Source: an uncultured Bdellovibrio sp. (GTDB lineage: Bacteria > Bdellovibrionota > Bdellovibrionia > Bdellovibrionales > Bdellovibrionaceae). Taken from it: a stretch of 64,000 nt of DNA. Of this stretch, positions 1-64,000 are shown piece by piece. Under the pieces are notes generated by a model. That model made no database searches and had not been told where the DNA came from. It saw nothing but the letters and a program-made list of their open reading frames with translations. The stretch's first letter is position 1. Each line of letters begins with the position of its first letter. Where the stretch lies: positions 96,001 through 160,000 of the forward strand of contig CAWVRN010000005.1 in NCBI GenBank assembly GCA_963932905.1. Reading direction: 5' to 3'. The translations under genes and the position numbers were made by a program.

Positions 1-191
1 ATAGTTTTTTTTATAATCATCCAGTTATCAATGATGAGAATGAATTTTAGGGGGGGCGGTCGTCCAATGCGGGTCTATAGCTAGGATTTAGTCGAGTCAG
101 CGTCGAGAAAACCGTGTTGCTTAGCATTTGGTCTCGGTATGTATTCAGCAGTGAATCATAATAGTTGTCATGGCGCCGTGTTTTTATCGAC

Positions 192-218
192 TTAATTTTT
201 AGGTTTGAAAACCGATAG
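192..218 (+). promoter_or_regulatory. Putative sigma28 (FliA)-type promoter of the diguanylate cyclase gene
   Basis: TTAATTTT-N11-ACCGATAG versus consensus TAAAGTTT-N11-GCCGATAA; ATG lies 7 nt downstream. Confidence 0.5.
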
Positions 219-225
219 ATTGACC

Positions 226-1545
226 ATGGATTTTAATGTTTTTGAAAACTCATTTGATGTGGTGATTGTTTATGATGATGCCGGACTCATTGAGTACGCT
301 AACTCGTCCTTCTATTTATTCTCGGGGTTATCGGTCGCTCGCGTAGTTGGAAAAATGAATTTAACCAAAGTATTTTTGGAAATGGACGACCAACCGTTAC
401 TACTAAGCAGTTTCGTGGGTATAAAAGACGCGCGACCAATGAAAGTCGTTTCCTTTAAAACAAAAAACATTGAAAAAGGTTTGGGTCAGTATTCTATCGT
501 TCCCTATGAAGGGAAAAATATCCTGTTCTTCAAAGACGTCACTGTAGAAGAGGAACTTCACAAGAAATACCGCCGAGAGATGGGTTTAAAAGATAAAAAG
601 ATCGAGGAAATGGACTCTTTAATCGAACTTCTTCAAAAGACACGTTTGGTAAAAGAACCGGGCGAAATTTTGGAAGAGTTTATCAAACATATTCTAAATA
701 ATTTTGGTTTGGGCGTGGGCTTTTTGAAAAACAATGAAAAGCAAACAGTCATCAAATTAATAAATTCGAATCATTTGGGGCAGTCATCTGTGTTTGATTC
801 TTTAAATAAAAAAATTCAAGGCATGACTCCATCGGCGAAATATACCTACATAGATTCTTCAAAAATTAAAGACATGTTTTCAACAACGCATATTCACAGT
901 ATGGTCGTGATCCCAATAAATCCGCAATCGAAAGACGCGTTTGAAATATTTTTGCCAATTCACGGCCCCGAAAAGGATCAGCAGTTTGATCACCAAAAAG
1001 TGATTACGCTGTCGGAACAAATGAAGTTATTGATTCAAAACATGGCACTTGAACGTTTATCTATTTTTGATGACCTAACGAAGTTACACAATTCCAGATT
1101 TTTCAGAGAAAAGCTAACCGAATATACGAATCGATATGAAAAGTTGAATCTAGTATTATTAGATATCGATTTTTTTAAAAAGGTAAACGACACATATGGA
1201 CATCCTGGTGGAGACGCTGTGTTGGTTCATGTGGGTGGAATATTGAAACTGTATCAGGATAAAGAGGTTATGGTATCCCGTGTAGGTGGAGAGGAGTTTG
1301 CAATCCTAGCGCCAAATCAATCCTTAGATGAGACTTTGGATATGGCCGCTAAGATTTCAGAGCAAATCAAATCCAGCGTAATCTATTACGATGATAAGCA
1401 GATCAAATGTACAATTAGCATTGGTATTTGTAGCTGGAACCCAGAAGTGCAATCGGTTAGGGACTTCTATAAAAAGACCGATGAGGCGCTGTATGAAAGT
1501 AAAGCGAATGGTCGTGATCGCATAACGGTACTGCAGTCGGCGTAG
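226..1545 (+). CDS. Diguanylate cyclase with N-terminal PAS/coiled coil and C-terminal GGDEF domain
   Basis: DDLTKLHN, LDIDFFKKVNDTYGHPGGD and SRVGGEEF motifs; no RxxD I-site (DKEV at that position). The ORF track starts at TTG 205, but ATG 226 is more likely. Confidence 0.92.
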   Translation: MDFNVFENSFDVVIVYDDAGLIEYANSSFYLFSGLSVARVVGKMNLTKVFLEMDDQPLLLSSFVGIKDARPMKVVSFKTKNIEKGLGQYSIVPYEGKNILFFKDVTVEEELHKKYRREMGLKDKKIEEMDSLIELLQKTRLVKEPGEILEEFIKHILNNFGLGVGFLKNNEKQTVIKLINSNHLGQSSVFDSLNKKIQGMTPSAKYTYIDSSKIKDMFSTTHIHSMVVIPINPQSKDAFEIFLPIHGPEKDQQFDHQKVITLSEQMKLLIQNMALERLSIFDDLTKLHNSRFFREKLTEYTNRYEKLNLVLLDIDFFKKVNDTYGHPGGDAVLVHVGGILKLYQDKEVMVSRVGGEEFAILAPNQSLDETLDMAAKISEQIKSSVIYYDDKQIKCTISIGICSWNPEVQSVRDFYKKTDEALYESKANGRDRITVLQSA

Positions 1546-1754
1546 TAATTCAGTGCGTGTCATAATGATGCGATCTGGATTTACGCCTAGTAAAGTTTTG
1601 ATGAATGTATTGTTTTGATTCAGATTAAAACTTTTACAGCAGTATCTCTTGAATACAGATGTAGATTATGAAAACATATAAGAGTCTAAATAAGAAAAAT
1701 TAATTTTTATTATAGAAATTAAAAAAAAGAAACAAACAATAAATAGGAGCACGT

Positions 1755-2345
1755 ATGAAAACACCAAAAGTTTTAAATAACCAAAAAGGTTTCTCGCTAG
1801 TCGAGTTAATGGTCGTCGTTGCGATCATTGGTATCTTAGCTGTCATTGGTATTCCTCAATATCAAAAGTTCATGTCTAAGGCACGTCAAGCGGAAGCGAA
1901 GACACATTTGAATGCCATTTTCCAAGGTGAAGCGTCTTTCTTCACAGAGTATAATAACTATACTGTAAGTATGAAATCTATTGGTGCCGCAGCTACGGGT
2001 AACAACTTAAGATATAATGCCGGTGCTTCTACTCTGAATGCATGTGCAGCTGTGAATCCGAACATGCCGCCCGAACAGGTTGCTGCAGCGGATGATGCGA
2101 ATGACTTTCTTGATGCAGCTGTGAATGCCGGTGCCAATCCAGGTACTTGGCAGTATTTTGCGGCTGATGCTGAAAATGACGCTGCTGCCTTCACCTCAGT
2201 TTGTACTGCGGCTGCATACACTCTACATGCTTGGGGCAATCCAACGAACGTGAATGGCGCGGCTCCAAATAATGCTCAGAACAACTTGGATCGTTTCTCA
2301 ATCAATCAAAACAGAGTATTGCAACATGTTTCTGTGGGTATGTAA
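1755..2345 (+). CDS. pilA: Type IVa major pilin
   Basis: Class III signal peptide QKG|FSLVELMVVVAIIGILAVIGIP, KARQAEAK helix, two Cys in the variable region, AGGAG RBS and its own terminator. Confidence 0.9.
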   Translation: MKTPKVLNNQKGFSLVELMVVVAIIGILAVIGIPQYQKFMSKARQAEAKTHLNAIFQGEASFFTEYNNYTVSMKSIGAAATGNNLRYNAGASTLNACAAVNPNMPPEQVAAADDANDFLDAAVNAGANPGTWQYFAADAENDAAAFTSVCTAAAYTLHAWGNPTNVNGAAPNNAQNNLDRFSINQNRVLQHVSVGM

Positions 2346-2371
2346 GAACTTACAAATTATTTAAAATGTTG

Positions 2372-2401
2372 AAAAAAGGGAGTTATATAGCTCCCTTTTT
2401 T
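2372..2401 (+). terminator. Rho-independent terminator after pilA (possibly bidirectional)
   Basis: AAAAAAGGGAGTTATATAGCTCCCTTTTTT hairpin with T tract. Confidence 0.85.
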
Positions 2402-2450
2402 GTTTTAATAATTGCTTCCCAATGAATAGAAATGTCGTTATTTTATTAGT

Positions 2451-3149
2451 ATGTCATCCGTTTTTTTCTCAGCTGTCTTTGCGATATTAATTGTATTTCT
2501 AAATTCCAATTTGAGGTTTTTCACCTCTGAGAAATATCAGTCTCCGTTAATATGTGTAAGCTCTCTTGCAAGTCATTTTTCTGTTGGTTTAAACTCTCAG
2601 ATAGTCGATGCCTTTTGGATTCGTTTTTTACAAGAGTTAGACGCCTATAACCAGATGGCTATTGCTGAACCGCACTTGTGTCCAGATAAAACATCCAGTT
2701 GGCACTTTCATATTATGAACGTAGCGACGGACTTGGATGGAAAGTTTTACGAGCTCATGGTGCATGCGCCATTATTGGTGGCTATCACAATAGGGGACTC
2801 TAAGGGCGCTTCCATTTTATTTGATAAGTCTGTAGCTAATTTTCCTAACGATTGGAAAATTCTTTATCGTGCTTCTTACCAAGCTCAAATAGAAGAGCGA
2901 AACAATAAAAAAGCTGCCGAGTTGCTTTATCGCGCGGGTAAAAACGGCGCACCTCGCTGGGTAATGAGTTTAGCGGGGGGGCTTTATAACGAAGCGGGAA
3001 GTCGAAGAATGGCGGAACAGATTTATAGCGAACTTCTCGCAGATGAAAAAGATGTTTCCGTTGCTAAACGATTAAAGCAGAAATTGGAAAGTAAGTTAAA
3101 GAATTTCTATGAGCAACCTCCTCCGGCTCCAGAGGAAAAACGGGAGTAA
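2451..3149 (+). CDS. Pilin-associated membrane-anchored helical/TPR-like protein, resembling deltaproteobacterial PilG-type accessory proteins
   Basis: N-terminal hydrophobic segment; DAFWIR and TDLDGKFYE followed by TPR-like helices; located directly after pilA. Confidence 0.6.
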   Translation: MSSVFFSAVFAILIVFLNSNLRFFTSEKYQSPLICVSSLASHFSVGLNSQIVDAFWIRFLQELDAYNQMAIAEPHLCPDKTSSWHFHIMNVATDLDGKFYELMVHAPLLVAITIGDSKGASILFDKSVANFPNDWKILYRASYQAQIEERNNKKAAELLYRAGKNGAPRWVMSLAGGLYNEAGSRRMAEQIYSELLADEKDVSVAKRLKQKLESKLKNFYEQPPPAPEEKRE

Positions 3150-3151
3150 AT

Positions 3152-3703
3152 ATGAAAACCCACTTAAAAGCTTTAATTGTTACAATCTTAGTGTTTTTTT
3201 TGTTAGTAGGGCTTTATTATAGTTTTACCTCTAACAAGCAAAATGCTTCTGATCAGCGTAAGCCTGTAATTGATGCCAAATTAGTACTCCCTCAAAGTGA
3301 CCTCAAAACCCTCTCCCACGGTAAACTCAACCTCGAACAATTCGCAGACAAGATCATCATTTTCAACTTTTGGGCTAGCTGGTGTGCGCCCTGTATTGAA
3401 GAGGTTCCGTCTCTCATTACGTTAGTAAAAGCGGATACAAACATCGTCGTCATTGCGGTTTCTGGTGATCAGAACAAAGACGATATTCATGCCTTCTTGA
3501 AGTCGTTCCCGGGCTTCAATAAACCACCGATCTATGTGGTACAGGAAAATATGAAAGCTTTAATGGATCATTTCAAGGTTGATAAGCTTCCCGAGAGTTT
3601 CATCTTTAACCCCAAGGGCGAAATGGTTAAGAAAATTTCAGGTACAATAAATTGGCACACGCCAGAGTCTATTGAGTATTTTAAAGTCATTCGGAGTCAA
3701 TAG
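3152..3703 (+). CDS. TlpA/ResA-family thiol-disulfide oxidoreductase
   Basis: N-terminal membrane anchor, NFWASWCAPC active site, LPESFIF cis-Pro motif. Confidence 0.9.
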   Translation: MKTHLKALIVTILVFFLLVGLYYSFTSNKQNASDQRKPVIDAKLVLPQSDLKTLSHGKLNLEQFADKIIIFNFWASWCAPCIEEVPSLITLVKADTNIVVIAVSGDQNKDDIHAFLKSFPGFNKPPIYVVQENMKALMDHFKVDKLPESFIFNPKGEMVKKISGTINWHTPESIEYFKVIRSQ

Positions 3704-3736
3704 GCCGAAAACTCTAGGAAATTTACCTTGTCTTAC

Positions 3737-3764
3737 TTGACACAAGTTATAAAAAAAACATAAT
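3737..3764 (+). promoter_or_regulatory. Putative sigma70 promoter of dnaJ
   Basis: TTGACA-N16-CATAAT upstream of the CAGGAG RBS and ATG 3788. Confidence 0.55.
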
Positions 3765-3787
3765 TGTTTGGTCTCACAGGAGTTTGC

Positions 3788-4915
3788 ATGTCTAGTTCGC
3801 AAGATTATTACCAAACATTGGGCGTAGCCCGTGATGCTGATGCTGATACCATAAAAAAAGCGTATCGCAAATTAGCTATGCAATTTCATCCCGATCGCAA
3901 TCCCGGCGATAAAGAAGCAGAAGATAAATTCAAAGAAGCAGCCGAAGCTTACGATGTCCTAAGTAATTCCGAAAAACGTGCACAGTATGATCGATTTGGT
4001 CATGCGGCCTTTAAACAGTCCGGTGGACGCGGCTTTCAGGGTGGTTTCGATAATGCGGAAGATATCTTCTCAAACTTCGGCGATATTTTCGGTGATTTAT
4101 TTGGTGGCATGGGTGGCGGTCAAAAACGCTCCAGCCGTTCACGTACAGAGCCTCGTAAGGGTGCTGATCTTCGCTACTTGTGCGAAATTTCACTGAAAGA
4201 CGTGATCACTGGGTTAGAAAAGGAAATTGAATTCGAAACCGAAGAAAACTGCAAAGACTGTAACGGTTCGGGCGCAGAAAAAGGCTCTCAAGCGGAAACG
4301 TGTTCAATGTGCGGTGGCCAAGGCCAAGTCGTCACTCGCCAAGGATTTTTCTCGATGCAAACGGCGTGTCCGCAATGTCGCGGTGAAGGCCAAATTATTA
4401 AAAAGCCTTGCCGCACGTGTAAAGGTTCCGGCCGCAACGAGAAATCAAAACGCATTCAAGTTACAATCCCGGCTGGCGTCGATACAGGAACTCGTCTGCG
4501 AATTTCTGGTGAAGGTGAAGGTGGTTACCGTGGTGGATCTCCAGGCGATTTGTATGTCGAGATTCGAGTGAAAGATAGCGATAAATATGAACGTCATGGC
4601 AGCGATCTGCACACCATTTTAAAAGTTCCTTATGTCCAAATGTTATTGGGCGGTCAAATTGAAGTATCGACGTTAACATCCGATGAGAAATTAGAAATTC
4701 CAAAGGCGTCTCAACCGGGCTCGCAAGTCAAACTGGCTGGCCATGGTTTCCCATCACTACGTTCTCAACGTCGTGGAGATATGTTTTTCCATCTAGAAGC
4801 CGAGTACCCTAAAAAGATCTCAGGTGAGGAAGAAAAACTATTGAAGGAAATCGCAAAACTCTACAAACTCGAGGAGGCGGACTCTAAATCGGGATTTTTT
4901 GGTAAAAAGAAATAA
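3788..4915 (+). CDS. dnaJ: Chaperone DnaJ
   Basis: J domain with HPD, G/F-rich region, four CxxCxGxG repeats; ATG 3788 has an RBS (ORF track start 3764). Confidence 0.97.
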
Positions 4916-4917
4916 CT

Positions 4918-5361
4918 ATGGATGATCGAGCCAATGTACTAGTCCCAGCTTCAGAATTTGCAAAAATTCTGGCTGACGATCCTAAGGAGTTAAACCAGGC
5001 CGAGCTTAACCGTGGTAACTCAGTCCTTTTAGTCTACAATGACGAAAATTTTGGCTCTCGATTCCCTGATTTAAATTCCCTTAAATTAAGCGTTCTGAAA
5101 ATGGCGATCGAGGATATTTCAGGTCGAGCTCAGATTCTATCTGCCAACAGCATTGGCGTGACCTTTCTTGAAAACAAGCTACAAACGTTTTTAACTCCAT
5201 TTGGAGGGACAACCGAAGGCACAATTGTTTACAAAATAGGCATTAAAAACACGATCGCATTTCAGAAATGGCGTCAGGGCGAGGCTACTGATATCTCACA
5301 AGAAGACATAAATTCAGCTATTTATCGCTTAGTATTTGAGTGGTCCAAACTCCTAAAATAA
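4918..5361 (+). CDS. Hypothetical protein between dnaJ and dnaK (not GrpE)
   Basis: 147-aa ORF starting 2 nt after the dnaJ stop; no recognisable motif. Confidence 0.7.
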   Translation: MDDRANVLVPASEFAKILADDPKELNQAELNRGNSVLLVYNDENFGSRFPDLNSLKLSVLKMAIEDISGRAQILSANSIGVTFLENKLQTFLTPFGGTTEGTIVYKIGIKNTIAFQKWRQGEATDISQEDINSAIYRLVFEWSKLLK

Positions 5362-5374
5362 TTGTCCTGTAGAC

Positions 5375-5402
5375 CTTGACCTAATTGATTTCAGCCCCAT
5401 TT
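5375..5402 (+). promoter_or_regulatory. Sigma32 (RpoH)-type heat-shock promoter of dnaK
   Basis: CTTGAC-N14-CCCCATTT versus consensus CTTGAA-N13/14-CCCCATNT. Confidence 0.75.
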
Positions 5403-5443
5403 TGAACTATGAGATTGATTCATAATTAAGGGAGATAAATACT

Positions 5444-7360
5444 ATGGGAAAAATTATTGGTATAGACTTAGGAACAACTAACTCGGTCGTAGCAATTATG
5501 GAAGGCGGCGAGCCTAAAGTTCTTGTGAACGAAGAAGGAGCTAGAACGACTCCCTCAGTTGTGGCCTATACAAAAGATAATGAACGATTAGCAGGTCAAA
5601 TTGCTAAACGTCAGGCCGTAACAAATCCAGAAAACACAATTTACTCAGCAAAACGTTTCATCGGTCGTCGATTTTCTGAGATCCAAGAAGAAATTAAATT
5701 AGTTCCTTACACTGTGGTGGAAAAAGGAAACGATATTGGTTTCAAAGTTCGCGATAAAGTGATTTCTCCAGAAGAAATCGGTGCCGCGGTTTTGGCTAAA
5801 CTTAAAAAAGTGGCGGAAGATTATTTAGGCCAGGAAGTGACGGAAGCGGTTGTAACTGTTCCTGCTTATTTCAACGATGCTCAAAGACAAGCAACTAAAG
5901 ATGCGGGTCGTATCGCTGGTTTAGAAATCAAGCGTATCATCAACGAGCCGACAGCAGCCGCGCTAGCTTACGGTTTAGATAAAAAGAAAAATGAAAAAAT
6001 CGCTATCTACGACTTCGGTGGTGGTACATTCGATATCTCGATCCTAGAAGTGGGTGACGGTGTTGTTGAAGTTCGTTCAACAAACGGTGACACGCATCTG
6101 GGTGGTGATAACTTCGATATTCGTATCCTTGAATGGATGATCGCTGAATTCAAAAAAGATCAAGGTATCGATTTGAAAAATGATAAAATGGCGCTTCAAC
6201 GTTTGAAAGAAGCGGCAGAGAAAGCAAAGATCGACTTGTCTTCATCACAAGAGACAGACATCAATCTTCCATTTATCACAATGGACCAAACAGGTCCTAA
6301 GCATTTACAGTTAAAACTTTCTCGTTCTAAATTTGAACAAATGGTTGAAGATTTAGTTACTAAATCTATCGAACCGTGTAAGCAAGCATTGAAAGATGCT
6401 GGTTTGAAAGCCTCTGAAGTGGATGAAATCGTCCTAGTGGGTGGTTCAACTCGTGTTCCTGCGATCCAAAAAGCCGTTAAGGACTTCTTTGGTAAAGAGC
6501 CAAATCGTTCCGTTAACGTGGATGAAGTGGTTGCGATCGGTGCGGCAGTTCAGGGTGGTGTGTTAGCGGGTGATGTGAAAGACGTTCTGTTATTAGACGT
6601 GAATCCTCTTTCACTTGGTATCGAAACTTTGGGCGGTGTTATGACTCCGCTGATCGAAAAGAACACTACGATTCCTACAAAGAAATCGCAGATCTTCTCG
6701 ACAGCTGCGGATAACCAACCGGGCGTGGAAATCCACGTACTTCAAGGTGAACGTAAAATGGCTCCAGATAATAAATCTTTAGGCCGTTTCGAGTTGACTG
6801 GAATTCCGTCGGCTCCACGTGGTGTACCTCAAATTGAAGTGACGTTTGATATCGATGCGAATGGTATCTTGAATGTATCTGCGAAAGATATGGCTTCTGG
6901 TAAAACTCAACAAATCAAAATCACTGCACAAAGTGGTTTGACTGAAGAGGAAATCAAAAAAGCGGTTCAAGAAGCTGAATTACGTGCTGAAGAAGATAAA
7001 GCGAAACTGGAAGCTGCGAAAAACCGTAATGAACTAGAAAATCTTGTTTACCAAACAGAAAAACTAGTGAAAGATAACGGCGCAAAAATTCCAGACGGTG
7101 AGAAGAAAACTCTAGAAACTTTAATGGCTGATGCTAAAAAAGTTCTAGATAACAAATCTTCAACTGGTGACGAGTTAAAAGCTCAATTCACTAAGTTACA
7201 AGAAGCATCTCACAAGTTATCAGCTGAGATGTATAAAAACGCAGGTGGTGCTCAAGGTGCCCAAGGCGGAGCGGCTCCAGGCGGCGAACAAACAGCAGAT
7301 GCAGGTGCTAAAAAAGACGGCGACGACGTTATCGACGCTGACTACAAAGACGTTAACTAA
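5444..7360 (+). CDS. dnaK: Chaperone DnaK (Hsp70)
   Basis: [25 protein letters not shown] signatures; strongly biased codon usage. Confidence 0.99.
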
Positions 7361-7365
7361 AATGG

Positions 7366-7416
7366 GTGCCAGGCTACTTTTCTGGAAGCAACGCTTCCAG
7401 AAAAGTAGCCTGGCAC
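7366..7416. repeat. Perfect 24-bp inverted repeat between convergent genes (REP-like palindrome or bidirectional terminator)
   Basis: GTGCCAGGCTACTTTTCTGGAAGC-AAC-GCTTCCAGAAAAGTAGCCTGGCAC. Confidence 0.85.
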
Positions 7417-7423
7417 TTTCTGT

Positions 7424-7669
7424 TTATTTTTTCTTTTTGTCGGCTTTTACTTCGATGGTTGAGGCTGTCATTGAGTATTCGATAGTTACTTTGTCGCCTA
7501 CTTTAACTTCGGCGGCGCCTTTGGTTGTTGGGGCTTTGGCTAGTTCCCATTTTTCTTTACCTTTTTGAACTACGATTTTTGTGTCTGTCACTTCTAGTAC
7601 CGGGCCGGTTACTTGGTAGGCCATTGCGGATAGTGAAAGTAAGCTAATTAATACTGCGATCTTTTTCAT
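7424..7669 (-). CDS. Small secreted beta-rich protein (possible OB-like fold)
   Basis: Signal peptide ending AMA|Y, AGGAG RBS, YQVTGPVLEV...VKVGDKVTIEY. Confidence 0.75.
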   Translation of the reverse strand: MKKIAVLISLLSLSAMAYQVTGPVLEVTDTKIVVQKGKEKWELAKAPTTKGAAEVKVGDKVTIEYSMTASTIEVKADKKKK

Positions 7670-7742
7670 GAAGACTCCTTTGTTTGTGAACCATTAGGCT
7701 ATCTCAAAAAAGTCTTCTGTCTAGATTAGATGCGATAAGTAA

Positions 7743-9515
7743 CTAATTTAGGGCTTTGCCTTCTTCTATTTTCTTTTTCAACTCGGCTAGGCGTTTTACA
7801 TAGCGGTGAGTTCTGACGGCTTCGTCTTTAGGTAGTTCGGTTGACTGAATCGCTTTTGAAATGCGCTCTAAAGGTTCTTTCTTCAATCCTTTTTTGGCCT
7901 CGATTTCTGATACCAAATAGATGGCGCGCAGTTGGTTGTCACCGTAGGAATAAGTCAGAGCATTTTGTGCGTATTTAAGAGCCTCATCCCATTCTTTTAA
8001 ATCTTTCAACACGCTGGCATAGTTATAATGGAACGTAAATTCGCGTGGGTAAACATCGATAATTTTTTCGTACTCGGCTCGCGCACCTTTGACATCGCCG
8101 GATTTGTAGATCGAATAGATACGCTCAAGGTTGTATCCACGATTTGTTGCCGGGTTTTGTTTATATTTTGCGATCAGGTTGTCATATTCTTTTACGATTT
8201 CGGCGTGGGTTTTTTTCTCGTTGTCTGTTTGACCTAATTTTTCAAATGAGTCAGCTTTGTAGTAAAGTAGTTCTAAACGAGTGATCAAATTTAAATCTAA
8301 CGTTTTTTTGGCTAAAGTCGTATTCAGTTTTTTGATATTTGTTTCGTGAACCCACTTTTTCAGTTCTTCATCTTTTAAAGAATCCGCTGTGTTCGTGATC
8401 AGATCTAATTTCTGATGGTAGAAGTCAGAAACGGGGAATTGTTCAAACAAGCTCTTCAGAAGAGGCAATTGTGTCTTGCTCAGCTGGCCTTTATTAGCTT
8501 TAGACTCAGCCAACAACGGCAGCAGTAGAGCCAATTCTTTTTGAGCGAGCGTTACGTGGATATCCTGCATAGCTTGAGAGATATAGGGAAGAGTGCCTTC
8601 GTAGTTTTCTGTGGCAACTAACGCATCGATGATTTCTGAGGCTAGTTTCGGAGTCGGTTTCGTTTTAAAATCGTCCATCTTCTTGGCTAGACTGGTGTTT
8701 TTGTTTTTGATGGCGTAGTCCATTATCTTTACGACTTGTTTTTCAGGAAGATTGCCCAGAAACCGAGTGATTTCTTCACCGGTAGATGTTGCCAAAACAA
8801 CAGTTGGGTATCCCGTCACCGCGTATTTAGATTTTAAATCCCAAGACACTTTGTCATCGGCATCTAGTTTCAACAGAACCATGTTTTTAGCTTTGCCGGC
8901 AAAACCGGGAGTTTTGAAAACAGTTTCGTCAAGGATGTTACACGGCGGGCACCATGTTCCAAAAAAATCGATGAACAATGGCTTGCCAGTAGTGCGAGCT
9001 ATTTCCAACGCCATCTTCGGATCATTCGTAATAAATAATTCTTTTTTGTGAGCCGTTTCTGATGACTTTACGACACCTGTGGGCACCGTGGACGGGCCAT
9101 TGATTTCGGTTGAGGAAACAGTGATGGTGCCTTTGTTGGTAAACTCGGGTTTTGTGGACAACTTTTTGATATCGTCGCAAGTGACCGCCATGTTCTGAGG
9201 CGCGCAAAACGTTTTCTTGTCATCGCAAACGTAGGTTTGTACTTGGTAATCACATTTGCCTTCGCTAGAAACCGTCACCTCAAGTAGCGTCGGTGTCAAA
9301 GTTGAGGGCTTAACATCTTGGCCATTTTTTAAAATTTTTGTCGGTGCCTCTAAGTTGTAGTGATGAGCTGTGTTGGGTTTTACTTTCAAAACTAAATTGG
9401 TGCCTGATTTTTCAAGACGAGCCGACTGAAGGGATTTTCCAAATGCTTGAGCCTGAGTATTTTGGCTGAGACCAACGACTAAAACTAGAGTGGTTACTAA
9501 CATCAATTTATTCAT
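7743..9515 (-). CDS. Secreted thioredoxin-family protein with DsbD-N-like domain and TPR region
   Basis: Signal peptide; YVCDDKKTFC; DFFGTWCPPC with GYPT; C-terminal TPR-like helices. Confidence 0.8.
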   Translation of the reverse strand: MNKLMLVTTLVLVVGLSQNTQAQAFGKSLQSARLEKSGTNLVLKVKPNTAHHYNLEAPTKILKNGQDVKPSTLTPTLLEVTVSSEGKCDYQVQTYVCDDKKTFCAPQNMAVTCDDIKKLSTKPEFTNKGTITVSSTEINGPSTVPTGVVKSSETAHKKELFITNDPKMALEIARTTGKPLFIDFFGTWCPPCNILDETVFKTPGFAGKAKNMVLLKLDADDKVSWDLKSKYAVTGYPTVVLATSTGEEITRFLGNLPEKQVVKIMDYAIKNKNTSLAKKMDDFKTKPTPKLASEIIDALVATENYEGTLPYISQAMQDIHVTLAQKELALLLPLLAESKANKGQLSKTQLPLLKSLFEQFPVSDFYHQKLDLITNTADSLKDEELKKWVHETNIKKLNTTLAKKTLDLNLITRLELLYYKADSFEKLGQTDNEKKTHAEIVKEYDNLIAKYKQNPATNRGYNLERIYSIYKSGDVKGARAEYEKIIDVYPREFTFHYNYASVLKDLKEWDEALKYAQNALTYSYGDNQLRAIYLVSEIEAKKGLKKEPLERISKAIQSTELPKDEAVRTHRYVKRLAELKKKIEEGKALN

Positions 9516-9589
9516 AAAACCTCGATGTTCTATTTCTATATCCGCATAAAAGTGTTGGTCAAACTAGAACTTTGCTATAGCGTTAAGGG

Positions 9590-10582
9590 ATGGGAAGACA
9601 CACCTTAATTCAAGATATCGTTGGCCAAACTCCACTTCTTTATTTACCGAGTTTAAGTAAAAAATCAGGTTGTCATATATATGCCAAGGCCGAGTATTTA
9701 AACCCCGGAGGATCGGTTAAGGACCGCACGGCATTAGGCATTATTCGGGATGCTGAAAAACGAGGTGTACTGAAACCGGGAATGACCATCGTTGAAGGAA
9801 CAGCCGGGAATACGGGAATAGGCCTTGCGACAATTGCGGCTCAACGTGGGTACACCTGTTTAATGGTTTTACCTAATAATCAAAGCATTGAAAAATATCA
9901 AACTCTAGAAGCCTTGAATGTCGAGGTTAGAAAAGTTCCACCGTGCCCATTCGCGGATCAAAATCATTTCTATCATCAAGCACGACGAATTTCTGAAAGT
10001 GAGCCTGAAAAATATTTCTGGGCAAATCAGTTCGAGAATACGGCCAATTTTCAAATTCACTACGATACGACTGGCCCGGAAATTTGGAACCAGACCGACA
10101 AAAAAGTAGATATATTCTGCAGTTCCGTTGGAACGGGTGGAACACTGGCGGGGGTTTCTAAATATTTAAAAGAGATGAATCCTAATTGCCATATCGCTTT
10201 ATTAGATCCTATGGGATCGGGTCTGTTCGAGTATGTGAAAACTGGACAAATGAAATCAACCGGCAGTTCTGTGACCGAGGGTATCGGCATCATGCGTGTC
10301 ACTGAAAATTTTAAGCGAGCCAAAGTCGACGAGGCAATGCAGATCAGTGACGATCAGATGATCACGATGCTATACTATCTAGCCAAACACGAAGGTTTGT
10401 TAATAGGTACCTCCGCGGCCTTAAATGTTTATGGAGCGTATCAGCTGGCGCTAAAAAACAAAAACTCAGGTAAAAATATTGTTACTATTTTGTGCGATAG
10501 CGCCTTGAGATATCAATCTAAAGTATTTAACTCCGAGTGGCTTAAAGAAAAAAAACTGACTCCGTCCCAGAATCTTGATTAA
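9590..10582 (+). CDS. cysK: Cysteine synthase (PLP-dependent)
   Basis: KAEYLNPGGSVKDR, EGTAGNTG, GTGGT motifs. Confidence 0.9.
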   Translation: MGRHTLIQDIVGQTPLLYLPSLSKKSGCHIYAKAEYLNPGGSVKDRTALGIIRDAEKRGVLKPGMTIVEGTAGNTGIGLATIAAQRGYTCLMVLPNNQSIEKYQTLEALNVEVRKVPPCPFADQNHFYHQARRISESEPEKYFWANQFENTANFQIHYDTTGPEIWNQTDKKVDIFCSSVGTGGTLAGVSKYLKEMNPNCHIALLDPMGSGLFEYVKTGQMKSTGSSVTEGIGIMRVTENFKRAKVDEAMQISDDQMITMLYYLAKHEGLLIGTSAALNVYGAYQLALKNKNSGKNIVTILCDSALRYQSKVFNSEWLKEKKLTPSQNLD

Positions 10583-10656
10583 ATTTTAGAGCTAGGAGCC
10601 TAGTTTCTAAAATTTTGTAGAAAAGTTTTGGCTTCCTGGCGATTGAAGGAGGCTTT

Positions 10657-12603
10657 ATGACATCTCTGCCGACGATTCCCGTTAAACCCCATATCAAGCA
10701 AAAAACTGAAGTTAATTGGGACCAATACCAAAAAATGTACAGACAATCGATAGAAAATCCTGAAGAGTTTTGGGGAACACAAGCCGAGCGTCTAACCTGG
10801 TTTAAGAAATGGAATAAAGTTAAAAATACTTCGTTTAAAAAACCGGTCAGCATAAAATGGTTTGAAGGCGGTGAGCTGAATGTTTCTTTCAACTGCATCG
10901 ATCGCCACTTAGAAAAACACGGCGACAAAATTGCGTTCATCTGGGAACCCGACAATCCTAAAAACGAAGCCAAGAAAGTTACCTACAAACAACTATCCGT
11001 TCACGTAAATAAATTTGCTAACATTCTAAAACAACAAGGCATTAAAAAAGGCGATAGAGTGACGATCTACATGCCGATGATTTTAGAAACCGTATACGCC
11101 ATGTTAGCGTGTACTCGTATCGGAGCGATTCATTCGGTCGTATTTGGTGGTTTTGCTCCGGAATCTATCGTCGATCGTATCAACAATGCGGAATCTAAAT
11201 TCGTTATCACGGCCGATGAAGGTTATCGGGGTGGTAAAACGATTCCGCTGAAAGCAAATTTAGATCAAGCACTTGAGAAGGTTAAGATCGTCGAGAAAGT
11301 AATCGTGGTAAAACATTCGGGCAATACAGTTAATATGAAAGCTGGCCGTGATGTTTGGTATCACGAACAACTGCCGAATGTACAAGATTTATGTGAGCCT
11401 GTGAAAATGTCTGCGGAAGATCCAATGTTTTTGTTATACACTTCTGGATCAACTGGAAAACCAAAAGGTGTTATGCATACAACGGGCGGATACTTGCTGT
11501 ATGCATCGATGACTCACAAATATGTTTTTGATATTCAAGACACCGATGTTTATTGGTGTACGGCCGATGTAGGCTGGGTCACGGGTCATTCCTATATTGT
11601 GTACGGACCGCTATGTAATGGAACAACCAGCGTGATATTCGAAGGTGTTCCAAATTTTCCAAATTCGTCACGTCTATGGGACGTCGTAGATAAATATAAA
11701 GTGTCTGTATTTTATACTGCGCCAACGGCATTGCGTGCATTGATGAAAGAAGGCGAAGCGCCAGTCAAGGCAACATCACGCAAGTCATTGCGTGTGCTTG
11801 GTAGCGTGGGCGAGCCCATTAATCCCGAGGCTTGGATGTGGTACTACACTGTAGTCGGTGATGAACGTTGCCCGATCGTAGATACTTGGTGGCAAACAGA
11901 AACGGGCGGCATTATGATTTCTCCGCTTCCGGGTGCGACACCATTGAAACCAGGATCGGCAACATTACCTTTCTTTGGTGTGCAACCCAAACTTCTAACT
12001 CCCGAAGGGGCGGAACTTAAGGGTGAAGCCGAAGGTGTGTTAGTATTAACTGATTCGTGGCCAGGCCAGATGCGAACCGTTTATCAAGATCATGCACGTT
12101 TTGAAGAGACCTATTTTTCAACATACGCTGGATACTATTTCACGGGCGATGGTTGCCGCCGTGATGCTGATGGGTACTATTGGATAACAGGTCGAGTGGA
12201 CGACGTATTGAATGTTTCGGGACACCGGTTAGGAACAGCCGAAATTGAAAGTGCCTTAGTGGCAAATCAAAAAGTGGCTGAGGCCGCAGTCGTTGGTTAC
12301 CCACACGACATCAAAGGCCAAGGCATTTATGCCTACGTCACCCTGAAAGTAGGGGTTGTGGCATCGGATGAACTTAAGAAGGAACTCGTGCAGTGGGTTC
12401 GTAAAGAAATCGGGCCTATTGCAACACCGGATATTTTGCAATGGGCACCGGGGTTACCAAAAACTCGGTCTGGCAAGATCATGCGCCGTATTTTACGTAA
12501 AATCGCCGAGAACAAAACGGGTGAACTGGGAGATACTTCGACCTTGGCTGACCCATCGGTGGTTGATGATCTGGTAAAAAATCGTCAAAACCTAAAATCG
12601 TAA
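10657..12603 (+). CDS. acs: Acetyl-CoA synthetase
   Basis: [32 protein letters not shown]. Confidence 0.97.
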
Positions 12604-12706
12604 GCGGTATAAGAGTGCATCGGGGGCAGCAAGAGGCTTTATCGCTTTTTGGCTGTACTCTGATTTGTGCCTGTAGTATTTAAAAATCATCGAGCAGGGA
12701 GTATAT

Positions 12707-13255
12707 ATGAAATCAATGAAAACAGGATCTGAAATTCTATTTGTATTATTCATGGTGGTTTTAGGTGTAGTTAGCCGGATGATGCCACATCCTTGGAATT
12801 TCACTGCGATTGGTTCAATGGCTTTATTTTCTGGATTTTCGATGAAATCAAACAAGTACCTAATGATTGTTCCTTTTGTTTGTTTAGTGATTTCTGATTC
12901 TTTGATTGGTTTTTATGATGGTATGATCTACACCTACATTGGTTTTGCTGTCGGTATGTTGCTATCGGTAGCCTACTTCCGCAAGCAAGATACTTTTTCA
13001 TTCGGTGGCCGAGTGATGACATTGGCTGGTTTGTCTGTAGTTTCTAGTTTTTTGTTTTTTCTAATCACTAACTTTGGGGTTTGGAAAGGCGCTACGTTTT
13101 ACACTCAAGACCTATCTGGTTTAATAACTTGTTATGTGGCTGGTTTGCCGTTCCTATTTAATCAAATTGCGGGTGATTTATTCTATGCAGCTATTGTGTT
13201 CGGTCTATATGAATACTTAACGGCACCAAGCAAAAATGCGCGCGTAGTTGCTTAG
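12707..13255 (+). CDS. Membrane protein, DUF6580-like putative transporter substrate component
   Basis: SRMMPHPWNFTAIG, FFLITNFGVW, CYVAGLPF motifs; multiple TM segments. Confidence 0.75.
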   Translation: MKSMKTGSEILFVLFMVVLGVVSRMMPHPWNFTAIGSMALFSGFSMKSNKYLMIVPFVCLVISDSLIGFYDGMIYTYIGFAVGMLLSVAYFRKQDTFSFGGRVMTLAGLSVVSSFLFFLITNFGVWKGATFYTQDLSGLITCYVAGLPFLFNQIAGDLFYAAIVFGLYEYLTAPSKNARVVA

Positions 13256-13259
13256 TTAG

Positions 13260-13778
13260 TTATTTAGCAGGTTTGATTTTTTTATTCATTTCCGCAACAC
13301 GTTCTATTTGTAGCGTCTTGAATTTTTCTAATTTAGTGCGAACAGAAGAGTCTGAGTTTGCTATGATAGAAACGGCCAAGATACCCGCGTTGTAGGCATT
13401 GTCGATGGCTACGGTCGCAACAGGAACACCTTTTGGCATTTGCACAATAGAAAGTAGTGAATCCATACCTTGCAGATTCTTTTGGCTAATAGGAACACCG
13501 ATGACTGGCAATGTGGTGAGCGACGCCATCATTCCAGGCAGGTGAGCAGCACCCCCGGCGCCCGCAATAATAGCTTGGTAACCAGTCTCAACCGCAGACA
13601 CAGCAAATTCATACATTTTTTTAGGCGTACGGTGAGCCGAGACAACTTCTAAGTGAAATGAAATTCCAAATTCCTTTAAGGCATCGGCGGCCTCGTTCAT
13701 GACCTTAAGATCACTCTCACTGCCCATCACTATAGCGACACGTTTTGGTCCAGACGATGCGGATTTGGTTTTTTTCAT
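13260..13778 (-). CDS. purE: N5-CAIR mutase
   Basis: [35 protein letters not shown]. Confidence 0.97.
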
Positions 13779-13787
13779 TTTAATCTC

Positions 13788-14933
13788 CTAGAGCTTAAAG
13801 CGCTTTCGTTCGATTTGAGCTAGTTTCAATAAGTTTTTGGATGTCATAACATTGGATGTGTAATTGATATGGCCCAACTTGCGCCCACTTCGGTTTTGAC
13901 TTTTGCCATACCAATAAAGTGTTCCCGATAAATTTTTAGGAACAATAACAGGTTCTTCATTTGTTCCTACTAAATTTACCATACAGAATTGTTTTGAGCG
14001 TGGTGTAACGGGAACAGATAAATCCCAGTTCAGCACTGATTTTAAGTGAAGTGTGAATTGGTCTTGAGACAAAGCATCCAGAGTGTAGTGAGCCGAGTTG
14101 TGAACACGAGGAGCCGTTTCATTAACTATTAATTCATTTCCATCTACGAAAAATTCAAATGTTAAGGCACCGACATAATCGATTTTTTTCATTAGTGAGT
14201 TTATTTTTAATTTCATTTTATTAAAACCCGAATGCCGAATCGGACCATAAACGTAATCGCACTTGCTTTGGCTCTGTTTAGAAAACACTAATGGGGTATG
14301 TGTTGTTTGTCCCTTTTCATTTCGAAAGAAAGTTACCGCACATTCGTATTCGAAAGATATAAATGCTTCGGCGATAAAACCGATTTTAAAATCAGTGATG
14401 GTCGCAACTAATTTTTGATGTTCCTTTTTGTTTTTAACGATGAACGTGCCGTAGCCATCATAGCCTCCAAAGCGCTTTTTCAAAACGTATTTGAATTTAA
14501 AAAAGTCGCCGGCATGTTCAAGCTCTTTAGTATCGGATACTTTTACAAATGGCGAGGTTTCGACAAAATGGCTTTCAAACAGGGATTTTTGTAGGAAACG
14601 ATCTTGGAATGTTTTGATCTGGCTTAAATTTGGAAAAATTTGCAAGGTCTTTGGGGCTACATCCTGGATCAAAATAACATCTGCGAATTCACTTTCAAAT
14701 GTGAGCACAGATATGTTTTTTAGAAACTCGGCAAGGTCATTTGAGTTATTGGGGCTGCCTTTAACCCAATGATTTGTAACTTGGGCCGCAGGGTCGTTTT
14801 TGTTTTCTGATAGAACCCATACGTCGATACCTAAATTTTGGCCTTTTTCGACCAAATAGCGTGCTAACTGTCCACCACCAAGGATACCGACAGAAGTGGG
14901 AGTTTTAATTGCGCTTGATGTCTTTACAGGCAT
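13788..14933 (-). CDS. purK: N5-CAIR synthase (ATP-grasp)
   Basis: GILGGGQL, GGYDGYG, NETAPRVHNSAH, RKLGH; adjacent to purE. Confidence 0.95.
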   Translation of the reverse strand: MPVKTSSAIKTPTSVGILGGGQLARYLVEKGQNLGIDVWVLSENKNDPAAQVTNHWVKGSPNNSNDLAEFLKNISVLTFESEFADVILIQDVAPKTLQIFPNLSQIKTFQDRFLQKSLFESHFVETSPFVKVSDTKELEHAGDFFKFKYVLKKRFGGYDGYGTFIVKNKKEHQKLVATITDFKIGFIAEAFISFEYECAVTFFRNEKGQTTHTPLVFSKQSQSKCDYVYGPIRHSGFNKMKLKINSLMKKIDYVGALTFEFFVDGNELIVNETAPRVHNSAHYTLDALSQDQFTLHLKSVLNWDLSVPVTPRSKQFCMVNLVGTNEEPVIVPKNLSGTLYWYGKSQNRSGRKLGHINYTSNVMTSKNLLKLAQIERKRFKL

Positions 14934-15008
14934 GCACTAAATATACATGGAGCCTGCCAAATTTCAAGTTTATGTAGTTGTCAGAGCCAGATTAATCTTG
15001 GGGTAATT

Positions 15009-16034
15009 GTGAATCAAGTCGACTGGAAACTAGTTAATTTTCCGCTGTGCCTGGCGCCGATGGTTGGCTTAAGTCACATCGTTCTGCGGGAAATAATTCA
15101 GAGTTATATGCCGACTGGTGCATTAACTCTGTGGCCTTCGGAAATGCTGAACTCACGTCGAGTTCCTGGCGAAAACCTAGCCACAACTCCAGAGACAATG
15201 AAGCTAGAAAATGAAACATTTTTTGTGCCTCAAATTTTGGGTAACGAACAAAAACCAATCGAAGAGACGATCAGAAAATTAAAAGCGTGGGGGGCACACG
15301 GAATTGATATCAATATGGGTTGCCCAGTTCAAAAAGCACTTAAGCATAATTACGGTGTCGCATTGATGGGTGATATTGATTATGCCGCCAATGTTGTGAA
15401 TATGGCGGCCTCAAGTAGCTCTTTGCCTGTTTCGGTAAAACTGCGTGCGGTTGAAAGTCAGCAAAGTGGGCAAGACCTTGTTACATTTGTTTCGCGGTTA
15501 ATAGATGCCGGCGCCAGTTGGATTTGTTTACATCCTCGAGTTCCCTCTCAACAGCGCCGCGGAAGCGCGGATTGGGCGCAGATCAAGCTATTGAAACAAT
15601 CGGTATCGGTTCCTATCGTTGGAAATGGGGATGTCCAAACCGCGGCGGATGTTTGGCGTATGAAAGAGGAAACGGGTTGTGACATGGTAATGGCTGGACG
15701 TGCACTTGCGGCGCGTCCGTGGATGGTTGCTCAGATTGCCCAAGATATGGGGTATGATATTGGCTACGTCGCTCGCACGAGTGAAGAAGAAGCCACCGAG
15801 TACGGTTTGTGTTTATTAAAATATATTCAACTATCAAGAAAGTATTTTGGAAATAATTTAGCGCTTAGAAAAGTGAATTTTTATCTGCGAACAACAACGC
15901 CTTGGCTAGAGTTCGGTCATTCTTTGATCGGTATTGGGCAGAAAGCTAAATCTACCGAAGAGCTAGAGTTGGCCGTAGTAGATTTTTTTAGATACGGCCA
16001 TCGCATGAGTTCATATACGGAACTACGTCAGTAA
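15009..16034 (+). CDS. tRNA-dihydrouridine synthase family protein
   Basis: LAPMVG, DINMGCP, SVKLR, GNGDV, MAGR motifs. Confidence 0.9.
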   Translation: MNQVDWKLVNFPLCLAPMVGLSHIVLREIIQSYMPTGALTLWPSEMLNSRRVPGENLATTPETMKLENETFFVPQILGNEQKPIEETIRKLKAWGAHGIDINMGCPVQKALKHNYGVALMGDIDYAANVVNMAASSSSLPVSVKLRAVESQQSGQDLVTFVSRLIDAGASWICLHPRVPSQQRRGSADWAQIKLLKQSVSVPIVGNGDVQTAADVWRMKEETGCDMVMAGRALAARPWMVAQIAQDMGYDIGYVARTSEEEATEYGLCLLKYIQLSRKYFGNNLALRKVNFYLRTTTPWLEFGHSLIGIGQKAKSTEELELAVVDFFRYGHRMSSYTELRQ

Positions 16035-16037
16035 AAA

Positions 16038-16301
16038 CTATTTAGCCAGCATGGGGTCAAGTTTGTTGTCGTTCTCAAGGGCAACTAAATCCGTGTAACC
16101 ACCAACAAGTTCGTTATTGATAAGAATGATTGGCATGGTAGCCCAGCCAGTTTCGGCTTTCATACGGTCCATTTCAGGTTGATTACCAGTCAGGTCGACC
16201 TCTTCAAATGGAATATCTCGGGCATTTAGAAAATTAATGGCGCGGGTGCAGAAGGGACAAGGGTCTTTGGTGTAGATGACTACTTTTGCATTTGTTTTCA
16301 T
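16038..16301 (-). CDS. grxC: Glutaredoxin 3
   Basis: CPFC active site, TMP, GGYTDL. Confidence 0.85.
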   Translation of the reverse strand: MKTNAKVVIYTKDPCPFCTRAINFLNARDIPFEEVDLTGNQPEMDRMKAETGWATMPIILINNELVGGYTDLVALENDNKLDPMLAK

Positions 16302-16380
16302 AGGTTAAGTATAGCTTAGTTTTCGGCATAAGAACAGAAATGATGTTGAACAACATCGGCCTAAGACCAAATATATTGGT

Positions 16381-17283
16381 TTAAAGACGAAATGACTGAA
16401 ATTGAGAAAGTTCATCGATCAAAGAAAGGAAGCGGTTATCCAGCATCATAATTTTCAGAAAGTCGATTTTGCCTAATGATTCTGGAGATACGTTCATGCC
16501 ATAAAGGCGTAAATAGAATGTTGTTGTGACCCAGCGAAAACGAGGATTGAGTTCAAAGGCGATTTTAGAAACCGAGCGCATCATTTTTTGAACAGAGATC
16601 GGATGTTGATAAAGCTCAAGCATTTTCAGAAGCTGAGCAAAATCCGAATCTTTGATTTTTTCGTGTAAGAAATTTGAAAATAGGTAGCTGCCAATAAGAA
16701 ACTTAATTGCGGAAGATTGGCCAATTTCAGCAACTAGTCGTTTTAATTGTGAACGATCGTTATACATGAAAATATAAGAATTTAATTCGTAAAATATACG
16801 ATGAGCCATATCTTCGGCATCAACGATTCCAAGTAATTCGCATGTGTTTGAAAATGATTCTTCTACAAGTAACCGTAAGATGGCACTGTCCGAATCAGTT
16901 TCGTCTTTGAAAATAGTGTTTGAAATCGATCTGGAAATAGCATGGCAAGACTCATGAAACACATGGTTTTGTTTTAGGTTGTCGGTGACGTCGTCCCACG
17001 TCGTGATGTTTTTAATTTGAGCTTCGATGTCCACTAACACATTTACATTATCGACATAAGGAACGGTTTTGTTCTTGAGAACGATTTCCAGTTGACTGAG
17101 GGGAAGCGCCAAATACTTCGAATCAACCTGGTCGGTGTACTTAAAATCTAATTGGGTAGCCATAGTACGAACAGCGCGATATAAAGAATTATTCTTTAGT
17201 AAGAACCCATCGCCCAAGTTTTTAGGCAGACTTAAATCTGTTTGATTTTGTTGGTGTAATTCAAGGAGTCGAGCTATTTTCAT
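16381..17283 (-). CDS. Hypothetical protein with HExxH motif (possible zincin-like metalloprotein)
   Basis: VFHESCHA followed about 22 aa later by VEESFSN; start probably ATG 17283 (ORF track 17370). Confidence 0.6.
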   Translation of the reverse strand: MKIARLLELHQQNQTDLSLPKNLGDGFLLKNNSLYRAVRTMATQLDFKYTDQVDSKYLALPLSQLEIVLKNKTVPYVDNVNVLVDIEAQIKNITTWDDVTDNLKQNHVFHESCHAISRSISNTIFKDETDSDSAILRLLVEESFSNTCELLGIVDAEDMAHRIFYELNSYIFMYNDRSQLKRLVAEIGQSSAIKFLIGSYLFSNFLHEKIKDSDFAQLLKMLELYQHPISVQKMMRSVSKIAFELNPRFRWVTTTFYLRLYGMNVSPESLGKIDFLKIMMLDNRFLSLIDELSQFQSFRL

Positions 17284-17421
17284 GACCCTTAACAGGTATC
17301 CAGGATCAGGTCTAACAGCAAGTTCTAAGATAATATTAGAGAATTTACAGGTCCAAAACAAACGGACCATGGTGTTTTTGTGGTTTTTATATTATAGTCG
17401 GCTTGATTTCGGAGACTACTG

Positions 17422-18198
17422 TTGAAGTTCAAATACATTGTTCCACCACTCTATGAACGTTTTTTTCCAAAAGTTTTTTGGTCGTCGTCACTTGCCGAAA
17501 CTAAAGCGACTTGTCATCAGTGTATTCAGGCACCTAAAAAATATGATCACGATTTGAAGTGTTGTACCTTTTGGCCGTTTATTCCAAATTATGTGGTCGG
17601 CCAAATTTTGTTAAGTACTGAAGAGAAATACAAAGAAGCGAAAGCATTGATTCAAAGTCATATCGAGCAACGTCGTTGGAATTTGCCGATCGGATTAGTG
17701 GCACCTGCAGACTATCAGGTCGATTTCAAAAAAAATAAGAAAAAAATATTTGGACGTGATGAATCTTTCTTGTGTCCGTATTATTCTCGTAAAAATAATA
17801 ACTGCAGTTTATGGTTGTATCGTGGCAGCGTGTGTACGAGTTTCTTTTGTGAATCTAGCTATGGGAAATCAGGTAGCCAGTTCTGGCATCAGTTTGAAAA
17901 CTATTTTAGCTATTTGGAAATGGGTATGTCGCAAGAAGTTTTAGCTTATAAGGACTATTCACCACGCGATGTGAACGAACAGCTGGAATTTCTAATGGCC
18001 GAGAAGAAAATTAAATTGGGTTTGCCAAAGTATAAAAAGATTTGGAAACACTTTTACGGAAACGAACAGGATTTCTATATTCAATCCGCTCGATTTGTAA
18101 ACCAAATGCCAGACACCCAAGTTGCCGAAATTTTAGGCGAGACTGGTATTGAGATTCGAAAACAAATGGTTACCGCATTCAAGCAGGCAAAAGCCTAA
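17422..18198 (+). CDS. Cys-cluster protein, YkgJ/CxxCxxCC-like (Zn or Fe-S binding)
   Basis: CHQC...KCC...CPYY...NCSLW...RGSVCTSFFC pattern. Confidence 0.7.
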   Translation: MKFKYIVPPLYERFFPKVFWSSSLAETKATCHQCIQAPKKYDHDLKCCTFWPFIPNYVVGQILLSTEEKYKEAKALIQSHIEQRRWNLPIGLVAPADYQVDFKKNKKKIFGRDESFLCPYYSRKNNNCSLWLYRGSVCTSFFCESSYGKSGSQFWHQFENYFSYLEMGMSQEVLAYKDYSPRDVNEQLEFLMAEKKIKLGLPKYKKIWKHFYGNEQDFYIQSARFVNQMPDTQVAEILGETGIEIRKQMVTAFKQAKA

Positions 18199-18200
18199 AT

Positions 18201-18662
18201 TTATTTGACCAGATTTTTTTTGATCCATTCAAAATCAGTTTTCGTTACGGGTTGAATACTTAGGCGTTGTCCACGTTTCAATACAAGTAGTTCGCTGAGC
18301 TCTTTTGTTGATTTCAATTTTTCTAACGTAATTATCTCGTTAAATTTTTTCTCAAAACCGACTTCTACGCAGTACCAGATAGGCTTTTCTTTGGTCGCCT
18401 TGCTGTCAAAATATTTTGATTTCTTGTCGAACTGAGAAGGGTCGGGTTGTTTCTCTTTCGTTATAACAGCCAGACCGGCAATACCAGGTGGTTCGCAACT
18501 AGAATGATAAAATAGAACTTCATCGCCTTCTTTCATGTCGTTCATCATAAAATTGCGGGCTTGATAGTTGCGAACGCCTTCCCAAAGGGTAGTCTTGTCC
18601 TTTTTTAGATGATCAATAGAAAATACATCGGGTTCCGATTTCATAAGCCAAAAGTTTTTCAT
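18201..18662 (-). CDS. EVE domain protein
   Basis: WLMKSEP, WEGVRNYQARN, FYHS, RLSIQPV. Confidence 0.93.
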   Translation of the reverse strand: MKNFWLMKSEPDVFSIDHLKKDKTTLWEGVRNYQARNFMMNDMKEGDEVLFYHSSCEPPGIAGLAVITKEKQPDPSQFDKKSKYFDSKATKEKPIWYCVEVGFEKKFNEIITLEKLKSTKELSELLVLKRGQRLSIQPVTKTDFEWIKKNLVK

Positions 18663-18751
18663 AGTAAGTACTATATATAACCGCAGCTATTCAAAAGTCG
18701 AGGTAATAGTTAAACAACTGTTTTTACAAACTCTTGTGGTAACATTGACCC

Positions 18752-20656
18752 ATGGATATATTTGCGTTTGTGCTGGAAGATGAAGAGAAGTTTCAAAGAC
18801 AAATCTTCCAAGCTCTAAGAAAAATTAATCCGAAACTTAAAATTCGTTTTTTCAACAATCTCGAAGATTTTTCAGCCTGGATTGCCCAATTTATTAAAGA
18901 AGGAGTATCCGTAGTTGAAACAGCGGGGTTTCGTTTTTCCGAAGATAATGAAATAGAATCTGTTAGTCCTGAAAAAACCATACGACTGCTCATGTGCAAA
19001 TCGGAAAATCTAGGCAGTCATTCTATTTCATTAATTGGCAAAACGGTTGATTTATTTTTACGCAAAAATTTATGTACGGCAGAAGAAAAAACCTCAGTGG
19101 TCATGACGGCATTTGATCATGAAGACTTTGATTTAAAGAAACTGGAAGCCAGCTTTGTTAACAATATTATTTTCAAACCGTTTGATTCCCTAATTTTGGA
19201 AGAACACACTCGGTATGCGTTGGTAGGACGTAAAAAACCCAATGATGAAAACTTCAAAAGTACTAAATTGGAAGCTCAAGTTGAAATGGTTAAAGACATT
19301 CCCTGCGAGGGATTTTCCGATTTGGGATTTATCACCATTAGTGATCGCGAAGTTGAGGTAGGATCTGTTTCGAAATTCTATTCAAGCGAATTTGCGTCGG
19401 ATAGTATCAAGAGCGTTATGGCCCGCTGCGTGAAATCGATTCCAAGAACAGGCAAAGACCAAACTGGATTTTTATGTTGGATGGAATATTTTGCTTTGGA
19501 TCCCGGACAAATTAAAAAATTCCGTAAAGATCTGATAAATGAGTTCCCAACTAGTATCATGGATTCTAGGATTAACGAATTTAAGAAAAATATTCTAATT
19601 TTAGATTCATTAGGTGATCAAGAATTACCGTCGTCTTTAAAACGCTATTTTCCAAAGAGTGCGACATTTCACTATAGTAATTGGGATCGGTTCGTTTTTG
19701 ATTCGTCTCCCGAAGCCTCTGGGTTGTTAGTTGAGAAGGACGTTCCTATCCCGCATGGTTATAAACTGACTTTAGATGGAACCGGTCATTATATTGTCGA
19801 TCAAGATCCTAAAAGCGAAACTGATTTGGTTTTTGGTGAAGTTTACACGGAATTAAAAAAGAAAGACTTCCAAACCTTATTAACTGCGGATGGCAAGAAA
19901 GAATGGAGCGAAGTATTTAACGCGAAACAAGTTACACCGGGACGCGAACCTTTGATAGTGATAAACAATTTGGGCAAGATATTCATCGCCCGATTGACGC
20001 AATTTAGGCGTACTCAGAATGCCGCCAATATGTCCGTGATTGAACTCATGTTTTCGGAATCTACAATGGCAGAAAAAGTGGCCTATCTAAAAAGTAAAAG
20101 CCCAATTCCACGTGACATCGATATGGTTATCGCATCTATAGATACGATGCCGAAAATTATTGAAGGCAACTTATACCCAAATGCAAAGCGCATACTAACC
20201 GTGACTGATCAGATATCTGATAAAGATAAACGATACTGGGCGCCACTAGTTTTTGATGTGTTCGAGTCGCCTGCGGACAGAAATTATTTGGTGAAACGAA
20301 TATACCTGGCGTTCATGGAGAAATTTACGTGGACAGTAAATCATTTCAACAAAGCCAAAACCGAAATTCAATCGGCACAACAGATTCAAATTGATGAAAT
20401 TTCAGAGGCAGGTTTGGTTTTTAAATATCATCGAGCATTGGAAATCGGTTCGTTTCGAAGATTTTACCTTTGGACACCAAACGAGGTAGAATTAAGGGAT
20501 TATCACGCCAACTGCAACTATCACGAGGAAGTGAAGGACGGCAAGAATACCGTCTACAATCATCACTTTGTTTTCTTTGCTATGAAAGACTTTTATTTAA
20601 AAAATATTCGGCTTTGGGTTCGAGAAAACTATATCCAAAGTAAATCTAAAGAATAA
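18752..20656 (+). CDS. Signalling protein with duplicated degenerate receiver and PilZ-like modules
   Basis: N-terminal FVLEDE...MTA...FKPF; two xxSxxG motifs (EGFSDLG, DEISEAG) in similar contexts. Confidence 0.6.
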   Translation: MDIFAFVLEDEEKFQRQIFQALRKINPKLKIRFFNNLEDFSAWIAQFIKEGVSVVETAGFRFSEDNEIESVSPEKTIRLLMCKSENLGSHSISLIGKTVDLFLRKNLCTAEEKTSVVMTAFDHEDFDLKKLEASFVNNIIFKPFDSLILEEHTRYALVGRKKPNDENFKSTKLEAQVEMVKDIPCEGFSDLGFITISDREVEVGSVSKFYSSEFASDSIKSVMARCVKSIPRTGKDQTGFLCWMEYFALDPGQIKKFRKDLINEFPTSIMDSRINEFKKNILILDSLGDQELPSSLKRYFPKSATFHYSNWDRFVFDSSPEASGLLVEKDVPIPHGYKLTLDGTGHYIVDQDPKSETDLVFGEVYTELKKKDFQTLLTADGKKEWSEVFNAKQVTPGREPLIVINNLGKIFIARLTQFRRTQNAANMSVIELMFSESTMAEKVAYLKSKSPIPRDIDMVIASIDTMPKIIEGNLYPNAKRILTVTDQISDKDKRYWAPLVFDVFESPADRNYLVKRIYLAFMEKFTWTVNHFNKAKTEIQSAQQIQIDEISEAGLVFKYHRALEIGSFRRFYLWTPNEVELRDYHANCNYHEEVKDGKNTVYNHHFVFFAMKDFYLKNIRLWVRENYIQSKSKE

Positions 20657-20657
20657 T

Positions 20658-23000
20658 CTAGTCACCCTTTGCTAGGACCACCCAAGTGATACCATCACCG
20701 CCATTTTCGGGAGTTCCGGCCTTCCATTGTTTGATCAGGACGCTTCTAGACAAATAGGAACGAATTGATTTTTTCAGCACTTCTGTTCCATGACCATGAA
20801 TGACTTTAATTCGATCTTCTTGATTTTGGACAGCGCGATCTAAAATGTCTTCCAGTTCGCCGATTGCTTCTTCGGCAGTTTTGCCGCGTAGATCAACAGT
20901 GCGATCTTCATCAACTAATGATGGGGAGAAATGACTCGATTTACGCACTAGCTGTGCCGTAGGATTGGATTGTTTGTCCGGTGGTTTAAGTTCCGTCCAA
21001 TGCACTTGCAACCGCAGAGAGTTCGAGAAAACTAGAATTTCACCTTTAGAATTCGGTTGACCTTGGATCAAGCCATCTTGTCCTAATGAAGAAATATAAA
21101 CTTTTGAACCGGCAGGGTATTTTTTAATGAATTCTTCTGCGGTTTCAATTTTCTTAATTTCAACGGGCTGAGCTTTTACGATTTCGGGCAAATTGAACTT
21201 GATATCTTGAAGTTGACGATGTTTGTCCAGCGCTGTTTGTGCCTTGGCCGTTTGGATGGCTTCGTCCACTTTCTTTTTAGCCTGCTTAACTTCACGTTCT
21301 AAAAGTTGAGCTTTTTCATCGTTGAAAGTTTTGATCATTTTTTCGTACTTGTTTTTCTGAGTGTTTTGATCATGAATTTCTTTTTTCAGTTTTTGCTGAA
21401 GGCCTTGAATTTCGCGTTTTAATTCTTCGATATTTTCGCGCGCATCGATACGAGCTCGGGTCTCTGGAGACAGTAAATCAATTGCGCGTGTAATGATTTC
21501 CGTGGCAACCCCTTGGCGTTTGGCCATTTGAATAGCGAAGGACTGACCAGGAATCCCCGGAAGAAATTGATATGTTGGTTTTCCTGAGGTCTGATCGTAT
21601 TCCAAGCTTCCGTTCATAACTCGATCTTGTTCGTTCCAACCAATTTTTAACTGACTTAAATGGGATGTGATGACAGCGAAAACTTGGTTCCTGCTATAGG
21701 TTTCTATAAAGCTGCGCCCCAGACAAGCGCCTTCCTCTGGGTCCGTAGACCCACAGATTTCATCGATCAAGATCAACGATTCGTGAGATTTCTTTTTTGC
21801 AGACTCTTGCAAAATTCGTAAATGGGCTGCAAATGTAGATAGTTCTTGATCGACGCTTTGAGAATCACCAATGCTGATTATAATTTCTTTAAAGAATGGG
21901 ATCTTGGACTGGGATTGGGCGCAGATAGGCATTCCACAACGGGCCATCTGTGCGGCTAAACCGATCGATTTTAAAAGAACCGTTTTACCACCGGCATTGG
22001 GACCTGATAATAAAAGAATCGATTTGTTTGAATTGAGTTGAACTGAGTTTGAGATCACACCTTTCTGAGCCAATATTAATGCCGGGTGTTTAAGATCAAT
22101 TAGATCAATTTCATTGTCTGTGAATTCTGGAACTTTGGCTTCTAATGCTACGGCTAGCTGAGCCTGGGCTAAACGTAAATCCGTTTTTTCTAAAATTTGA
22201 AATGAACGCTCAAAGTCATTGATTTGGTGAAATAAATATTTTGATATTTCTTCCAATAGACGTTCGATCTCGTCTTCGATTTCGACATCAATTTGGCGAA
22301 GACGGTTGTTTAATGGAATAACTTTTTCAGGTTCGATATAGACGGTTTGTTTCGTTTGTGATGAAGCATGAATTACGCCGGGAACATAGTGCTGCATTCC
22401 TGATTTAACAGGGATCACAAGGCGTCCTTCCCGCAAGGTTACATATTTTTCTTGCAAGTAAGATTCCATTTGGAAATCTTTAACTAAACGATCCAGCTGG
22501 TGTTCTAGTTCATTTCGAAGTTTGTTTTTTTCGTTGTATAATCGAAATAGTGTTTCACTGGCATCCGTTCTGATTTCACCTGTCGGGCTCATCAATTGAT
22601 CAATGGCTGACAGAGGCTCGTCTGCCTTCATAAGTTCATGACGAACGTAATGACACCAAGGTGTCGTGTATTCCGTCAGCGCTTCCTTCAGCGCCAGAAT
22701 TTCCATACAGAACGTGCGTACATCGCGTAGTTCGATGGTTTTCAGTACCGCTTTTTTTCTTAGGCGAATAATCCAGTTTGAATAATGATCGAGCGATTCC
22801 ATGAATGGACGTACGCCACCGGCAACAACTTGAGTTGCTTCGGCAATTTCATCAAAAGAACGAATGGCTTCATCGCGTTCTTTTTTAGGAACCATATTTT
22901 TAGGAATCTGACTCTTAACAAACGAACTGGTACAAAAACCTTCAATCTTTTGTAGTAACAAATCCCAATCAAGATTTTCTAAATTTGTCATAGACTCCAT
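20658..23000 (-). CDS. mutS2: MutS2 family ATPase/endonuclease with Smr domain
   Basis: SGPNAGGKT, LSTFAAH, LIDEICGSTDPEEG, C-terminal VDLRG...IHGHGT. Confidence 0.95.
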   Translation of the reverse strand: MESMTNLENLDWDLLLQKIEGFCTSSFVKSQIPKNMVPKKERDEAIRSFDEIAEATQVVAGGVRPFMESLDHYSNWIIRLRKKAVLKTIELRDVRTFCMEILALKEALTEYTTPWCHYVRHELMKADEPLSAIDQLMSPTGEIRTDASETLFRLYNEKNKLRNELEHQLDRLVKDFQMESYLQEKYVTLREGRLVIPVKSGMQHYVPGVIHASSQTKQTVYIEPEKVIPLNNRLRQIDVEIEDEIERLLEEISKYLFHQINDFERSFQILEKTDLRLAQAQLAVALEAKVPEFTDNEIDLIDLKHPALILAQKGVISNSVQLNSNKSILLLSGPNAGGKTVLLKSIGLAAQMARCGMPICAQSQSKIPFFKEIIISIGDSQSVDQELSTFAAHLRILQESAKKKSHESLILIDEICGSTDPEEGACLGRSFIETYSRNQVFAVITSHLSQLKIGWNEQDRVMNGSLEYDQTSGKPTYQFLPGIPGQSFAIQMAKRQGVATEIITRAIDLLSPETRARIDARENIEELKREIQGLQQKLKKEIHDQNTQKNKYEKMIKTFNDEKAQLLEREVKQAKKKVDEAIQTAKAQTALDKHRQLQDIKFNLPEIVKAQPVEIKKIETAEEFIKKYPAGSKVYISSLGQDGLIQGQPNSKGEILVFSNSLRLQVHWTELKPPDKQSNPTAQLVRKSSHFSPSLVDEDRTVDLRGKTAEEAIGELEDILDRAVQNQEDRIKVIHGHGTEVLKKSIRSYLSRSVLIKQWKAGTPENGGDGITWVVLAKGD

Positions 23001-24582
23001 TTATCAACAAATGTCCCAAGAAAGCAATCAAGATGACAATCCACATAGAGTGGCCAATGCGTGTGAAGAAAGTCGTTTCAGGATTATTTCGATAGGGTAC
23101 TACTTGTCGTTTGGTCCATTCGGTTTGCCAAGGTGATCCCAGCGCAACATCTCCGTAGGCGGTCACGAAAGTCGTAATGCCAGTGTTGGTAGAGCGAATG
23201 AGCGGGCGACGTGACTCGATACTTCGAGCCAATGTCATGTAAGAGTGTTGAAACGGTTCGAATGGAATTCCAAACCAAGAATCATTGGTGACATTCACGA
23301 TAATTTCGGCCCCTTTATTGGCTAAACCCACTGAAAATTCCGGGAATAGGCCTTCATAACAGATTTGTGCACCAATATGGACGTAATCGCTCTTTGTCTG
23401 GTCTTTTGGATACATTAAAATCGTAGGGCCAGGGCCGCGTCCAAAATTGGAAACGAACGGCAGAATTTTTCCTAAAATAGGGAACTGTTCGCTAAATGGT
23501 AAATATTCTCCAAATGCAAGTAATTGGGTCTTGTGGTAAGCCCGCGTGAATTCATGTCCTCTAGAGTCCATCAAAAAGAGCGCATTAAAAACAGATCGTT
23601 CAGGATCGGTGATCGTCGTATCTTTTGAAAAAGCCCCGGTTAAGAGTGCTTTTTGATTTTTAGCTAAAAATTCTGAAATCAGTTTATGATTTTTTTGATG
23701 AGTAAACGCTGAATTTAAATACTCGGGGATCGCAACTTCCGGCCAAATAATTATGTCTACGTCGGAATTTTCAGCTAATGCTGCTTCACTCATTTGTATG
23801 TATTTTTTTGCAATTTCGTCACGAAAACCTTTGCCCTTTTCCGCAAACATTCGTTCTAAATTACCAATATTGGCTTGAATTTGAAGAATTTTAAGTTCGC
23901 TGTCTGTGCTTCGCCATTTTTGTGCATGGATATAACCAGCCACATTTAGAACGACAAACACGGCTAAAGCAATCAGTACAGGTTTAACAATCTGCTTTGT
24001 CGAAAATTTTTCAGACGAGGTACGAAATGCAAAATAGAAAATGGCTGCTTGGGCTACGTAGATCAAGAATGACAATCCATCAAAGCCGATAACGTCAGCA
24101 AATTGATACACGGGAAGTTTGGACCAGAAAATGGTGTAACCTAAGTGCCAGGGAAATATGCCCGGCCAAAGAGTTTCACATAAAAATGCAAGCGCCGCAA
24201 GGGACACAATGCTGTGGCCAAAGCTCAAGCGGAACTGTCTTCGAATCAAGAAAATAAAATAGGTCGATATGGCGATGTAGATATGGGCCAGAGCGCAGAA
24301 CAGCAGCAATACTACGATCGCTACGGGCCATGGAAATCCTCCGAACGCCTTGGCTGTGTAGGCGATCCAGTGAAAACCAATCAGCGTTAATGTGAATTGA
24401 GTCACCCAACCCGCAATAAATGCCTCGCGTGGTGTTTTCGCTTGAAAAAATACCCAGTACCACAGCGGAAGATAGCTGAAAAACAGTCCCCAGGGATAAA
24501 AAGGGATGTAACTTGTGCCGATGATCAAACCACTTAAAATACCTAGACGATATTTCTTGAAAAACCCATAAATCTTGTTCAT
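22969..24582 (-). CDS. lnt: Apolipoprotein N-acyltransferase
   Basis: Multi-TM N-terminus; WPE, K..L.AFGEY, QICYE, TNDSWF, RSTNTG; start probably ATG 24582 (ORF track 24636). Confidence 0.95.
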   Translation of the reverse strand: MNKIYGFFKKYRLGILSGLIIGTSYIPFYPWGLFFSYLPLWYWVFFQAKTPREAFIAGWVTQFTLTLIGFHWIAYTAKAFGGFPWPVAIVVLLLFCALAHIYIAISTYFIFLIRRQFRLSFGHSIVSLAALAFLCETLWPGIFPWHLGYTIFWSKLPVYQFADVIGFDGLSFLIYVAQAAIFYFAFRTSSEKFSTKQIVKPVLIALAVFVVLNVAGYIHAQKWRSTDSELKILQIQANIGNLERMFAEKGKGFRDEIAKKYIQMSEAALAENSDVDIIIWPEVAIPEYLNSAFTHQKNHKLISEFLAKNQKALLTGAFSKDTTITDPERSVFNALFLMDSRGHEFTRAYHKTQLLAFGEYLPFSEQFPILGKILPFVSNFGRGPGPTILMYPKDQTKSDYVHIGAQICYEGLFPEFSVGLANKGAEIIVNVTNDSWFGIPFEPFQHSYMTLARSIESRRPLIRSTNTGITTFVTAYGDVALGSPWQTEWTKRQVVPYRNNPETTFFTRIGHSMWIVILIAFLGHLLINGVYDKFRKS

Positions 24583-24604
24583 GATTATTATATTGAATGG
24601 ATAT

Positions 24605-25426
24605 ATGGATAAAATAACAACTGAAAAATTAAACACTCCGGAAGATTATTTAACGATTCGCTGCCCACAGTGTTTAAAACTTTTTATGGTTCAAGAAGTA
24701 CAAATCAAGACCGTTTATCCTGAATTCACTTGCACAGGTTGTAAATGCCATTTTGCATTTGAATATCCGGTACCAAATCGTGACTCAATCATAACATTTC
24801 AAGTAGCTCCGACTCAGTTTGAATTCAAAAAGAAATGCCCTAAGTGTGAACATCTGCAAAACGAGAAAAATGAAATTTGCAGTGCGTGTGGAGTAGTTAT
24901 TGAAAACTTCCTATTGATGAAAAATGAAACCTACCCACGAGTCAGCGTTGATTTGATCAAGTTATGGAATGACGTACTTCAGGAATTTGAAAATGGATAT
25001 AATCACGAATTGTTTATAAACCAATGTCGATCAAAACAAAAATTAGATTACGCTGAATTTAAATATAAAGAGCTGGGACGACGTGCTGGCGATGAAACGA
25101 TGGTTACGCCGTGGTTAGAAAAGATCAATCCGCCAAAGTACGATGTGAATTACAAAGAAAAGGTGATTGAAGAGCAAATCAACAACGCTACTACGGTTTC
25201 AGACAAACCAATGCCTCGAATTTTAGGCTATTTGGTGTCAGCGTATTCTTATTTAGTTAAACACAATTATTTCTATCTGATTGGAACTCTGGCGGGAGTT
25301 TTATTAATTGTGATGGGTATTTCGACACCGGGAAAGCGAAATCAAATCGGCTTAGGAATCGCTTTACTACTAAGTTCAATTGGTTTCTATGTTTTTAGAA
25401 ACAATCCTCAACAAAAGAAAAAATAA
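24605..25426 (+). CDS. Double zinc-ribbon protein with two C-terminal TM helices
   Basis: CPQC...CTGC and CPKC...CSAC; hydrophobic C-terminus; start probably ATG 24605. Confidence 0.75.
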   Translation: MDKITTEKLNTPEDYLTIRCPQCLKLFMVQEVQIKTVYPEFTCTGCKCHFAFEYPVPNRDSIITFQVAPTQFEFKKKCPKCEHLQNEKNEICSACGVVIENFLLMKNETYPRVSVDLIKLWNDVLQEFENGYNHELFINQCRSKQKLDYAEFKYKELGRRAGDETMVTPWLEKINPPKYDVNYKEKVIEEQINNATTVSDKPMPRILGYLVSAYSYLVKHNYFYLIGTLAGVLLIVMGISTPGKRNQIGLGIALLLSSIGFYVFRNNPQQKKK

Positions 25427-25431
25427 TAGTA

Positions 25432-26799
25432 CTACTGGATCTGATTGTCTTTCTTGTCACCCAAACGCTTTGTTGGGGTATTGGATTTTTGTACAGCTTC
25501 CATCAAGCTTTTGCCAAATGGATTTTGTGTAAGTTCTCTGTTCCCTTTGGTCGTTGTGCTGAATTCATCATGCACAGGACCGCTGACCATCACGCCATTG
25601 GCAGACATTCCTTGATCTAAAATTGTTAGTGCTTTGAATAGATTCAAAGATCTTGATGTGCGAGTCTTTAATGCTAACGTTGGCGAAGCATCACCCGTTG
25701 ATAGAATATATTTTTTAATATCATCAAATTTGAAGTCAGGTTTGTTCGCTTTCACCAGAACTGCAGCCCCCGTTACAAACGCAGTGGCTTGAGATGTCCC
25801 CGTCATAAAACCGTAAGAATTTCCCGGCAGAGTCGAAATAATATTCTGTCCGGGTGCCGCGATATCAACTGTTTCCGTTCCGAAGTTACTTGTTGAAAGC
25901 ACGTCTTTGCTGGGGTCCATGGCGGTAACGCTAATGATATTAGTTAATTTATAGTCAGCGGGGTAGTAGTGGAATTGATCAGAGTTTGACCGTTCGTTAC
26001 CAGCGGCGGCTACGAACAAGATACCATTTTTTTCAGCTTTTTTAACGGCCTCAAATTCTTCTTGAGAATAGTCAGTTCCACCACCAGAATAATTGATAAT
26101 TTGGGCACCCATTTTGATGGCGTAATTAATACTGTTGATTGTATTTTTTAAATTGTCTGTGTTCGTTACTTTTGGATCATAATACTTGATGATCATCAAG
26201 CTGACCTCAGGAGAAATTCCGCTAATACCTTTTTGATTACCGGCTTCAGCTCCGATTATACCTGCTATATGAGTACCGTGACCGTGATTGTCTGTTAGGT
26301 CGTTTGATGAAGCGACAAAGTTCCAACCGTAAACGTCATCTACATACCCATTTTTATCGTCATCAATACCATTTTTGGCCTTGTCTTTTCCGTTTTTATC
26401 TAGACCTGTTTCACCTGGGTTTTTCCAAAGGTTTGACTTAATGTCTTCGTGGTTGATGTCAATGCCAGTATCAATAACTGCGACAACAACATTTTTGCTA
26501 CCATGAGTTACTTTCCATGCGCGGGCTGCGTCTGATTTTTTCAAACCCCAGGCTTGTTTAATGGCAGGGTCATTAAATAAGGCACTCGGCTCATTTTCAA
26601 CTTTATCTTGTTTAGAAATAACTTCCGATTTTTCAAATTCACGTAGCCCCGATTTGCCTTTTTTCTTGGCTGCATCTGTGGATCGGCTAGCTAGACTTGA
26701 GAAATCGGCTTTGTCCTCGAGATTAAAAAATAAGGCGAGCGACACCAGCGAGAACAAGAAAAATAGTCCTAAAATAATTGTGGCTTTCAATGATTGCAT
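25432..26799 (-). CDS. Subtilisin-like S8 serine protease, secreted or anchored
   Basis: VIDTG, HGTHIAG, AAAGN, GTSQA catalytic motifs; N-terminal hydrophobic segment. Confidence 0.95.
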   Translation of the reverse strand: MQSLKATIILGLFFLFSLVSLALFFNLEDKADFSSLASRSTDAAKKKGKSGLREFEKSEVISKQDKVENEPSALFNDPAIKQAWGLKKSDAARAWKVTHGSKNVVVAVIDTGIDINHEDIKSNLWKNPGETGLDKNGKDKAKNGIDDDKNGYVDDVYGWNFVASSNDLTDNHGHGTHIAGIIGAEAGNQKGISGISPEVSLMIIKYYDPKVTNTDNLKNTINSINYAIKMGAQIINYSGGGTDYSQEEFEAVKKAEKNGILFVAAAGNERSNSDQFHYYPADYKLTNIISVTAMDPSKDVLSTSNFGTETVDIAAPGQNIISTLPGNSYGFMTGTSQATAFVTGAAVLVKANKPDFKFDDIKKYILSTGDASPTLALKTRTSRSLNLFKALTILDQGMSANGVMVSGPVHDEFSTTTKGNRELTQNPFGKSLMEAVQKSNTPTKRLGDKKDNQIQ

Positions 26800-26833
26800 C
26801 TACAACTTTCCTTTTCTGCCTCTTATGATTAGT

Positions 26834-26860
26834 TTATCGGGAAGTTGTTGCTAAAAATAA
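26834..26860 (-). promoter_or_regulatory. Putative sigma28 (FliA)-type promoter of the S8 protease
   Basis: Minus strand TTATTTTT-N11-CCCGATAA. Confidence 0.5.
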
Positions 26861-26905
26861 TGGGATCTTGAAAATAAATCGAAAGTGTATCAGTATGAGA
26901 AAACT

Positions 26906-27940
26906 ATGATGCAATATTTTAAAATTTCGTTTCTATTCACATTTATTGGACTTGTTCTGGCAGCGTGGCTTGGTTTTTCGGCGCATGGCGTGGCAGGTCT
27001 AGTTCAAACTGTCTTTATCGCAGCCGTTTTAGCTGTACTTGAAATTTCACTCTCGTTTGACAATGCGATAGTGAATGCCGTTATTTTGAAAAAAATGACG
27101 CCATTGTGGCGTCACCGATTTCTAACCTGGGGTATTGCTATTGCAGTGTTTGGCATGCGGTTAGTTTTCCCAGTGGCCTTGGTCAGTATCGTAGCGCAAA
27201 TTAATCCGCTGGCGGCATTGAACATGGCGATTTTTGATCCTAATGCCTATGCTGAACGAATGTTATCGGCCCATCTTGAAGTGGCGGCGTTTGGCGGCAG
27301 TTTCTTGTTGTTGGTTGGATTGAAGTTTTTCTACGACGAAGAAAAAGATGAGCATTGGATTAGTTTTATTGAGAAACCTTTAGCCAAGTTGGGTCGCTTG
27401 CGTGCCATTGAGATTGCAATTTCTTTGGTGGTTCTTGCTGTCATCACGACATTTTTACCCGACGAAGAAAAAATTCGATTCTTAAAATCAGGTGTGTGGG
27501 GTGTGATAACTTACGTTGCCGTTGATGGTATTGGTGCCTGGTTAGAATTTTCGGGCGAACAGCAAAATGATATCAATCGCGCCAGTGCCGGGATGTTTTT
27601 GTACCTGGAAGTTCTTGATGCTTCATTCAGTTTTGACGGTGTTATTGGCGCATTTGCAATCACTCAGAACTTGTTTATCATCATGATTGGTCTAAGTATC
27701 GGAGCTTTCTTCGTTCGTAGTTTAACAATCATGTTTGTTGAGAAGGAAACATTAGCCAAATTTGCTTACCTAGAACACGGTGCTTTTTATGCAATTCTGT
27801 CACTCGCGATCATGATGCTACTGGATCCATTTGTTCATATTCCCGAATGGATTACGGGTTTACTTGGCGCTGCCATCATCACAGTTTCCTTTATTTGGAG
27901 TGTGAAGTTTGCTCCACTTTCAGAGTCAGATAAGTCGTAA
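26906..27940 (+). CDS. DUF475 (TerC-like) integral membrane protein
   Basis: LEISLSFDNAIVNA, YLEVLDASFSFDGVIGAFA, YLEHGAFYAI. Confidence 0.9.
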   Translation: MMQYFKISFLFTFIGLVLAAWLGFSAHGVAGLVQTVFIAAVLAVLEISLSFDNAIVNAVILKKMTPLWRHRFLTWGIAIAVFGMRLVFPVALVSIVAQINPLAALNMAIFDPNAYAERMLSAHLEVAAFGGSFLLLVGLKFFYDEEKDEHWISFIEKPLAKLGRLRAIEIAISLVVLAVITTFLPDEEKIRFLKSGVWGVITYVAVDGIGAWLEFSGEQQNDINRASAGMFLYLEVLDASFSFDGVIGAFAITQNLFIIMIGLSIGAFFVRSLTIMFVEKETLAKFAYLEHGAFYAILSLAIMMLLDPFVHIPEWITGLLGAAIITVSFIWSVKFAPLSESDKS

Positions 27941-28787
27941 TTAAAATGATAGCGGCTCCCATCAATTGCAGCGGAGCCAATGTTTCATTCAGAAATATAT
28001 AACCAAACAAAAAAGCAAATGGCGATTCAAGTAGGAAAAACTGACTAGCTGTTTCTGAACTGATGGTTTTTTGCGCTCGCACCTGAATTGTGAAAGCAAC
28101 AATACTAGATCCAATTGCCAGCTGAAAAATACCATACCATGAGATCAAAGATCCCGAATTCCAAGCCAGTTTATCTTGAGTTAGATAAAGTGGCAAAATA
28201 CAGATCAGAGTCCAAAAGTTTTGAAAACTGTTAAATCGAAACGACGATTTCGATCGTGGAGCTAAGATACCCACAGCAATGATTTGTAAAGCAGCGATGA
28301 CTGACGAACCCAGTGTCCACCAATCACCCGTGATGATATCTGGACTTTCAGAGAAAATATTGAGCAAAAACATAGTCCCGATAAGGGCAATAAACGCGAG
28401 ACCATAAAATTTAATATCGACTTTGGCTCGAAAAAAAAACTGATTCAAAAACGGCAAGATTAGAACGTAGAGAGTTGTAATAAAGGCGCTTTTTGTTGCT
28501 GTGGTTGTTTGCAACCCGATCGTTTGCGGAATCATTAATAGTGCCAGCAAAATCCCCGGCCACAAGGCTAGGCTCCACTCGCTGAAGGATTCAAAAAATA
28601 GCTTTCGATCAAAGACAAGTAAACAAATTTCACCGATTAGAAATGCGAGCAAGTAACGATAAAAAAGAACATCGGCCACAGAGAAATCTATCAAAGCCCA
28701 TTTTGTTGCAAGAAAGCCGAATCCCCACAATGCCCCTGCGAAAAGTAGCTCAAGCGCGGCTCGATTTTTAGAAATTTGTTTGTTCAT
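27891..28787 (-). CDS. DMT/EamA family transporter
   Basis: About 10 TM segments; LWGFGF, GLQTTTATKSAFIT, LESPFA. Confidence 0.88.
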   Translation of the reverse strand: MNKQISKNRAALELLFAGALWGFGFLATKWALIDFSVADVLFYRYLLAFLIGEICLLVFDRKLFFESFSEWSLALWPGILLALLMIPQTIGLQTTTATKSAFITTLYVLILPFLNQFFFRAKVDIKFYGLAFIALIGTMFLLNIFSESPDIITGDWWTLGSSVIAALQIIAVGILAPRSKSSFRFNSFQNFWTLICILPLYLTQDKLAWNSGSLISWYGIFQLAIGSSIVAFTIQVRAQKTISSETASQFFLLESPFAFLFGYIFLNETLAPLQLMGAAIILITTYLTLKVEQTSHSK

Positions 28788-28840
28788 TCGGAGGAATCTA
28801 TATCATAATGCTGAAGGATGTCCATGGAGAAAGGATTGTT

Positions 28841-30751
28841 ATGATTTTCAAGCGTGGGTTTGTTGCCATTTTGTTTACTTCGTCTGTTGTTTTTGCTCAA
28901 ATAGGAGCAAAAACAGAATATACAAAATCGTCATATTTTGAACCAGGTGAGGGAATTGTATTTCCAAATTTAGAATTGGAATACTCTCTGGACCCTAAAA
29001 CCCCGAATCAATTAAAAGTAGGAAATGCTATTTTCAATCAAAGTACCTTTTTGATTGAATTGAAAAGTCTTTATCAGCTAGATCCCGTTTTTAGGTCTCC
29101 TTTAAATCAAAAAAATGAATGGTCTTTGATTCTTCACTGGCCAAAGCACTTGTTTCCTGCTCCCGAGATAGAAATCATCTCGGGTAGTGGTCAATCGGTT
29201 TGGAGAACGGCATTGACTGAATCAGATTTGAAAGCCTGGCGGGACCGCACTGATGGGTGGAAAAAGAAGTTAGGAACTCCAAAAATTAATCCAACAGTTT
29301 TGAATTCCAGTTTTGGTTTAATTGGTGGAAGTGAGGTCAATCGCCTGCGAGATTTGTTAGCTAAATCATTTAAGTTTTGTATTTTTAATAAAACAGGAAA
29401 GGGTGATTCTCGGTATTGCTCCCCGTTGATGGCGATCAGACAAGGTAAGAAATTATATGCATACAACGATTTAAAAAATCGTGTGTTGATCCAAAATGAA
29501 GAAGCGAAATCTGAAGATATTGTAAAAATGGATCCGTCAATTCCCGCTACTTTCTATGCAGAGTTCGCACTTGGTGGGAGTTACGAATTTAAAACAGAGG
29601 TACCGAAACCAGATTTAGTGGACATTGCAGAAATTAATGAAAAAACGTTGAAACTAACTGGCTATGGTAGCAAACCGAATATGCCGGTACGAATTATTTC
29701 AAAAGAGGAAACCTCGAAATTAACTCGTTTTTTCGGTTTCGAAGCAACGATTAAAGACGATCGCGAATTTTGGGAAATTATGATTCCTAAATCTTCACCT
29801 TATTTGTACTTCCCTGGACCTGCCGGAGGTGTTTTTCGCCAAGTTATTGCGGTAGATGAGGTGCCAAAAGCTAAATCACGTATCTGGGTTCACGAAAAAA
29901 CGCCCACATCCATTTATGGAAATGAAATTGCGATCAAGGCTGTAAAACCGCAAGGATCGACCGTAGAATCAGATCAGAATTCTATTGCTCCAGGTGCTAC
30001 ACCAAGAGAATTCATCTGGAATTTTCGCGCTGATAAAAAAGGTGAGTTAAACAAGAGTTACCTAACAGTCACACAAGGTGGAAAGAAATTCACATCGTTT
30101 TACGAAGTCTACCGATCTCAACCAAACGAAATTTCGGGCCGCTTCACGGGTATCTTGTCGAGTTCGGGCCAAGTTATTCTAGGTGAAGTGTCTTATAATC
30201 GCTGGTTTGAATCATTACTGGGAAAAAACTCATTCTCGTTCCAACGATGGGGTTTAAATGTCCGTTATTTTAAATCATTCAACCCATTATATGTATCAGA
30301 CAGCCAAAAAGAAAATCTGACGTCATTTACAGGAGACATCAAATATAGATTCACGCCAGGTGTGTGGACTCGCGACGCTTCCATGGGTGTTATGTTTGGA
30401 TACCAAGACTTAGTCTTTGGTGATTTCAAAGCCACAATGGCCGGAGGTGGTTGGTTCTGGGCCCGCTCGATGCCAAGAGTCTTCGATAGCATATTCAACT
30501 TGATACCATTCATGAGATATCCAAAATGGGTTGATATGGAAGTCATCTATTACTTCTCGTCATTGAACTCGAACATCACACTCGATTCTCCGTTCAGTGT
30601 AAACTTCCATGGGCAAATTCTTTGGAGCAAAAGTTTCTTCGGCGAAGCGGGATTTGGTTTAAAACGTTACGCGTTCGTCGATAAAGACCTAAGTCAAAAA
30701 GCCGAGTTAAATACTTTCTATGGGACGGTTGGCTTAGGCATTAAATTCTAA
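28841..30751 (+). CDS. Secreted protein with probable C-terminal outer-membrane beta-barrel
   Basis: Signal peptide (VFA|Q), amphipathic beta strands, C-terminal GLGIKF (terminal Phe). Confidence 0.7.
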   Translation: MIFKRGFVAILFTSSVVFAQIGAKTEYTKSSYFEPGEGIVFPNLELEYSLDPKTPNQLKVGNAIFNQSTFLIELKSLYQLDPVFRSPLNQKNEWSLILHWPKHLFPAPEIEIISGSGQSVWRTALTESDLKAWRDRTDGWKKKLGTPKINPTVLNSSFGLIGGSEVNRLRDLLAKSFKFCIFNKTGKGDSRYCSPLMAIRQGKKLYAYNDLKNRVLIQNEEAKSEDIVKMDPSIPATFYAEFALGGSYEFKTEVPKPDLVDIAEINEKTLKLTGYGSKPNMPVRIISKEETSKLTRFFGFEATIKDDREFWEIMIPKSSPYLYFPGPAGGVFRQVIAVDEVPKAKSRIWVHEKTPTSIYGNEIAIKAVKPQGSTVESDQNSIAPGATPREFIWNFRADKKGELNKSYLTVTQGGKKFTSFYEVYRSQPNEISGRFTGILSSSGQVILGEVSYNRWFESLLGKNSFSFQRWGLNVRYFKSFNPLYVSDSQKENLTSFTGDIKYRFTPGVWTRDASMGVMFGYQDLVFGDFKATMAGGGWFWARSMPRVFDSIFNLIPFMRYPKWVDMEVIYYFSSLNSNITLDSPFSVNFHGQILWSKSFFGEAGFGLKRYAFVDKDLSQKAELNTFYGTVGLGIKF

Positions 30752-30766
30752 ATAAAAAATCCCAAG

Positions 30767-31005
30767 TTTTTTCGGGGGCGATAGACTCCCTTCTTAAGAA
30801 AGATTCCAGGTGTAAATGGGGATCTTTCTCTTGAATGGGAGTTTTCTTTTTTGGAGGACGCCCTCCAGGCTCGGCCACCGGTTGGCTACGCCAACAATAC
30901 CGCATCCATGCGGCGGTGGAGCCTCCAAAAAAGAAAACTCCCATTCAAGAGAAAGACCGAGCTCGAATCGTTTCTTAAGAAGGGAGTCTATCGCCCCCGA
31001 AAAAA
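30767..31005 (+). repeat. Rod-shaped 239-nt palindromic element, copy 1 (MITE/REPIN-like or structured ncRNA)
   Basis: Two perfect 35-bp stems (30767-30801/30971-31005 and 30823-30857/30922-30956) separated by an internal loop; branched apical region. Confidence 0.85.
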
Positions 31006-31203
31006 TTCTCCACACCGCAACCTTTTTTATGACCATAGTTGTTGTTCCGTTCTTGAGATGCTTTTGGATCATAAAAAAAATGTCGGATAAACCACGAAAC
31101 CCACACAAGGCAAAACCCTCGCTTTCAAAATCTCGGGGGATTTTCCTCTCACTGCGCCAAGTCCTCTAGTCCCAAAACAATTCCGAAAACTTCGTGAAAA
31201 AAG

Positions 31204-31220
31204 TTGGCGTGCACATTGCT
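31204..31220 (+). promoter_or_regulatory. Putative sigma54 (RpoN) -24/-12 promoter
   Basis: TTGGCGTGCACATTGCT: GG-N10-GC with TGGC and TTGCT. Confidence 0.7.
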
Positions 31221-31287
31221 AACATCTATCCCGGGTTCATCAGCCAGATAAAAAAGAGTCAGTTTGGCTCTTCTACCGGGGGGTAGC

Positions 31288-34200
31288 GTGGGTTTAGGTC
31301 ACTTCTTTTTGCTTACATTTTTTTACTGTTTCTTCACCTTCGCGGACAGTGTAAATATTCCAATAAAAACTGTAAAAAAACCAGCGGCTGATTTAAGTTA
31401 TCAAGGCAAAAAAATTGATCCATCCGAAGCGGCTGACTTGATGTCAAAGCAAATTGATATCAGCCGATTGAACCCTGGCGACAATAAATTCTGGCAAAAC
31501 AAAACATATGAAGTTAAAGATGCTTCGCTCAACGCATTCCCATTAGGCTCTGCGGGGGTAAATTTTCAAGCAACCGAAGCAGTTATCAATGAATTATTAA
31601 CCATCACTATTCGGGTACAAGATGCGACAGTTAAAGATCGTTTTTATCGTTTAGCTATCAGCCGGTATTCACCTTCATTTATGATGAGAGCCGCCATGCT
31701 AAGAAAGCTTGGGTATTTTATCCCTGCACTCAAGCAATACTCAGATATGAAAGTGCGTTTTCAAAGTGAAGCTGAAAAAGATTTATTCCTAGAAAACATG
31801 CAAAAGGCGATGGTTCTAGACGTTAGCGATACTAAGTGGATCAAAGAGAATAACAAAACGGATCACTCTCTGACATTCAGTGACTGTGTTTTAGAGACGC
31901 CGTCAAACGAATACTACGATCTACATTGGGGTACGACTCCAAACCCAAAAAACCCTGCGATGATATCTATTTTAGAATTGTTCTCAAAAAATCGCGCCTT
32001 CCGTGCCTTGATAGTTCCGTATGTATTAGTTGATCTGCCAGAAAGTGTGAATCGGTTTTTGCCGAAATCAGCGAGTGTGGTTTCAGGGCATATTGTATTG
32101 AATCATCCTTTTGGTGCCGCATTCAGTGGAACAACATATGAGGACGTGAAATGGTTGCTGCTTCGTATGCAAAACTGGACTGAAAAAGACGTCCGTGAAA
32201 TCGTCGAGAACGCTAGCCTTCCAAAAGACATCAGTGAATTGGTATATCGCAAGTTGCTTTACAGAATTAGCAACATGTTTGAGTTCTTTGACATGAAGAC
32301 AAGCTTTCAAGCGGCGTTGCCAACCTTAGAATATGATGCCGCAGGTGGGATCATTAAAAGTGGTAAAGTCACACAAGAAACTATCGCGCCTTATCCATTC
32401 CGTTTTGCTCATGGCGACCCAGAAGCTCCGTTTCAAGAAGGCGATTACGTACGTTACTTTAAAATTCGCGGTATCACGGCCGTTGTGGCCACAGCGCTGG
32501 CCGAGATGTCTAAGAAATTACAAATTCAAGATGTCGGTGACCTAGCAAAACAACGGGCATTAGATATTCAGAATAAAATCAAGGATCATATTAAGAAAAA
32601 CCCGTTAGAACCACTTTATCAAAAAGTAGAAGCCTGGGGTGGCCCAGTGGCTGGCTTTAATGTGTCAGCGACCCGTCACGTTTCAACAGGAACATACTTT
32701 GAAAGTACGGCGCCTCTGCAGTTGGTAGATAACGTTACAGTGTCGGGTTCACTTGGTTATTTTATGGGAATCGACGGTGTCAATTATGTAAAACCATTTG
32801 CCGGTGTGAACGTGTCGTTGCTGCGTGACTACACTCATGTTCGTCCTATTTTATCTATCAAAGAAGGTGACAAAGAAAGTTGGGCCAATTTATTAATTCC
32901 TAAATATATGGCGAACATTTCAAAAATTTTGAAAGAGCCAAATATCGTCAGTACGTCAGAAACCGTAACCGAAGAAAAAGCCAGTTTAGACCAATTCTTA
33001 AATGATTTACGTGAGGGAGAAGTATTCACAATCACTGATTCCGTCGCAACCTCTGCGTATGCCCAAATTTCATCGTCTTTAGATGTATTGATGGGTATCG
33101 CACCGTTGAATTTCTTGAATTCGATCAGTTTAGGTGCCGACGCGTCTCGCATCATTTTACGTCAAACCAGCATCATGAAAACTAAAGATGGCGTTCAGAT
33201 TTTTGTTCGTAATCAAAAAAGTTCAGTCTATGGCCTAACTGTCGACGTCAATTACTTTATCAAAGTTTTACAAATCCGTTCTCAGACTAACAATAGTGAT
33301 TTATCGACTCATGCGTTCGTAGTGAACTACTACCCAGCTTTGCAACAATCGATTGATTCAAATCAAAGCCAAATTGAATTCGTAAATAAAAACAACGATA
33401 CAAAAGAAAATCTACGTCCGGTTTTATATAGTCTATTTAATTCGCAATCAAAAGATCTGTTATACGAAAAATTTAAATACAATAAATTTGAGATTGATCA
33501 CAATTTGAATACAGAGGAACTGCGCGCAAAATTCCTATGGTTCCGCACCACAAGTATGGAAGAAGACCACACGGTTAAATTACGATATCCTCGAGCCGAA
33601 GCTTATCCAGAGTTAGATCCAAAAGATGAAGAGATCGTTCTTTTCTCTGCTAAAAAAGGGGAATTGAAAGGGCGTGATTATTTAGGATTTGGTCTAGATA
33701 TTTTGCAAGCGATTTTAAATCGTAAATCGAATGTTAGTTGGGATTTAAGCAACGATTTCAATCCGAACCCATCAAGCACGCCGTTCGGTAATTCATACTG
33801 GCGTATCGTAAATTCTGAAGGCGATCTGAGCACAACTCAGAAAAAACCATATCCGAATATTGCTACAATTCAGCACGTGTGGGGTGGTTGGAATTTATCT
33901 AAAGACAAGTTCTTTAAAACGTTAGATGAAGTCGAGGCGGCAATTAAAGGTGTTAATTTATCATCGTACCGGTTACTTGAACGAGAAAATTTTCATCAGG
34001 TAAAATCGGTGGATTTCTATCGTATCACGGCTCAGTTATCATTGATGCCAAGCGCGCTGACAAAAATTCAAGATCTAATCAATCCAAAAGAATTTAAAGT
34101 AGATAAACAAAACGTAAACTTTATCGTTTCAAGATTGTTCAAAAAGTTATCCGAAACTTTAGGTTCGAAAGAACGCGATGCTGATCGCGCCATGTTTATC

Positions 34201-34689
34201 GGTATTATGTCAGTTTTTGGTAACGGTGACTATCAAAAGGGCTACACGCAATACTATTATGAATGTAAGCAGTACCATGAAAATAAAAACGGAAGGGGTG
34301 GATCGCCGCAAAATACGTATGCTTGGTACAATGGCAGTTCTTATGAATGCTTAATGCCATGGATTCAGAAACTGATCGATCTGTCGACAAAATTCCCTAA
34401 AGAGAAAAAAGAGCAGATTAAATGGTTAACCGAAGTTCTTTACGTGCTTGATGAGCGTATTCCGCTGCAACAATTATTAAAGTACTTAACTCCAGAAAAC
34501 TACATTTACCTTGTTCGTGTGAATGGTTTTAGAACAGGTGATGAAGATGGTGAAATCCAATATTTTTCTAATACGTTAGGTGATCCAACTAAAAATATCG
34601 AATATTCGAATGGTCTAATCCAGATGTTCAGTCAAAGAACGGGGATTACATCCGTAGAGTTAGATCGATCACAAGGGAGTTTCCGATGA
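31288..34689 (+). CDS. Large secreted hypothetical protein (about 1130 aa)
   Basis: Long ORF with signal-peptide-like N-terminus; GTG 31288 follows a G-rich RBS; stop overlaps the next start (ATGA). Confidence 0.85.
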   Translation: MGLGHFFLLTFFYCFFTFADSVNIPIKTVKKPAADLSYQGKKIDPSEAADLMSKQIDISRLNPGDNKFWQNKTYEVKDASLNAFPLGSAGVNFQATEAVINELLTITIRVQDATVKDRFYRLAISRYSPSFMMRAAMLRKLGYFIPALKQYSDMKVRFQSEAEKDLFLENMQKAMVLDVSDTKWIKENNKTDHSLTFSDCVLETPSNEYYDLHWGTTPNPKNPAMISILELFSKNRAFRALIVPYVLVDLPESVNRFLPKSASVVSGHIVLNHPFGAAFSGTTYEDVKWLLLRMQNWTEKDVREIVENASLPKDISELVYRKLLYRISNMFEFFDMKTSFQAALPTLEYDAAGGIIKSGKVTQETIAPYPFRFAHGDPEAPFQEGDYVRYFKIRGITAVVATALAEMSKKLQIQDVGDLAKQRALDIQNKIKDHIKKNPLEPLYQKVEAWGGPVAGFNVSATRHVSTGTYFESTAPLQLVDNVTVSGSLGYFMGIDGVNYVKPFAGVNVSLLRDYTHVRPILSIKEGDKESWANLLIPKYMANISKILKEPNIVSTSETVTEEKASLDQFLNDLREGEVFTITDSVATSAYAQISSSLDVLMGIAPLNFLNSISLGADASRIILRQTSIMKTKDGVQIFVRNQKSSVYGLTVDVNYFIKVLQIRSQTNNSDLSTHAFVVNYYPALQQSIDSNQSQIEFVNKNNDTKENLRPVLYSLFNSQSKDLLYEKFKYNKFEIDHNLNTEELRAKFLWFRTTSMEEDHTVKLRYPRAEAYPELDPKDEEIVLFSAKKGELKGRDYLGFGLDILQAILNRKSNVSWDLSNDFNPNPSSTPFGNSYWRIVNSEGDLSTTQKKPYPNIATIQHVWGGWNLSKDKFFKTLDEVEAAIKGVNLSSYRLLERENFHQVKSVDFYRITAQLSLMPSALTKIQDLINPKEFKVDKQNVNFIVSRLFKKLSETLGSKERDADRAMFIGIMSVFGNGDYQKGYTQYYYECKQYHENKNGRGGSPQNTYAWYNGSSYECLMPWIQKLIDLSTKFPKEKKEQIKWLTEVLYVLDERIPLQQLLKYLTPENYIYLVRVNGFRTGDEDGEIQYFSNTLGDPTKNIEYSNGLIQMFSQRTGITSVELDRSQGSFR

Positions 34690-37600
34690 TTAAATCATTC
34701 TTGACCCTAATCGGGATTACGTTACTGCTGGCTCCGTCAGCTTATTCGATCGAGCGTGCGATTTTGTCTGTGAAGCCTCATCACAAAATCAAATCTAAGG
34801 ATTTGAATTTGATTTTGGATTCTACGCTGATTGTAAATCGCAAAAATCTTTGGACCGACAAAGAAAAGGAACTATTAAAATCTTTAAATCTAAATAAATT
34901 TTCAAAGGCATGGATCGTGGAGGTGAATACTTACGCCGATCTTTTAATGCTTGAGCGTAAGATTAATCAAAACGGATTGCCGTTAAACGTGGATGACTAC
35001 GAATTACCTATTCAGAGTCTAAATGCTGACTGGCAATCTTTGCAATGGGGTATGAAGAATACCGGACAAGCGCAGAATTTAGATTTGGATCCCGTGCAAA
35101 CATTCCGTGTTCCTGGTGTTGTAGGTGAAGACATTCAAAAAATTCAAAATAAAATAGGCACACTGAAACGCAAAGTGCGCGTAGCCGTATTAGATACGGG
35201 AGTCGATAAAAAGCATCCCAATTTAAAGAACGTTCTTTATAGAAACGAGCTGGAATGTAAACAATTAGAGGCATTTGAAGCGTGTCTAGTTGAAGATGGG
35301 ATGGATCGCGACAGCTGCGAAAAGAAATTCATGACGTCGGAAAATCCTAATCTGGATCCTGACCATAACGGCTATCCGTTGGATTGCACAGGCTGGAGTA
35401 TCTTAGGTAATGCTGACAATCCAAGTGGCATATTGGGTCGTCCTGATTTTGGCGATGATCAAGGCCATGGAACTCATGTGGCGGGTATTATCGGTGCGCA
35501 AATGGATCCTCAATTCCTGGGCGTCAGCGGTGTTTCTAGCAACGTTGAAATTATTCCGATCCAAGTAATTGGTAAAAATCCATCTGAGCCAGTAAAACCT
35601 TTGTCGACAGATATCAATATGGATACGTTGTCGCCAGTAGAATTAAAGCAAAAATGGGCAAAGAAGTCGTTGGGGGATTTAGTCGCACGTGGGTTATTGT
35701 ACGCGTTCAAAGCCAAAGCCGATGTCGTGAACCTATCGTTAGGTTGGCCGGCCGCACGTGATTCTGAATTAATTCGCGGATTGATCACGGAAATGATCAA
35801 TCGCGGAATTATCATAGTGGCAGCCGCCGGCAATGATTCCACGAAGGCATTGCTACATCCGTGTGCTTACGAAGGCGTTATCTGTGTAGGTAGTCATGGA
35901 CCAGACGGATCTGTAAGTCACTTTTCTAATTATGGTAGCGGGGTTGATATGTTAGCTCCGGGCCTAAATATTCTAAGCACATTCCCAGTGGATCAACGTC
36001 CTGTTCGCTTTAGAAAAACGTGGGGCTTTGAATATTTATCGGGAACATCCCAAGCGTCGCCATTTGTCGCTGGTGTAGTGGCAGAGATGATTGCACAAGG
36101 TATTCCAAGAAATGAAATTTACCCGCGATTGATGGCAACGACTCGATTGCCAAAAGTGAACCAGGGTTTGTTTGAAGGTGTTCCGCATCTGCCAGATAAA
36201 TTGGTAACATTGAAATCCACTGTAGAGGCAAAAATGACATTAGCAGGTAATATGGACTTCCGTAAAGCGATGGATGTTAAACCAGCGATTGTCATCCTTC
36301 CTACAATCAAAGAAAAAACAACTTTGAATTGGAATGGGAATGATAAAAAACTGAAATTTAGTTTCGGACTTAAAAATTATTGGCAAGACACGGATTTTTC
36401 TCGCGTACAATTACGTGCAAAATTTAAAGACGATGAGAAATCTCATCGCCCATCCGTCGTTTCTATTTCTGGTTTACCAAAATCAGGAAAATGGGAAGGC
36501 GGTCAAAAAATGATTGTTACCGTTGATGCCGAGCTTTATAAAACAGAAGCTCAACGAAATATGGTTCCATCTGATCTGGAACTTGAAGTCTGGGTGATGG
36601 TGGATACTAAGCTCAGCAAATATTTTGTTCAAGAGTTTGAATTAGTCGTTCCGTTTACGGCCACAACTCTGTTGCCAGAGATGACGAAATACCAAGTGAA
36701 GCAATTTCCGACAGGACGAGTTGAGTGGAATCCTGTGGATGAAACATACGATTATACGCCTAACAAACGTGATTATATTTTGTCGTCACAAAGTAAGAAA
36801 GAAACTTCGTTTTCGTTGTTAACTCAAGATCGTTCGGGTGCCTATCAATTAGTGGGATCAAATGTTCTGAAATTGCCGAAACCGGTAGAGCAACTTCGTT
36901 CGCAGTACTTGGTACGCATGCTACAAGGTAACGAGGCGATTTACGCACTTGGTTTCCTAGATGAACCAGAAGATGACGACGACAATGCACTTCCTAAAGT
37001 GTATTTTTCGATCTTTGATCATAATTTTAAATTGGTGGAAGAGTTTGCGTACGATTCTGATAAAGCTGTAATGCCGTATCAAATTTATTGGATGACGATC
37101 GGTGATAAAAAACGACCGGCTTGGGTTGGGTACGGAAAAGACCCATCGAAAAAACCAAGCTTAATTAACTTGTGGGAAAATCCGGCCGGTAACGAAGAAT
37201 TAAAAATTCGTTTCTACTTTGTCGATGACAAAAATCAGTTAAACGCCGTCGACGCCGGTGAAGAATACGAAATCATCGATGTCCTTGAACCAAGTCTTGA
37301 TCAAAAAATACGGGGCATTATTCCCGTGTTGATGGCCAAAAATCAAGGGTCAGAAATCAAGCCATCCTATATCTATGACTTTGCTCAAGCCGAAGTGGTT
37401 AATGGAACAGTTCAAAATCTAAAAAAATTAGATGCACTGTCAAAGAACTATCAGTATCGCAACTTGATCGAAACTAAGGTCGACAAGATTTTAAATTTGG
37501 ATGCTAGCGAAGAAGAGTTTGCAGGAACTTATTGGTTCAATGAAAATGGAAACCGCGAACAACGTGTAACTTTTATCCATTTCCAATCGAAAAAATATGT

Positions 37601-38114
37601 CGATCAAGTTTTAAAACCAATGAATCCACTTTACGATTCCGCGTTGTTAGTTCGCGCGTCATTTTTGGGTGAGCAACGTGCGGGAACATTCGTGTTAACC
37701 AATAGTGAAATTCAATATCATGATTTGTTGTCGGGCCAGACGGTTGGGCGCAGTTTAGAGCGTTATACGTTTTATCCTGACGATTTCTTTACCAGTGTGT
37801 ATATGCCGATCACGGTTTTTGATTCCAAAAACCCAAAACAAAAGATCCCTGCGATTTTTACGACGGAGAGCAGCGAAATCAATCGCGGTGTCAAAATAGT
37901 TGTCCCGATTTTTGCAAAGGCACAAGGATCGAATCAAACTTCGTTAACAAAAGAGAAAGTGGTTGAACTTATGACACCAGCGAAACTAAGACTTGAAACG
38001 CAAAGAACTTCTGGTTGTCGTCCACTCAACACACCCGTTTTCTTGGGCGAAAAAGGATACGCATTTGATTATTTCTGCGGGGATAGCATTTTAAGGGTAC
38101 CGATAAAATTATAA
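34686..38114 (+). CDS. Large secreted S8 serine protease with about 600-aa uncharacterised C-terminal extension
   Basis: Signal peptide; VLDTG, HGTHVAG, AAAGN, GTSQA. Confidence 0.92.
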   Translation: MIKSFLTLIGITLLLAPSAYSIERAILSVKPHHKIKSKDLNLILDSTLIVNRKNLWTDKEKELLKSLNLNKFSKAWIVEVNTYADLLMLERKINQNGLPLNVDDYELPIQSLNADWQSLQWGMKNTGQAQNLDLDPVQTFRVPGVVGEDIQKIQNKIGTLKRKVRVAVLDTGVDKKHPNLKNVLYRNELECKQLEAFEACLVEDGMDRDSCEKKFMTSENPNLDPDHNGYPLDCTGWSILGNADNPSGILGRPDFGDDQGHGTHVAGIIGAQMDPQFLGVSGVSSNVEIIPIQVIGKNPSEPVKPLSTDINMDTLSPVELKQKWAKKSLGDLVARGLLYAFKAKADVVNLSLGWPAARDSELIRGLITEMINRGIIIVAAAGNDSTKALLHPCAYEGVICVGSHGPDGSVSHFSNYGSGVDMLAPGLNILSTFPVDQRPVRFRKTWGFEYLSGTSQASPFVAGVVAEMIAQGIPRNEIYPRLMATTRLPKVNQGLFEGVPHLPDKLVTLKSTVEAKMTLAGNMDFRKAMDVKPAIVILPTIKEKTTLNWNGNDKKLKFSFGLKNYWQDTDFSRVQLRAKFKDDEKSHRPSVVSISGLPKSGKWEGGQKMIVTVDAELYKTEAQRNMVPSDLELEVWVMVDTKLSKYFVQEFELVVPFTATTLLPEMTKYQVKQFPTGRVEWNPVDETYDYTPNKRDYILSSQSKKETSFSLLTQDRSGAYQLVGSNVLKLPKPVEQLRSQYLVRMLQGNEAIYALGFLDEPEDDDDNALPKVYFSIFDHNFKLVEEFAYDSDKAVMPYQIYWMTIGDKKRPAWVGYGKDPSKKPSLINLWENPAGNEELKIRFYFVDDKNQLNAVDAGEEYEIIDVLEPSLDQKIRGIIPVLMAKNQGSEIKPSYIYDFAQAEVVNGTVQNLKKLDALSKNYQYRNLIETKVDKILNLDASEEEFAGTYWFNENGNREQRVTFIHFQSKKYVDQVLKPMNPLYDSALLVRASFLGEQRAGTFVLTNSEIQYHDLLSGQTVGRSLERYTFYPDDFFTSVYMPITVFDSKNPKQKIPAIFTTESSEINRGVKIVVPIFAKAQGSNQTSLTKEKVVELMTPAKLRLETQRTSGCRPLNTPVFLGEKGYAFDYFCGDSILRVPIKL

Positions 38115-38184
38115 TTCAGTCCGCATTTATGTGGGCATAAAAGTAAAGTGAAACAAGTTATCTATAAAGGAAAAAGGGGGAAAA

Positions 38185-39123
38185 ATGTTTAATATGAGTT
38201 CTAAGTTCAAAGGGGCAATGCGTTTAGTGCTAGTCACGGGCTTTGCGATTGGTTTTTTTGGCTGCGGCGGTGGCGGCGGTAGTTCGCCTGTGAATGTTCT
38301 TTACTATCCGTACCAGACGATATTTGAAAAGGTTTGTATGACAGTTGAACCGACTCCAGGCTGTACATTCGACGCTAGGACGGGGGAGCGAATTTCAGTT
38401 AGCGCGGATCCCGCTTATGACCGCAGGGGCCATGCGACGGACGACATGTGGTTTGTAGAATTTGATGAATATGGAATGGCCGCAGTCTACGATCAAGACC
38501 GAATTCTTCGGGAATACAAAGACGTAAGCGAATTCGGCGGCTATTTAGGGACTTACGATATAGGTACTGGCGGGTACAATGTTGCGACTGGTGAAACAAG
38601 ATTAGTTTGGGAAGATATCCGTAACGGTGCTTACTACTTAGGTAAAAACGGAGTTCTTTACTCTGCCAACTTAATCGAATCTAACTTCGGTCAAGCGATC
38701 AACAACAAGAATGCGTCTAAAGCAACAGACACTAACTTTGCGGCTTTAAACTCTGATGCTAACAAAATCTTAGTAGCTAAAGGTGCTGAAAAGTTAATGA
38801 AAGAATATGGTTTCAAAAAAGCTCAAGCGACAGCGGTGGCTAGTGTTCTGAACAACTTCGCAGTGACTACATCACTTCGTGGTAAAGTAACAACTAAAGA
38901 CATCGACGTAACTTTCAAAGGTGCTTTTGGCGTTCCATTCTCGGATGCATTGACTGCTGTTAACAAACTACGTGAAGGTGATAAATCTTCTATGAGAGAA
39001 CTAACAAACCGGTCAGCTTCAGCGTTGGGTTTAAAACCTCACCAAGCTCAACAATTCATCAAAGGTATGTATAAAAAAGCCCTAACTCAATGGGGTTACG
39101 ATGTGGATACGATCAGCTGGTAA
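38185..39123 (+). CDS. Lipoprotein, hypothetical
   Basis: Lipobox FFGC followed by GGGGGSS tether; strong RBS; terminator downstream. Confidence 0.8.
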   Translation: MFNMSSKFKGAMRLVLVTGFAIGFFGCGGGGGSSPVNVLYYPYQTIFEKVCMTVEPTPGCTFDARTGERISVSADPAYDRRGHATDDMWFVEFDEYGMAAVYDQDRILREYKDVSEFGGYLGTYDIGTGGYNVATGETRLVWEDIRNGAYYLGKNGVLYSANLIESNFGQAINNKNASKATDTNFAALNSDANKILVAKGAEKLMKEYGFKKAQATAVASVLNNFAVTTSLRGKVTTKDIDVTFKGAFGVPFSDALTAVNKLREGDKSSMRELTNRSASALGLKPHQAQQFIKGMYKKALTQWGYDVDTISW

Positions 39124-39185
39124 CCTCCAGGTGATCACGTGTCAGCTAGCTGGTAATTTCTACCGGTTAGTTTGTTTCAAACCAC

Positions 39186-39213
39186 AAAAAGCCTGCAGAA
39201 ATGCAGGCTTTTT
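39186..39213 (+). terminator. Rho-independent terminator
   Basis: AAAAAGCCTGCA-GAAA-TGCAGGCTTTTT. Confidence 0.9.
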
Positions 39214-39235
39214 GCTTTGAGGGCTCTATCCTTTC

Positions 39236-39264
39236 TTGCCTAATCGCGTCGTGCGTTTTAGAAT
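39236..39264 (+). promoter_or_regulatory. Putative sigma70 promoter giving a near-leaderless mRNA
   Basis: TTGCCT-N17-TAGAAT, 8 nt before ATG 39273; no SD. Confidence 0.55.
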
Positions 39265-39272
39265 AGGCCTCC

Positions 39273-41438
39273 ATGTCTGTGATCGTACTACCTGAAAAAT
39301 ACTATCTAACCCATTTCTTTGAGCTTATTCAGCATTTAGAAGCTCACTACCAACAGGTATTTGAACCGGCCCACGTAGACTTCCTGAAATCCTTTTATGC
39401 GCTTTCCGAAGATGCCAAGTGTGCCTATGTTCGCATGATCAATCGAAAAGGTTTGGTTTTTAGTAATGTTTCGTTCACTAAATATCCCGAAATCGCAGAT
39501 CCGATGGCGGCGTTAAAAGAGTTAGACGAAGCTCGATTTCTTTCTCGAGTGAACGAGTCAGATAAGCCTCTTTTAACAGAATTTTTAACCAAAACAGATT
39601 TGGCCAAATGGTTGAAAAAATCGGGATTACGGGTGGCCTCGTCGGAATCTCGTGGTGATTTAATTATCAAAGCGCAAACACATCAAGATCAACTCCTGCT
39701 AAGTAATTTGGACATGCATACTGATCTTTTTGTCCAACGTCGATTTGAAGAATTAGATTATTTGTTATTTTTATATTTTGGAAAAATTCAACGAAACTTA
39801 ACGTTATATACATTACGTGATTTGGGTATTCGCCAAGCCCATTCATTAAAGAATGATTTTAAAGCTCGATACACAGATTTGTCGTCAGCAAAACAAGACT
39901 ATTTTTTCTATTCAGAAATTGAACGTCTTGGTGAGGTTCAATCTGAAGCAGAAATTTTAGAAAAACTTGAGTTCAGTCGTTCCGCTCCATCCAATCCTAT
40001 TAAAGATCAATGGTTGTTGGGCGTGGCGATTAAATTTGAAGATTTGAATCGAGACATTACGCTGTTGGCTTTGAATAGCTGCCAAAGTCACCCGGCGCGT
40101 GAGCGGAAGGCTCGATTGTTGTACAAATGGGAACAAGTAGAACAATCGAAGGCCGTTTTGGACGCGATAATAGAAGATCCACATTGTGACGAAGAACTTT
40201 TATTCGCCGAAGATTTTTTTGCGAGAAAATTCGGTAAAAAACGAACGGGTTCATTGACAGATATTTTAAATAATTCAAAACAGGTCACACTCAGTGATAT
40301 TTTTTTAAAAAAACCAGAGCAAGGCGTAATCGATTTATATGAAAAACAAGGTTACACCGGTCAGTTTGTTGAAAACTATCTTTGGGTAGGTTTGTTTGGA
40401 TTGATTTTCTGGGATGAATTGTTCACCGGTCCTATGGCTAAATTGTTTAATCCTTTTGATCGTAAACCAGCAGATCTGACTGGTCCGGATTTCTACAATC
40501 GCAATGAAGTACTTTTAGAATCAAAATTAGTTCAAATGAATGACTATAACGCGATCGAATTTATTATCCTTAAAACAGTGACGGAACACTATGGTAAGAT
40601 GAATGATTTGTTTCAATGGTCCACAAACCTAGCGCCAATGGTTTTGGACTTCGTCAGAAAGACCAGAAATAAAAATGTCGCTCATATCTTAAGAACTATG
40701 GCACGTCGGTTTGATGTTTATCACAGTGGTTACCCTGATTTGATGCTTGAGAAAAATGGCGAGATTAGTTTCATCGAGGTAAAGGCTGATGGGGACTCAT
40801 TAAAATATAAGCAATTGTCAAAAGCTCGTTTGCTTCGTGAAGCTGGCTTTGATGTTGAAGTTTTAAGGGTCAAATGGCAAAGCGATCCTAATCAAGTTTA
40901 TGTAGTTGTAGATTTGGAAACGACGGGTGGTGCTCCTCATTCTCATCGTATTACCGAAATTGGTGCTGTCAAAGTTCAAGGTGGAAAAATTATCGATGAA
41001 TTCCAAACTTTGATTAATCCCGAGCGACCGATTCCCCCGTTTATCGAGAAACTAACTGGTATTACTAACGAGATGGTGGCAACGGCTCCGAAATTCTCTG
41101 AAGTGGCTGAACGATTTAATCAATTTACGGACGGTGCAATTTTCGTCGCACACAACGTGAAATTTGACTATGGTTTTATTCAAAAAGAGTTTTCTAGAAT
41201 TGAACAAGATTATTCGCGCACACATTTGTGCACCTGTATTGGCATGAAGAAAAGTTTCCCTGGGATTAAATCTTATGGATTGAAAAACTTAACCAATCAT
41301 TTTCAAATCTCGTTGACCCAACATCATCGCGCGTTGTGTGATGCTCAAGCATCAGCAGAACTATTATTATTAATGACAGGCTATAAGGAACCTAATCCAC
41401 GCAAAACGGAAGAACCCGTAGCTGAACAAGAAACCTAA
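39273..41438 (+). CDS. FAN1-like VRR-NUC nuclease fused to a DEDDh (DnaQ-like) 3'-5' exonuclease
   Basis: FAN1-type N-terminus (YYLTHF...YVRMINRKG); GYPDL...FIEVK PD-(D/E)xK motif; VVDLETTG, AHNVKFD, HHRALCDA. Confidence 0.88.
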   Translation: MSVIVLPEKYYLTHFFELIQHLEAHYQQVFEPAHVDFLKSFYALSEDAKCAYVRMINRKGLVFSNVSFTKYPEIADPMAALKELDEARFLSRVNESDKPLLTEFLTKTDLAKWLKKSGLRVASSESRGDLIIKAQTHQDQLLLSNLDMHTDLFVQRRFEELDYLLFLYFGKIQRNLTLYTLRDLGIRQAHSLKNDFKARYTDLSSAKQDYFFYSEIERLGEVQSEAEILEKLEFSRSAPSNPIKDQWLLGVAIKFEDLNRDITLLALNSCQSHPARERKARLLYKWEQVEQSKAVLDAIIEDPHCDEELLFAEDFFARKFGKKRTGSLTDILNNSKQVTLSDIFLKKPEQGVIDLYEKQGYTGQFVENYLWVGLFGLIFWDELFTGPMAKLFNPFDRKPADLTGPDFYNRNEVLLESKLVQMNDYNAIEFIILKTVTEHYGKMNDLFQWSTNLAPMVLDFVRKTRNKNVAHILRTMARRFDVYHSGYPDLMLEKNGEISFIEVKADGDSLKYKQLSKARLLREAGFDVEVLRVKWQSDPNQVYVVVDLETTGGAPHSHRITEIGAVKVQGGKIIDEFQTLINPERPIPPFIEKLTGITNEMVATAPKFSEVAERFNQFTDGAIFVAHNVKFDYGFIQKEFSRIEQDYSRTHLCTCIGMKKSFPGIKSYGLKNLTNHFQISLTQHHRALCDAQASAELLLLMTGYKEPNPRKTEEPVAEQET

Positions 41439-41448
41439 GGAGTGAAAT

Positions 41449-41979
41449 ATGAATTGCCCATGTGGAAATTCCAAACCGTATGAGTCATGCTGTGAGCCAT
41501 TTATCAAAGGTACAGCGTTTCCTGAAACGGCGGAACAATTAATGAGATCGCGCTATACTGCTTATGTAAAAGGTGATGTTCAATATATTCACGATACGTT
41601 AGCGCCAGAATCACGTCATGATTTCGATATGGCCAGCACTAAAAAATGGGCTCAACAATCAAAATGGTTAGGGTTGAAAATTCAATCGGCTCAGGGCGGA
41701 GCGAACGATAAAAAAGGTAAAGTAGAATTCACGGCGACCTACAATGATAAAAAAGAAACGCTAGAACATCACGAGGTGTCTGAGTTTCGTAAAGATGAAA
41801 ATAATCATTGGGTGTTTGTCGGCGGTGAAGCCCACACGCATAAAGAAGGTGAGGGGCACCACCATCATCATACTAAAGTGGAAACTGTGGTTCGTGCAGA
41901 ACCTAAAATTGGTCGCAATGATCCGTGCACCTGTGGAAGTGGTAAAAAATATAAAAAATGCTGTGGAGCTGCGGCGTAG
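41449..41979 (+). CDS. ychJ: YchJ family protein with SEC-C motif
   Basis: CPCG...[33 protein letters not shown]. Confidence 0.9.
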
Positions 41980-41997
41980 ATTTTTTGAACCCCCCGG

Positions 41998-42237
41998 TTT
42001 TTGGGAAGGGAAGAGACTTCTTCTTTTCCTTGAAGCTTGGTTCTGGGTGGTGCGGGGATCTTCCTTTTGAGATGCTTTTTTAAAAAGATATAAAAAAGCC
42101 TCGGCAGTCCTCGTCCGCGCTGAACGCGTGTCTGTGGAACTCATTTTTTTATATCTTTTTAAAAAAGCATCTCAAAAGGAAGACCAGGCTTGAATTGGCG
42201 CTTCGAGGAAAAGAAGATGTTTCTTCCTTTCCAAAAA
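41998..42237 (+). repeat. Rod-shaped 240-nt palindromic element, copy 2
   Basis: Perfect 39-bp inner stem (42059-42097/42145-42183); outer stem with G.T wobbles; same internal-loop motif as 30767-31005. Confidence 0.85.
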
Positions 42238-42387
42238 TTACCCAAATACCCAAAAACTTAGATTTCGTCCATTTTCTTGGCTCTTCACAAGCTTGGCCGC
42301 CTCATTTCCTATATAATGGCTTTGGTGGCAGCGAATTCATTGATTAATTTCACGGGGGAAATTTAGAGTCGAATTGCCTAGGTAAGT

Positions 42388-42915
42388 ATGCTAAACAGCG
42401 AGTCTATGAGTTGTATTAGTTGCCAAGGTACGAAAGCTTTATTGAAATGTGGTTGCTGTGAGAGTGAAGTATGTAAGTACTGTGCTCATATCTTGCCAGA
42501 AGATAATTTTTCCTTTCTGACAGAAGTGGCGCCTGAATTAAAGCATTCAGTTTACTGTCCACCTTGTTACAACACCCACGTATCTGACGTTTGGGATGAT
42601 TATCAGGCAACTATGGAAAAAGCGAAAAATATTAACGTTTATTTATCAAATCAAGGTAAAGAAACTCGACTAATTAAGCGGATTCAAAAACCAATCAAAG
42701 TGTCGGGCTGTCAAGATCATGATGAAACCCTTCTTCGTCTTGCTTTCCAGGCTGTAAAAGCCGGCTTTAATGGCTTAGTCGATGTCGATTTAGTCTCTCA
42801 AAAAGTGAAAATCGCTGGCTATCAAACTCAAACATGGAGTGGCAAGGGAACTCCAGTTAATTTGTCTGGGCATCATATAGTAAAAGATAGATCTATCTGG
42901 CAAAATCCAAACTAA
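42388..42915 (+). CDS. Hypothetical protein with Cys-rich N-terminal zinc finger and YbjQ-like C-terminal domain
   Basis: CISC...CGCC...CKYC...CPPC; LAFQAVKAGFNGLVDV...WSGKG. Confidence 0.65.
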   Translation: MLNSESMSCISCQGTKALLKCGCCESEVCKYCAHILPEDNFSFLTEVAPELKHSVYCPPCYNTHVSDVWDDYQATMEKAKNINVYLSNQGKETRLIKRIQKPIKVSGCQDHDETLLRLAFQAVKAGFNGLVDVDLVSQKVKIAGYQTQTWSGKGTPVNLSGHHIVKDRSIWQNPN

Positions 42916-43328
42916 GTAGCCCTTATATCGTAATTTCCTGGGAAAGTTGTCGATAGAAACATTTTAGGCAACAAGAATGTCGCAATCGCAATGGCAAAAA
43001 GGGCAAGACCAATCATTAAAAATTTTTTAGCTTTAACGTAGTTTTTCTTAGCATTTATTCGTGCGATGAAAAAAACAACCAAGGTTCCTGCACAAAAAAT
43101 CAACGAAATAACGTACGAGATTTTTGCGTACATTTGATTTCGTTCGGAAATTCCATAACCCCCATCGAGTTTCGAATTGTATCCGCCCACCATGTTGGCG
43201 CTTTCAGGTAGGGTGGCTGCATCCGATGATATTTTTGCTTTGGCAACATCTGAAGAATCGACAGCGTCCGCAAAACAAAAGCCAGTAGCAAATAAAAAGA
43301 AAGTCAGAAAATATTTAAAAAAAATCAT
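42912..43328 (-). CDS. Hypothetical membrane protein
   Basis: Signal-like N-terminus and two TM segments; AAGGA RBS before ATG 43328. Confidence 0.55.
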   Translation of the reverse strand: MIFFKYFLTFFLFATGFCFADAVDSSDVAKAKISSDAATLPESANMVGGYNSKLDGGYGISERNQMYAKISYVISLIFCAGTLVVFFIARINAKKNYVKAKKFLMIGLALFAIAIATFLLPKMFLSTTFPGNYDIRAT

Positions 43329-43671
43329 AGTGGGTTCCTTTTCCGTTAGCATTTACAGAATTGAAATTCGAGTCAATTTTTTTTCCTTTTGTACCAAAAA
43401 TAAAATCCCAAAAAGAAAATAGAAATCCATAATTGGTTTCTGGATTGTTGGAATCATGATGAATTTTATGAGAATCGGGGAATACGAAAACCTTTCTTAA
43501 GTTTTGGGTCACAGTGGTATTCGGAATGGAGTAATCCAGATGTGAAAGTAGAGCCTGTACTGAAAATATATGGGCAGCCAAAAGTACATGCCATTGATTA
43601 ATGTTGAGCATGACAGAAACAGCTAGCATGGCAAAACTTCGTGTGTCATTTACATAGGCAGTGTCTATCAT
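43315..43671 (-). pseudogene. Truncated sterol desaturase / fatty acid hydroxylase (C-terminal fragment)
   Basis: PDSHKIHH and NYGFLFSFWDFIFGT motifs present; N-terminal His boxes absent from the ORF. Confidence 0.6.
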
Positions 43672-43905
43672 TTACTCAATCCTGGAGACTGGTAACGAAT
43701 AGAATCTACTTCTATTTTCCAAGTGAAATGGCCTTTAGGTCAGGCTCATCCGATGACAAAACAGATCACCTAAAAAGTCTTTTAAATCGCTTTCACTAGC
43801 CTCAATGCAAAGCGATCGTCTCAAACCAAGACTAAGGCAGAATTTTAGAGTTCTGCCTTTAGAAAACCCCTAAAAATCACGATAGAGGAGGTAGGGGAGA
43901 TTCTC

Positions 43906-44553
43906 ATGTCATGGGGCGATATTCCAAGTTGGGCGAATAATACTGCGTTAGCATTGATGCAAACTCTTAGCTATGTGGATCCGATTACCTACGAACACTG
44001 TTGTCGTGTTGGAGCTTTAAGCCGCAAACTTGCTCTCAGTGCTGGTTTGAATGAATACGAACAAGCGGTTGCCGAGTACTCAGGTTTATTTCATGATCTA
44101 GGTAAAGTCGGAATTTCGAACGAGATTATTGCTAAACCTGGTAAGCTTGATCCAAAAGAGATCGATATCATGAGAAATCATCCGATCATTTCCGAAAATA
44201 TTTTAAAGCCGTTGGCTGAAAAAGATTCCTTCTTTCGCCAGCTTTTGGCGCCCGTTCGTGGTCATCATGAGCGTGTGGATGGTGAAGGTTATCCGGATCG
44301 TCTCGTTAGCGATAAAATCAATTTACTAGCACGTATCATCCTGATTGTAGACACCTATGATGCTATGTCGCAGACTCGTTCCTACCGCAAGGGTTTGCCT
44401 AATGAAGTGGTATATGCTGAACTAAAACGCTGCTCGGGTACCCAGTTCGATTCGCAATTAGTAAAGACATTCTTGGACGCCCACAAGTTTTGGTCGCAAT
44501 CTAAAGAAACGGACGAAAACTCAATTGTCGAGTACTTAAAGCGGGCAGCTTAA
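43906..44553 (+). CDS. Stand-alone HD-GYP domain protein (cyclic dinucleotide phosphodiesterase family)
   Basis: EHCCRV, FHDLGK, HHERVDGEGYP, DTYDAM...RSYR, QFD. Confidence 0.92.
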   Translation: MSWGDIPSWANNTALALMQTLSYVDPITYEHCCRVGALSRKLALSAGLNEYEQAVAEYSGLFHDLGKVGISNEIIAKPGKLDPKEIDIMRNHPIISENILKPLAEKDSFFRQLLAPVRGHHERVDGEGYPDRLVSDKINLLARIILIVDTYDAMSQTRSYRKGLPNEVVYAELKRCSGTQFDSQLVKTFLDAHKFWSQSKETDENSIVEYLKRAA

Positions 44554-44680
44554 TCCCGCTCTCTGTTTAATGTCTTTACGAGCTAGTTTTGCGGCACCAA
44601 TGAAAATGAATCCCAAACTGATGTTGTATTAATATGACATCAATTATGTGAACCATGATATGCCCCTGAAGCTACCCGGA

Positions 44681-45475
44681 CTAAGACTTATTAGTACTTT
44701 CAAATATTTTATCTGCCGATTTCGCAATAAAGCCTTGATATAATTTACCGTCCGCCATCGGATAGCGTTTCGCAAATTCATAGTAACACGCGGGAATTTT
44801 ATACGTACCGTCTTCAAACAAAATGGCAACTTCTTTCGCCATGGTTGAGCTTTGTTCCAACATCTCTTCAGGTGTGCCTTTGATCTCGCCACCTGATTGG
44901 TTCAATTGAAAACCGTTTGTTTTGATAAAGTTGTTCAATTTAGAAAGATCGTTGAATTTCTTTAGGCGGTTCACATTCACGGTGAAATGATTTGCTCGGA
45001 ATCCATACGCATACGTCCAGGCAGCATATTCACTATCTTTGTAAAGTGCCTCGTATACTTTGTGTGATTTTTTCCAAGTTGTTCCTGAATACAAAAATTC
45101 TGGCTTTTTCGTAATACTGTAATCGAAATCTTTAAAGTGAGCTTCAATAGTTGTGCGTACAAAGGGAGTAGTTTTCTCAAGCTCTAATTCACTGATGAAA
45201 ACTTTAGGCTGATTTGTATCCGGATGTTCATAGTGTTTTGCGTAGAGTTTCTTTTCTTTGAAAATATAGTCATTTTTTTCTATGTAACCTAAATCGATAA
45301 AGTGTTTGGCTAATACGGCAATACTCATACCCGGCAGATTGAACGTACGAAACGCCACGTGATCATTCAAAACAGTTTCATGTTGGTCACTCAGGAGGCG
45401 GTAGATCTTAAGAGCCTCTGGATTAAGAGATGTGTAGTCGTCCCAGAGTTGATTGAAGATGGGTAAGCTGGTCAT
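44681..45475 (-). CDS. DUF1338 family protein (2-oxoadipate dioxygenase/decarboxylase-like)
   Basis: NDHVAFRTF, KVFISEL, SEYAAW...NHFT, YYEFAKRY. Confidence 0.85.
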   Translation of the reverse strand: MTSLPIFNQLWDDYTSLNPEALKIYRLLSDQHETVLNDHVAFRTFNLPGMSIAVLAKHFIDLGYIEKNDYIFKEKKLYAKHYEHPDTNQPKVFISELELEKTTPFVRTTIEAHFKDFDYSITKKPEFLYSGTTWKKSHKVYEALYKDSEYAAWTYAYGFRANHFTVNVNRLKKFNDLSKLNNFIKTNGFQLNQSGGEIKGTPEEMLEQSSTMAKEVAILFEDGTYKIPACYYEFAKRYPMADGKLYQGFIAKSADKIFESTNKS

Positions 45476-45633
45476 TTGAACTCCGCTGGTTGGTAACGTA
45501 TTTTTCGATAGGCATTTTTATACCTATCTTTAACAATAAAATGGATTTTATCGTAAAGTCTAGCCCGCCCATGGACTGACTCCGTATCTAATACGGGGCA
45601 TTAAGCCTTGGTTGTTCGCTGTGATACCGGACA

Positions 45634-46656
45634 ATGAAATATATGAGTCGAAAAACAATTCCTGAGCTGGAACTAATCAATCAATTGAAAGAGGAATTGG
45701 GTCACATCGCTCGATTTGAAATCATCGGTGAATCCCAAGAAGAAAATCTGCGCATGCCGATTCACAAAATCAGTTTTGGCAGCACCGATCCAAAAGCACC
45801 GGTATTGGGTTTGGTCGGAGGCGTTCACGGGCTGGAACGTATCGGATCACAAGTGACGATTGCTTTACTAAATTCATTTTCGCAGCTCTATCAATGGGAC
45901 GATACCATTCGTCACAATCTTGAAAAAATCAGAGTGTTTTTCATTCCATGTGTGAATCCCATCGGAATTTTGAAAAAACGTCGATCTAATCCAAACGGTA
46001 TCGATATTATGCGGAATGCGCCCATCGATGCAGAAGATAAAGTCCCGTCTTTGTTAGGTGGTCACCGTATTTCGAATTTACTTCCTTGGTATCGCGGCGA
46101 GCATATGGAATCAGAAACAGCGGCGCTTGTGAATCATGTTAAAAAAGAAATAGAACATGCAAAAGTCGCGGTCACAGTGGATTTCCATTCGGGCTTTGGT
46201 TTTCAAGATCAAATTTGGTTTCCTTATGCGAAAACGCGAAAACCATTTGCCGATTTAGGTTATTTTGATTCGTTCATCGGGTTGATGAATAAAACGTACC
46301 CTAATCATTTTTATAAAATTGAACCTCAAGCGTACCTGACTCACGGAGATGTTTGGGATTATTTATATGACTGGAAAAGGAGTTTAAATCAACAGGACAG
46401 CGTTTTTTTACCAATGTGTTTAGAAATGGGTTCGTGGATGTGGGTGAAGAAAAACCCTCTACAAATTTTTACGCCTGAAGGGGCTTACAATCCGGTTAAA
46501 ACACATCGATATCGTCGTGCTTTACGTCGCCATAATACATTTTTTGAATTTCTAATTCGTGCCTTGTATTCGCCGCAAAGTTGGTACCCGCTGGCTCCCG
46601 ATGAACTTGAACTTCACAGAAAACAAGCAATGGAAAAATGGTATGCAAAACGTTAG
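45634..46656 (+). CDS. M14-family zinc carboxypeptidase-like protein
   Basis: GVHGLE (HxxE), VNPIG, R.NPNGID.MRN, DFHSG, LEMG. Confidence 0.85.
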   Translation: MKYMSRKTIPELELINQLKEELGHIARFEIIGESQEENLRMPIHKISFGSTDPKAPVLGLVGGVHGLERIGSQVTIALLNSFSQLYQWDDTIRHNLEKIRVFFIPCVNPIGILKKRRSNPNGIDIMRNAPIDAEDKVPSLLGGHRISNLLPWYRGEHMESETAALVNHVKKEIEHAKVAVTVDFHSGFGFQDQIWFPYAKTRKPFADLGYFDSFIGLMNKTYPNHFYKIEPQAYLTHGDVWDYLYDWKRSLNQQDSVFLPMCLEMGSWMWVKKNPLQIFTPEGAYNPVKTHRYRRALRRHNTFFEFLIRALYSPQSWYPLAPDELELHRKQAMEKWYAKR

Positions 46657-47398
46657 GAATTGGGTCCTACTTCGAGGTTTAATTCGCGGTAGTTTTCACT
46701 GGCATAAATTTCCGGATAAATTAGCGAAGGCCTTTCCAAATGATAAAATTCACCTGTTTGATTCACCTGGAAATGGAGTCAGAAATAACGAAATCAGCCC
46801 GATGCGAATCGAAGGATTCACTGAAGATCTGCGATTTTTGGCGCGTCGTCTTGATAATATCCAACTAGTGGCCATTTCCCTGGGGGGAATGGTTGCGTTG
46901 AATTGGCTCGCGACCCATCCGGAAGAAGTCGAAAATGCGTTTGTTATGAACACGTCCCTAGGTGACACCGGGCCATTTTATAAACGGCTCAACTATACAA
47001 ACTATCCACGCATTGTGAAATCATTTTTGAAAGATGAAACGGTGGTCGAAAAAATGATTTTAGATTTCACCTGCAACAGTATCGATGTTCAAGAAGAGTT
47101 ACTGGATCACAACATCGCGATGGCGCGCAAATATCCGATGAAACGCTTGAATTTCTTTCGTCAAATCGTGGCCGCTGGGCAGTCGCGTTTTGATTCACGG
47201 CTTTTAAAGTATAAAAAATTGCACCTACTTGTGTCTGCGAATGATCGATTGGTGCATCCACAAAACACGTTCAATTTGGCTCATAAATTGGGAATTACAC
47301 CCATGGTTCACCCATGGGCCGGTCATGATTTAACACTCGATGATCCGGACTTCGTGGTGGACTATTTGCGTTCCCAAATTTCCCCAACTAAGGGGTAA
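46643..47398 (+). CDS. Alpha/beta hydrolase
   Basis: LLRGLIR, DSPGNG, ISLGG nucleophile elbow, NDRLV, GHDL; ATG 46643 overlaps the upstream gene. Confidence 0.85.
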   Translation: MQNVRNWVLLRGLIRGSFHWHKFPDKLAKAFPNDKIHLFDSPGNGVRNNEISPMRIEGFTEDLRFLARRLDNIQLVAISLGGMVALNWLATHPEEVENAFVMNTSLGDTGPFYKRLNYTNYPRIVKSFLKDETVVEKMILDFTCNSIDVQEELLDHNIAMARKYPMKRLNFFRQIVAAGQSRFDSRLLKYKKLHLLVSANDRLVHPQNTFNLAHKLGITPMVHPWAGHDLTLDDPDFVVDYLRSQISPTKG

Positions 47399-47584
47399 CT
47401 GACTAAGGATTAGGCATTCCTGTAAAAAAGGGGCATAAGTGGACCTTTGTACAATCTTTTGACGCGAAAAAATTACACCTCATTGCGATTTAAGTCGAAA
47501 ATTAGTCCTAATTCATTCAAATATTGACTGGAGTTTAAATTCCATTTTTACTTCCAACTGCTTGATATGAGAGAATAAAAAAGA

Positions 47585-49015
47585 ATGATCCTAGACCACC
47601 GTGGGCGCTATAAATTTCTGCTTCTTTCCGCATTATTATGTCTAACATTTAAGGCAAATGCGTCTCTTTATTCAAATCAGTTTACTAAATTAGATTCTGT
47701 ATCTAAAGCTCCGGCATCGAATAATTTTTTCGGCGTGATCCGTTTTGAGAATATGGATTATCTGACGATGCTCCCCGATGAAGATAAATTCAATCGTCAG
47801 CAATATCTGTCGGCTCGTTTAGGTTTAACCGGTTTAAGCTATGATACCTATTGGGGTTATGGCCTAGATGTGCAAGCTGGTAAGTATAGTTACGGTGGTT
47901 CTAACTATTCCGTTCAAGAAGCATTTTTATTTTATCGCTTAGAAACTTTTTTTAAAATTTCAGTGGGCCGAAAGAAAGTCGAATGGAGTGTCTTAGATAA
48001 CTATTGGAAAACAAGTCTGTGGCAACCTAAATACGCTATCGATTATTTACGTCCCGAAGAGCAAGGGTTGACGGGTGCTTTCTTTGAATACAAACGTTCG
48101 GATTTTCAATTCGTAGCCTTAACAACGCCAATTTTCATCCCGAACATGGGTGTCGATATTCGTGAAGAAGATGGTGAGTTGCGCGCCGATAGCCGCTGGT
48201 TCCGCCAACCTTCGAACAAATATGATTTCAACGGACGAATCAAAACAATTACGTACGATATATCGGTTCCAGAAACTCGCAACTTGGTTTCAAGGCCAGG
48301 TGTCGGGTATAACGTCGCATTGGGTGATCGCTCTAAAGGTTTTTGGGCTAATCAAAGTGCTGGATACAAACCAGTTAATGATTTGCTATTGAAACGTGAA
48401 GGCTATGCTCAGGCGGCAGAGAAGAATGTAAAAGTGGTGGTGTCGCCGGATGTAACCTACCATTCCGTCCTGTCTTTAGACATCGGGTATTCATTCCAAA
48501 ACTTCAAAGTCATTTCATCCTACATCGAGGATAATCCAAAAACTAAAATTCCAACAGATGAATGGGTTATTCAAAACCTAGAGTCGATGAAGGGCTATTC
48601 GGTGATGATTGAAAATAATATCGATTATTCTTTGATTCGTGATCTGAAGATTCAATTGGGATACTTGCGTATCGATGGTGGAACAATTAGCGATATCAAT
48701 GCCAGTTCGGAGAAAGATTCTTTTACTTTATTTGATGAACGATTCTATTTCTACAATTCACTTCTGTTTAAAACGGAAGGTAAACTATTTAAATTATTCA
48801 ATCGTGATTTTACGACTAAGGTTTCTTACTTACGTGACTTCAGTCAAAAAGGTTCTTTAGTAAATACCGAATTTCAATTCTATCCCGTTCAGAACTGGGC
48901 TGTACTTGTCGGCGGCGATTTAATTTCTGTTGATGAAGAAAACGATTCTTCCGGTTTCTTGAATCAAAATCGTGCTAATGATCGTGTTTATGCGGGAGTT
49001 AGCTATGTTTTCTAG
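47585..49015 (+). CDS. Probable outer-membrane beta-barrel protein
   Basis: Signal peptide (ANA|S), beta-strand pattern, C-terminal GVSYVF. Confidence 0.75.
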   Translation: MILDHRGRYKFLLLSALLCLTFKANASLYSNQFTKLDSVSKAPASNNFFGVIRFENMDYLTMLPDEDKFNRQQYLSARLGLTGLSYDTYWGYGLDVQAGKYSYGGSNYSVQEAFLFYRLETFFKISVGRKKVEWSVLDNYWKTSLWQPKYAIDYLRPEEQGLTGAFFEYKRSDFQFVALTTPIFIPNMGVDIREEDGELRADSRWFRQPSNKYDFNGRIKTITYDISVPETRNLVSRPGVGYNVALGDRSKGFWANQSAGYKPVNDLLLKREGYAQAAEKNVKVVVSPDVTYHSVLSLDIGYSFQNFKVISSYIEDNPKTKIPTDEWVIQNLESMKGYSVMIENNIDYSLIRDLKIQLGYLRIDGGTISDINASSEKDSFTLFDERFYFYNSLLFKTEGKLFKLFNRDFTTKVSYLRDFSQKGSLVNTEFQFYPVQNWAVLVGGDLISVDEENDSSGFLNQNRANDRVYAGVSYVF

Positions 49016-52000
49016 GTTGTCTTGGGCTAGAGTCATCGTAACAAGCCTTACACTGCTAGCTTTATCAGCGTCGCTTTTGTCCTGTGGATTAAAAATTGGT
49101 GAATCCCCTCCCGCAACACAGATGCCGGGTTATCGCACGGATTCATGTTTTGATACAGCAACAACCAAATTTGGAGAATTCTTCACGGGAACGGCTAAAG
49201 ATGAAGAAGTTAGTGCTTCTTGGGACTGTTTCTCGACGATGATTAAGGATTTTAAGTCTAAAGTTCGTTGTAAAGTCAGAGACAAATGTTCGCCCGGCGA
49301 AATTGCACAGTTCGTAGAAGATAATTTCATGGACGAGAATACCGGCGAAGTGAAGCAAAAAGTCATTTCTGCGGAACTTCAAATACAGTTGATGAAAGTT
49401 AAAAAACTATTTCTGGGTGGAAATACCGAGTTCATCAGCGGGGCAGAATTAGATCGCTTAGTAGATCTGTTAAATAATCTAAAAGGAATTTCTAGAGACA
49501 TTAATCCTTCCATGAAGGTATTAACACTAAACTGGGAAAATAAACTACGTTCTAATGAGGTCAGTCTTTTAGATTTTGAAGCGGTGAATGAGAACCTTGT
49601 TAAAATCGCGCAGCGTTTTGCGGGCCTTGTAGATAAAGACGATAATGTTTATCGTTTTGATGATTTTGAAGGTTTAGTTACGGAAATGGGCCGTTTTGCT
49701 GGTTCGAATTGGTCTTGGGTGGCAACCGTTCAAAACTACTTGCCAGCGATTAAGCAGCTGAAAAAGTCGATCAATGGCGGCGATCAGGAATCGCTAAAAG
49801 ACAATGAATGGAATTTGTTCCTGCTTTTGGGATCGCGCGCATACATTCAATTCCTACGTTACTATTATTTCATCAAAGATCTTGATCCTGAATTTACTAG
49901 TCTTCGTTTAGCCTATACGGCACGTACTATTGAAGAGACTTTCGAAATGTTATACGATTTGCTAAGTTACAAAGAATCCAATCAAGTTACAAAGGCCGAG
50001 ATCGAAGACCTTTTAAAGAGTTTTTCAAATATTTGGCCAGTGCTTAAAACATCGCCTGCATTGATTTCTGAAGCGATGAAAATTAAACAAGTTCTGATCG
50101 GTGGTTCGGAAAAAGGTTTTGAAAAAGACGATTTCTTACGCGCTCAAAAGAAAGTGAATCTAATCAAACAGATCGTTGAGAAGTTTACACCATATTACCA
50201 ATTTTACGGATTGAGCTGGCATCCAGAATTGTTGAAGCAAACAGAAGCGTTTGCTTATTTTGGAAAAGCGACAAAGAGTTTTGACGATATGATCACCAAG
50301 ATCAATGAAGAATTTAAATTTGAAAAAGGCTATGACTTTAAGAGCTTAATGAATTTAATGGCTGAAATCGAAAAGCTATATCCGGGGTTAAGCACAGATA
50401 TGCCGTTAGGTAAACGTGTGGCTCAGTACGCCTGCTTGGCACAGTTGGGTAGTGATGTATTGTTAGACAAACAAAGCAATCAATCTAACAATGCCTGCGA
50501 AATTATTGAACTTTCAAGTAGTGACCTGACTAAGTTGGTAAAAAAAATCGGACAGGCTTTAAATATTTTCTGGGACTACTACTACTTTATTAGTCGAACC
50601 AAAGTTGTTTTCAATGATCTAGAATGGCAGACGAAGTTAAAGGATTTTGGATACAACGTTGTTACCTTCTTGAAGTCGGCAGTTGAAGAACGAAAATCAA
50701 AACGTATTTCAAACTATGAAATTAAGGCGTTCATTAACGAACTTTCAAGTATTGATGTCATTCCTAAATCGATTAAGAAAACGACGATCGAAGCCGCAAT
50801 TCAGCTAGCGATCACGAAGATTTTAGTGCCTGAAGAACTTAAAGGAAAGGTCGCTCGTTTTGATGGTTTTGAGCCTTATCATATCGAACAGTTGTATCGC
50901 GAAATTGATAACTATCTTGGCGTGAATATTTTTATTCACCAAGCGTATGAAAACAGAATTAATCAAAAGTATGACTATAAGTTTTTACTAGGTAAGTTTA
51001 AACAGTCGATCGCCAGTTCAACTAACCCGAATTTCAAACTCGGGATGACAGAGTTTGTGAGTAACTTCGAAACAAATTATCCTATGATTTTAACTGCGGA
51101 CAACCGACTGTTCTTTAATCGTAATGCAAGTCCGATCTATGATAAGCACACATTAGAAGCTTATAATATGCATCGCTTTTTGGCCGGGTTGCTACTGCGA
51201 TCGTATGCGAAGCGTGATCCAAGCACGAAAGTTATTAGCAGTGTTTTATCTGAATGTGAAGTCAAGTCGGTGTTCTTAGAGCTTAAACCGATGTTGGTGG
51301 ATCTGGACGTTATTTCGGACAGTTCAGGTACAGGATTCATCGATGCCCGTTTTATTGAGGCAAACCTGTTCCTGCCTAAATCGGATGGCAATGATACTGT
51401 TAGTTTCGGTGAGTTGGCGGAATTCGTAAGTTATATTTTGTCAGGTTTCACAATTGATGATTTAGCAAAAGCATCGATCGCGAAAGATTGTAAATTGGCG
51501 ACAGTGGGTACCGACGTTCTTGTTGATCTGGCGTGTTTACGTGGTTCATATAAAAAGAATATGCCAGCGGTGCTGAACTCGATGCCTTCGTACGTCACAT
51601 ATAGCCAAAAGGAAAATCCAACTGATTGGGATAATGCATTTTTAAATAACCTGAAAGCCGCGGGTTACAAAGTTAGACAGGATGCCAGAATTTCGCTTTC
51701 AGATGCCTCTTTGCTGCCACATATCTTGCAATATGGTGAAACTATATTTACAAAATTTGACGTCAATGCCGATGGTGTTATCGACAAAAAAGAAGGTATC
51801 CGTGCGTTTCCTTCATTTGCATTCCTTTTGAAAAAAGTAGCGCGTAAACAATTGGAAGCGGGCGACATTAAAGAGAGCGAACTTGAAGCTATGTTCACAT
51901 ACATCCTTAAGTATGGGAAAATACCAGAGTGTAACAAGCCTTTCATCCTGCTTTGCCTATTTGATCGCAGTGTAACGAACTGGTTAGACTGGAAATCAAA

Positions 52001-52121
52001 CTACCGCAAAGACGATTATACGCTGGCGGCTAATCGGTCTCAGATTTCCAAAATTTTAGGTATCATTTCAGATATGGTTACGACCAGTCCTTCAGTCCAA
52101 GAAGACACCTGCAAGCCATGA
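49005..52121 (+). CDS. Giant helical lipoprotein with EF-hand-like motifs and internal repeats
   Basis: Lipobox LLSC; DVNADGVIDKKE canonical EF loop; ATG 49005 overlaps the upstream stop. Confidence 0.8.
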   Translation: MFSRLSWARVIVTSLTLLALSASLLSCGLKIGESPPATQMPGYRTDSCFDTATTKFGEFFTGTAKDEEVSASWDCFSTMIKDFKSKVRCKVRDKCSPGEIAQFVEDNFMDENTGEVKQKVISAELQIQLMKVKKLFLGGNTEFISGAELDRLVDLLNNLKGISRDINPSMKVLTLNWENKLRSNEVSLLDFEAVNENLVKIAQRFAGLVDKDDNVYRFDDFEGLVTEMGRFAGSNWSWVATVQNYLPAIKQLKKSINGGDQESLKDNEWNLFLLLGSRAYIQFLRYYYFIKDLDPEFTSLRLAYTARTIEETFEMLYDLLSYKESNQVTKAEIEDLLKSFSNIWPVLKTSPALISEAMKIKQVLIGGSEKGFEKDDFLRAQKKVNLIKQIVEKFTPYYQFYGLSWHPELLKQTEAFAYFGKATKSFDDMITKINEEFKFEKGYDFKSLMNLMAEIEKLYPGLSTDMPLGKRVAQYACLAQLGSDVLLDKQSNQSNNACEIIELSSSDLTKLVKKIGQALNIFWDYYYFISRTKVVFNDLEWQTKLKDFGYNVVTFLKSAVEERKSKRISNYEIKAFINELSSIDVIPKSIKKTTIEAAIQLAITKILVPEELKGKVARFDGFEPYHIEQLYREIDNYLGVNIFIHQAYENRINQKYDYKFLLGKFKQSIASSTNPNFKLGMTEFVSNFETNYPMILTADNRLFFNRNASPIYDKHTLEAYNMHRFLAGLLLRSYAKRDPSTKVISSVLSECEVKSVFLELKPMLVDLDVISDSSGTGFIDARFIEANLFLPKSDGNDTVSFGELAEFVSYILSGFTIDDLAKASIAKDCKLATVGTDVLVDLACLRGSYKKNMPAVLNSMPSYVTYSQKENPTDWDNAFLNNLKAAGYKVRQDARISLSDASLLPHILQYGETIFTKFDVNADGVIDKKEGIRAFPSFAFLLKKVARKQLEAGDIKESELEAMFTYILKYGKIPECNKPFILLCLFDRSVTNWLDWKSNYRKDDYTLAANRSQISKILGIISDMVTTSPSVQEDTCKP

Positions 52122-52126
52122 TTATC

Positions 52127-52153
52127 TAAGGTCCTACTAAGGCCTTCCGATAA
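52127..52153 (+). promoter_or_regulatory. Putative sigma28 (FliA)-type promoter of the O-acetylation operon
   Basis: TAAGGTCC-N11-TCCGATAA followed by AGGAG RBS and GTG 52171. Confidence 0.6.
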
Positions 52154-52170
52154 AGCTTGTAGGAGATTTT

Positions 52171-53586
52171 GTGTTATTTCCTACGTTAGAATTTGCGATA
52201 TTTTTTACAGTAGTTTTCTACTTCAGTTGGGAATTGGTATTTAACAATTCTTATCGCAAGCTATTCTTATTGTTAGCCTCTTATTTTTTCTATGCGACTT
52301 TAGATTTTAGATTTCTTCCGATTTTGATTCTAAGCCCGACACTTAATTTTCTTTTTGGTTTGTGGATTGGTGTTGAAGAACAGCCTAAAATTAAAAAGTA
52401 CATCCTGGCATTTACGGTCGCATTAAATTTATTGCTGCTGGGCGTATTTAAGTATTACGACTTCTTTGCAGGGACGGTAGTTGAGGTCATGACTAGGATT
52501 GGAATCACGGCCACTTGGCAAGACGATGTATTTATGAATTTTGTTCTACCATTAGGTATTTCATTTTTTACATTTCAAGGAATTTCGTACTTGGTGGATA
52601 TTTACAAAAAGGAACTTACTTATAAGAACTCATTGTTAGATGTATTGCTGTACATTTCTTTTTTTCCGCACCTGGTGGCTGGGCCAATTGTTAAAGCCAG
52701 TGAGTTTATTCCTCAGTTAAAACAACCGCCAAAAACTACAGAAATTCCGTTTCTTTTTTCTATTACATTGATCGTTCTCGGTTTGTTTAAAAAGACGGTG
52801 ATTGCTAACTATTTGGGTGTCGATATCGTTGACCCGGTTTTTGAAAATCCAAAAGCATATAGTTCCGTAGATATGTTATTTGCGGTCTATTGTTATGCGG
52901 TTCAAATCTTTTGTGATTTTAGTGCGTATACCGATATGGCCATAGGTTTGGCGTACTTACTGGGATATCAATTTCCACTGAATTTCAATCAGCCGTATCG
53001 TGCGACAAGCTTAAAAGACTTTTGGAATCGTTGGCATATTTCCTTAAGCCGATGGCTAAAAGAATATCTATATATTCCTATGGGGGGCAATCGCGTTTCA
53101 GAAAAACGCACCTATCAAAACTTGCTCATCACCATGGGACTGGGGGGCTTGTGGCATGGGGCTTCGTGGAACTTTATTACGTGGGGTTTGCTTCACGGGA
53201 TTGGATTAGCTTTTGAAAAACGATTTCAATGGGATTTGCAGGCGGAATCGTTGGGCAAAAAAATCATTCGCGGATTTTTGGTGTTTAACTTTGTTTGTTT
53301 TGCGTGGATATTTTTCCGGGCGGAATCGTTTAATAAAAGTTATGAAGTTTTGATTCAGCTGTTTGATTTCTCGAAGCCGGTAACGAAATTGACTCCAGTG
53401 TATCTAGTTTTGTTTTTTATTGGAATGAGTTTTCATTTTGTCAAGCCACTGCGAAGCTGGAATATTTCAGATCGACTATTGCAATTGCCAGCATTGGCGT
53501 ACGCCGTGATTTTTGCCGTGATGGTGACGTTAATAACCGCGCTTATGCCGGAAGGTATAGCGCCATTTATTTATTTTAGATTTTAG
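52171..53586 (+). CDS. MBOAT O-acetyltransferase (AlgI/PatA family)
   Basis: LPLGISFFTFQ, FFPHLVAGPI, DFSAYTDMA, FWNRWHISLS, GLWHGA, FIYFRF. Confidence 0.95.
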   Translation: MLFPTLEFAIFFTVVFYFSWELVFNNSYRKLFLLLASYFFYATLDFRFLPILILSPTLNFLFGLWIGVEEQPKIKKYILAFTVALNLLLLGVFKYYDFFAGTVVEVMTRIGITATWQDDVFMNFVLPLGISFFTFQGISYLVDIYKKELTYKNSLLDVLLYISFFPHLVAGPIVKASEFIPQLKQPPKTTEIPFLFSITLIVLGLFKKTVIANYLGVDIVDPVFENPKAYSSVDMLFAVYCYAVQIFCDFSAYTDMAIGLAYLLGYQFPLNFNQPYRATSLKDFWNRWHISLSRWLKEYLYIPMGGNRVSEKRTYQNLLITMGLGGLWHGASWNFITWGLLHGIGLAFEKRFQWDLQAESLGKKIIRGFLVFNFVCFAWIFFRAESFNKSYEVLIQLFDFSKPVTKLTPVYLVLFFIGMSFHFVKPLRSWNISDRLLQLPALAYAVIFAVMVTLITALMPEGIAPFIYFRF

Positions 53587-53600
53587 GACGAACAGATAGA

Positions 53601-54692
53601 ATGAGTTTAGAGAAAAGTTATAAAAGCATTTCGGAGTCCTCGAAGATAATCAAGATGACCTTGGTTATTACTCTGCTTTTGAACTTGTCGACAATTCACG
53701 AATGGTTGCAACAGAAAGAGGCCAGTCCAATGACATCGTCGTTTCTAAAGTTAACGGAGGCCTTAAAAGAGATCGGTGGTCAGTTTTATTTGACGGCCTT
53801 ACGCGAAGGTGTGCGGTCTCGGTTTATCCGTTATACCACGGGAGTTGCTCAGATTCCATTGCTGGAACAAAAACAGAATCCGTTGATCCCAGATATAGGT
53901 GACCGCCAGGTGGCCGCAGTTGGGCCCCGCAGTGAAGATCCTATCGTTGAAAAAATAGATTTAACGGAATTAGGTTTGTTAGATGAATTGATAAGTACGC
54001 CGACGGCTGAATCTGCGTCCATCAAGCAAAAAGTGGAAGATCCGCCATCACCGAAGGCTCCGGGGACTCAGAAAAGTATTCTGATCATTGGTGATTCAAT
54101 TTTGAAATCGGGCTTACAAGAACATTTCGAGCGTAATCTGGTTCAACGTAATGAGAACACAACGATGGAAATCAAATCTAAATCTGGCACGGGTCTGTCT
54201 AGACCCGATGTGTTTGATTGGGTCAATTACGTGGACAAACAAAAAGACAAGTATGAGAAAATGTTGATATTCCTTGGTACTAACGATGCTCAAAGTTTAT
54301 TGATCAATAAGAAAGCTATTCCATTTGATTCTAAAGAATGGAAAGACGAATACAGCCTACGAGTGAGAACGTTACTACAGAAAGCGTGCAGTAAATCGAA
54401 ACAAGTCTATTGGGTCAGTTCCCTTAGAATGCGTTCTGATTCATTCGATGCCAAAATGCGATCGTTGCATGAGGTCGTTCGCAAAGAAATCAAAACTCAG
54501 TCGTCTTGTGCGCAGTATATTTCTGCCTTTCAATGGTTCACTAAGAAATCAAAATACACAGACACTTGGACGACGGAATCTAAAAAGAACGGTAAAAAGA
54601 CCATCAAACTTAGAGTCGCCGACGGAATTCATCTGACTTATTGGGGCGCTGATTTATTTTCACAGAAAATAATCGAGTCCATTTATGAGTAA
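53601..54692 (+). CDS. SGNH/GDSL protein, DUF459-like (PatB/AlgJ-like partner)
   Basis: IGDS, SGTGL.RPD.FDW, GTND, DGIH; N-terminal membrane anchor. Confidence 0.85.
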   Translation: MSLEKSYKSISESSKIIKMTLVITLLLNLSTIHEWLQQKEASPMTSSFLKLTEALKEIGGQFYLTALREGVRSRFIRYTTGVAQIPLLEQKQNPLIPDIGDRQVAAVGPRSEDPIVEKIDLTELGLLDELISTPTAESASIKQKVEDPPSPKAPGTQKSILIIGDSILKSGLQEHFERNLVQRNENTTMEIKSKSGTGLSRPDVFDWVNYVDKQKDKYEKMLIFLGTNDAQSLLINKKAIPFDSKEWKDEYSLRVRTLLQKACSKSKQVYWVSSLRMRSDSFDAKMRSLHEVVRKEIKTQSSCAQYISAFQWFTKKSKYTDTWTTESKKNGKKTIKLRVADGIHLTYWGADLFSQKIIESIYE

Positions 54693-55284
54693 ATTAAAAG
54701 TAAACTTCATCGGCGATTCACATACGGCACTGACTTTCGGACAAACTATAATTGAACGCATTTCAAATGATGTCGATTTGCATTTGATTGCGTTTAGTGG
54801 TTTGCGGTTGCAGTTCTTAACAGAATGGATGAATCAGAAAAGTGAATTGAAGATTCTAAATTGTGAATTCAAATTTCGAGCTCCGGCAGGGTTTAGTAAA
54901 AATCCCGAAGATGTGGGGCTGGATTTTGACATGAACGATGCGGATGTTTTGGTCGTGGCACTGGGAACAAATGATATCGTAAAATGTGTCGGTGCCAAAG
55001 CGACGTTTAAATCTTTTTTAGAAAAGCCTATTCAGGCACAACTAGAAAAGATAACGGTAGAGAATGTAATTTTCATCGAGCCGCCGTTATTAAGTATCGA
55101 TAAGGATGCTAAGATTCGTGCCCCGTTAATGGAGTTGATAGAAAGTTTTGATTTTAAGGTGATTTCGTGCGGAAATTTCAAAGCAGATCAAAGTGATGGT
55201 ATTCACATGAAAAAAGAAATGGCTCAGTATTTTGGGGATTCGGTAGCTAAAGACCTATTAAAACTGATTCTTCCACATCATTGA
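54685..55284 (+). CDS. SGNH/GDSL hydrolase without signal peptide
   Basis: IGDSH, LGTND, DGIH. Confidence 0.8.
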   Translation: MSKLKVNFIGDSHTALTFGQTIIERISNDVDLHLIAFSGLRLQFLTEWMNQKSELKILNCEFKFRAPAGFSKNPEDVGLDFDMNDADVLVVALGTNDIVKCVGAKATFKSFLEKPIQAQLEKITVENVIFIEPPLLSIDKDAKIRAPLMELIESFDFKVISCGNFKADQSDGIHMKKEMAQYFGDSVAKDLLKLILPHH

Positions 55285-55794
55285 TTCGACGGGAATAGCT
55301 TTTACTTCATTATATTTAGCTGATTTTTTGGTGTTGTATGGAGTTAATAACTCGCCATCAATTTCAAAATAGATGACTTGTCCAACCGGCATACCAGCAT
55401 AGATACGAACTGGTTTTTTCACAGAAATTTCAAGTGTCCAATGATTGCAGAAACCAACATCGCCTTTACCAGCGGTAGCGTGGATATCTATACCCAATCG
55501 ACCAACCGACGATTTACCTTCCAAGAAAGGAACGTGTTTGTGAGTTTCTGTGTACTCTTGAGTCACACCTAAATAGAAATTTTCGGGAGTCAGTACATAG
55601 CCTTCTGGTGGGATTTCGAAGGTTTCGATTTCGTTATGCTTTTTTGCATCCAAAACGGAGTCTTTGTACACCGCTAGAGTTTTACCTAAATGCACATCAT
55701 AACTATTACTGCCTAAACACTCACGACGAAAAGGCTCTACCTTGATAGAACCTTCTGCGATACATTGTAGTATTTTTTGGTCAGTAAGAATCAT
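55258..55794 (-). CDS. dcd: dCTP deaminase
   Basis: NSYDVHL, LEGKSSVGRLG, TLEI, GQVIY. Confidence 0.93.
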   Translation of the reverse strand: MILTDQKILQCIAEGSIKVEPFRRECLGSNSYDVHLGKTLAVYKDSVLDAKKHNEIETFEIPPEGYVLTPENFYLGVTQEYTETHKHVPFLEGKSSVGRLGIDIHATAGKGDVGFCNHWTLEISVKKPVRIYAGMPVGQVIYFEIDGELLTPYNTKKSAKYNEVKAIPVESMMWKNQF

Positions 55795-55798
55795 TAAA

Positions 55799-55978
55799 TT
55801 ACTTAGTTTCTCTGTGAACAGTGTGTTTTTGTAGATTAGGGTTGTACTTTTTTAATTCCATACGTCCCGGAGTCTTTTGTTTGTTCTTAGTTGTAGTGTA
55901 ACGAGATACTGGTTTACCAAGAGCGCGAGCTTCTGTGCATTCCAAAGTTACGATAATACGTCCTGATTTCTTAGCCAT
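55799..55978 (-). CDS. rpmG: 50S ribosomal protein L33 (absent from the ORF track)
   Basis: Hand translation: [66 protein letters not shown]. Confidence 0.95.
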
Positions 55979-56121
55979 AAAAACCTCTTTAATTCAAAAA
56001 TACAGCCTTTAGCTAGTAACAAATGAACCCAGGTTTAGCAACACGAAATGTAAATTTGTTTTTAATTTCCCAGCTTTAATTCTTTTGAGTAAAGTGACAA
56101 GGGACAAACTCAGGGGGCCTT

Positions 56122-56976
56122 ATGAATCTTTTAAGCACATTAATCCTTTCTGTTCTATGGATTTTTCAATCCTCGGCGACCCCCTTAGGTTATTTTTCAG
56201 GCAGTCAGCTTCAACCAGAATCGATCGCAACTTTGGTCTCTCGGGTAAAACCAGGCAGCGTCGTCATTATTGGTGAAAAACATGATGATCCCAGGGCGCA
56301 AGCGGGCCAGTTAGAGGTCATGAAGGCACTTCGGGCGGCAGGTTTGACGGTTTCTGTCGGTATGGAATTTATTTCATACCCGGTTCAAGCGGCTTTAAAT
56401 GGTTACCGAGCAGGCGCTTTATCTGAAGCCGACTTTTTAAAACAGGTTTCTTGGGGGAGTGATCCGTTTGAGATTTACCGCGACCAAATACTTTTTCCCC
56501 TTGCCAGCGAAGGAGGGGTTACACTGGGAATAAATGCTCCGCGTTACTTGACGACTAAGATTCGTCAAAAGGGTTTCGACAGTTTGACTGCGGAAGAGAG
56601 GGCCCTGCTGCCACCTAACTATCAAGGTGGCAATGCGGGTTATCGTGAACGTTTTGTCGTGGCAGCGGGTGGACATTTAACCCCGCAAACAGTTGATGGC
56701 TATTTCAATGCCCAAAGTGTTTGGGACGACACCATGGCTTGGCAAACGGCGCAGTTTTTAGCAAAGAATCCAAATCATGTGTTTGTGATAGTAGTGGGCG
56801 AGTTTCATGTGCAGTATGGCGGCGGATTACCAGATCGTCTGAAAGCACGTGGGGTGTCTTCGGTACTAACCTTAAGTCAAGTTGACCATAGTGTTTATTC
56901 TGATGAAGAATTAGAGAAAGAGTTAATTCCACATCCCAAGTATGGCCCTCGCGCCGATTTTATTTGGGTATTTTAG
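56122..56976 (+). CDS. ChaN-like (DUF399) exported protein
   Basis: IIGEKHD, VGMEF, GINAPR, AQSVWDDTMA, GEFHV. Confidence 0.85.
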   Translation: MNLLSTLILSVLWIFQSSATPLGYFSGSQLQPESIATLVSRVKPGSVVIIGEKHDDPRAQAGQLEVMKALRAAGLTVSVGMEFISYPVQAALNGYRAGALSEADFLKQVSWGSDPFEIYRDQILFPLASEGGVTLGINAPRYLTTKIRQKGFDSLTAEERALLPPNYQGGNAGYRERFVVAAGGHLTPQTVDGYFNAQSVWDDTMAWQTAQFLAKNPNHVFVIVVGEFHVQYGGGLPDRLKARGVSSVLTLSQVDHSVYSDEELEKELIPHPKYGPRADFIWVF

Positions 56977-56985
56977 AGGAGCTGT

Positions 56986-57393
56986 ATGTTTCCCACGAAC
57001 ACGCGTGTATTGATTGTTGATGACATGGCATCTATTCGCGATCTTGTTCGTAATCAATTGAAGGTGATGGGTTTCACTGAGATTGTTGAAGCGGAAGACG
57101 GCGTACTGGCATGGACGGCACTTGAAAATCAGTATGCTCAAGCCAATCCTATCGAGTTAGTTATCTCGGATTGGAATATGCCGAACATGAAAGGGTTGGA
57201 TCTTTTAAAGAAAGTTCGCTCTAGCCAAGTGTTTGTTCAATTGCCATTTATTTTATTAACGTCAGAAGCGGAACGTGAGCAAGTTACGGAAGCCGTCATG
57301 GCGGGTGTATCCCAGTATATAGTTAAACCGTTTTCAGGAAAAGTATTTGAAGAAAAATTGAAAACGGCCTATCAGAAACATTTCAAGAAATAG
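56986..57393 (+). CDS. CheY-like single-domain response regulator
   Basis: LIVDD, ISDWNMP, LLTS, YIVKPF. Confidence 0.93.
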   Translation: MFPTNTRVLIVDDMASIRDLVRNQLKVMGFTEIVEAEDGVLAWTALENQYAQANPIELVISDWNMPNMKGLDLLKKVRSSQVFVQLPFILLTSEAEREQVTEAVMAGVSQYIVKPFSGKVFEEKLKTAYQKHFKK

Positions 57394-57414
57394 CATTTTG
57401 AAAATATAGACGGC

Positions 57415-59337
57415 CTAAGCGGCTTTTTTTGTACCGATAGTTTTTGTGTCAGGGAACGGTAGCTGGAAAATAAATTCAGTGTATTTGCTGACTTCGGTAT
57501 TTATTTGAATCGTACCACCTAGTTGATCCACTTCGTATTTCACGGCATCTAAGCCAACGCCGCGACCACTTGTTTCGGTAACATTGTCGCGAGTTGTGAA
57601 CGAAGGATTAAAGATGTAGAGAATGACTTCGCTGTCAGATAGATGCGAGTGCGGAATTTTTTTCTGAATTAATTTGGCGCGAATGCGACTGGCATTTACA
57701 CCTTGGCCATCATCACGATATTTAATTTGCAGAATTTTTTGATTTTTTTCAATGATCGAAAATTCGATCGATAGTAATCCCTTTTTGTCTTTCCCAAAAT
57801 TCGTGCGAATATTGGGTGCTTCAATTCCATGATCGACGGAATTGCGAATAACGTGAATGAAACTATTAAAGAAACTGTCGAATACTTTGTGCGGGATAAG
57901 AGTGTTTTCGTTTTTTACAACAAGTGGGTATATCGATTTTTCTAAGAGTTGCGCAGTTTTTTCAATTACGATAGGGAACTGACTGACTAGGTTTTTTACC
58001 GGCTGGAAATACACCTTTTCTTCCAAAAATCTTTTGATGTCTTCGATTTTTTGAAAACTAAGCAGGCTCTGAATTTCAAGTTGATTGAAAACTACATTTT
58101 CATCATCGTGAGTGTTCAATTCGCCAAAGACTTCTTTGTAGAATGAAGTGATGTTTTTTGATTCAGATTCAATTTTTTGTTTCAATTGCAGAATCGATTC
58201 GTCGAGACTAGTTGCGGCTTCTGACGGCTGCATTTTTTCTTCAAGTTCGTGCGTTACTTCTTTTAGAGTATTGTAAGAAAAAGTGGCGGCACCGCCTTTG
58301 ATGGTGTGTAGCACACGCAAAATGGAATCGCGGTTGTGAGCGGGATTAGTTTTTAGAAGGGCGAACTCAGAATTCAATGTTTGAAGCTGGTTTTTTGTTT
58401 CTAGTAAAAACATGCGAAGTTCTTTTTTATTTTGGATCATTTTCAAAATAGATTGAACTTTTTCTCTGTCGTGTTCCGCTTGTTTTTGAGCGGCCACTAA
58501 ATCGGTAACATCAGAACCAACGCAAACGACTTTTTCGATTTTACCGTCTTCGCTGCGAATAGGGTAGTAGTCTAGCGAGATTGTTTTCAAATCATGGGGG
58601 ATTTTATCTGGCCCTAAGGGTTTAAGATCGTCAAATGGTAACATTTCGCTGAATACAGTGAAAAGCCAGTTTCTAAATCCGTCTACTTTAGTCGGCTTAA
58701 TTTTTAAGACATCCCAAATATTTTGTCCGCTGGGTGCAGAACCTAAAATTTCTATGCAAGCGTTTGAATACAGAGGGGCGCACAGCCCGTTAATATCGAA
58801 AACAAAAAACGCCTGATTTAAACTATCTAGCAGAGCCTTCATAAGAACATTCAAATCTTGGATTTGTGCGGTTCTTTGGCGTACGATAGATTCCAAATCT
58901 TTTGAATACAATTCTAACTGATTACGAGCCGCTTTCAGTTCTTCGATATAAGATTCTTTCTGTTCAAGTTCAGTGCGATATTTTTTTTGTAGCCGTTCCT
59001 CTAGGGTCACGTCACGGAAGAAAACGATGTATTCATTTACTTCTGGAGTCGGTGAGTAGGGCTGAATTGTGATCTGTGCTTTGCCGTTTTCATAAGTGTC
59101 AGTGCTAAATTTCAATTCTTTGTATGGTGTCGCAGTTTCAATTATTGAAAGTTGAGTTAGGTATTCAAAAGGCTCTTCAAAACGAATCGCTTGGGATAAG
59201 GTTGTTTTGTTGCGAACCAGCTTGCGTGGATTTGTGCCGCAGATAGTAGCGCCAGTTTCATTGCAATAAACAATTTGGCCCTCGGGATTTAGGACAAATA
59301 CCGGTTCCAACAAAGAGTCAAAAAGCGAGTAGCTCAC
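57415..59337 (-). CDS. CheA-like histidine kinase (PAS, coiled coil, PAS, Hpt, HATPase; no CheW domain)
   Basis: LHTIKGGA (Hpt), IRNSVDHGIE, DDGQG, SGRGVGLD. Confidence 0.9.
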   Translation of the reverse strand: MSYSLFDSLLEPVFVLNPEGQIVYCNETGATICGTNPRKLVRNKTTLSQAIRFEEPFEYLTQLSIIETATPYKELKFSTDTYENGKAQITIQPYSPTPEVNEYIVFFRDVTLEERLQKKYRTELEQKESYIEELKAARNQLELYSKDLESIVRQRTAQIQDLNVLMKALLDSLNQAFFVFDINGLCAPLYSNACIEILGSAPSGQNIWDVLKIKPTKVDGFRNWLFTVFSEMLPFDDLKPLGPDKIPHDLKTISLDYYPIRSEDGKIEKVVCVGSDVTDLVAAQKQAEHDREKVQSILKMIQNKKELRMFLLETKNQLQTLNSEFALLKTNPAHNRDSILRVLHTIKGGAATFSYNTLKEVTHELEEKMQPSEAATSLDESILQLKQKIESESKNITSFYKEVFGELNTHDDENVVFNQLEIQSLLSFQKIEDIKRFLEEKVYFQPVKNLVSQFPIVIEKTAQLLEKSIYPLVVKNENTLIPHKVFDSFFNSFIHVIRNSVDHGIEAPNIRTNFGKDKKGLLSIEFSIIEKNQKILQIKYRDDGQGVNASRIRAKLIQKKIPHSHLSDSEVILYIFNPSFTTRDNVTETSGRGVGLDAVKYEVDQLGGTIQINTEVSKYTEFIFQLPFPDTKTIGTKKAA

Positions 59338-61481
59338 TTAAATACACCTTCGTTCTTATTATGAATAAGTTGGAATTCGCTTGGCTCTGTCCATTCGGAA
59401 ATACGGGCGGCTTCCGCGTCGATTTGCCGAACGCGCCAGTAGACTTTCCCAAGAGGTAATTTCGTTTTGATTAAGAACTTGGCTTCGTTCAGCTTTTGGC
59501 GCGTATGAATGTTTTTGAAATCCTTATCGAATGCAATTTCTAGTTCATAATCCTTTTGATCAGACGAAGATTCCCAGTTTAACCAAATAAATGGTTCGAT
59601 TTCTTTCTGTAAAAATACTGTCATCTTGTTTTTTGGCTCAATCAGAACTGGTTTTGGTAAACGTTTGATGTAGCTGTAAGTAGAAGACTGAATATTAGAT
59701 GGTTCAGACTTTTGTTGCATGCTTGAATCTGATGCAATGACACGGAAATGGAACTCACCGGTCTTTTTAACATTGTAAGTTAGGCTTGTAGAATTTAATT
59801 CAAACTTCTCTGGAGCTTGGAAGTCTTTGGAATCCGAAACCTCCACCACATATTTGCTGGCTAGATAAACAGGGTTCCAGCTTAACTTCATTGTAGCTTC
59901 TGGTGCTGCGCCGTCTGGATTGTCGCCGCGTAATACAACGGGTGGAACCGTATTTAATTTTGGTGCGTTGAATTTGGTTTGTAGTTCGCCGACTTCACTG
60001 AAATCGCTAGAAACGTCTTCGCTGTTAATAGCGCGTACACGATAGTAGTGTGGGCCATAGGCTTTGGGAACAAAGTTAACCTGAGTTGTCTTCGATGAAA
60101 GCTTAACCGGTTTTGAAAAGTTTGGATCTTTGAATGACATTTCGACTTCGTATTTAGTCGCTTGGGCCGACGGTTGCCATTTAACGACAATAGGATTGAT
60201 TGAAGACGGTGATCGCGAAGCTGACGTATTGAACGTTAGCTTTTTAGATAACAAAATGGGAACGTCTGGTTTAACGATTTCTTTAAGATGGACGAAAACT
60301 TCAAATGTGCGTGTTTCGCTCCAGTCGCTAACGAGTGCCTGCTTCTTACCGCGTGCGCGCACGTAGTAGGTTCCATTTCCTAACATTTGATTTAAAGCAT
60401 ACGATTTGATTAACTCTTTGTCATAGATAGGCTGACTAAAATCGGGTGTCGTTGCCAATTGTACCTGAATGGTTTCGTAGATATTTGTCCACGAAATTTT
60501 TACTGGTTCACGGTGAGCCGAAGTGTCGCCTTTTACCTCTACATCAAATTTTTTACCTTCGGTGGGTTCAACGATAGCTAATTTTTCTAAGTACTGAACT
60601 GTGAATGTTCTTTCCGGTGTGGTGATGGTAGCGCCACTACTTTCTTGGCCTGATATTTTCCAGAAATAAGTGCCGGCTGGTAGATCTTTTACTAAAACTT
60701 TGGATTTAATATTAGATGCTGTTAAGACTACGGTTTTGAAGTCTTTGTCTTTACCAATAGTTAATTCATTTTTCTCTGTACCTTGGCTATGCCAATCTAG
60801 ATAGAATGTTTTTTCAAGAGAGCTTTGAAAGAACGTAGTTTTGTCGTCCGTAATTAGAGTGATAGATCCCGGAACTAGTTTTTGAACAACCCCCGTGGGT
60901 TTGATAACCAAAGGCTGTTCTGGCACTAGTGCTTCAACATTCGAGTTAGTCGTTTGTTTAACAGATAGTTTGCCTGAAATAAGTTTGATTTTTGTTAAGC
61001 CAAATTTGGTTTTTTTGATTTCAAGTTTGGAAGTTTTGGATTCCTTGTTAAGAAGGATTTTTTGTGAACCAGCTTTAAGTTCTAGTTTTGAAGACTGAAC
61101 GATTTCAGTTTGAATATTACCGTAACGTAGATTTAGTTCTAAGTTTCCATTTTTAGAAACAAGGGTTACAAGCGAATTTTCATTTAGGAAGATTTTCGAG
61201 CCGTCTACCAGATCGATTTGTGTTTGTGAACGTTTTCCAGTGAATACGCTATCGCGTTCAAATACGACTTCTGATTTATGTGCTGAATTCCATGTAAAGC
61301 TATCGCTGGCACGCAGACGCACATCATTTTTTGCTTGATTGATATAACCGATTTTGGAATTTCTAGATTCGCGATTTTGAAAAAGGAACGAATCATCGTA
61401 TAAAAAATACGAAAACACGCACATGATTGCGATGGCAAGAACCAATATTACTTTGTCGGTACGATTAAACTTCAATGGCAT
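59334..61481 (-). CDS. Membrane-anchored FecR-domain protein with Fn3/Ig-like repeats
   Basis: N-terminal TM; DSVFTG...DGSKIFLNENS (FecR-like); repeated W...Y.VE.S...F...Y..RV.A modules; start probably ATG 61481. Confidence 0.8.
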   Translation of the reverse strand: MPLKFNRTDKVILVLAIAIMCVFSYFLYDDSFLFQNRESRNSKIGYINQAKNDVRLRASDSFTWNSAHKSEVVFERDSVFTGKRSQTQIDLVDGSKIFLNENSLVTLVSKNGNLELNLRYGNIQTEIVQSSKLELKAGSQKILLNKESKTSKLEIKKTKFGLTKIKLISGKLSVKQTTNSNVEALVPEQPLVIKPTGVVQKLVPGSITLITDDKTTFFQSSLEKTFYLDWHSQGTEKNELTIGKDKDFKTVVLTASNIKSKVLVKDLPAGTYFWKISGQESSGATITTPERTFTVQYLEKLAIVEPTEGKKFDVEVKGDTSAHREPVKISWTNIYETIQVQLATTPDFSQPIYDKELIKSYALNQMLGNGTYYVRARGKKQALVSDWSETRTFEVFVHLKEIVKPDVPILLSKKLTFNTSASRSPSSINPIVVKWQPSAQATKYEVEMSFKDPNFSKPVKLSSKTTQVNFVPKAYGPHYYRVRAINSEDVSSDFSEVGELQTKFNAPKLNTVPPVVLRGDNPDGAAPEATMKLSWNPVYLASKYVVEVSDSKDFQAPEKFELNSTSLTYNVKKTGEFHFRVIASDSSMQQKSEPSNIQSSTYSYIKRLPKPVLIEPKNKMTVFLQKEIEPFIWLNWESSSDQKDYELEIAFDKDFKNIHTRQKLNEAKFLIKTKLPLGKVYWRVRQIDAEAARISEWTEPSEFQLIHNKNEGVFK

Positions 61482-61651
61482 GACAGGGTCTTTATCGTCC
61501 GATTGTAAAGAAATCATTACCAAATAAAGGTCCAGACATTTTAAAATTCCAAAATGGCCCGGCTCTATTTAGGTCCAGGTATACTAGACCTTTCCCTGAC
61601 CAGCCTCTTTATTAGTTATCTTTTGAGACAGTTCCTTTTAAAATCAAAGGT

Positions 61652-63487
61652 GTGAAAAAAAGAACTTTCTCCTTAAAATACAAGATTTTACTATTATTAA
61701 CAGTTATCCCTAGTATCGCCTTATTTACCTATGTGTTATTGGCGATGAATATTTTTACTAAAGATAAGATAGCTTACATTTACGACTCGTCCGGTAATTT
61801 GTCTCAGGCGTTGTCACAGCAGTTGAGGGTTATGATAACGGGTGTGATTTCAAATAATAAATCCGTCTTTCAAGAATTTGTGACATCCAAAGTTTTCGGA
61901 AGTACAGCACAAGCCCATTTTGAAAACGAAAATGCCACGGACGCTATTCTTGCCTATGAGATAGATGAAACGACCAAGCAAATTACGTTTCTTTCTATGA
62001 TGGCCCGAAACAAGACAGACTATGGTAGTCTGCAAAAGAAGATCGACACTCAAGTTCAATACGAAGTACAATATATAAAGGGAAATCAACGTATTCTTTA
62101 TAACTTAGATCAAAATGACAAAATCTATTTTTTAGAAAAGACCACACCTATCGCAGGAACTAAGGCCATCTACTTTGTAGTAGTTATTAAAGCTGAAGAA
62201 TTTTACGACACATTTTCTACTAGCTCGGCTCAACAGTTATTCCTGATTAATCAATTTGGCCAAGTAGTTTTAGGGCCTGGCCAAGTTCCTGAAAAAGATA
62301 TCTCAAAAGTTTTTGATCTAAAGTTTTTAAAAAATAAAGATAATCGTTTCCAGCAGGGGGTAGAAGAAACTACCGATATGGATAAGAAAGAAATGATCAT
62401 TTCTTTCTCGGAGATTGGCTTTGGAGATTCTTATGTATTGGCGGCGGTAAAGAAAGAATTGGCGTTGTCTGCGCTGGATCAATTGTTGAAAAAATCCATC
62501 GTGTTCTTCGTGTTGCTTGTTGCTGTGATCGCGATCGTATCGCTGTTTGCGTCAGGCTCTGTGACGAATGCATTGACTCAATTATTTGAGGCAACTGAAA
62601 AAGTCAGTCAAGGCAGATTCGATATTCAAGTTAAAGTGAAAACATCTGACGAGATTGGCGTCTTGGCAGACAATTTTAATTTGATGGCCAGAGAAGTTTC
62701 GCGTTTGTTAGAGCAAACAGCAGAAAATGCACGTATGCAGAATGAATTACAGACGGCAAAAACTGTTCAGGAAACACTCTTTCCTGAACCTAACGCTCTA
62801 TTGGAAAAAATTTCTATATCGGGATTTTATGAGCCAGCCAGCGAGTGTGGTGGTGATTGGTGGCATTATTGTACGATCAATAATCGCGTGTTCTTCTGGA
62901 TTGGGGATGCGACTGGGCACGGAGCTCCGTCCGCATTAATTACTAGCGCGGCCAAGTCAGCAGCGGCAATTATCGAATCTTTAGATGTTGGGCCGGGTAG
63001 TGCGATGGAGTATTTGAACCGTTGTATCTATGAGGTTTCGCGCGGTCGTCTGATGATGACATTCTTCATTGCCTGTTATGATCCCAAAACAAAAAAGCTA
63101 ACGTACGCAAATGCGTCTCATGAATCACCTTATTTAATCAAGAAGAAATCGGGTCCAATTAAGAAGAAAGATTTGATTCCTTTAAATGAAGTTAATAATC
63201 CCAGATTGGGACAGGGTCGTAGTACGAAATATGATGAAACAACAGTGGACTTTGAATTTGAAGATTTCATTTTCTTCTACACAGACGGTGTGCCTGACGT
63301 AAGAAATGGATCTGAGACGGCTTGGGGCGAGCGTGAGTTCCTTAAAACAATCGTCGAGACTCAGACTGATTTCCCTCCTGTAGATGTTTTTATTGAAAGA
63401 TTTGTAAATAAAATGCAAACTTATAGAAGTGGCTCTACACTAGTGGATGATGTCACTTTTTTCGGAATTAAAAATTTAAATGGCTAA
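61652..63487 (+). CDS. Membrane PP2C/SpoIIE-family phosphatase with periplasmic sensor and HAMP domain
   Basis: Two TM segments, DEIGVLADNFNLM (HAMP), GGDWW, GDATGHG, YTDGV, DDVT. Confidence 0.92.
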   Translation: MKKRTFSLKYKILLLLTVIPSIALFTYVLLAMNIFTKDKIAYIYDSSGNLSQALSQQLRVMITGVISNNKSVFQEFVTSKVFGSTAQAHFENENATDAILAYEIDETTKQITFLSMMARNKTDYGSLQKKIDTQVQYEVQYIKGNQRILYNLDQNDKIYFLEKTTPIAGTKAIYFVVVIKAEEFYDTFSTSSAQQLFLINQFGQVVLGPGQVPEKDISKVFDLKFLKNKDNRFQQGVEETTDMDKKEMIISFSEIGFGDSYVLAAVKKELALSALDQLLKKSIVFFVLLVAVIAIVSLFASGSVTNALTQLFEATEKVSQGRFDIQVKVKTSDEIGVLADNFNLMAREVSRLLEQTAENARMQNELQTAKTVQETLFPEPNALLEKISISGFYEPASECGGDWWHYCTINNRVFFWIGDATGHGAPSALITSAAKSAAAIIESLDVGPGSAMEYLNRCIYEVSRGRLMMTFFIACYDPKTKKLTYANASHESPYLIKKKSGPIKKKDLIPLNEVNNPRLGQGRSTKYDETTVDFEFEDFIFFYTDGVPDVRNGSETAWGEREFLKTIVETQTDFPPVDVFIERFVNKMQTYRSGSTLVDDVTFFGIKNLNG

Positions 63488-63495
63488 GGGAACGT

Positions 63496-63969
63496 ATGTC
63501 TAAATTTGAGCTGAAAATAGATAAAAATGCCGATGCGGCTAAAATTACTATTGCTGGAGTTATTGACGAGGATGTTGATTTTAACGAGTTCAGTCTAAAC
63601 GGTATAAATCAAATGGAATTTGATTTAAACAGCGTTAAAAGCATTAATTCCTGCGGTATTCGTGAATGGATTAAATGGCTTGGGACCAACTCTAAAGCTA
63701 AAATGACTTATGTAAATTGTCCTAAAATCATTATTGACCAAATCAATATGGTGGATGGATTTCTGCCACAAAATGGAAAAGTTCTATCGTTTTACGTTCC
63801 TTATTATAACGACGATAGCGGAACTGAAAAAAATGTTTTGTTTCGACACGGTACTGAGTTTACAGACACGTCGGTGACGCCTCCTGAGAAAGTCCTGGAC
63901 GAAACTGGTAACCCTATGGAGATGGATGTGATCGAGTCTAAATATTTCAAATTTTTGGCTAAAAAATAG
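63496..63969 (+). CDS. STAS-like (anti-anti-sigma-type) protein
   Basis: GVIDED, FDLNSVKSINSCGIREW; located directly after the PP2C phosphatase. Confidence 0.75.
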   Translation: MSKFELKIDKNADAAKITIAGVIDEDVDFNEFSLNGINQMEFDLNSVKSINSCGIREWIKWLGTNSKAKMTYVNCPKIIIDQINMVDGFLPQNGKVLSFYVPYYNDDSGTEKNVLFRHGTEFTDTSVTPPEKVLDETGNPMEMDVIESKYFKFLAKK

Positions 63970-64000
63970 ACCGACGCCTCTAGTCTCTGGTCCAGTAGAA

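Follow-up and report, generated by a model that had tools for sequence, protein, structure and literature searches.

The repeats closest to those described here are REPINs, which are presented in PMC3116915 and PMC3337134 as dispersed, extragenic and non-autonomous hairpins with variable stems and compensatory changes, presumed to act as single-stranded DNA (ssDNA). In the same accounts two conserved inverted REPs surround a variable spacer, and copies of that REP also flank the RAYT gene. The REPIN literature leaves open by what means stems stay perfect although no two copies of a hairpin repeat are alike. Integron attC sites also work as folded ssDNA, show little sequence conservation in their stems and lie just after a stop codon, according to PMC5737381. 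A third group consists of ssi, or primosome-assembly, sites such as ColE1 ssiA (PMC3167613 and PMC5778457), together with the GNA-capped ssDNA hairpins of PMC13037366. The last of these sources reports that GNA mini-hairpins are very stable as DNA while an RNA counterpart tested is much less stable, and places such mini-hairpins at ssDNA priming sites, namely the G4 origin, RSF1010 ssiA and N4 promoters.

Here we compare with these systems two rod-shaped elements in a stretch of 64,000 nucleotides from an uncultured Bdellovibrio sp. (contig CAWVRN010000005.1, positions 96,001 to 160,000), which as a whole is called the window.

Results

Two rods in the window

The original prediction for 30767-31005, a rod in which an internal loop separates two perfect 35-bp stems and the apex is branched, is borne out as written, and the loop is asymmetric. 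Both stems of this copy 1 are 100% complementary, its folding z-score is -18.3, and none of 200 shuffles folds equally well; a model from which copy 1 was left out recovers it at E 2.9e-16. The second rod, which had been placed at 41998-42237 with its start less than 20 nt after a plus-strand stop, is also found there and folds with a z-score of -12.1. The distance from the stop to the rod is 15 nt in copy 1 (stop 30751) and 18 nt in copy 2 (stop 41979), and the genes upstream are a 647-aa ORF without a Pfam match and ychJ, respectively. The proposed size of about 240 nt holds for the stems and the rod, but conserved flanks exceed the outer stem by ~15 nt on the left and ~25 nt on the right and extend the element to ~280 bp (Table 1).

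Table 1 Parts of the two rods, in positions of the window
Feature	Position	Strand	Remark
Copy 1 left flank, A-run then CCC	30752..30766	+	family-wide conserved; directly 3' of the 647-aa ORF stop
Copy 1 outer stem left arm	30767..30801	+	35 bp, fully paired to 30971-31005
Copy 1 internal loop 5' strand	30802..30822	+	variable, G+T rich, GGGGA end
Copy 1 inner stem left arm	30823..30857	+	35 bp, fully paired to 30922-30956
Copy 1 apex type B	30858..30921	-	branched, two small hairpins
Copy 1 apex-B hairpin	30881-30895	-	minus-strand C(GNA)G triloop
Copy 1 inner stem right arm	30922..30956	+	
Copy 1 internal loop 3' strand, conserved CCGAGCTYGAAT	30957..30970	+	type-A paralogues 85% identical here
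Copy 1 outer stem right arm	30971..31005	+	
Copy 1 right flank, CCACACCGCA-type motif then T-run	31006..31030	+	family-wide conserved
Copy 2, type A, 3' of ychJ	41980..42260	+	relatives G003 and G006 filled at the same locus
Copy 2 outer stem	41999-42036/42200-42237		38 bp, 87% complementary
Copy 2 inner stem	42059-42097/42145-42183		39 bp, perfect
Copy 2 apex type A with cross-phylum two-strand core	42098..42144	-	strand 1 42100-42113, strand 2 ~42131-42142

A comparison with Rfam had been proposed together with the rods. Within the 64-kb window no Rfam 15 family reached the gathering threshold, and the elements at 22 further loci gave generic miRNA-like hairpin matches only, all of them sub-threshold. 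An opposite-strand joint at 30801/30970 in contigs of four DNA runs lies inside the 35-bp repeat and was rejected as an assembly ambiguity. One depth-3 contig from DNA runs skips 42003-42207 at a 4-nt microhomology and is too weak for use. Elsewhere in the window, a sigma-54-like -24/-12 site, called by eye from the consensus, lies at 31205-31219 upstream of a 1141-aa ORF, and 39273-41438 encodes a 721-aa protein in which a FAN1-type HTH, a VRR-NUC and a DEDD exonuclease domain are fused.

Copies in the genome and the genus

The rods had been proposed as a new multi-copy family, and this is upheld: a perfect-inverted-repeat scan with a profile search gave 13 full and 4 partial copies in this genome (three of the partial ones at contig ends), and the two-stem element occurs in five of ten genus genomes. 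Full copies run in the order left flank, outer stem, internal loop, inner stem, apex and right flank. Two types of apex are found. Type A, 47 nt long and nearly invariant, is carried by 10 full copies here including copy 2, while type B, a three-way junction of 64-65 nt, is carried by 3 including copy 1. Among 151 family genomes type B occurs in five, all of one genus and the same five that contain the two-stem element. The apex and the 3' loop strand are the sequence-conserved parts of the family. Since the original prediction compared one type-A copy with one type-B copy, only the loop appeared shared and the apex, which is the most conserved part, was missed. The arms, which were then held not to be alignable by eye, do align at the family level, with a mean identity between type-A paralogues of 0.77 for the inner and 0.63 for the outer arms.

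Several loci, both window loci among them, are common to relatives, and the locus of copy 1 holds two facing elements in G003 and G006. Many copies are old and vertically inherited, many are common to species ~82% identical in flanking genes, and collapsed and degenerate remnants of rods also exist. Empty orthologous sites, another proposed check, were found: among ten inspected loci that are filled in relatives, nine are empty in this genome and one contains a remnant. The empty sites could be losses, and target-site duplications and exact ends are unreadable because the genomes are ~80% identical. The apex type differs between species at three loci, one of which also has an inverted interior. 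Conversion would explain the alternation of A and B at one locus, and independent insertion at favoured sites would do so equally well.

Copies stand as singles or facing pairs beside housekeeping genes, and the nearest integrase is 13 kb from a copy. Judged from ORF context only, none of the 17 copies of this genome was seen beside a tRNA. Facing pairs 330-470 nt apart are located at L042:1050-1520, L092:1240-1580, L105:1250-1650 and G000:C29:14820-15160; one pair encloses a 92-aa ORF and the others have no clear ORF. In the 40 nt past the right flank of 44 copies the plus strand is skewed to G+T (0.68). We also observed a 14-nt micro-insertion, made up of an 11-nt core plus a purine-purine-C repeat of 3 nt, in both apex types, the loop strand and the right flank, in both orientations, in tandem and also outside rods (G000:C29:15117-15158; L059, L042, L093, L094, L097, L103, L108; G000:C19:65280, C23:13981).

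The family is apparently undescribed. No literature report with the core strings was found, and the supplements of PMC2864571, in which gapped alignments could hide a match, gave none.

Joint rewriting of the arms

Stem statistics were taken from 44 full copies, after 15 of 59 matches that were partial or not parsed had been excluded; in two of the 44 the outer arms do not match each other, and these two may be chimeric. In the inner stem 1626 of 1658 pairs (98%) are Watson-Crick, and only 2 of the 32 mismatches are G.T. The outer stem has 1440 Watson-Crick pairs out of 1544, with 104 mismatches. When the same locus was compared between genomes (10 pairs, not independent), both arms had changed at 65 of 77 changed positions in the inner stem and at 45 of 79 in the outer stem. 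The prediction that the structure is kept while the arms are rewritten or homogenised is therefore well founded. Arm identity at the same locus is similar to or below that of the upstream gene (26/35 vs 89%, for example), and the arms drift at about the rate of the neighbouring genes, or faster.

A 14-row type-A alignment gave two-sided changes in 26 of 42 inner-stem pairs, a number that 0 of 500 shuffles reach. The plus-strand loop helix, for which a conserved Y.Y/R-T/G-C stack had been proposed, gave two-sided change in 0 of 7 pairs, with 76.5% of cells paired, and it is the minus strand that seems to fold. The helices of the type-A core show no two-sided change and so provide no evidence of covariation. 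As G.U intermediates are expected from selection on an RNA helix and not from arm-to-arm copying, the near absence of G.T counts for copying.

Two kinds of locus show directly the run-on of arm copying past the stem. At L097 in G003 an inverted copy of the 5' strand stands in place of the 3' loop strand. In all seven tRNA-adjacent single-stem relatives (described below) the tRNA lies to the left on the same strand, and 0-29 nt of its 3' end fall within the stem. The left-to-right direction of the overlap may be imposed by selection on the tRNA, which copying in the reverse direction would damage.

The type-A core beyond the genus

Through the covariance model, single-stem elements came to light in other genera, where the type-A core caps a stem of unrelated sequence; such relatives are present in complete genomes of cultured Bdellovibrio. 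The exact core pattern occurs in 26 of 401 phylum genomes, with a reversed-pattern control of zero, and in at least 123 GTDB stretches, and the phyla among the 80 matches listed are Bdellovibrionota, Actinomycetota, Omnitrophota, Planctomycetota, Bacillota and Latescibacterota. A stem adjoins 115 of 127 distinct cores. The core also exists in a circularly permuted form, found in at least 123 further metagenome stretches, and 55 of 69 distinct permuted cores have 14 or more flanking pairs. No neighbour gene of the cores recurs beyond duplicate or orthologous loci. The type-A core is a small module, probably of ssDNA, that is reused by unrelated repeats in several phyla. Copy 1, with apex B, is without this core and has the loop, the flanks and the GNA hairpin in common with the family. 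At L557 (G314:C6:134500-138200) a tRNA-Pro end, an arm and the core are directly duplicated 1.2 kb downstream; the duplication surrounds a 161-aa ORF without a Pfam match and resembles a small island.

The capped half of the permuted core is found once in ColE1, near position 1343, and 0 of 2000 shuffles match this degenerate 15-nt motif, which was defined post hoc. We take this position to be the ssiA region. The exact likeness to ColE1 is at chance (11 nt vs a shuffle maximum of 12), and the flanking blocks come in another order. The cap is also present in at least 121 viral stretches. The 80 viral matches listed include 10 small genomovirus-like circles, two of them confirmed with a geminivirus-type Rep, 6 inovirus-like contigs, and 27 matches in dsDNA prophage-type contexts (19 inside one ORF and 8 in P2-like regions). 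In the genomovirus-like circles and the inovirus-like contigs the GNA strand is the cap or gene strand, presumably the virion strand. The circles, of ~2.3 kb, carry the capped half-core in the rep region (L582, L585, L597, L599, L605, L613, L645, L649, L653 and L655). A loose permuted pattern gave noise in the viral scans; the strict patterns gave 3 matches each, and the 3 open-form ones lie in GC-rich, ORF-dense sequence and look like chance.

These observations bear on an alternative in which the type-A core is a portable signal for single-strand initiation, akin to an ssi or primosome-assembly site, which PriA, primase or another universal host protein would recognise. Core-bearing repeats would then prime local or extrachromosomal second-strand synthesis, from which arm rewriting and spread would follow without an enzyme of their own. 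Such a role would suit a core that is invariant across six phyla, in two circular permutations and on unrelated stems, and that is tracked by no dedicated enzyme among those profiled (Y1 and reverse transcriptase, below). It would also suit the presence of the capped half in ColE1 and in viral stretches including ssDNA virus-like contigs, and the mini-hairpins at the G4 origin, RSF1010 ssiA and N4 promoters. However, the exact ColE1 match does not exceed chance and has its flanking blocks reordered, plasmid BLAST returned nothing specific, about a third of the viral matches listed fall in the dsDNA prophage-type contexts, and apex B of copy 1 has no core. In addition, PriA is described in PMC5778457 as recognising a fork-like structure, so that sequence invariance is not expected from PriA alone. 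We consider this alternative rather unlikely. A wider form of it is a speculation to which we give a similarly low weight: an invariant ssDNA module, in either permutation, might recruit a universal priming or restart protein, might have been adopted by chromosomal repeats of many phyla, small ssDNA viruses and plasmids, and might in this genus drive the spread of a 280-bp transposase-less element that rewrites its own arms. If this were true, the elements would represent a class of host-replisome parasites.

The folded strand

Of 127 cores, 46 have an apical loop that reads C(GNA)G on the reverse strand and 3 have it on the forward strand, and a further 24 read C(AAA)G. Type-B hairpins are C(GNA)G in 21 of 22 cases, with the middle base free. 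Mismatches point in the same direction. On the plus strand of the single-stem relatives A.C outnumbers G.T (182 vs 98) and C.T outnumbers A.G (106 vs 47), and in the permuted set the corresponding counts are 62 vs 34 and 87 vs 24; these rows include related genomes and are not independent. An excess of A.C and C.T on the plus strand means G.T and G.A on the minus strand. Among 44 copies, 23 have a same-strand stop within 60 nt and 3 show the mirror arrangement, and a hand count for the single-stem relatives gave 45 against 16. As the element follows a same-strand stop and the GNA loop is on the minus strand, the folded strand seems to be the one antisense to the gene upstream, and this speaks against an RNA of the 3' UTR. 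Although the interior is flipped relative to the flanks in 2 of 44 copies by motif and in a third by eye, the apex is reversed relative to the loop in 0 of 45, which suggests that both are read together on one strand.

These strand signals point to folded minus-strand ssDNA as the probable working form. The original prediction had left the choice between a non-coding RNA and an ssDNA substrate; the GNA triloops and the mismatch asymmetry fit the latter better. Several counts run against a minus-strand reading. The outer stem is without minus bias (G.T 35, A.C 23), and 15 of the 24 inner A.C mismatches in the two-stem set are one inherited site. Nearest-neighbour energies with DNA parameters favour the minus strand of apex B in 2 of 19 cases only. 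In 13 of 17 copies it is the plus strand that is G-rich and not the one with the GNA loops, so that in most cases the GNA strand would not serve as template for the lagging strand. A replichore bias of 13 of the 17 copies here was not used, as it is not independent of gene direction.

The preference of copies for sites just 3' of same-strand stops or tRNA ends would be explained by a structured RNA, be it a double-stranded 3' UTR that is a target of RNase III or stabilises the mRNA, or a small antisense RNA made from the minus strand. The enrichment of G.T and G.A suits RNA too, and G.U pairs are possible in the plus-strand loop. Yet G.U on the mRNA strand is nearly absent from the stems (2 of 1658 pairs), the triloops are of the DNA type and sit on the antisense strand, and the loop helix lacks two-sided change. 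The minus strand near either window copy has no promoter-like site, with terminator-like matches at chance level, and no Rfam family matches. An RNA is therefore an unlikely explanation.

Search for a moving enzyme

Two scans of neighbouring proteins, which covered 72 of ~140 and 72 of 141 ORFs, gave 0 of 72 and 0 of 72 proteins that are a transposase, recombinase or reverse transcriptase. This genome does contain two RAYT-like genes, which are flanked by two other repeat families and not by the rods. These REP-like families have 21 and 38 motif matches, and a 24-bp inverted repeat of one of them lies at 7366-7416 of the window. No core strand was found at 32 Y1 loci. Of 50 genomes, 28 have the core and 23 of these encode Y1, as do 21 of the 22 without the core; one single-contig genome has 5 cores and no Y1. 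By the covariance model 20 of the 22 core-negative genomes are still negative. As Y1 or RAYT neither tracks the core nor shares its flanking repeat, it was rejected as the partner, and the RAYT/HUH link proposed earlier finds no support.

That the rods are the REPINs of a RAYT (Y1 HUH) transposase encoded elsewhere in the genome is accordingly very unlikely. The idea has some appeal, since REPINs keep their hairpin while spacers differ per copy and compensatory changes are common (PMC3337134 and PMC3116915), two RAYT-like genes exist here, and facing element pairs occur. But besides the foreign repeats at both RAYT genes, the Y1 loci without a core strand and the distribution of Y1, the conserved parts of the rods are asymmetric and internal and do not form inverted terminal REPs.

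Other candidates were also discarded. Of the 28 genomes with the core 12 have a reverse transcriptase, compared with 8 of the 22 without it, and 7 single-contig core-positive genomes have none; no IS110 gene is present in this genome; and GIY-YIG gave a single 672-aa match only. Pairing of the loop with the flanks, as in a guide-like bridge RNA, was no better for a copy's own flanks than for permuted ones (p 0.22-0.96, 16 tests, 40 copies). Separately, L029 (G000:C30:7007-10606) encodes a reverse transcriptase preceded by a small ORF and followed by an AAC-rich repeat, an arrangement that looks like a diversity-generating retroelement (DGR).

Discussion

We favour, at somewhat better than an even chance, the reading that the rods are REPIN-like, non-autonomous elements of folded ssDNA, dispersed, extragenic and ~280 bp long, with arm-to-arm copying. 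A protein would read the apex, with its GNA-capped hairpins and G.A-rich internal loops, together with the loop on the minus strand, and apex and loop would keep their relative orientation because one protein reads both on one strand. The rod would fold during replication, and the nascent strand would fold back or switch template and copy one arm from the other. Template switching of this kind may perfect the stem nearest to the apex most often, may at times continue past the stem, into the loop or the end of an adjacent tRNA, and may occasionally invert the interior. New copies and apex swaps could come from a trans-acting ssDNA-processing activity encoded away from the copies, or from conversion between copies.

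Inert relics of an old burst, in which quasi-palindrome correction keeps the arms perfect and the apex is no longer read, would agree with the many copies common to species ~82% identical in flanking genes, the collapsed and degenerate remnants and the negative enzyme search, but such relics are highly improbable given that the arms drift around a conserved apex and 3' loop strand, that the apex is reversed against the loop in 0 of 45 although interiors flip, that the G and A of the GNA loop are fixed while N varies, and that apex types A and B alternate at the same locus.

The same-locus series in five species and the single-stem relatives in cultured Bdellovibrio make arm copying directly measurable. 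As a short and invariant sequence common to many enzyme-less repeats of different phyla, the type-A core can serve as a bait, and identification of its binding protein could explain a large set of orphan repeats together. Should the process be merely generic template switching on a REP-like hairpin, the value would lie in a new repeat family and a tidy example.

Comparison with known systems

A MITE of a DDE insertion sequence would have terminal inverted repeats common to all copies; the outer arms of the rods are 63% identical between paralogues and lie within conserved, non-inverted flanks. A link to Flavo-1 was dropped, as there is no Rfam match and the Flavo-1 rows compared look different. 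The active strand of attC is the bottom strand, and in rods as in attC the antisense strand appears folded. Rods also share with attC the low conservation of the stems and the position just after a stop codon. Unlike attC, they are scattered beside housekeeping genes, form no cassette arrays, have no integrase within 13 kb and possess a conserved, not a variable, apex; conserved R boxes at both hairpin ends, compared by eye with the box consensus, are absent.

Some of the single-stem relatives resemble the E. coli tRNA-linked repeats (TLRs) in standing directly behind tRNA genes and repeating the tRNA 3' end, but TLRs, according to PMC8144298, end in a direct copy of 18-19 bp of the tRNA end, whereas the copy in the rod relatives is inverted. 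A BLAST search with apex B in E. coli gave no match. The ssi sites share the GNA-capped ssDNA hairpin and are single sites in replicons, while the module of the rods caps long variable stems in chromosomal repeats. The rods are like REPINs in being dispersed, extragenic and non-autonomous and in keeping a hairpin with compensatory stem changes. They lack the two defining traits of REPINs, the inverted REPs at the ends and a linked RAYT gene; what is conserved in them is an asymmetric apex, one loop strand and flanks that are unlike each other.

Follow-up and report, generated by a model that had tools for sequence, protein, structure and literature searches.

A hairpin of 240 nt lies directly 3' of a ychJ-like gene in an uncultured Bdellovibrio sp., at positions 41998-42237 of the window (the whole stretch of 64,000 nt analysed here). 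Its outer stem is imperfect. A first-pass annotation noticed that most of the imperfections are G.T on the plus strand and would be A.C mismatches on the minus strand. This was read as selection on a folded single strand in the sense orientation of the upstream gene, and hence as a sign of a role at the RNA level or of a strand-specific role of single-stranded DNA. Is one strand of the hairpin really favoured and, if so, is this a property of the local mRNA or of the hairpin itself? The hairpin turns out to belong to a family of long structured repeats, called rods here, and the family provides most of the answer.

The window holds two rods, and the one behind ychJ is copy 2. A rod has an outer helix (P1) and an inner helix (P2), capped by an apical domain. 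P1 and P2 are separated by J1, an asymmetric internal loop conserved in sequence. Throughout, the sense strand of a rod is defined as the strand carrying GGGGATCTT. The features of copy 2 and its surroundings are as follows.

41449-41979, plus strand: upstream gene, ychJ-like, 176 aa, stop TAG at 41977-41979 (Pfam YchJ_M-like 6.6e-32, SEC-C 6.1e-11)
41987-41997, plus strand: 5' flank GAACCCCCCGG, a weakened version of the family GAAAAACCCCCG (family alignment, flank listing)
41998-42036, plus strand: P1, 5' arm, variable sequence (inverted-repeat search, arm-against-arm ladder)
42037-42043, plus strand: junction-proximal TTGGTTC; TTGG stands opposite TTGG, giving four tandem wobbles
42044-42058, plus strand: J1 5' strand TGGGTGGTGCGGGGA, G-rich, ending in the invariant GGGGA (invariant alignment columns)
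42059-42097, plus strand: P2, 5' arm, 39 nt, perfect (inverted-repeat search, covariation)
42098-42144, plus strand: apical domain of type B, with conserved GGCAGTCCTCG ... CTGYGGAACTC (alignment of 8 type-B copies)
42145-42183, plus strand: P2, 3' arm (inverted-repeat search)
42184-42198, plus strand: J1 3' strand CCAGGCTT plus GAATTGG
42199-42237, plus strand: P1, 3' arm, with a bulged C at 42199 (inverted-repeat search, ladder)
42238-42262, plus strand: degenerate tail; TTACCCA is kept, the family GCCGCAGCC core and T-run are absent

The inverted-repeat search gives an inner stem (42059-42097 with 42145-42183) of 39 nt that is 100% complementary, as the first-pass annotation had described it, and outer arms (41999-42036 with 42200-42237) that are 87% complementary. 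The paired strings singled out at that stage are all present in their places: GGGAAGGGAAGAGAC (42003-42017) with GTTTCTTCCTTTCC (42219-42232), CCTTGAAGC (42028-42036) with GCTTCGAGG (42200-42208), and TTGGTTC (42037-42043) with GAATTGG (42192-42198), the last with four wobbles in a row. When the arms are laid against each other, the outer stem shows 10 deviations in total. These are three isolated G.T, four tandem G.T/T.G (TTGG versus TTGG), two transversion mismatches (G.A and T.T) and one bulged C. The share of G.T is 7 of 10, confirming the claimed majority, and no A.C occurs within the outer helix. One A.C is found at the base of the inner stem (A42058 versus C42184). Folded as RNA, the plus strand reaches -128.5 kcal/mol (z -12.4), a value equalled by none of 200 shuffles, and the minus strand -108.7 kcal/mol. 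DNA parameters give -73.4 kcal/mol for the plus strand and -67.8 kcal/mol for the minus strand. The hairpin is far beyond chance, and the comparison of both strands, proposed as a check, favours the plus strand. A further hairpin, weak and terminator-like, precedes copy 2; it carries a T-run and overlaps the stop of ychJ.

The second rod of the window, copy 1, occupies 30767-31005, directly behind a plus-strand ORF. Its parts are listed below.

30754-30766, plus strand: 5' flank AAAAAATCCCAAG, 2 nt past the stop TAA (30749-30751) of a 647-aa ORF (28808-30751)
30767-30801, plus strand: P1, 5' arm, 35 nt, perfect (inverted-repeat search)
30802-30822, plus strand: junction-proximal GATTC and J1 5' strand ending in GGGGA
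30823-30857, plus strand: P2, 5' arm, 35 nt, perfect (inverted-repeat search)
30858-30921, plus strand: type-A apical domain, in which a closing stem encloses two small hairpins (RNAalifold, 4 type-A copies)
30922-30956, plus strand: P2, 3' arm (inverted-repeat search)
30957-30970, plus strand: J1 3' strand CCGAGCTCGAATCG
30971-31005, plus strand: P1, 3' arm (inverted-repeat search)
31006-31028, plus strand: tail TTCTCCACACCGCAACC plus TTTTTT

The helices of copies 1 and 2 differ almost throughout, and a core GGGGATCTTYCTYTTGA ... TCAARAGRAAGACCRRGCTYGAAT around the inner stem is common to both. A scan of genome contigs for both core halves returned 60 loci, among which the window's own genome is absent; 9 are true and 51 are chance matches. 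All nine true loci come from three Bdellovibrio/Bdellovibrionaceae MAGs with about 40% G+C. An nhmmer profile of the family finds 12 copies in the window and the nine loci and none in the 51 others. Down to E=10 it adds one further marginal match and nothing else. The family thus counts 12 members, the two rods of the window and 10 from the three MAGs. One of them, the second copy of locus L043, was found by the profile, the core pattern having missed it by a single base change. The closest locus, L028 (Bdellovibrio sp. 28-41-41), is syntenic with window positions 32064-45662 at about 80% identity. The core flanking P2, GGGGATCTTYC ... GRAAGACCRRGCTYGAAT, is exact in both window copies and invariant or nearly so in 11 aligned copies; the twelfth reads AAGACT.

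Rods are about 240 nt long; with flanks included the length is about 290 nt. From 5' to 3' it consists of the flank GAAAAACCCCCG or a similar sequence, P1, the J1 5' strand, P2, the apical domain and then the 3' arms. P1 has about 35-40 bp and starts with a T-run and a G-run, and P2 has 35-39 bp and starts with TCTTCC. Both differ in sequence from copy to copy and are complementary within each copy. The 5' strand of J1 is G-rich and ends in GGGGA; its 3' strand, CCGAGCTYGAAT in the family, lies between the 3' arms of P2 and P1. The usual flanks are GAAAAACCCC on the 5' side and, on the 3' side, CCCACGCCGCAGCC followed by one base and T6-8. The element is found between a few and about 25 nt past the stop codon of a housekeeping gene, for the most part oriented as that gene is. 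A recognisable tail of this kind (CCCACGCCGCAGCC, one base, T-run) is present in copy 1 and nine other copies. Copy 2 lacks it and keeps only TTACCCA; its nhmmer match ends at 42259, which is profile position 282. Apical domains are of two types. Type A (copy 1, L022, L048 and L058) has a consensus fold of 22 pairs, 6 of which are changed on both sides among the four sequences (RNAalifold). Type B (copy 2 and seven others) is conserved in sequence and its consensus fold is weak. The resemblance noted earlier between the ends of the two apical loops, CTGTGGAAC (42132-42140) in copy 2 and CGGTGGAGC (30914-30922) in copy 1, is there, and these ends belong to types B and A, respectively. A 65-residue reading frame over copy 1 served as a proxy for spread in metagenomes; the protein search yielded no relative of it. 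The rods are a dispersed non-coding family, known to date from a single clade of Bdellovibrio-like genomes of about 40% G+C.

The family is apparently undescribed. Rfam 15 gave no match in the whole window at gathering thresholds, and at permissive E-values it gave generic hairpin models alone (for example, 58 bits where 245 are needed). A tRNA/tmRNA scan of the window found none. With blastn at word size 11, copy 2 had no match in phages and plasmids, and neither copy had a match in 5,426 E. coli genomes. No such element is described in the literature consulted on Bdellovibrio repeats, hairpins and structured RNAs, which covered few subscription journals, so an earlier report is possible.

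Among described elements, the palindromic intergenic repeat, as represented by REPIN, ERIC, Correia and REP/BIME elements, is the nearest kind. REPINs are reported to have a variable spacer kept paired by compensatory changes, conserved inverted motifs, vertical persistence and a tail complementary to another place in the element, for which a guide-like role was proposed (PMC3116915). Like them, rods are dispersed extragenic hairpins with compensated helices and a tail complementary to the apical domain. Unlike them, rods are 2-3 times longer, have two long variable helices, an asymmetric conserved internal loop and a structured apical domain of two types, and lie tightly behind stop codons with an orientation bias. 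A check of REPIN/REP features found a conserved inverted core and a compensated spacer, yet a size of about 240-290 nt and no recognisable REP unit. A REPIN has about 100 nt in total and is an inverted pair of a short, conserved, palindromic REP with a hairpin-forming spacer between. REPINs go with a RAYT (Y1 transposase) gene in the genome, usually beside a REPIN cluster; no RAYT gene occurs among the scanned ORFs of about 203 kb. ERIC elements are imperfect palindromes of about 127 bp with a conserved sequence, found in transcribed intergenic regions and thought to fold in RNA. Rods share with them the character of an intergenic palindrome, but rod helices vary freely. Identity with ERIC or REP is ruled out by sequence, blastn having found no match in the 5,426 E. 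coli genomes.

Correia elements (CREE/NEMIS) of Neisseria are reported to give transcripts that RNase III can bind or cut, with control of neighbouring genes (PMC2649163). Rods resemble them as inverted repeats adjoining genes, but the conserved terminal inverted repeats and core of Correia elements are not seen. The TA duplication and the promoter and IHF sites of Correia elements are not seen in rods either. In E. coli, REP/BIME are small palindromes behind genes, with local action on 3' UTRs (bioRxiv 10.64898/2026.03.23.713779). A REP has 20-40 nt, whereas a rod has about 240 nt, modular conserved loops and no E. coli match. Unlike palindromic intergenic repeats in general, rods conserve their loops while their helices vary.

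Three other classes were rejected. A MITE has conserved terminal inverted repeats and a target-site duplication; in rods the outermost parts of the helix are the most variable portion, and no direct repeat flanks any of the 12 copies. In an intrinsic (Rho-independent) terminator a U-run comes immediately after a G+C-rich stem; a rod has an A-run directly behind it on both strands. The T-run of copies with a tail starts at least 15 nt after P1, and terminator scans flagged none at rod ends on the sense strand. Integron attC sites have 57-141 bp, RYYYAAC ... GTTRRRY ends and a place in a cassette array beside an integrase; rods have 240 nt and T-run/G-run and C-run/A-run ends, and no integrase is found among 49 window ORFs.

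The helices of the rods are under pairing constraint, and P2 covaries strongly. In a MAFFT alignment of 11 copies, 93.7% of the cells in P2 and one apical hairpin pair; shuffling the partners gives 79.7%, and none of 500 shuffles reaches the observed value. The number of pairs changed on both sides is 26 of 41, against 13.3 in shuffles (again 0 of 500), and sliding the partners lowers pairing to at most 63%. P1 has no column-by-column homology and its arms were therefore compared instead. Complementarity between a copy's own arms is 0.85 for the outer helix and 0.96 for the inner one, against 0.62 and 0.73 between arms of different copies; the outer within-copy value is an underestimate, because the comparison windows use fixed offsets. 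P2 is free of mismatches in 6 of the 12 copies, namely both window copies, L022, L048 and L058 (33-39 bp) and L043a (33 bp folded). Counts for the helix cores of all 12 copies are the following.

Outer helix (P1) core: Watson-Crick 378; G.T 13; A.C 3; other mismatches 14; gap columns 4
Inner helix (P2) core: Watson-Crick 445; G.T 3; A.C 9; other mismatches 5; gap columns 2

Conserved A.C sites are found at the base of P2 in 12/12 copies, where the A may alternatively be read as bulged, and in distal P2 in seven of the eight type-B copies. On the antisense strand these sites would read G.U.

Copy 2 has an orthologue. In L028 a rod sits at the same site behind ychJ and is 76% identical to copy 2, in locus flanks that are about 80% identical. 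The differences in P2 between the two rods, indels included, are mirrored in both arms. The copy is therefore old and its pairing has been kept or restored. Counts from a plain alignment of this pair were discarded, since mirrored indels make intact pairs look broken. The L028 orthologue keeps the tail core and the T-run that copy 2 has lost, and P1 of copy 2 carries more mismatches than that of most copies. Copy 2 is thus a partly eroded member of the family.

Ten of the 12 copies point the same way as the ORF that precedes them on the 5' side and start 16-37 nt past its stop codon. These ORFs are housekeeping genes with no relation to one another: RF3, RNase Y, RodA/FtsW, YchJ, a SIS-domain protein, DUF3108 and two without an assigned family. 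L022 and L058 are the exceptions. Each is placed between a pair of tandem genes that run on the opposite strand, and no promoter-like site is found upstream on the element's own strand. In L043, two copies about 480 nt apart have opposite orientations, each behind its own convergent gene, which argues against a simple replication-strand rule. The orientation expected by the first-pass annotation is thus the common one when the 12 copies are counted (p=0.04), but it falls to 8/10, p=0.11, when only independent loci are. The 10 independent loci are obtained by treating copy 2 and L028 as one orthologous site and L043a and L048 as another. With middling confidence, we take the rods to be a new structured repeat of the REPIN/ERIC-like sort, unusual in its size, which belongs to a Bdellovibrio clade and is probably transcribed together with the upstream gene as its 3' UTR.

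We then return to the strand. Both arm sets of each copy were folded together without the apical domain. These arms-only RNA cofolds come out more stable for the sense strand in nine of the 12 copies, and the mean difference is -7.2 kcal/mol. The gap amounts to 10-17.5 kcal/mol in five copies, and the antisense strand is never ahead by more than 1.4 kcal/mol. The polarity has a Wilcoxon p of 0.007, or 0.027 for the 10 independent loci (one copy dropped per orthologous pair). DNA parameters favour the sense strand in 8 copies and the antisense strand in 2, with 2 ties (mean -2.4, p=0.02). They give the same direction, and RNA and single-stranded DNA are therefore not separated. L022 and L058, although antisense to the genes beside them, have the same fold polarity as the others; the polarity therefore belongs to the element and not to the local mRNA. 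We conclude that a single strand of fixed polarity is favoured, as a property of the element, and that this strand is usually, not always, the sense strand of the upstream gene. Such a one-strand folding bias suggests that rods act as RNA or as single-stranded DNA.

Mismatches tell less than folding energies do. Rod G.U pairs in MFE folds number 54 on the sense strand versus 21 on the antisense strand, but much of this excess comes from sites shared by descent, above all the TTGG/TTGG segment beside J1. Raw counts in the helix cores of the 12 copies are 16 G.T versus 12 A.C. A tally of G.U against A.C over all copies, as had been suggested, gives 11 isolated G.T versus 5 A.C at non-shared sites of the variable helices (p=0.21), and the conserved A.C sites exist beside these. 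In the case of copy 2, whose G.T bias had first been taken as the signal of selection, four of the seven G.T were inherited as a motif of the family and are not fresh mutations. This TTGG/TTGG motif is common to L025 and L022 and, in part, to others. The rest, three isolated G.T versus no A.C, are too few for significance. The proposal of selection on a folded sense strand is thus partly supported, by the polarity of the family and by the common orientation.

Could the bias arise with no selection on a strand? In a decaying copy 2, a mutational asymmetry linked to replication or transcription would favour G.T over A.C on a G-rich plus strand. In favour of this, GC skew on the plus strand is positive in 31 of 32 two-kb windows. 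Copy 2 lacks the tail and T-run, shows more defects in P1 than most copies do, and has isolated mismatches that are not significant. The G.U excess is also larger in copies with a G-rich sense strand (43:13 versus 11:8), with a Fisher p of 0.14. However, 4/7 of the G.T predate copy 2 as a motif common to other copies, and the P2 helix of copy 2 retains perfect pairing along its 39 bp, contrary to free decay. The polarity is family-wide, moreover, and the sense strand is ahead in three of the four copies in which it is locally C-rich. L058, one such C-rich case, has a polarity of -14.5 kcal/mol. We regard this neutral account as unlikely.

The tail has a further property. For apical domains of either type, its sequence complements the 3' half of the domain, with duplexes of -16 to -24 kcal/mol. 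At most 6 of 300 shuffled tails are as good in 7 of the 12 copies, the exceptions being copy 2, L021, L040, L043b and L058. For copy 1 the duplex with its own apical domain has -18.9 kcal/mol, equalled by 1 of 300 shuffled tails, and for copy 2, with its degenerate tail, 229 of 300 shuffles are as good. Tails are nearly identical across copies, so these amount to one or two independent observations only. Both helices lie between tail and apical domain, and a pseudoknot within one molecule therefore looks impossible. An arrangement of tail and apical domain as two terminator halves is ruled out by the same geometry, as the 3' arms of both helices intervene. Two smaller features were noted by eye. 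The J1 octamer CGAGCTYG (CAGGCTTG in copy 2) is self-complementary, on the sense strand only with G.U allowed. In a candidate closing helix, P0, the A-run of the 5' flank would pair with the T-run past the tail. The bases beside the runs pair in 8 of 11 copies, as C-G five times and as T-A three times. Own flanks give -9.1 kcal/mol versus -9.2 for mismatched pairs of flanks, and P0 forms in 2 of 11 MFE folds. P0 is kept as a tentative feature only.

Copies have also been exchanged or added. At the RodA/FtsW site, L043 has a type B copy (L043a) and L048 a type A copy with unrelated helices. The differing apical types behind orthologous genes imply replacement or independent insertion. Within one genome, L028 and L040 have an outer arm in common (86% over 37 nt). 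In L040 the outer arm on the 3' side has ceased to match that on the 5' side. Duplication or recombination therefore occurs in the family, as does decay of some copies.

Such events bring in the idea of a selfish DNA element of the REPIN type, in which folded single-stranded DNA of one polarity is mobilised by an enzyme encoded elsewhere. The hairpin and loops would then serve the enzyme, the position behind stop codons would reflect tolerated or targeted insertion, and any effect on the mRNA would be a by-product. The exchange at RodA/FtsW and the arm common to L028 and L040 fit this idea, as does the tail-apical complementarity of the 7/12 copies. Conserved loops, compensated helices and a complementary tail match what was reported of REPINs (PMC3116915). 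The polarity is kept in the two antisense-lying copies and is seen with DNA parameters too, and perfect helices would fit templated copying. Against it, no transposase, integrase, reverse transcriptase or HUH/Y1 family is found among the ORFs scanned; these span only about 203 kb, so the point is weak. Among window ORFs with 90 aa or more, 49 of 50 were scanned; for the loci, where the cut-off was 110 aa, the number is 102 of 121, and one additional ORF was included. The 19 locus ORFs outside it are the remaining ones of L028 and L048, syntenic with the window and L043. No target-site duplication or direct repeat is visible by eye in the flanks of the 12 copies. Orientation is independent of local GC skew, which along the copies is positive in 8 and negative in 4, and opposite copies stand side by side. 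The old orthologous copy behind ychJ is near-perfectly paired in situ, for which selection on mobility alone is insufficient. On balance a selfish DNA element is less likely than not, but it is the main rival to the reading that we prefer.

A bolder version deserves mention. The rods might be vertically inherited, self-propagating single-strand replicators. A sense copy (RNA or single-stranded DNA) would be placed behind stop codons by a trans-acting enzyme, pairing between tail and apical domain would guide or prime the process, and arm would be copied from arm, which would explain the perfect helices with mirrored indels. We think this highly unlikely. If true, it would be a new mobility mechanism, beyond another palindromic repeat.

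The long near-perfect helices, highly variable and set between conserved processing-like motifs, also recall small-RNA precursors or regulatory RNA genes in their own right, with helices that RNase III would cut into guides against other transcripts or foreign nucleic acid. The sole near-matches in Rfam are generic microRNA-precursor hairpins, far under threshold. The variable arms match only other copies (in the window and the nine loci), however, and blastn found nothing in phages and plasmids (copy 2 only) or in the 5,426 E. coli genomes. The two copies without a co-oriented upstream gene have no promoter-like sites upstream. We give this reading hardly any weight.

In the reading that we prefer, a structured repeat co-transcribed with the gene before it, the rod would be transcribed as the 3' UTR of an upstream housekeeping gene and the sense-strand transcript would fold into a long double-stranded RNA rod. 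At the 3' end of the mRNA the rod may be a barrier to 3' exonucleases, a substrate of RNase III, or both. Conserved loops and tail could be recognition sites for a trans-acting factor, which may also spread or homogenise the copies. Points against this reading include the mismatch-free P2 of six copies and the mirrored indels of orthologues, which copying of one arm from the other would give more easily than selection on RNA pairing, and the weak terminator-like hairpin at the ychJ stop.

It has long been asked whether intergenic palindromes persist because they serve the RNA biology of the host or because they spread themselves as DNA, and most families are too short to address this. The rods have about 70 freely varying paired positions per copy, which would mean hundreds of informative sites per genome. 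Their variability would give real power to tests of G.U versus A.C and of orientation relative to transcription and replication. The conserved loops and tail point to a putative binding partner. Transcription of the rods, if it occurs, would place a 70-bp double-stranded RNA at the end of many housekeeping mRNAs in these predators and would imply an unusual form of 3' end control.

The copy of the rod-hairpin repeat family at L040 is decayed or recombined. In this copy (6708-6950, plus strand), the outer 3' arm is non-complementary to the 5' arm and the predicted fold reaches only about -70 kcal/mol, versus -123 to -159 kcal/mol for the other copies. Its 5' arm shares 86% identity with that of the L028 copy, both copies coming from one genome. 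Another irregularity is found in the L021 copy: in its tail, which lies after position 10186, CCCACGCC is separated from the T-run by about 17 inserted nt that are rich in G+C.

At L043, a rod-bearing locus of a Bdellovibrio or Bdellovibrionaceae metagenome-assembled genome, two type-B copies face each other, about 480 nt apart:

9946-10199, plus strand, first type-B rod copy
10677-10919, minus strand, second type-B rod copy, opposed to the first

The sequence common to these two copies extends past the T-run, and the apical domain of the first copy is lengthened by an insertion of 14 nt. A small ORF lies within the separating stretch. At L048, where a rod copy follows the orthologous RodA/FtsW gene, a masked run of N between the copy and the DUF3108 gene spans the expected site of the orthologue of the second L043 copy.

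Three large ORFs are notable in the same part of the window as the two rod copies:

31264-34689, plus strand, first ORF of a tandem pair located 3' of copy 1, about 1,140 aa
34686-38114, plus strand, second ORF of the pair, about 1,140 aa
39273-41438, plus strand, 721-aa ORF directly 5' of the ychJ-like gene

Pfam searches returned no match for the first ORF of the pair and a subtilase (Peptidase_S8) domain for the second. The 721-aa protein contains FAN1_HTH, VRR-NUC and RNase T-type exonuclease domains (Pfam); their presence in a single protein represents an unusual nuclease fusion. The majority of the window ORFs are on the plus strand, and plus-strand GC skew is positive in 31 of the 32 two-kb intervals covering positions 1-64000. 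Therefore, the entire window probably belongs to a single replichore in which the plus strand is the leading strand.

Terminator-like hairpins are observed close to several rod copies. One of them, recognized by eye (AAAACCCTCG ... CGGGGGATTTT, 31109-31147), is located about 80 nt 3' of the T-run of copy 1. A minus-strand match to the rod-family profile lies over this hairpin (31145-31109) but is marginal (E=0.084). Just 5' of copy 2, the ychJ stop codon is overlapped by a second terminator-like hairpin (41958-41986, plus strand), which is weak and has a T-run; at the equivalent place in the orthologous L028 site, the T-run is missing. Finally, the terminator-like hairpin at L058 (10365-10387) is cleanly palindromic and has T-runs; it separates the rod copy from the stop codon of an HMGL-like gene. 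This copy, which lies antisense to its neighbouring genes, may therefore be outside the transcript of the HMGL-like gene.
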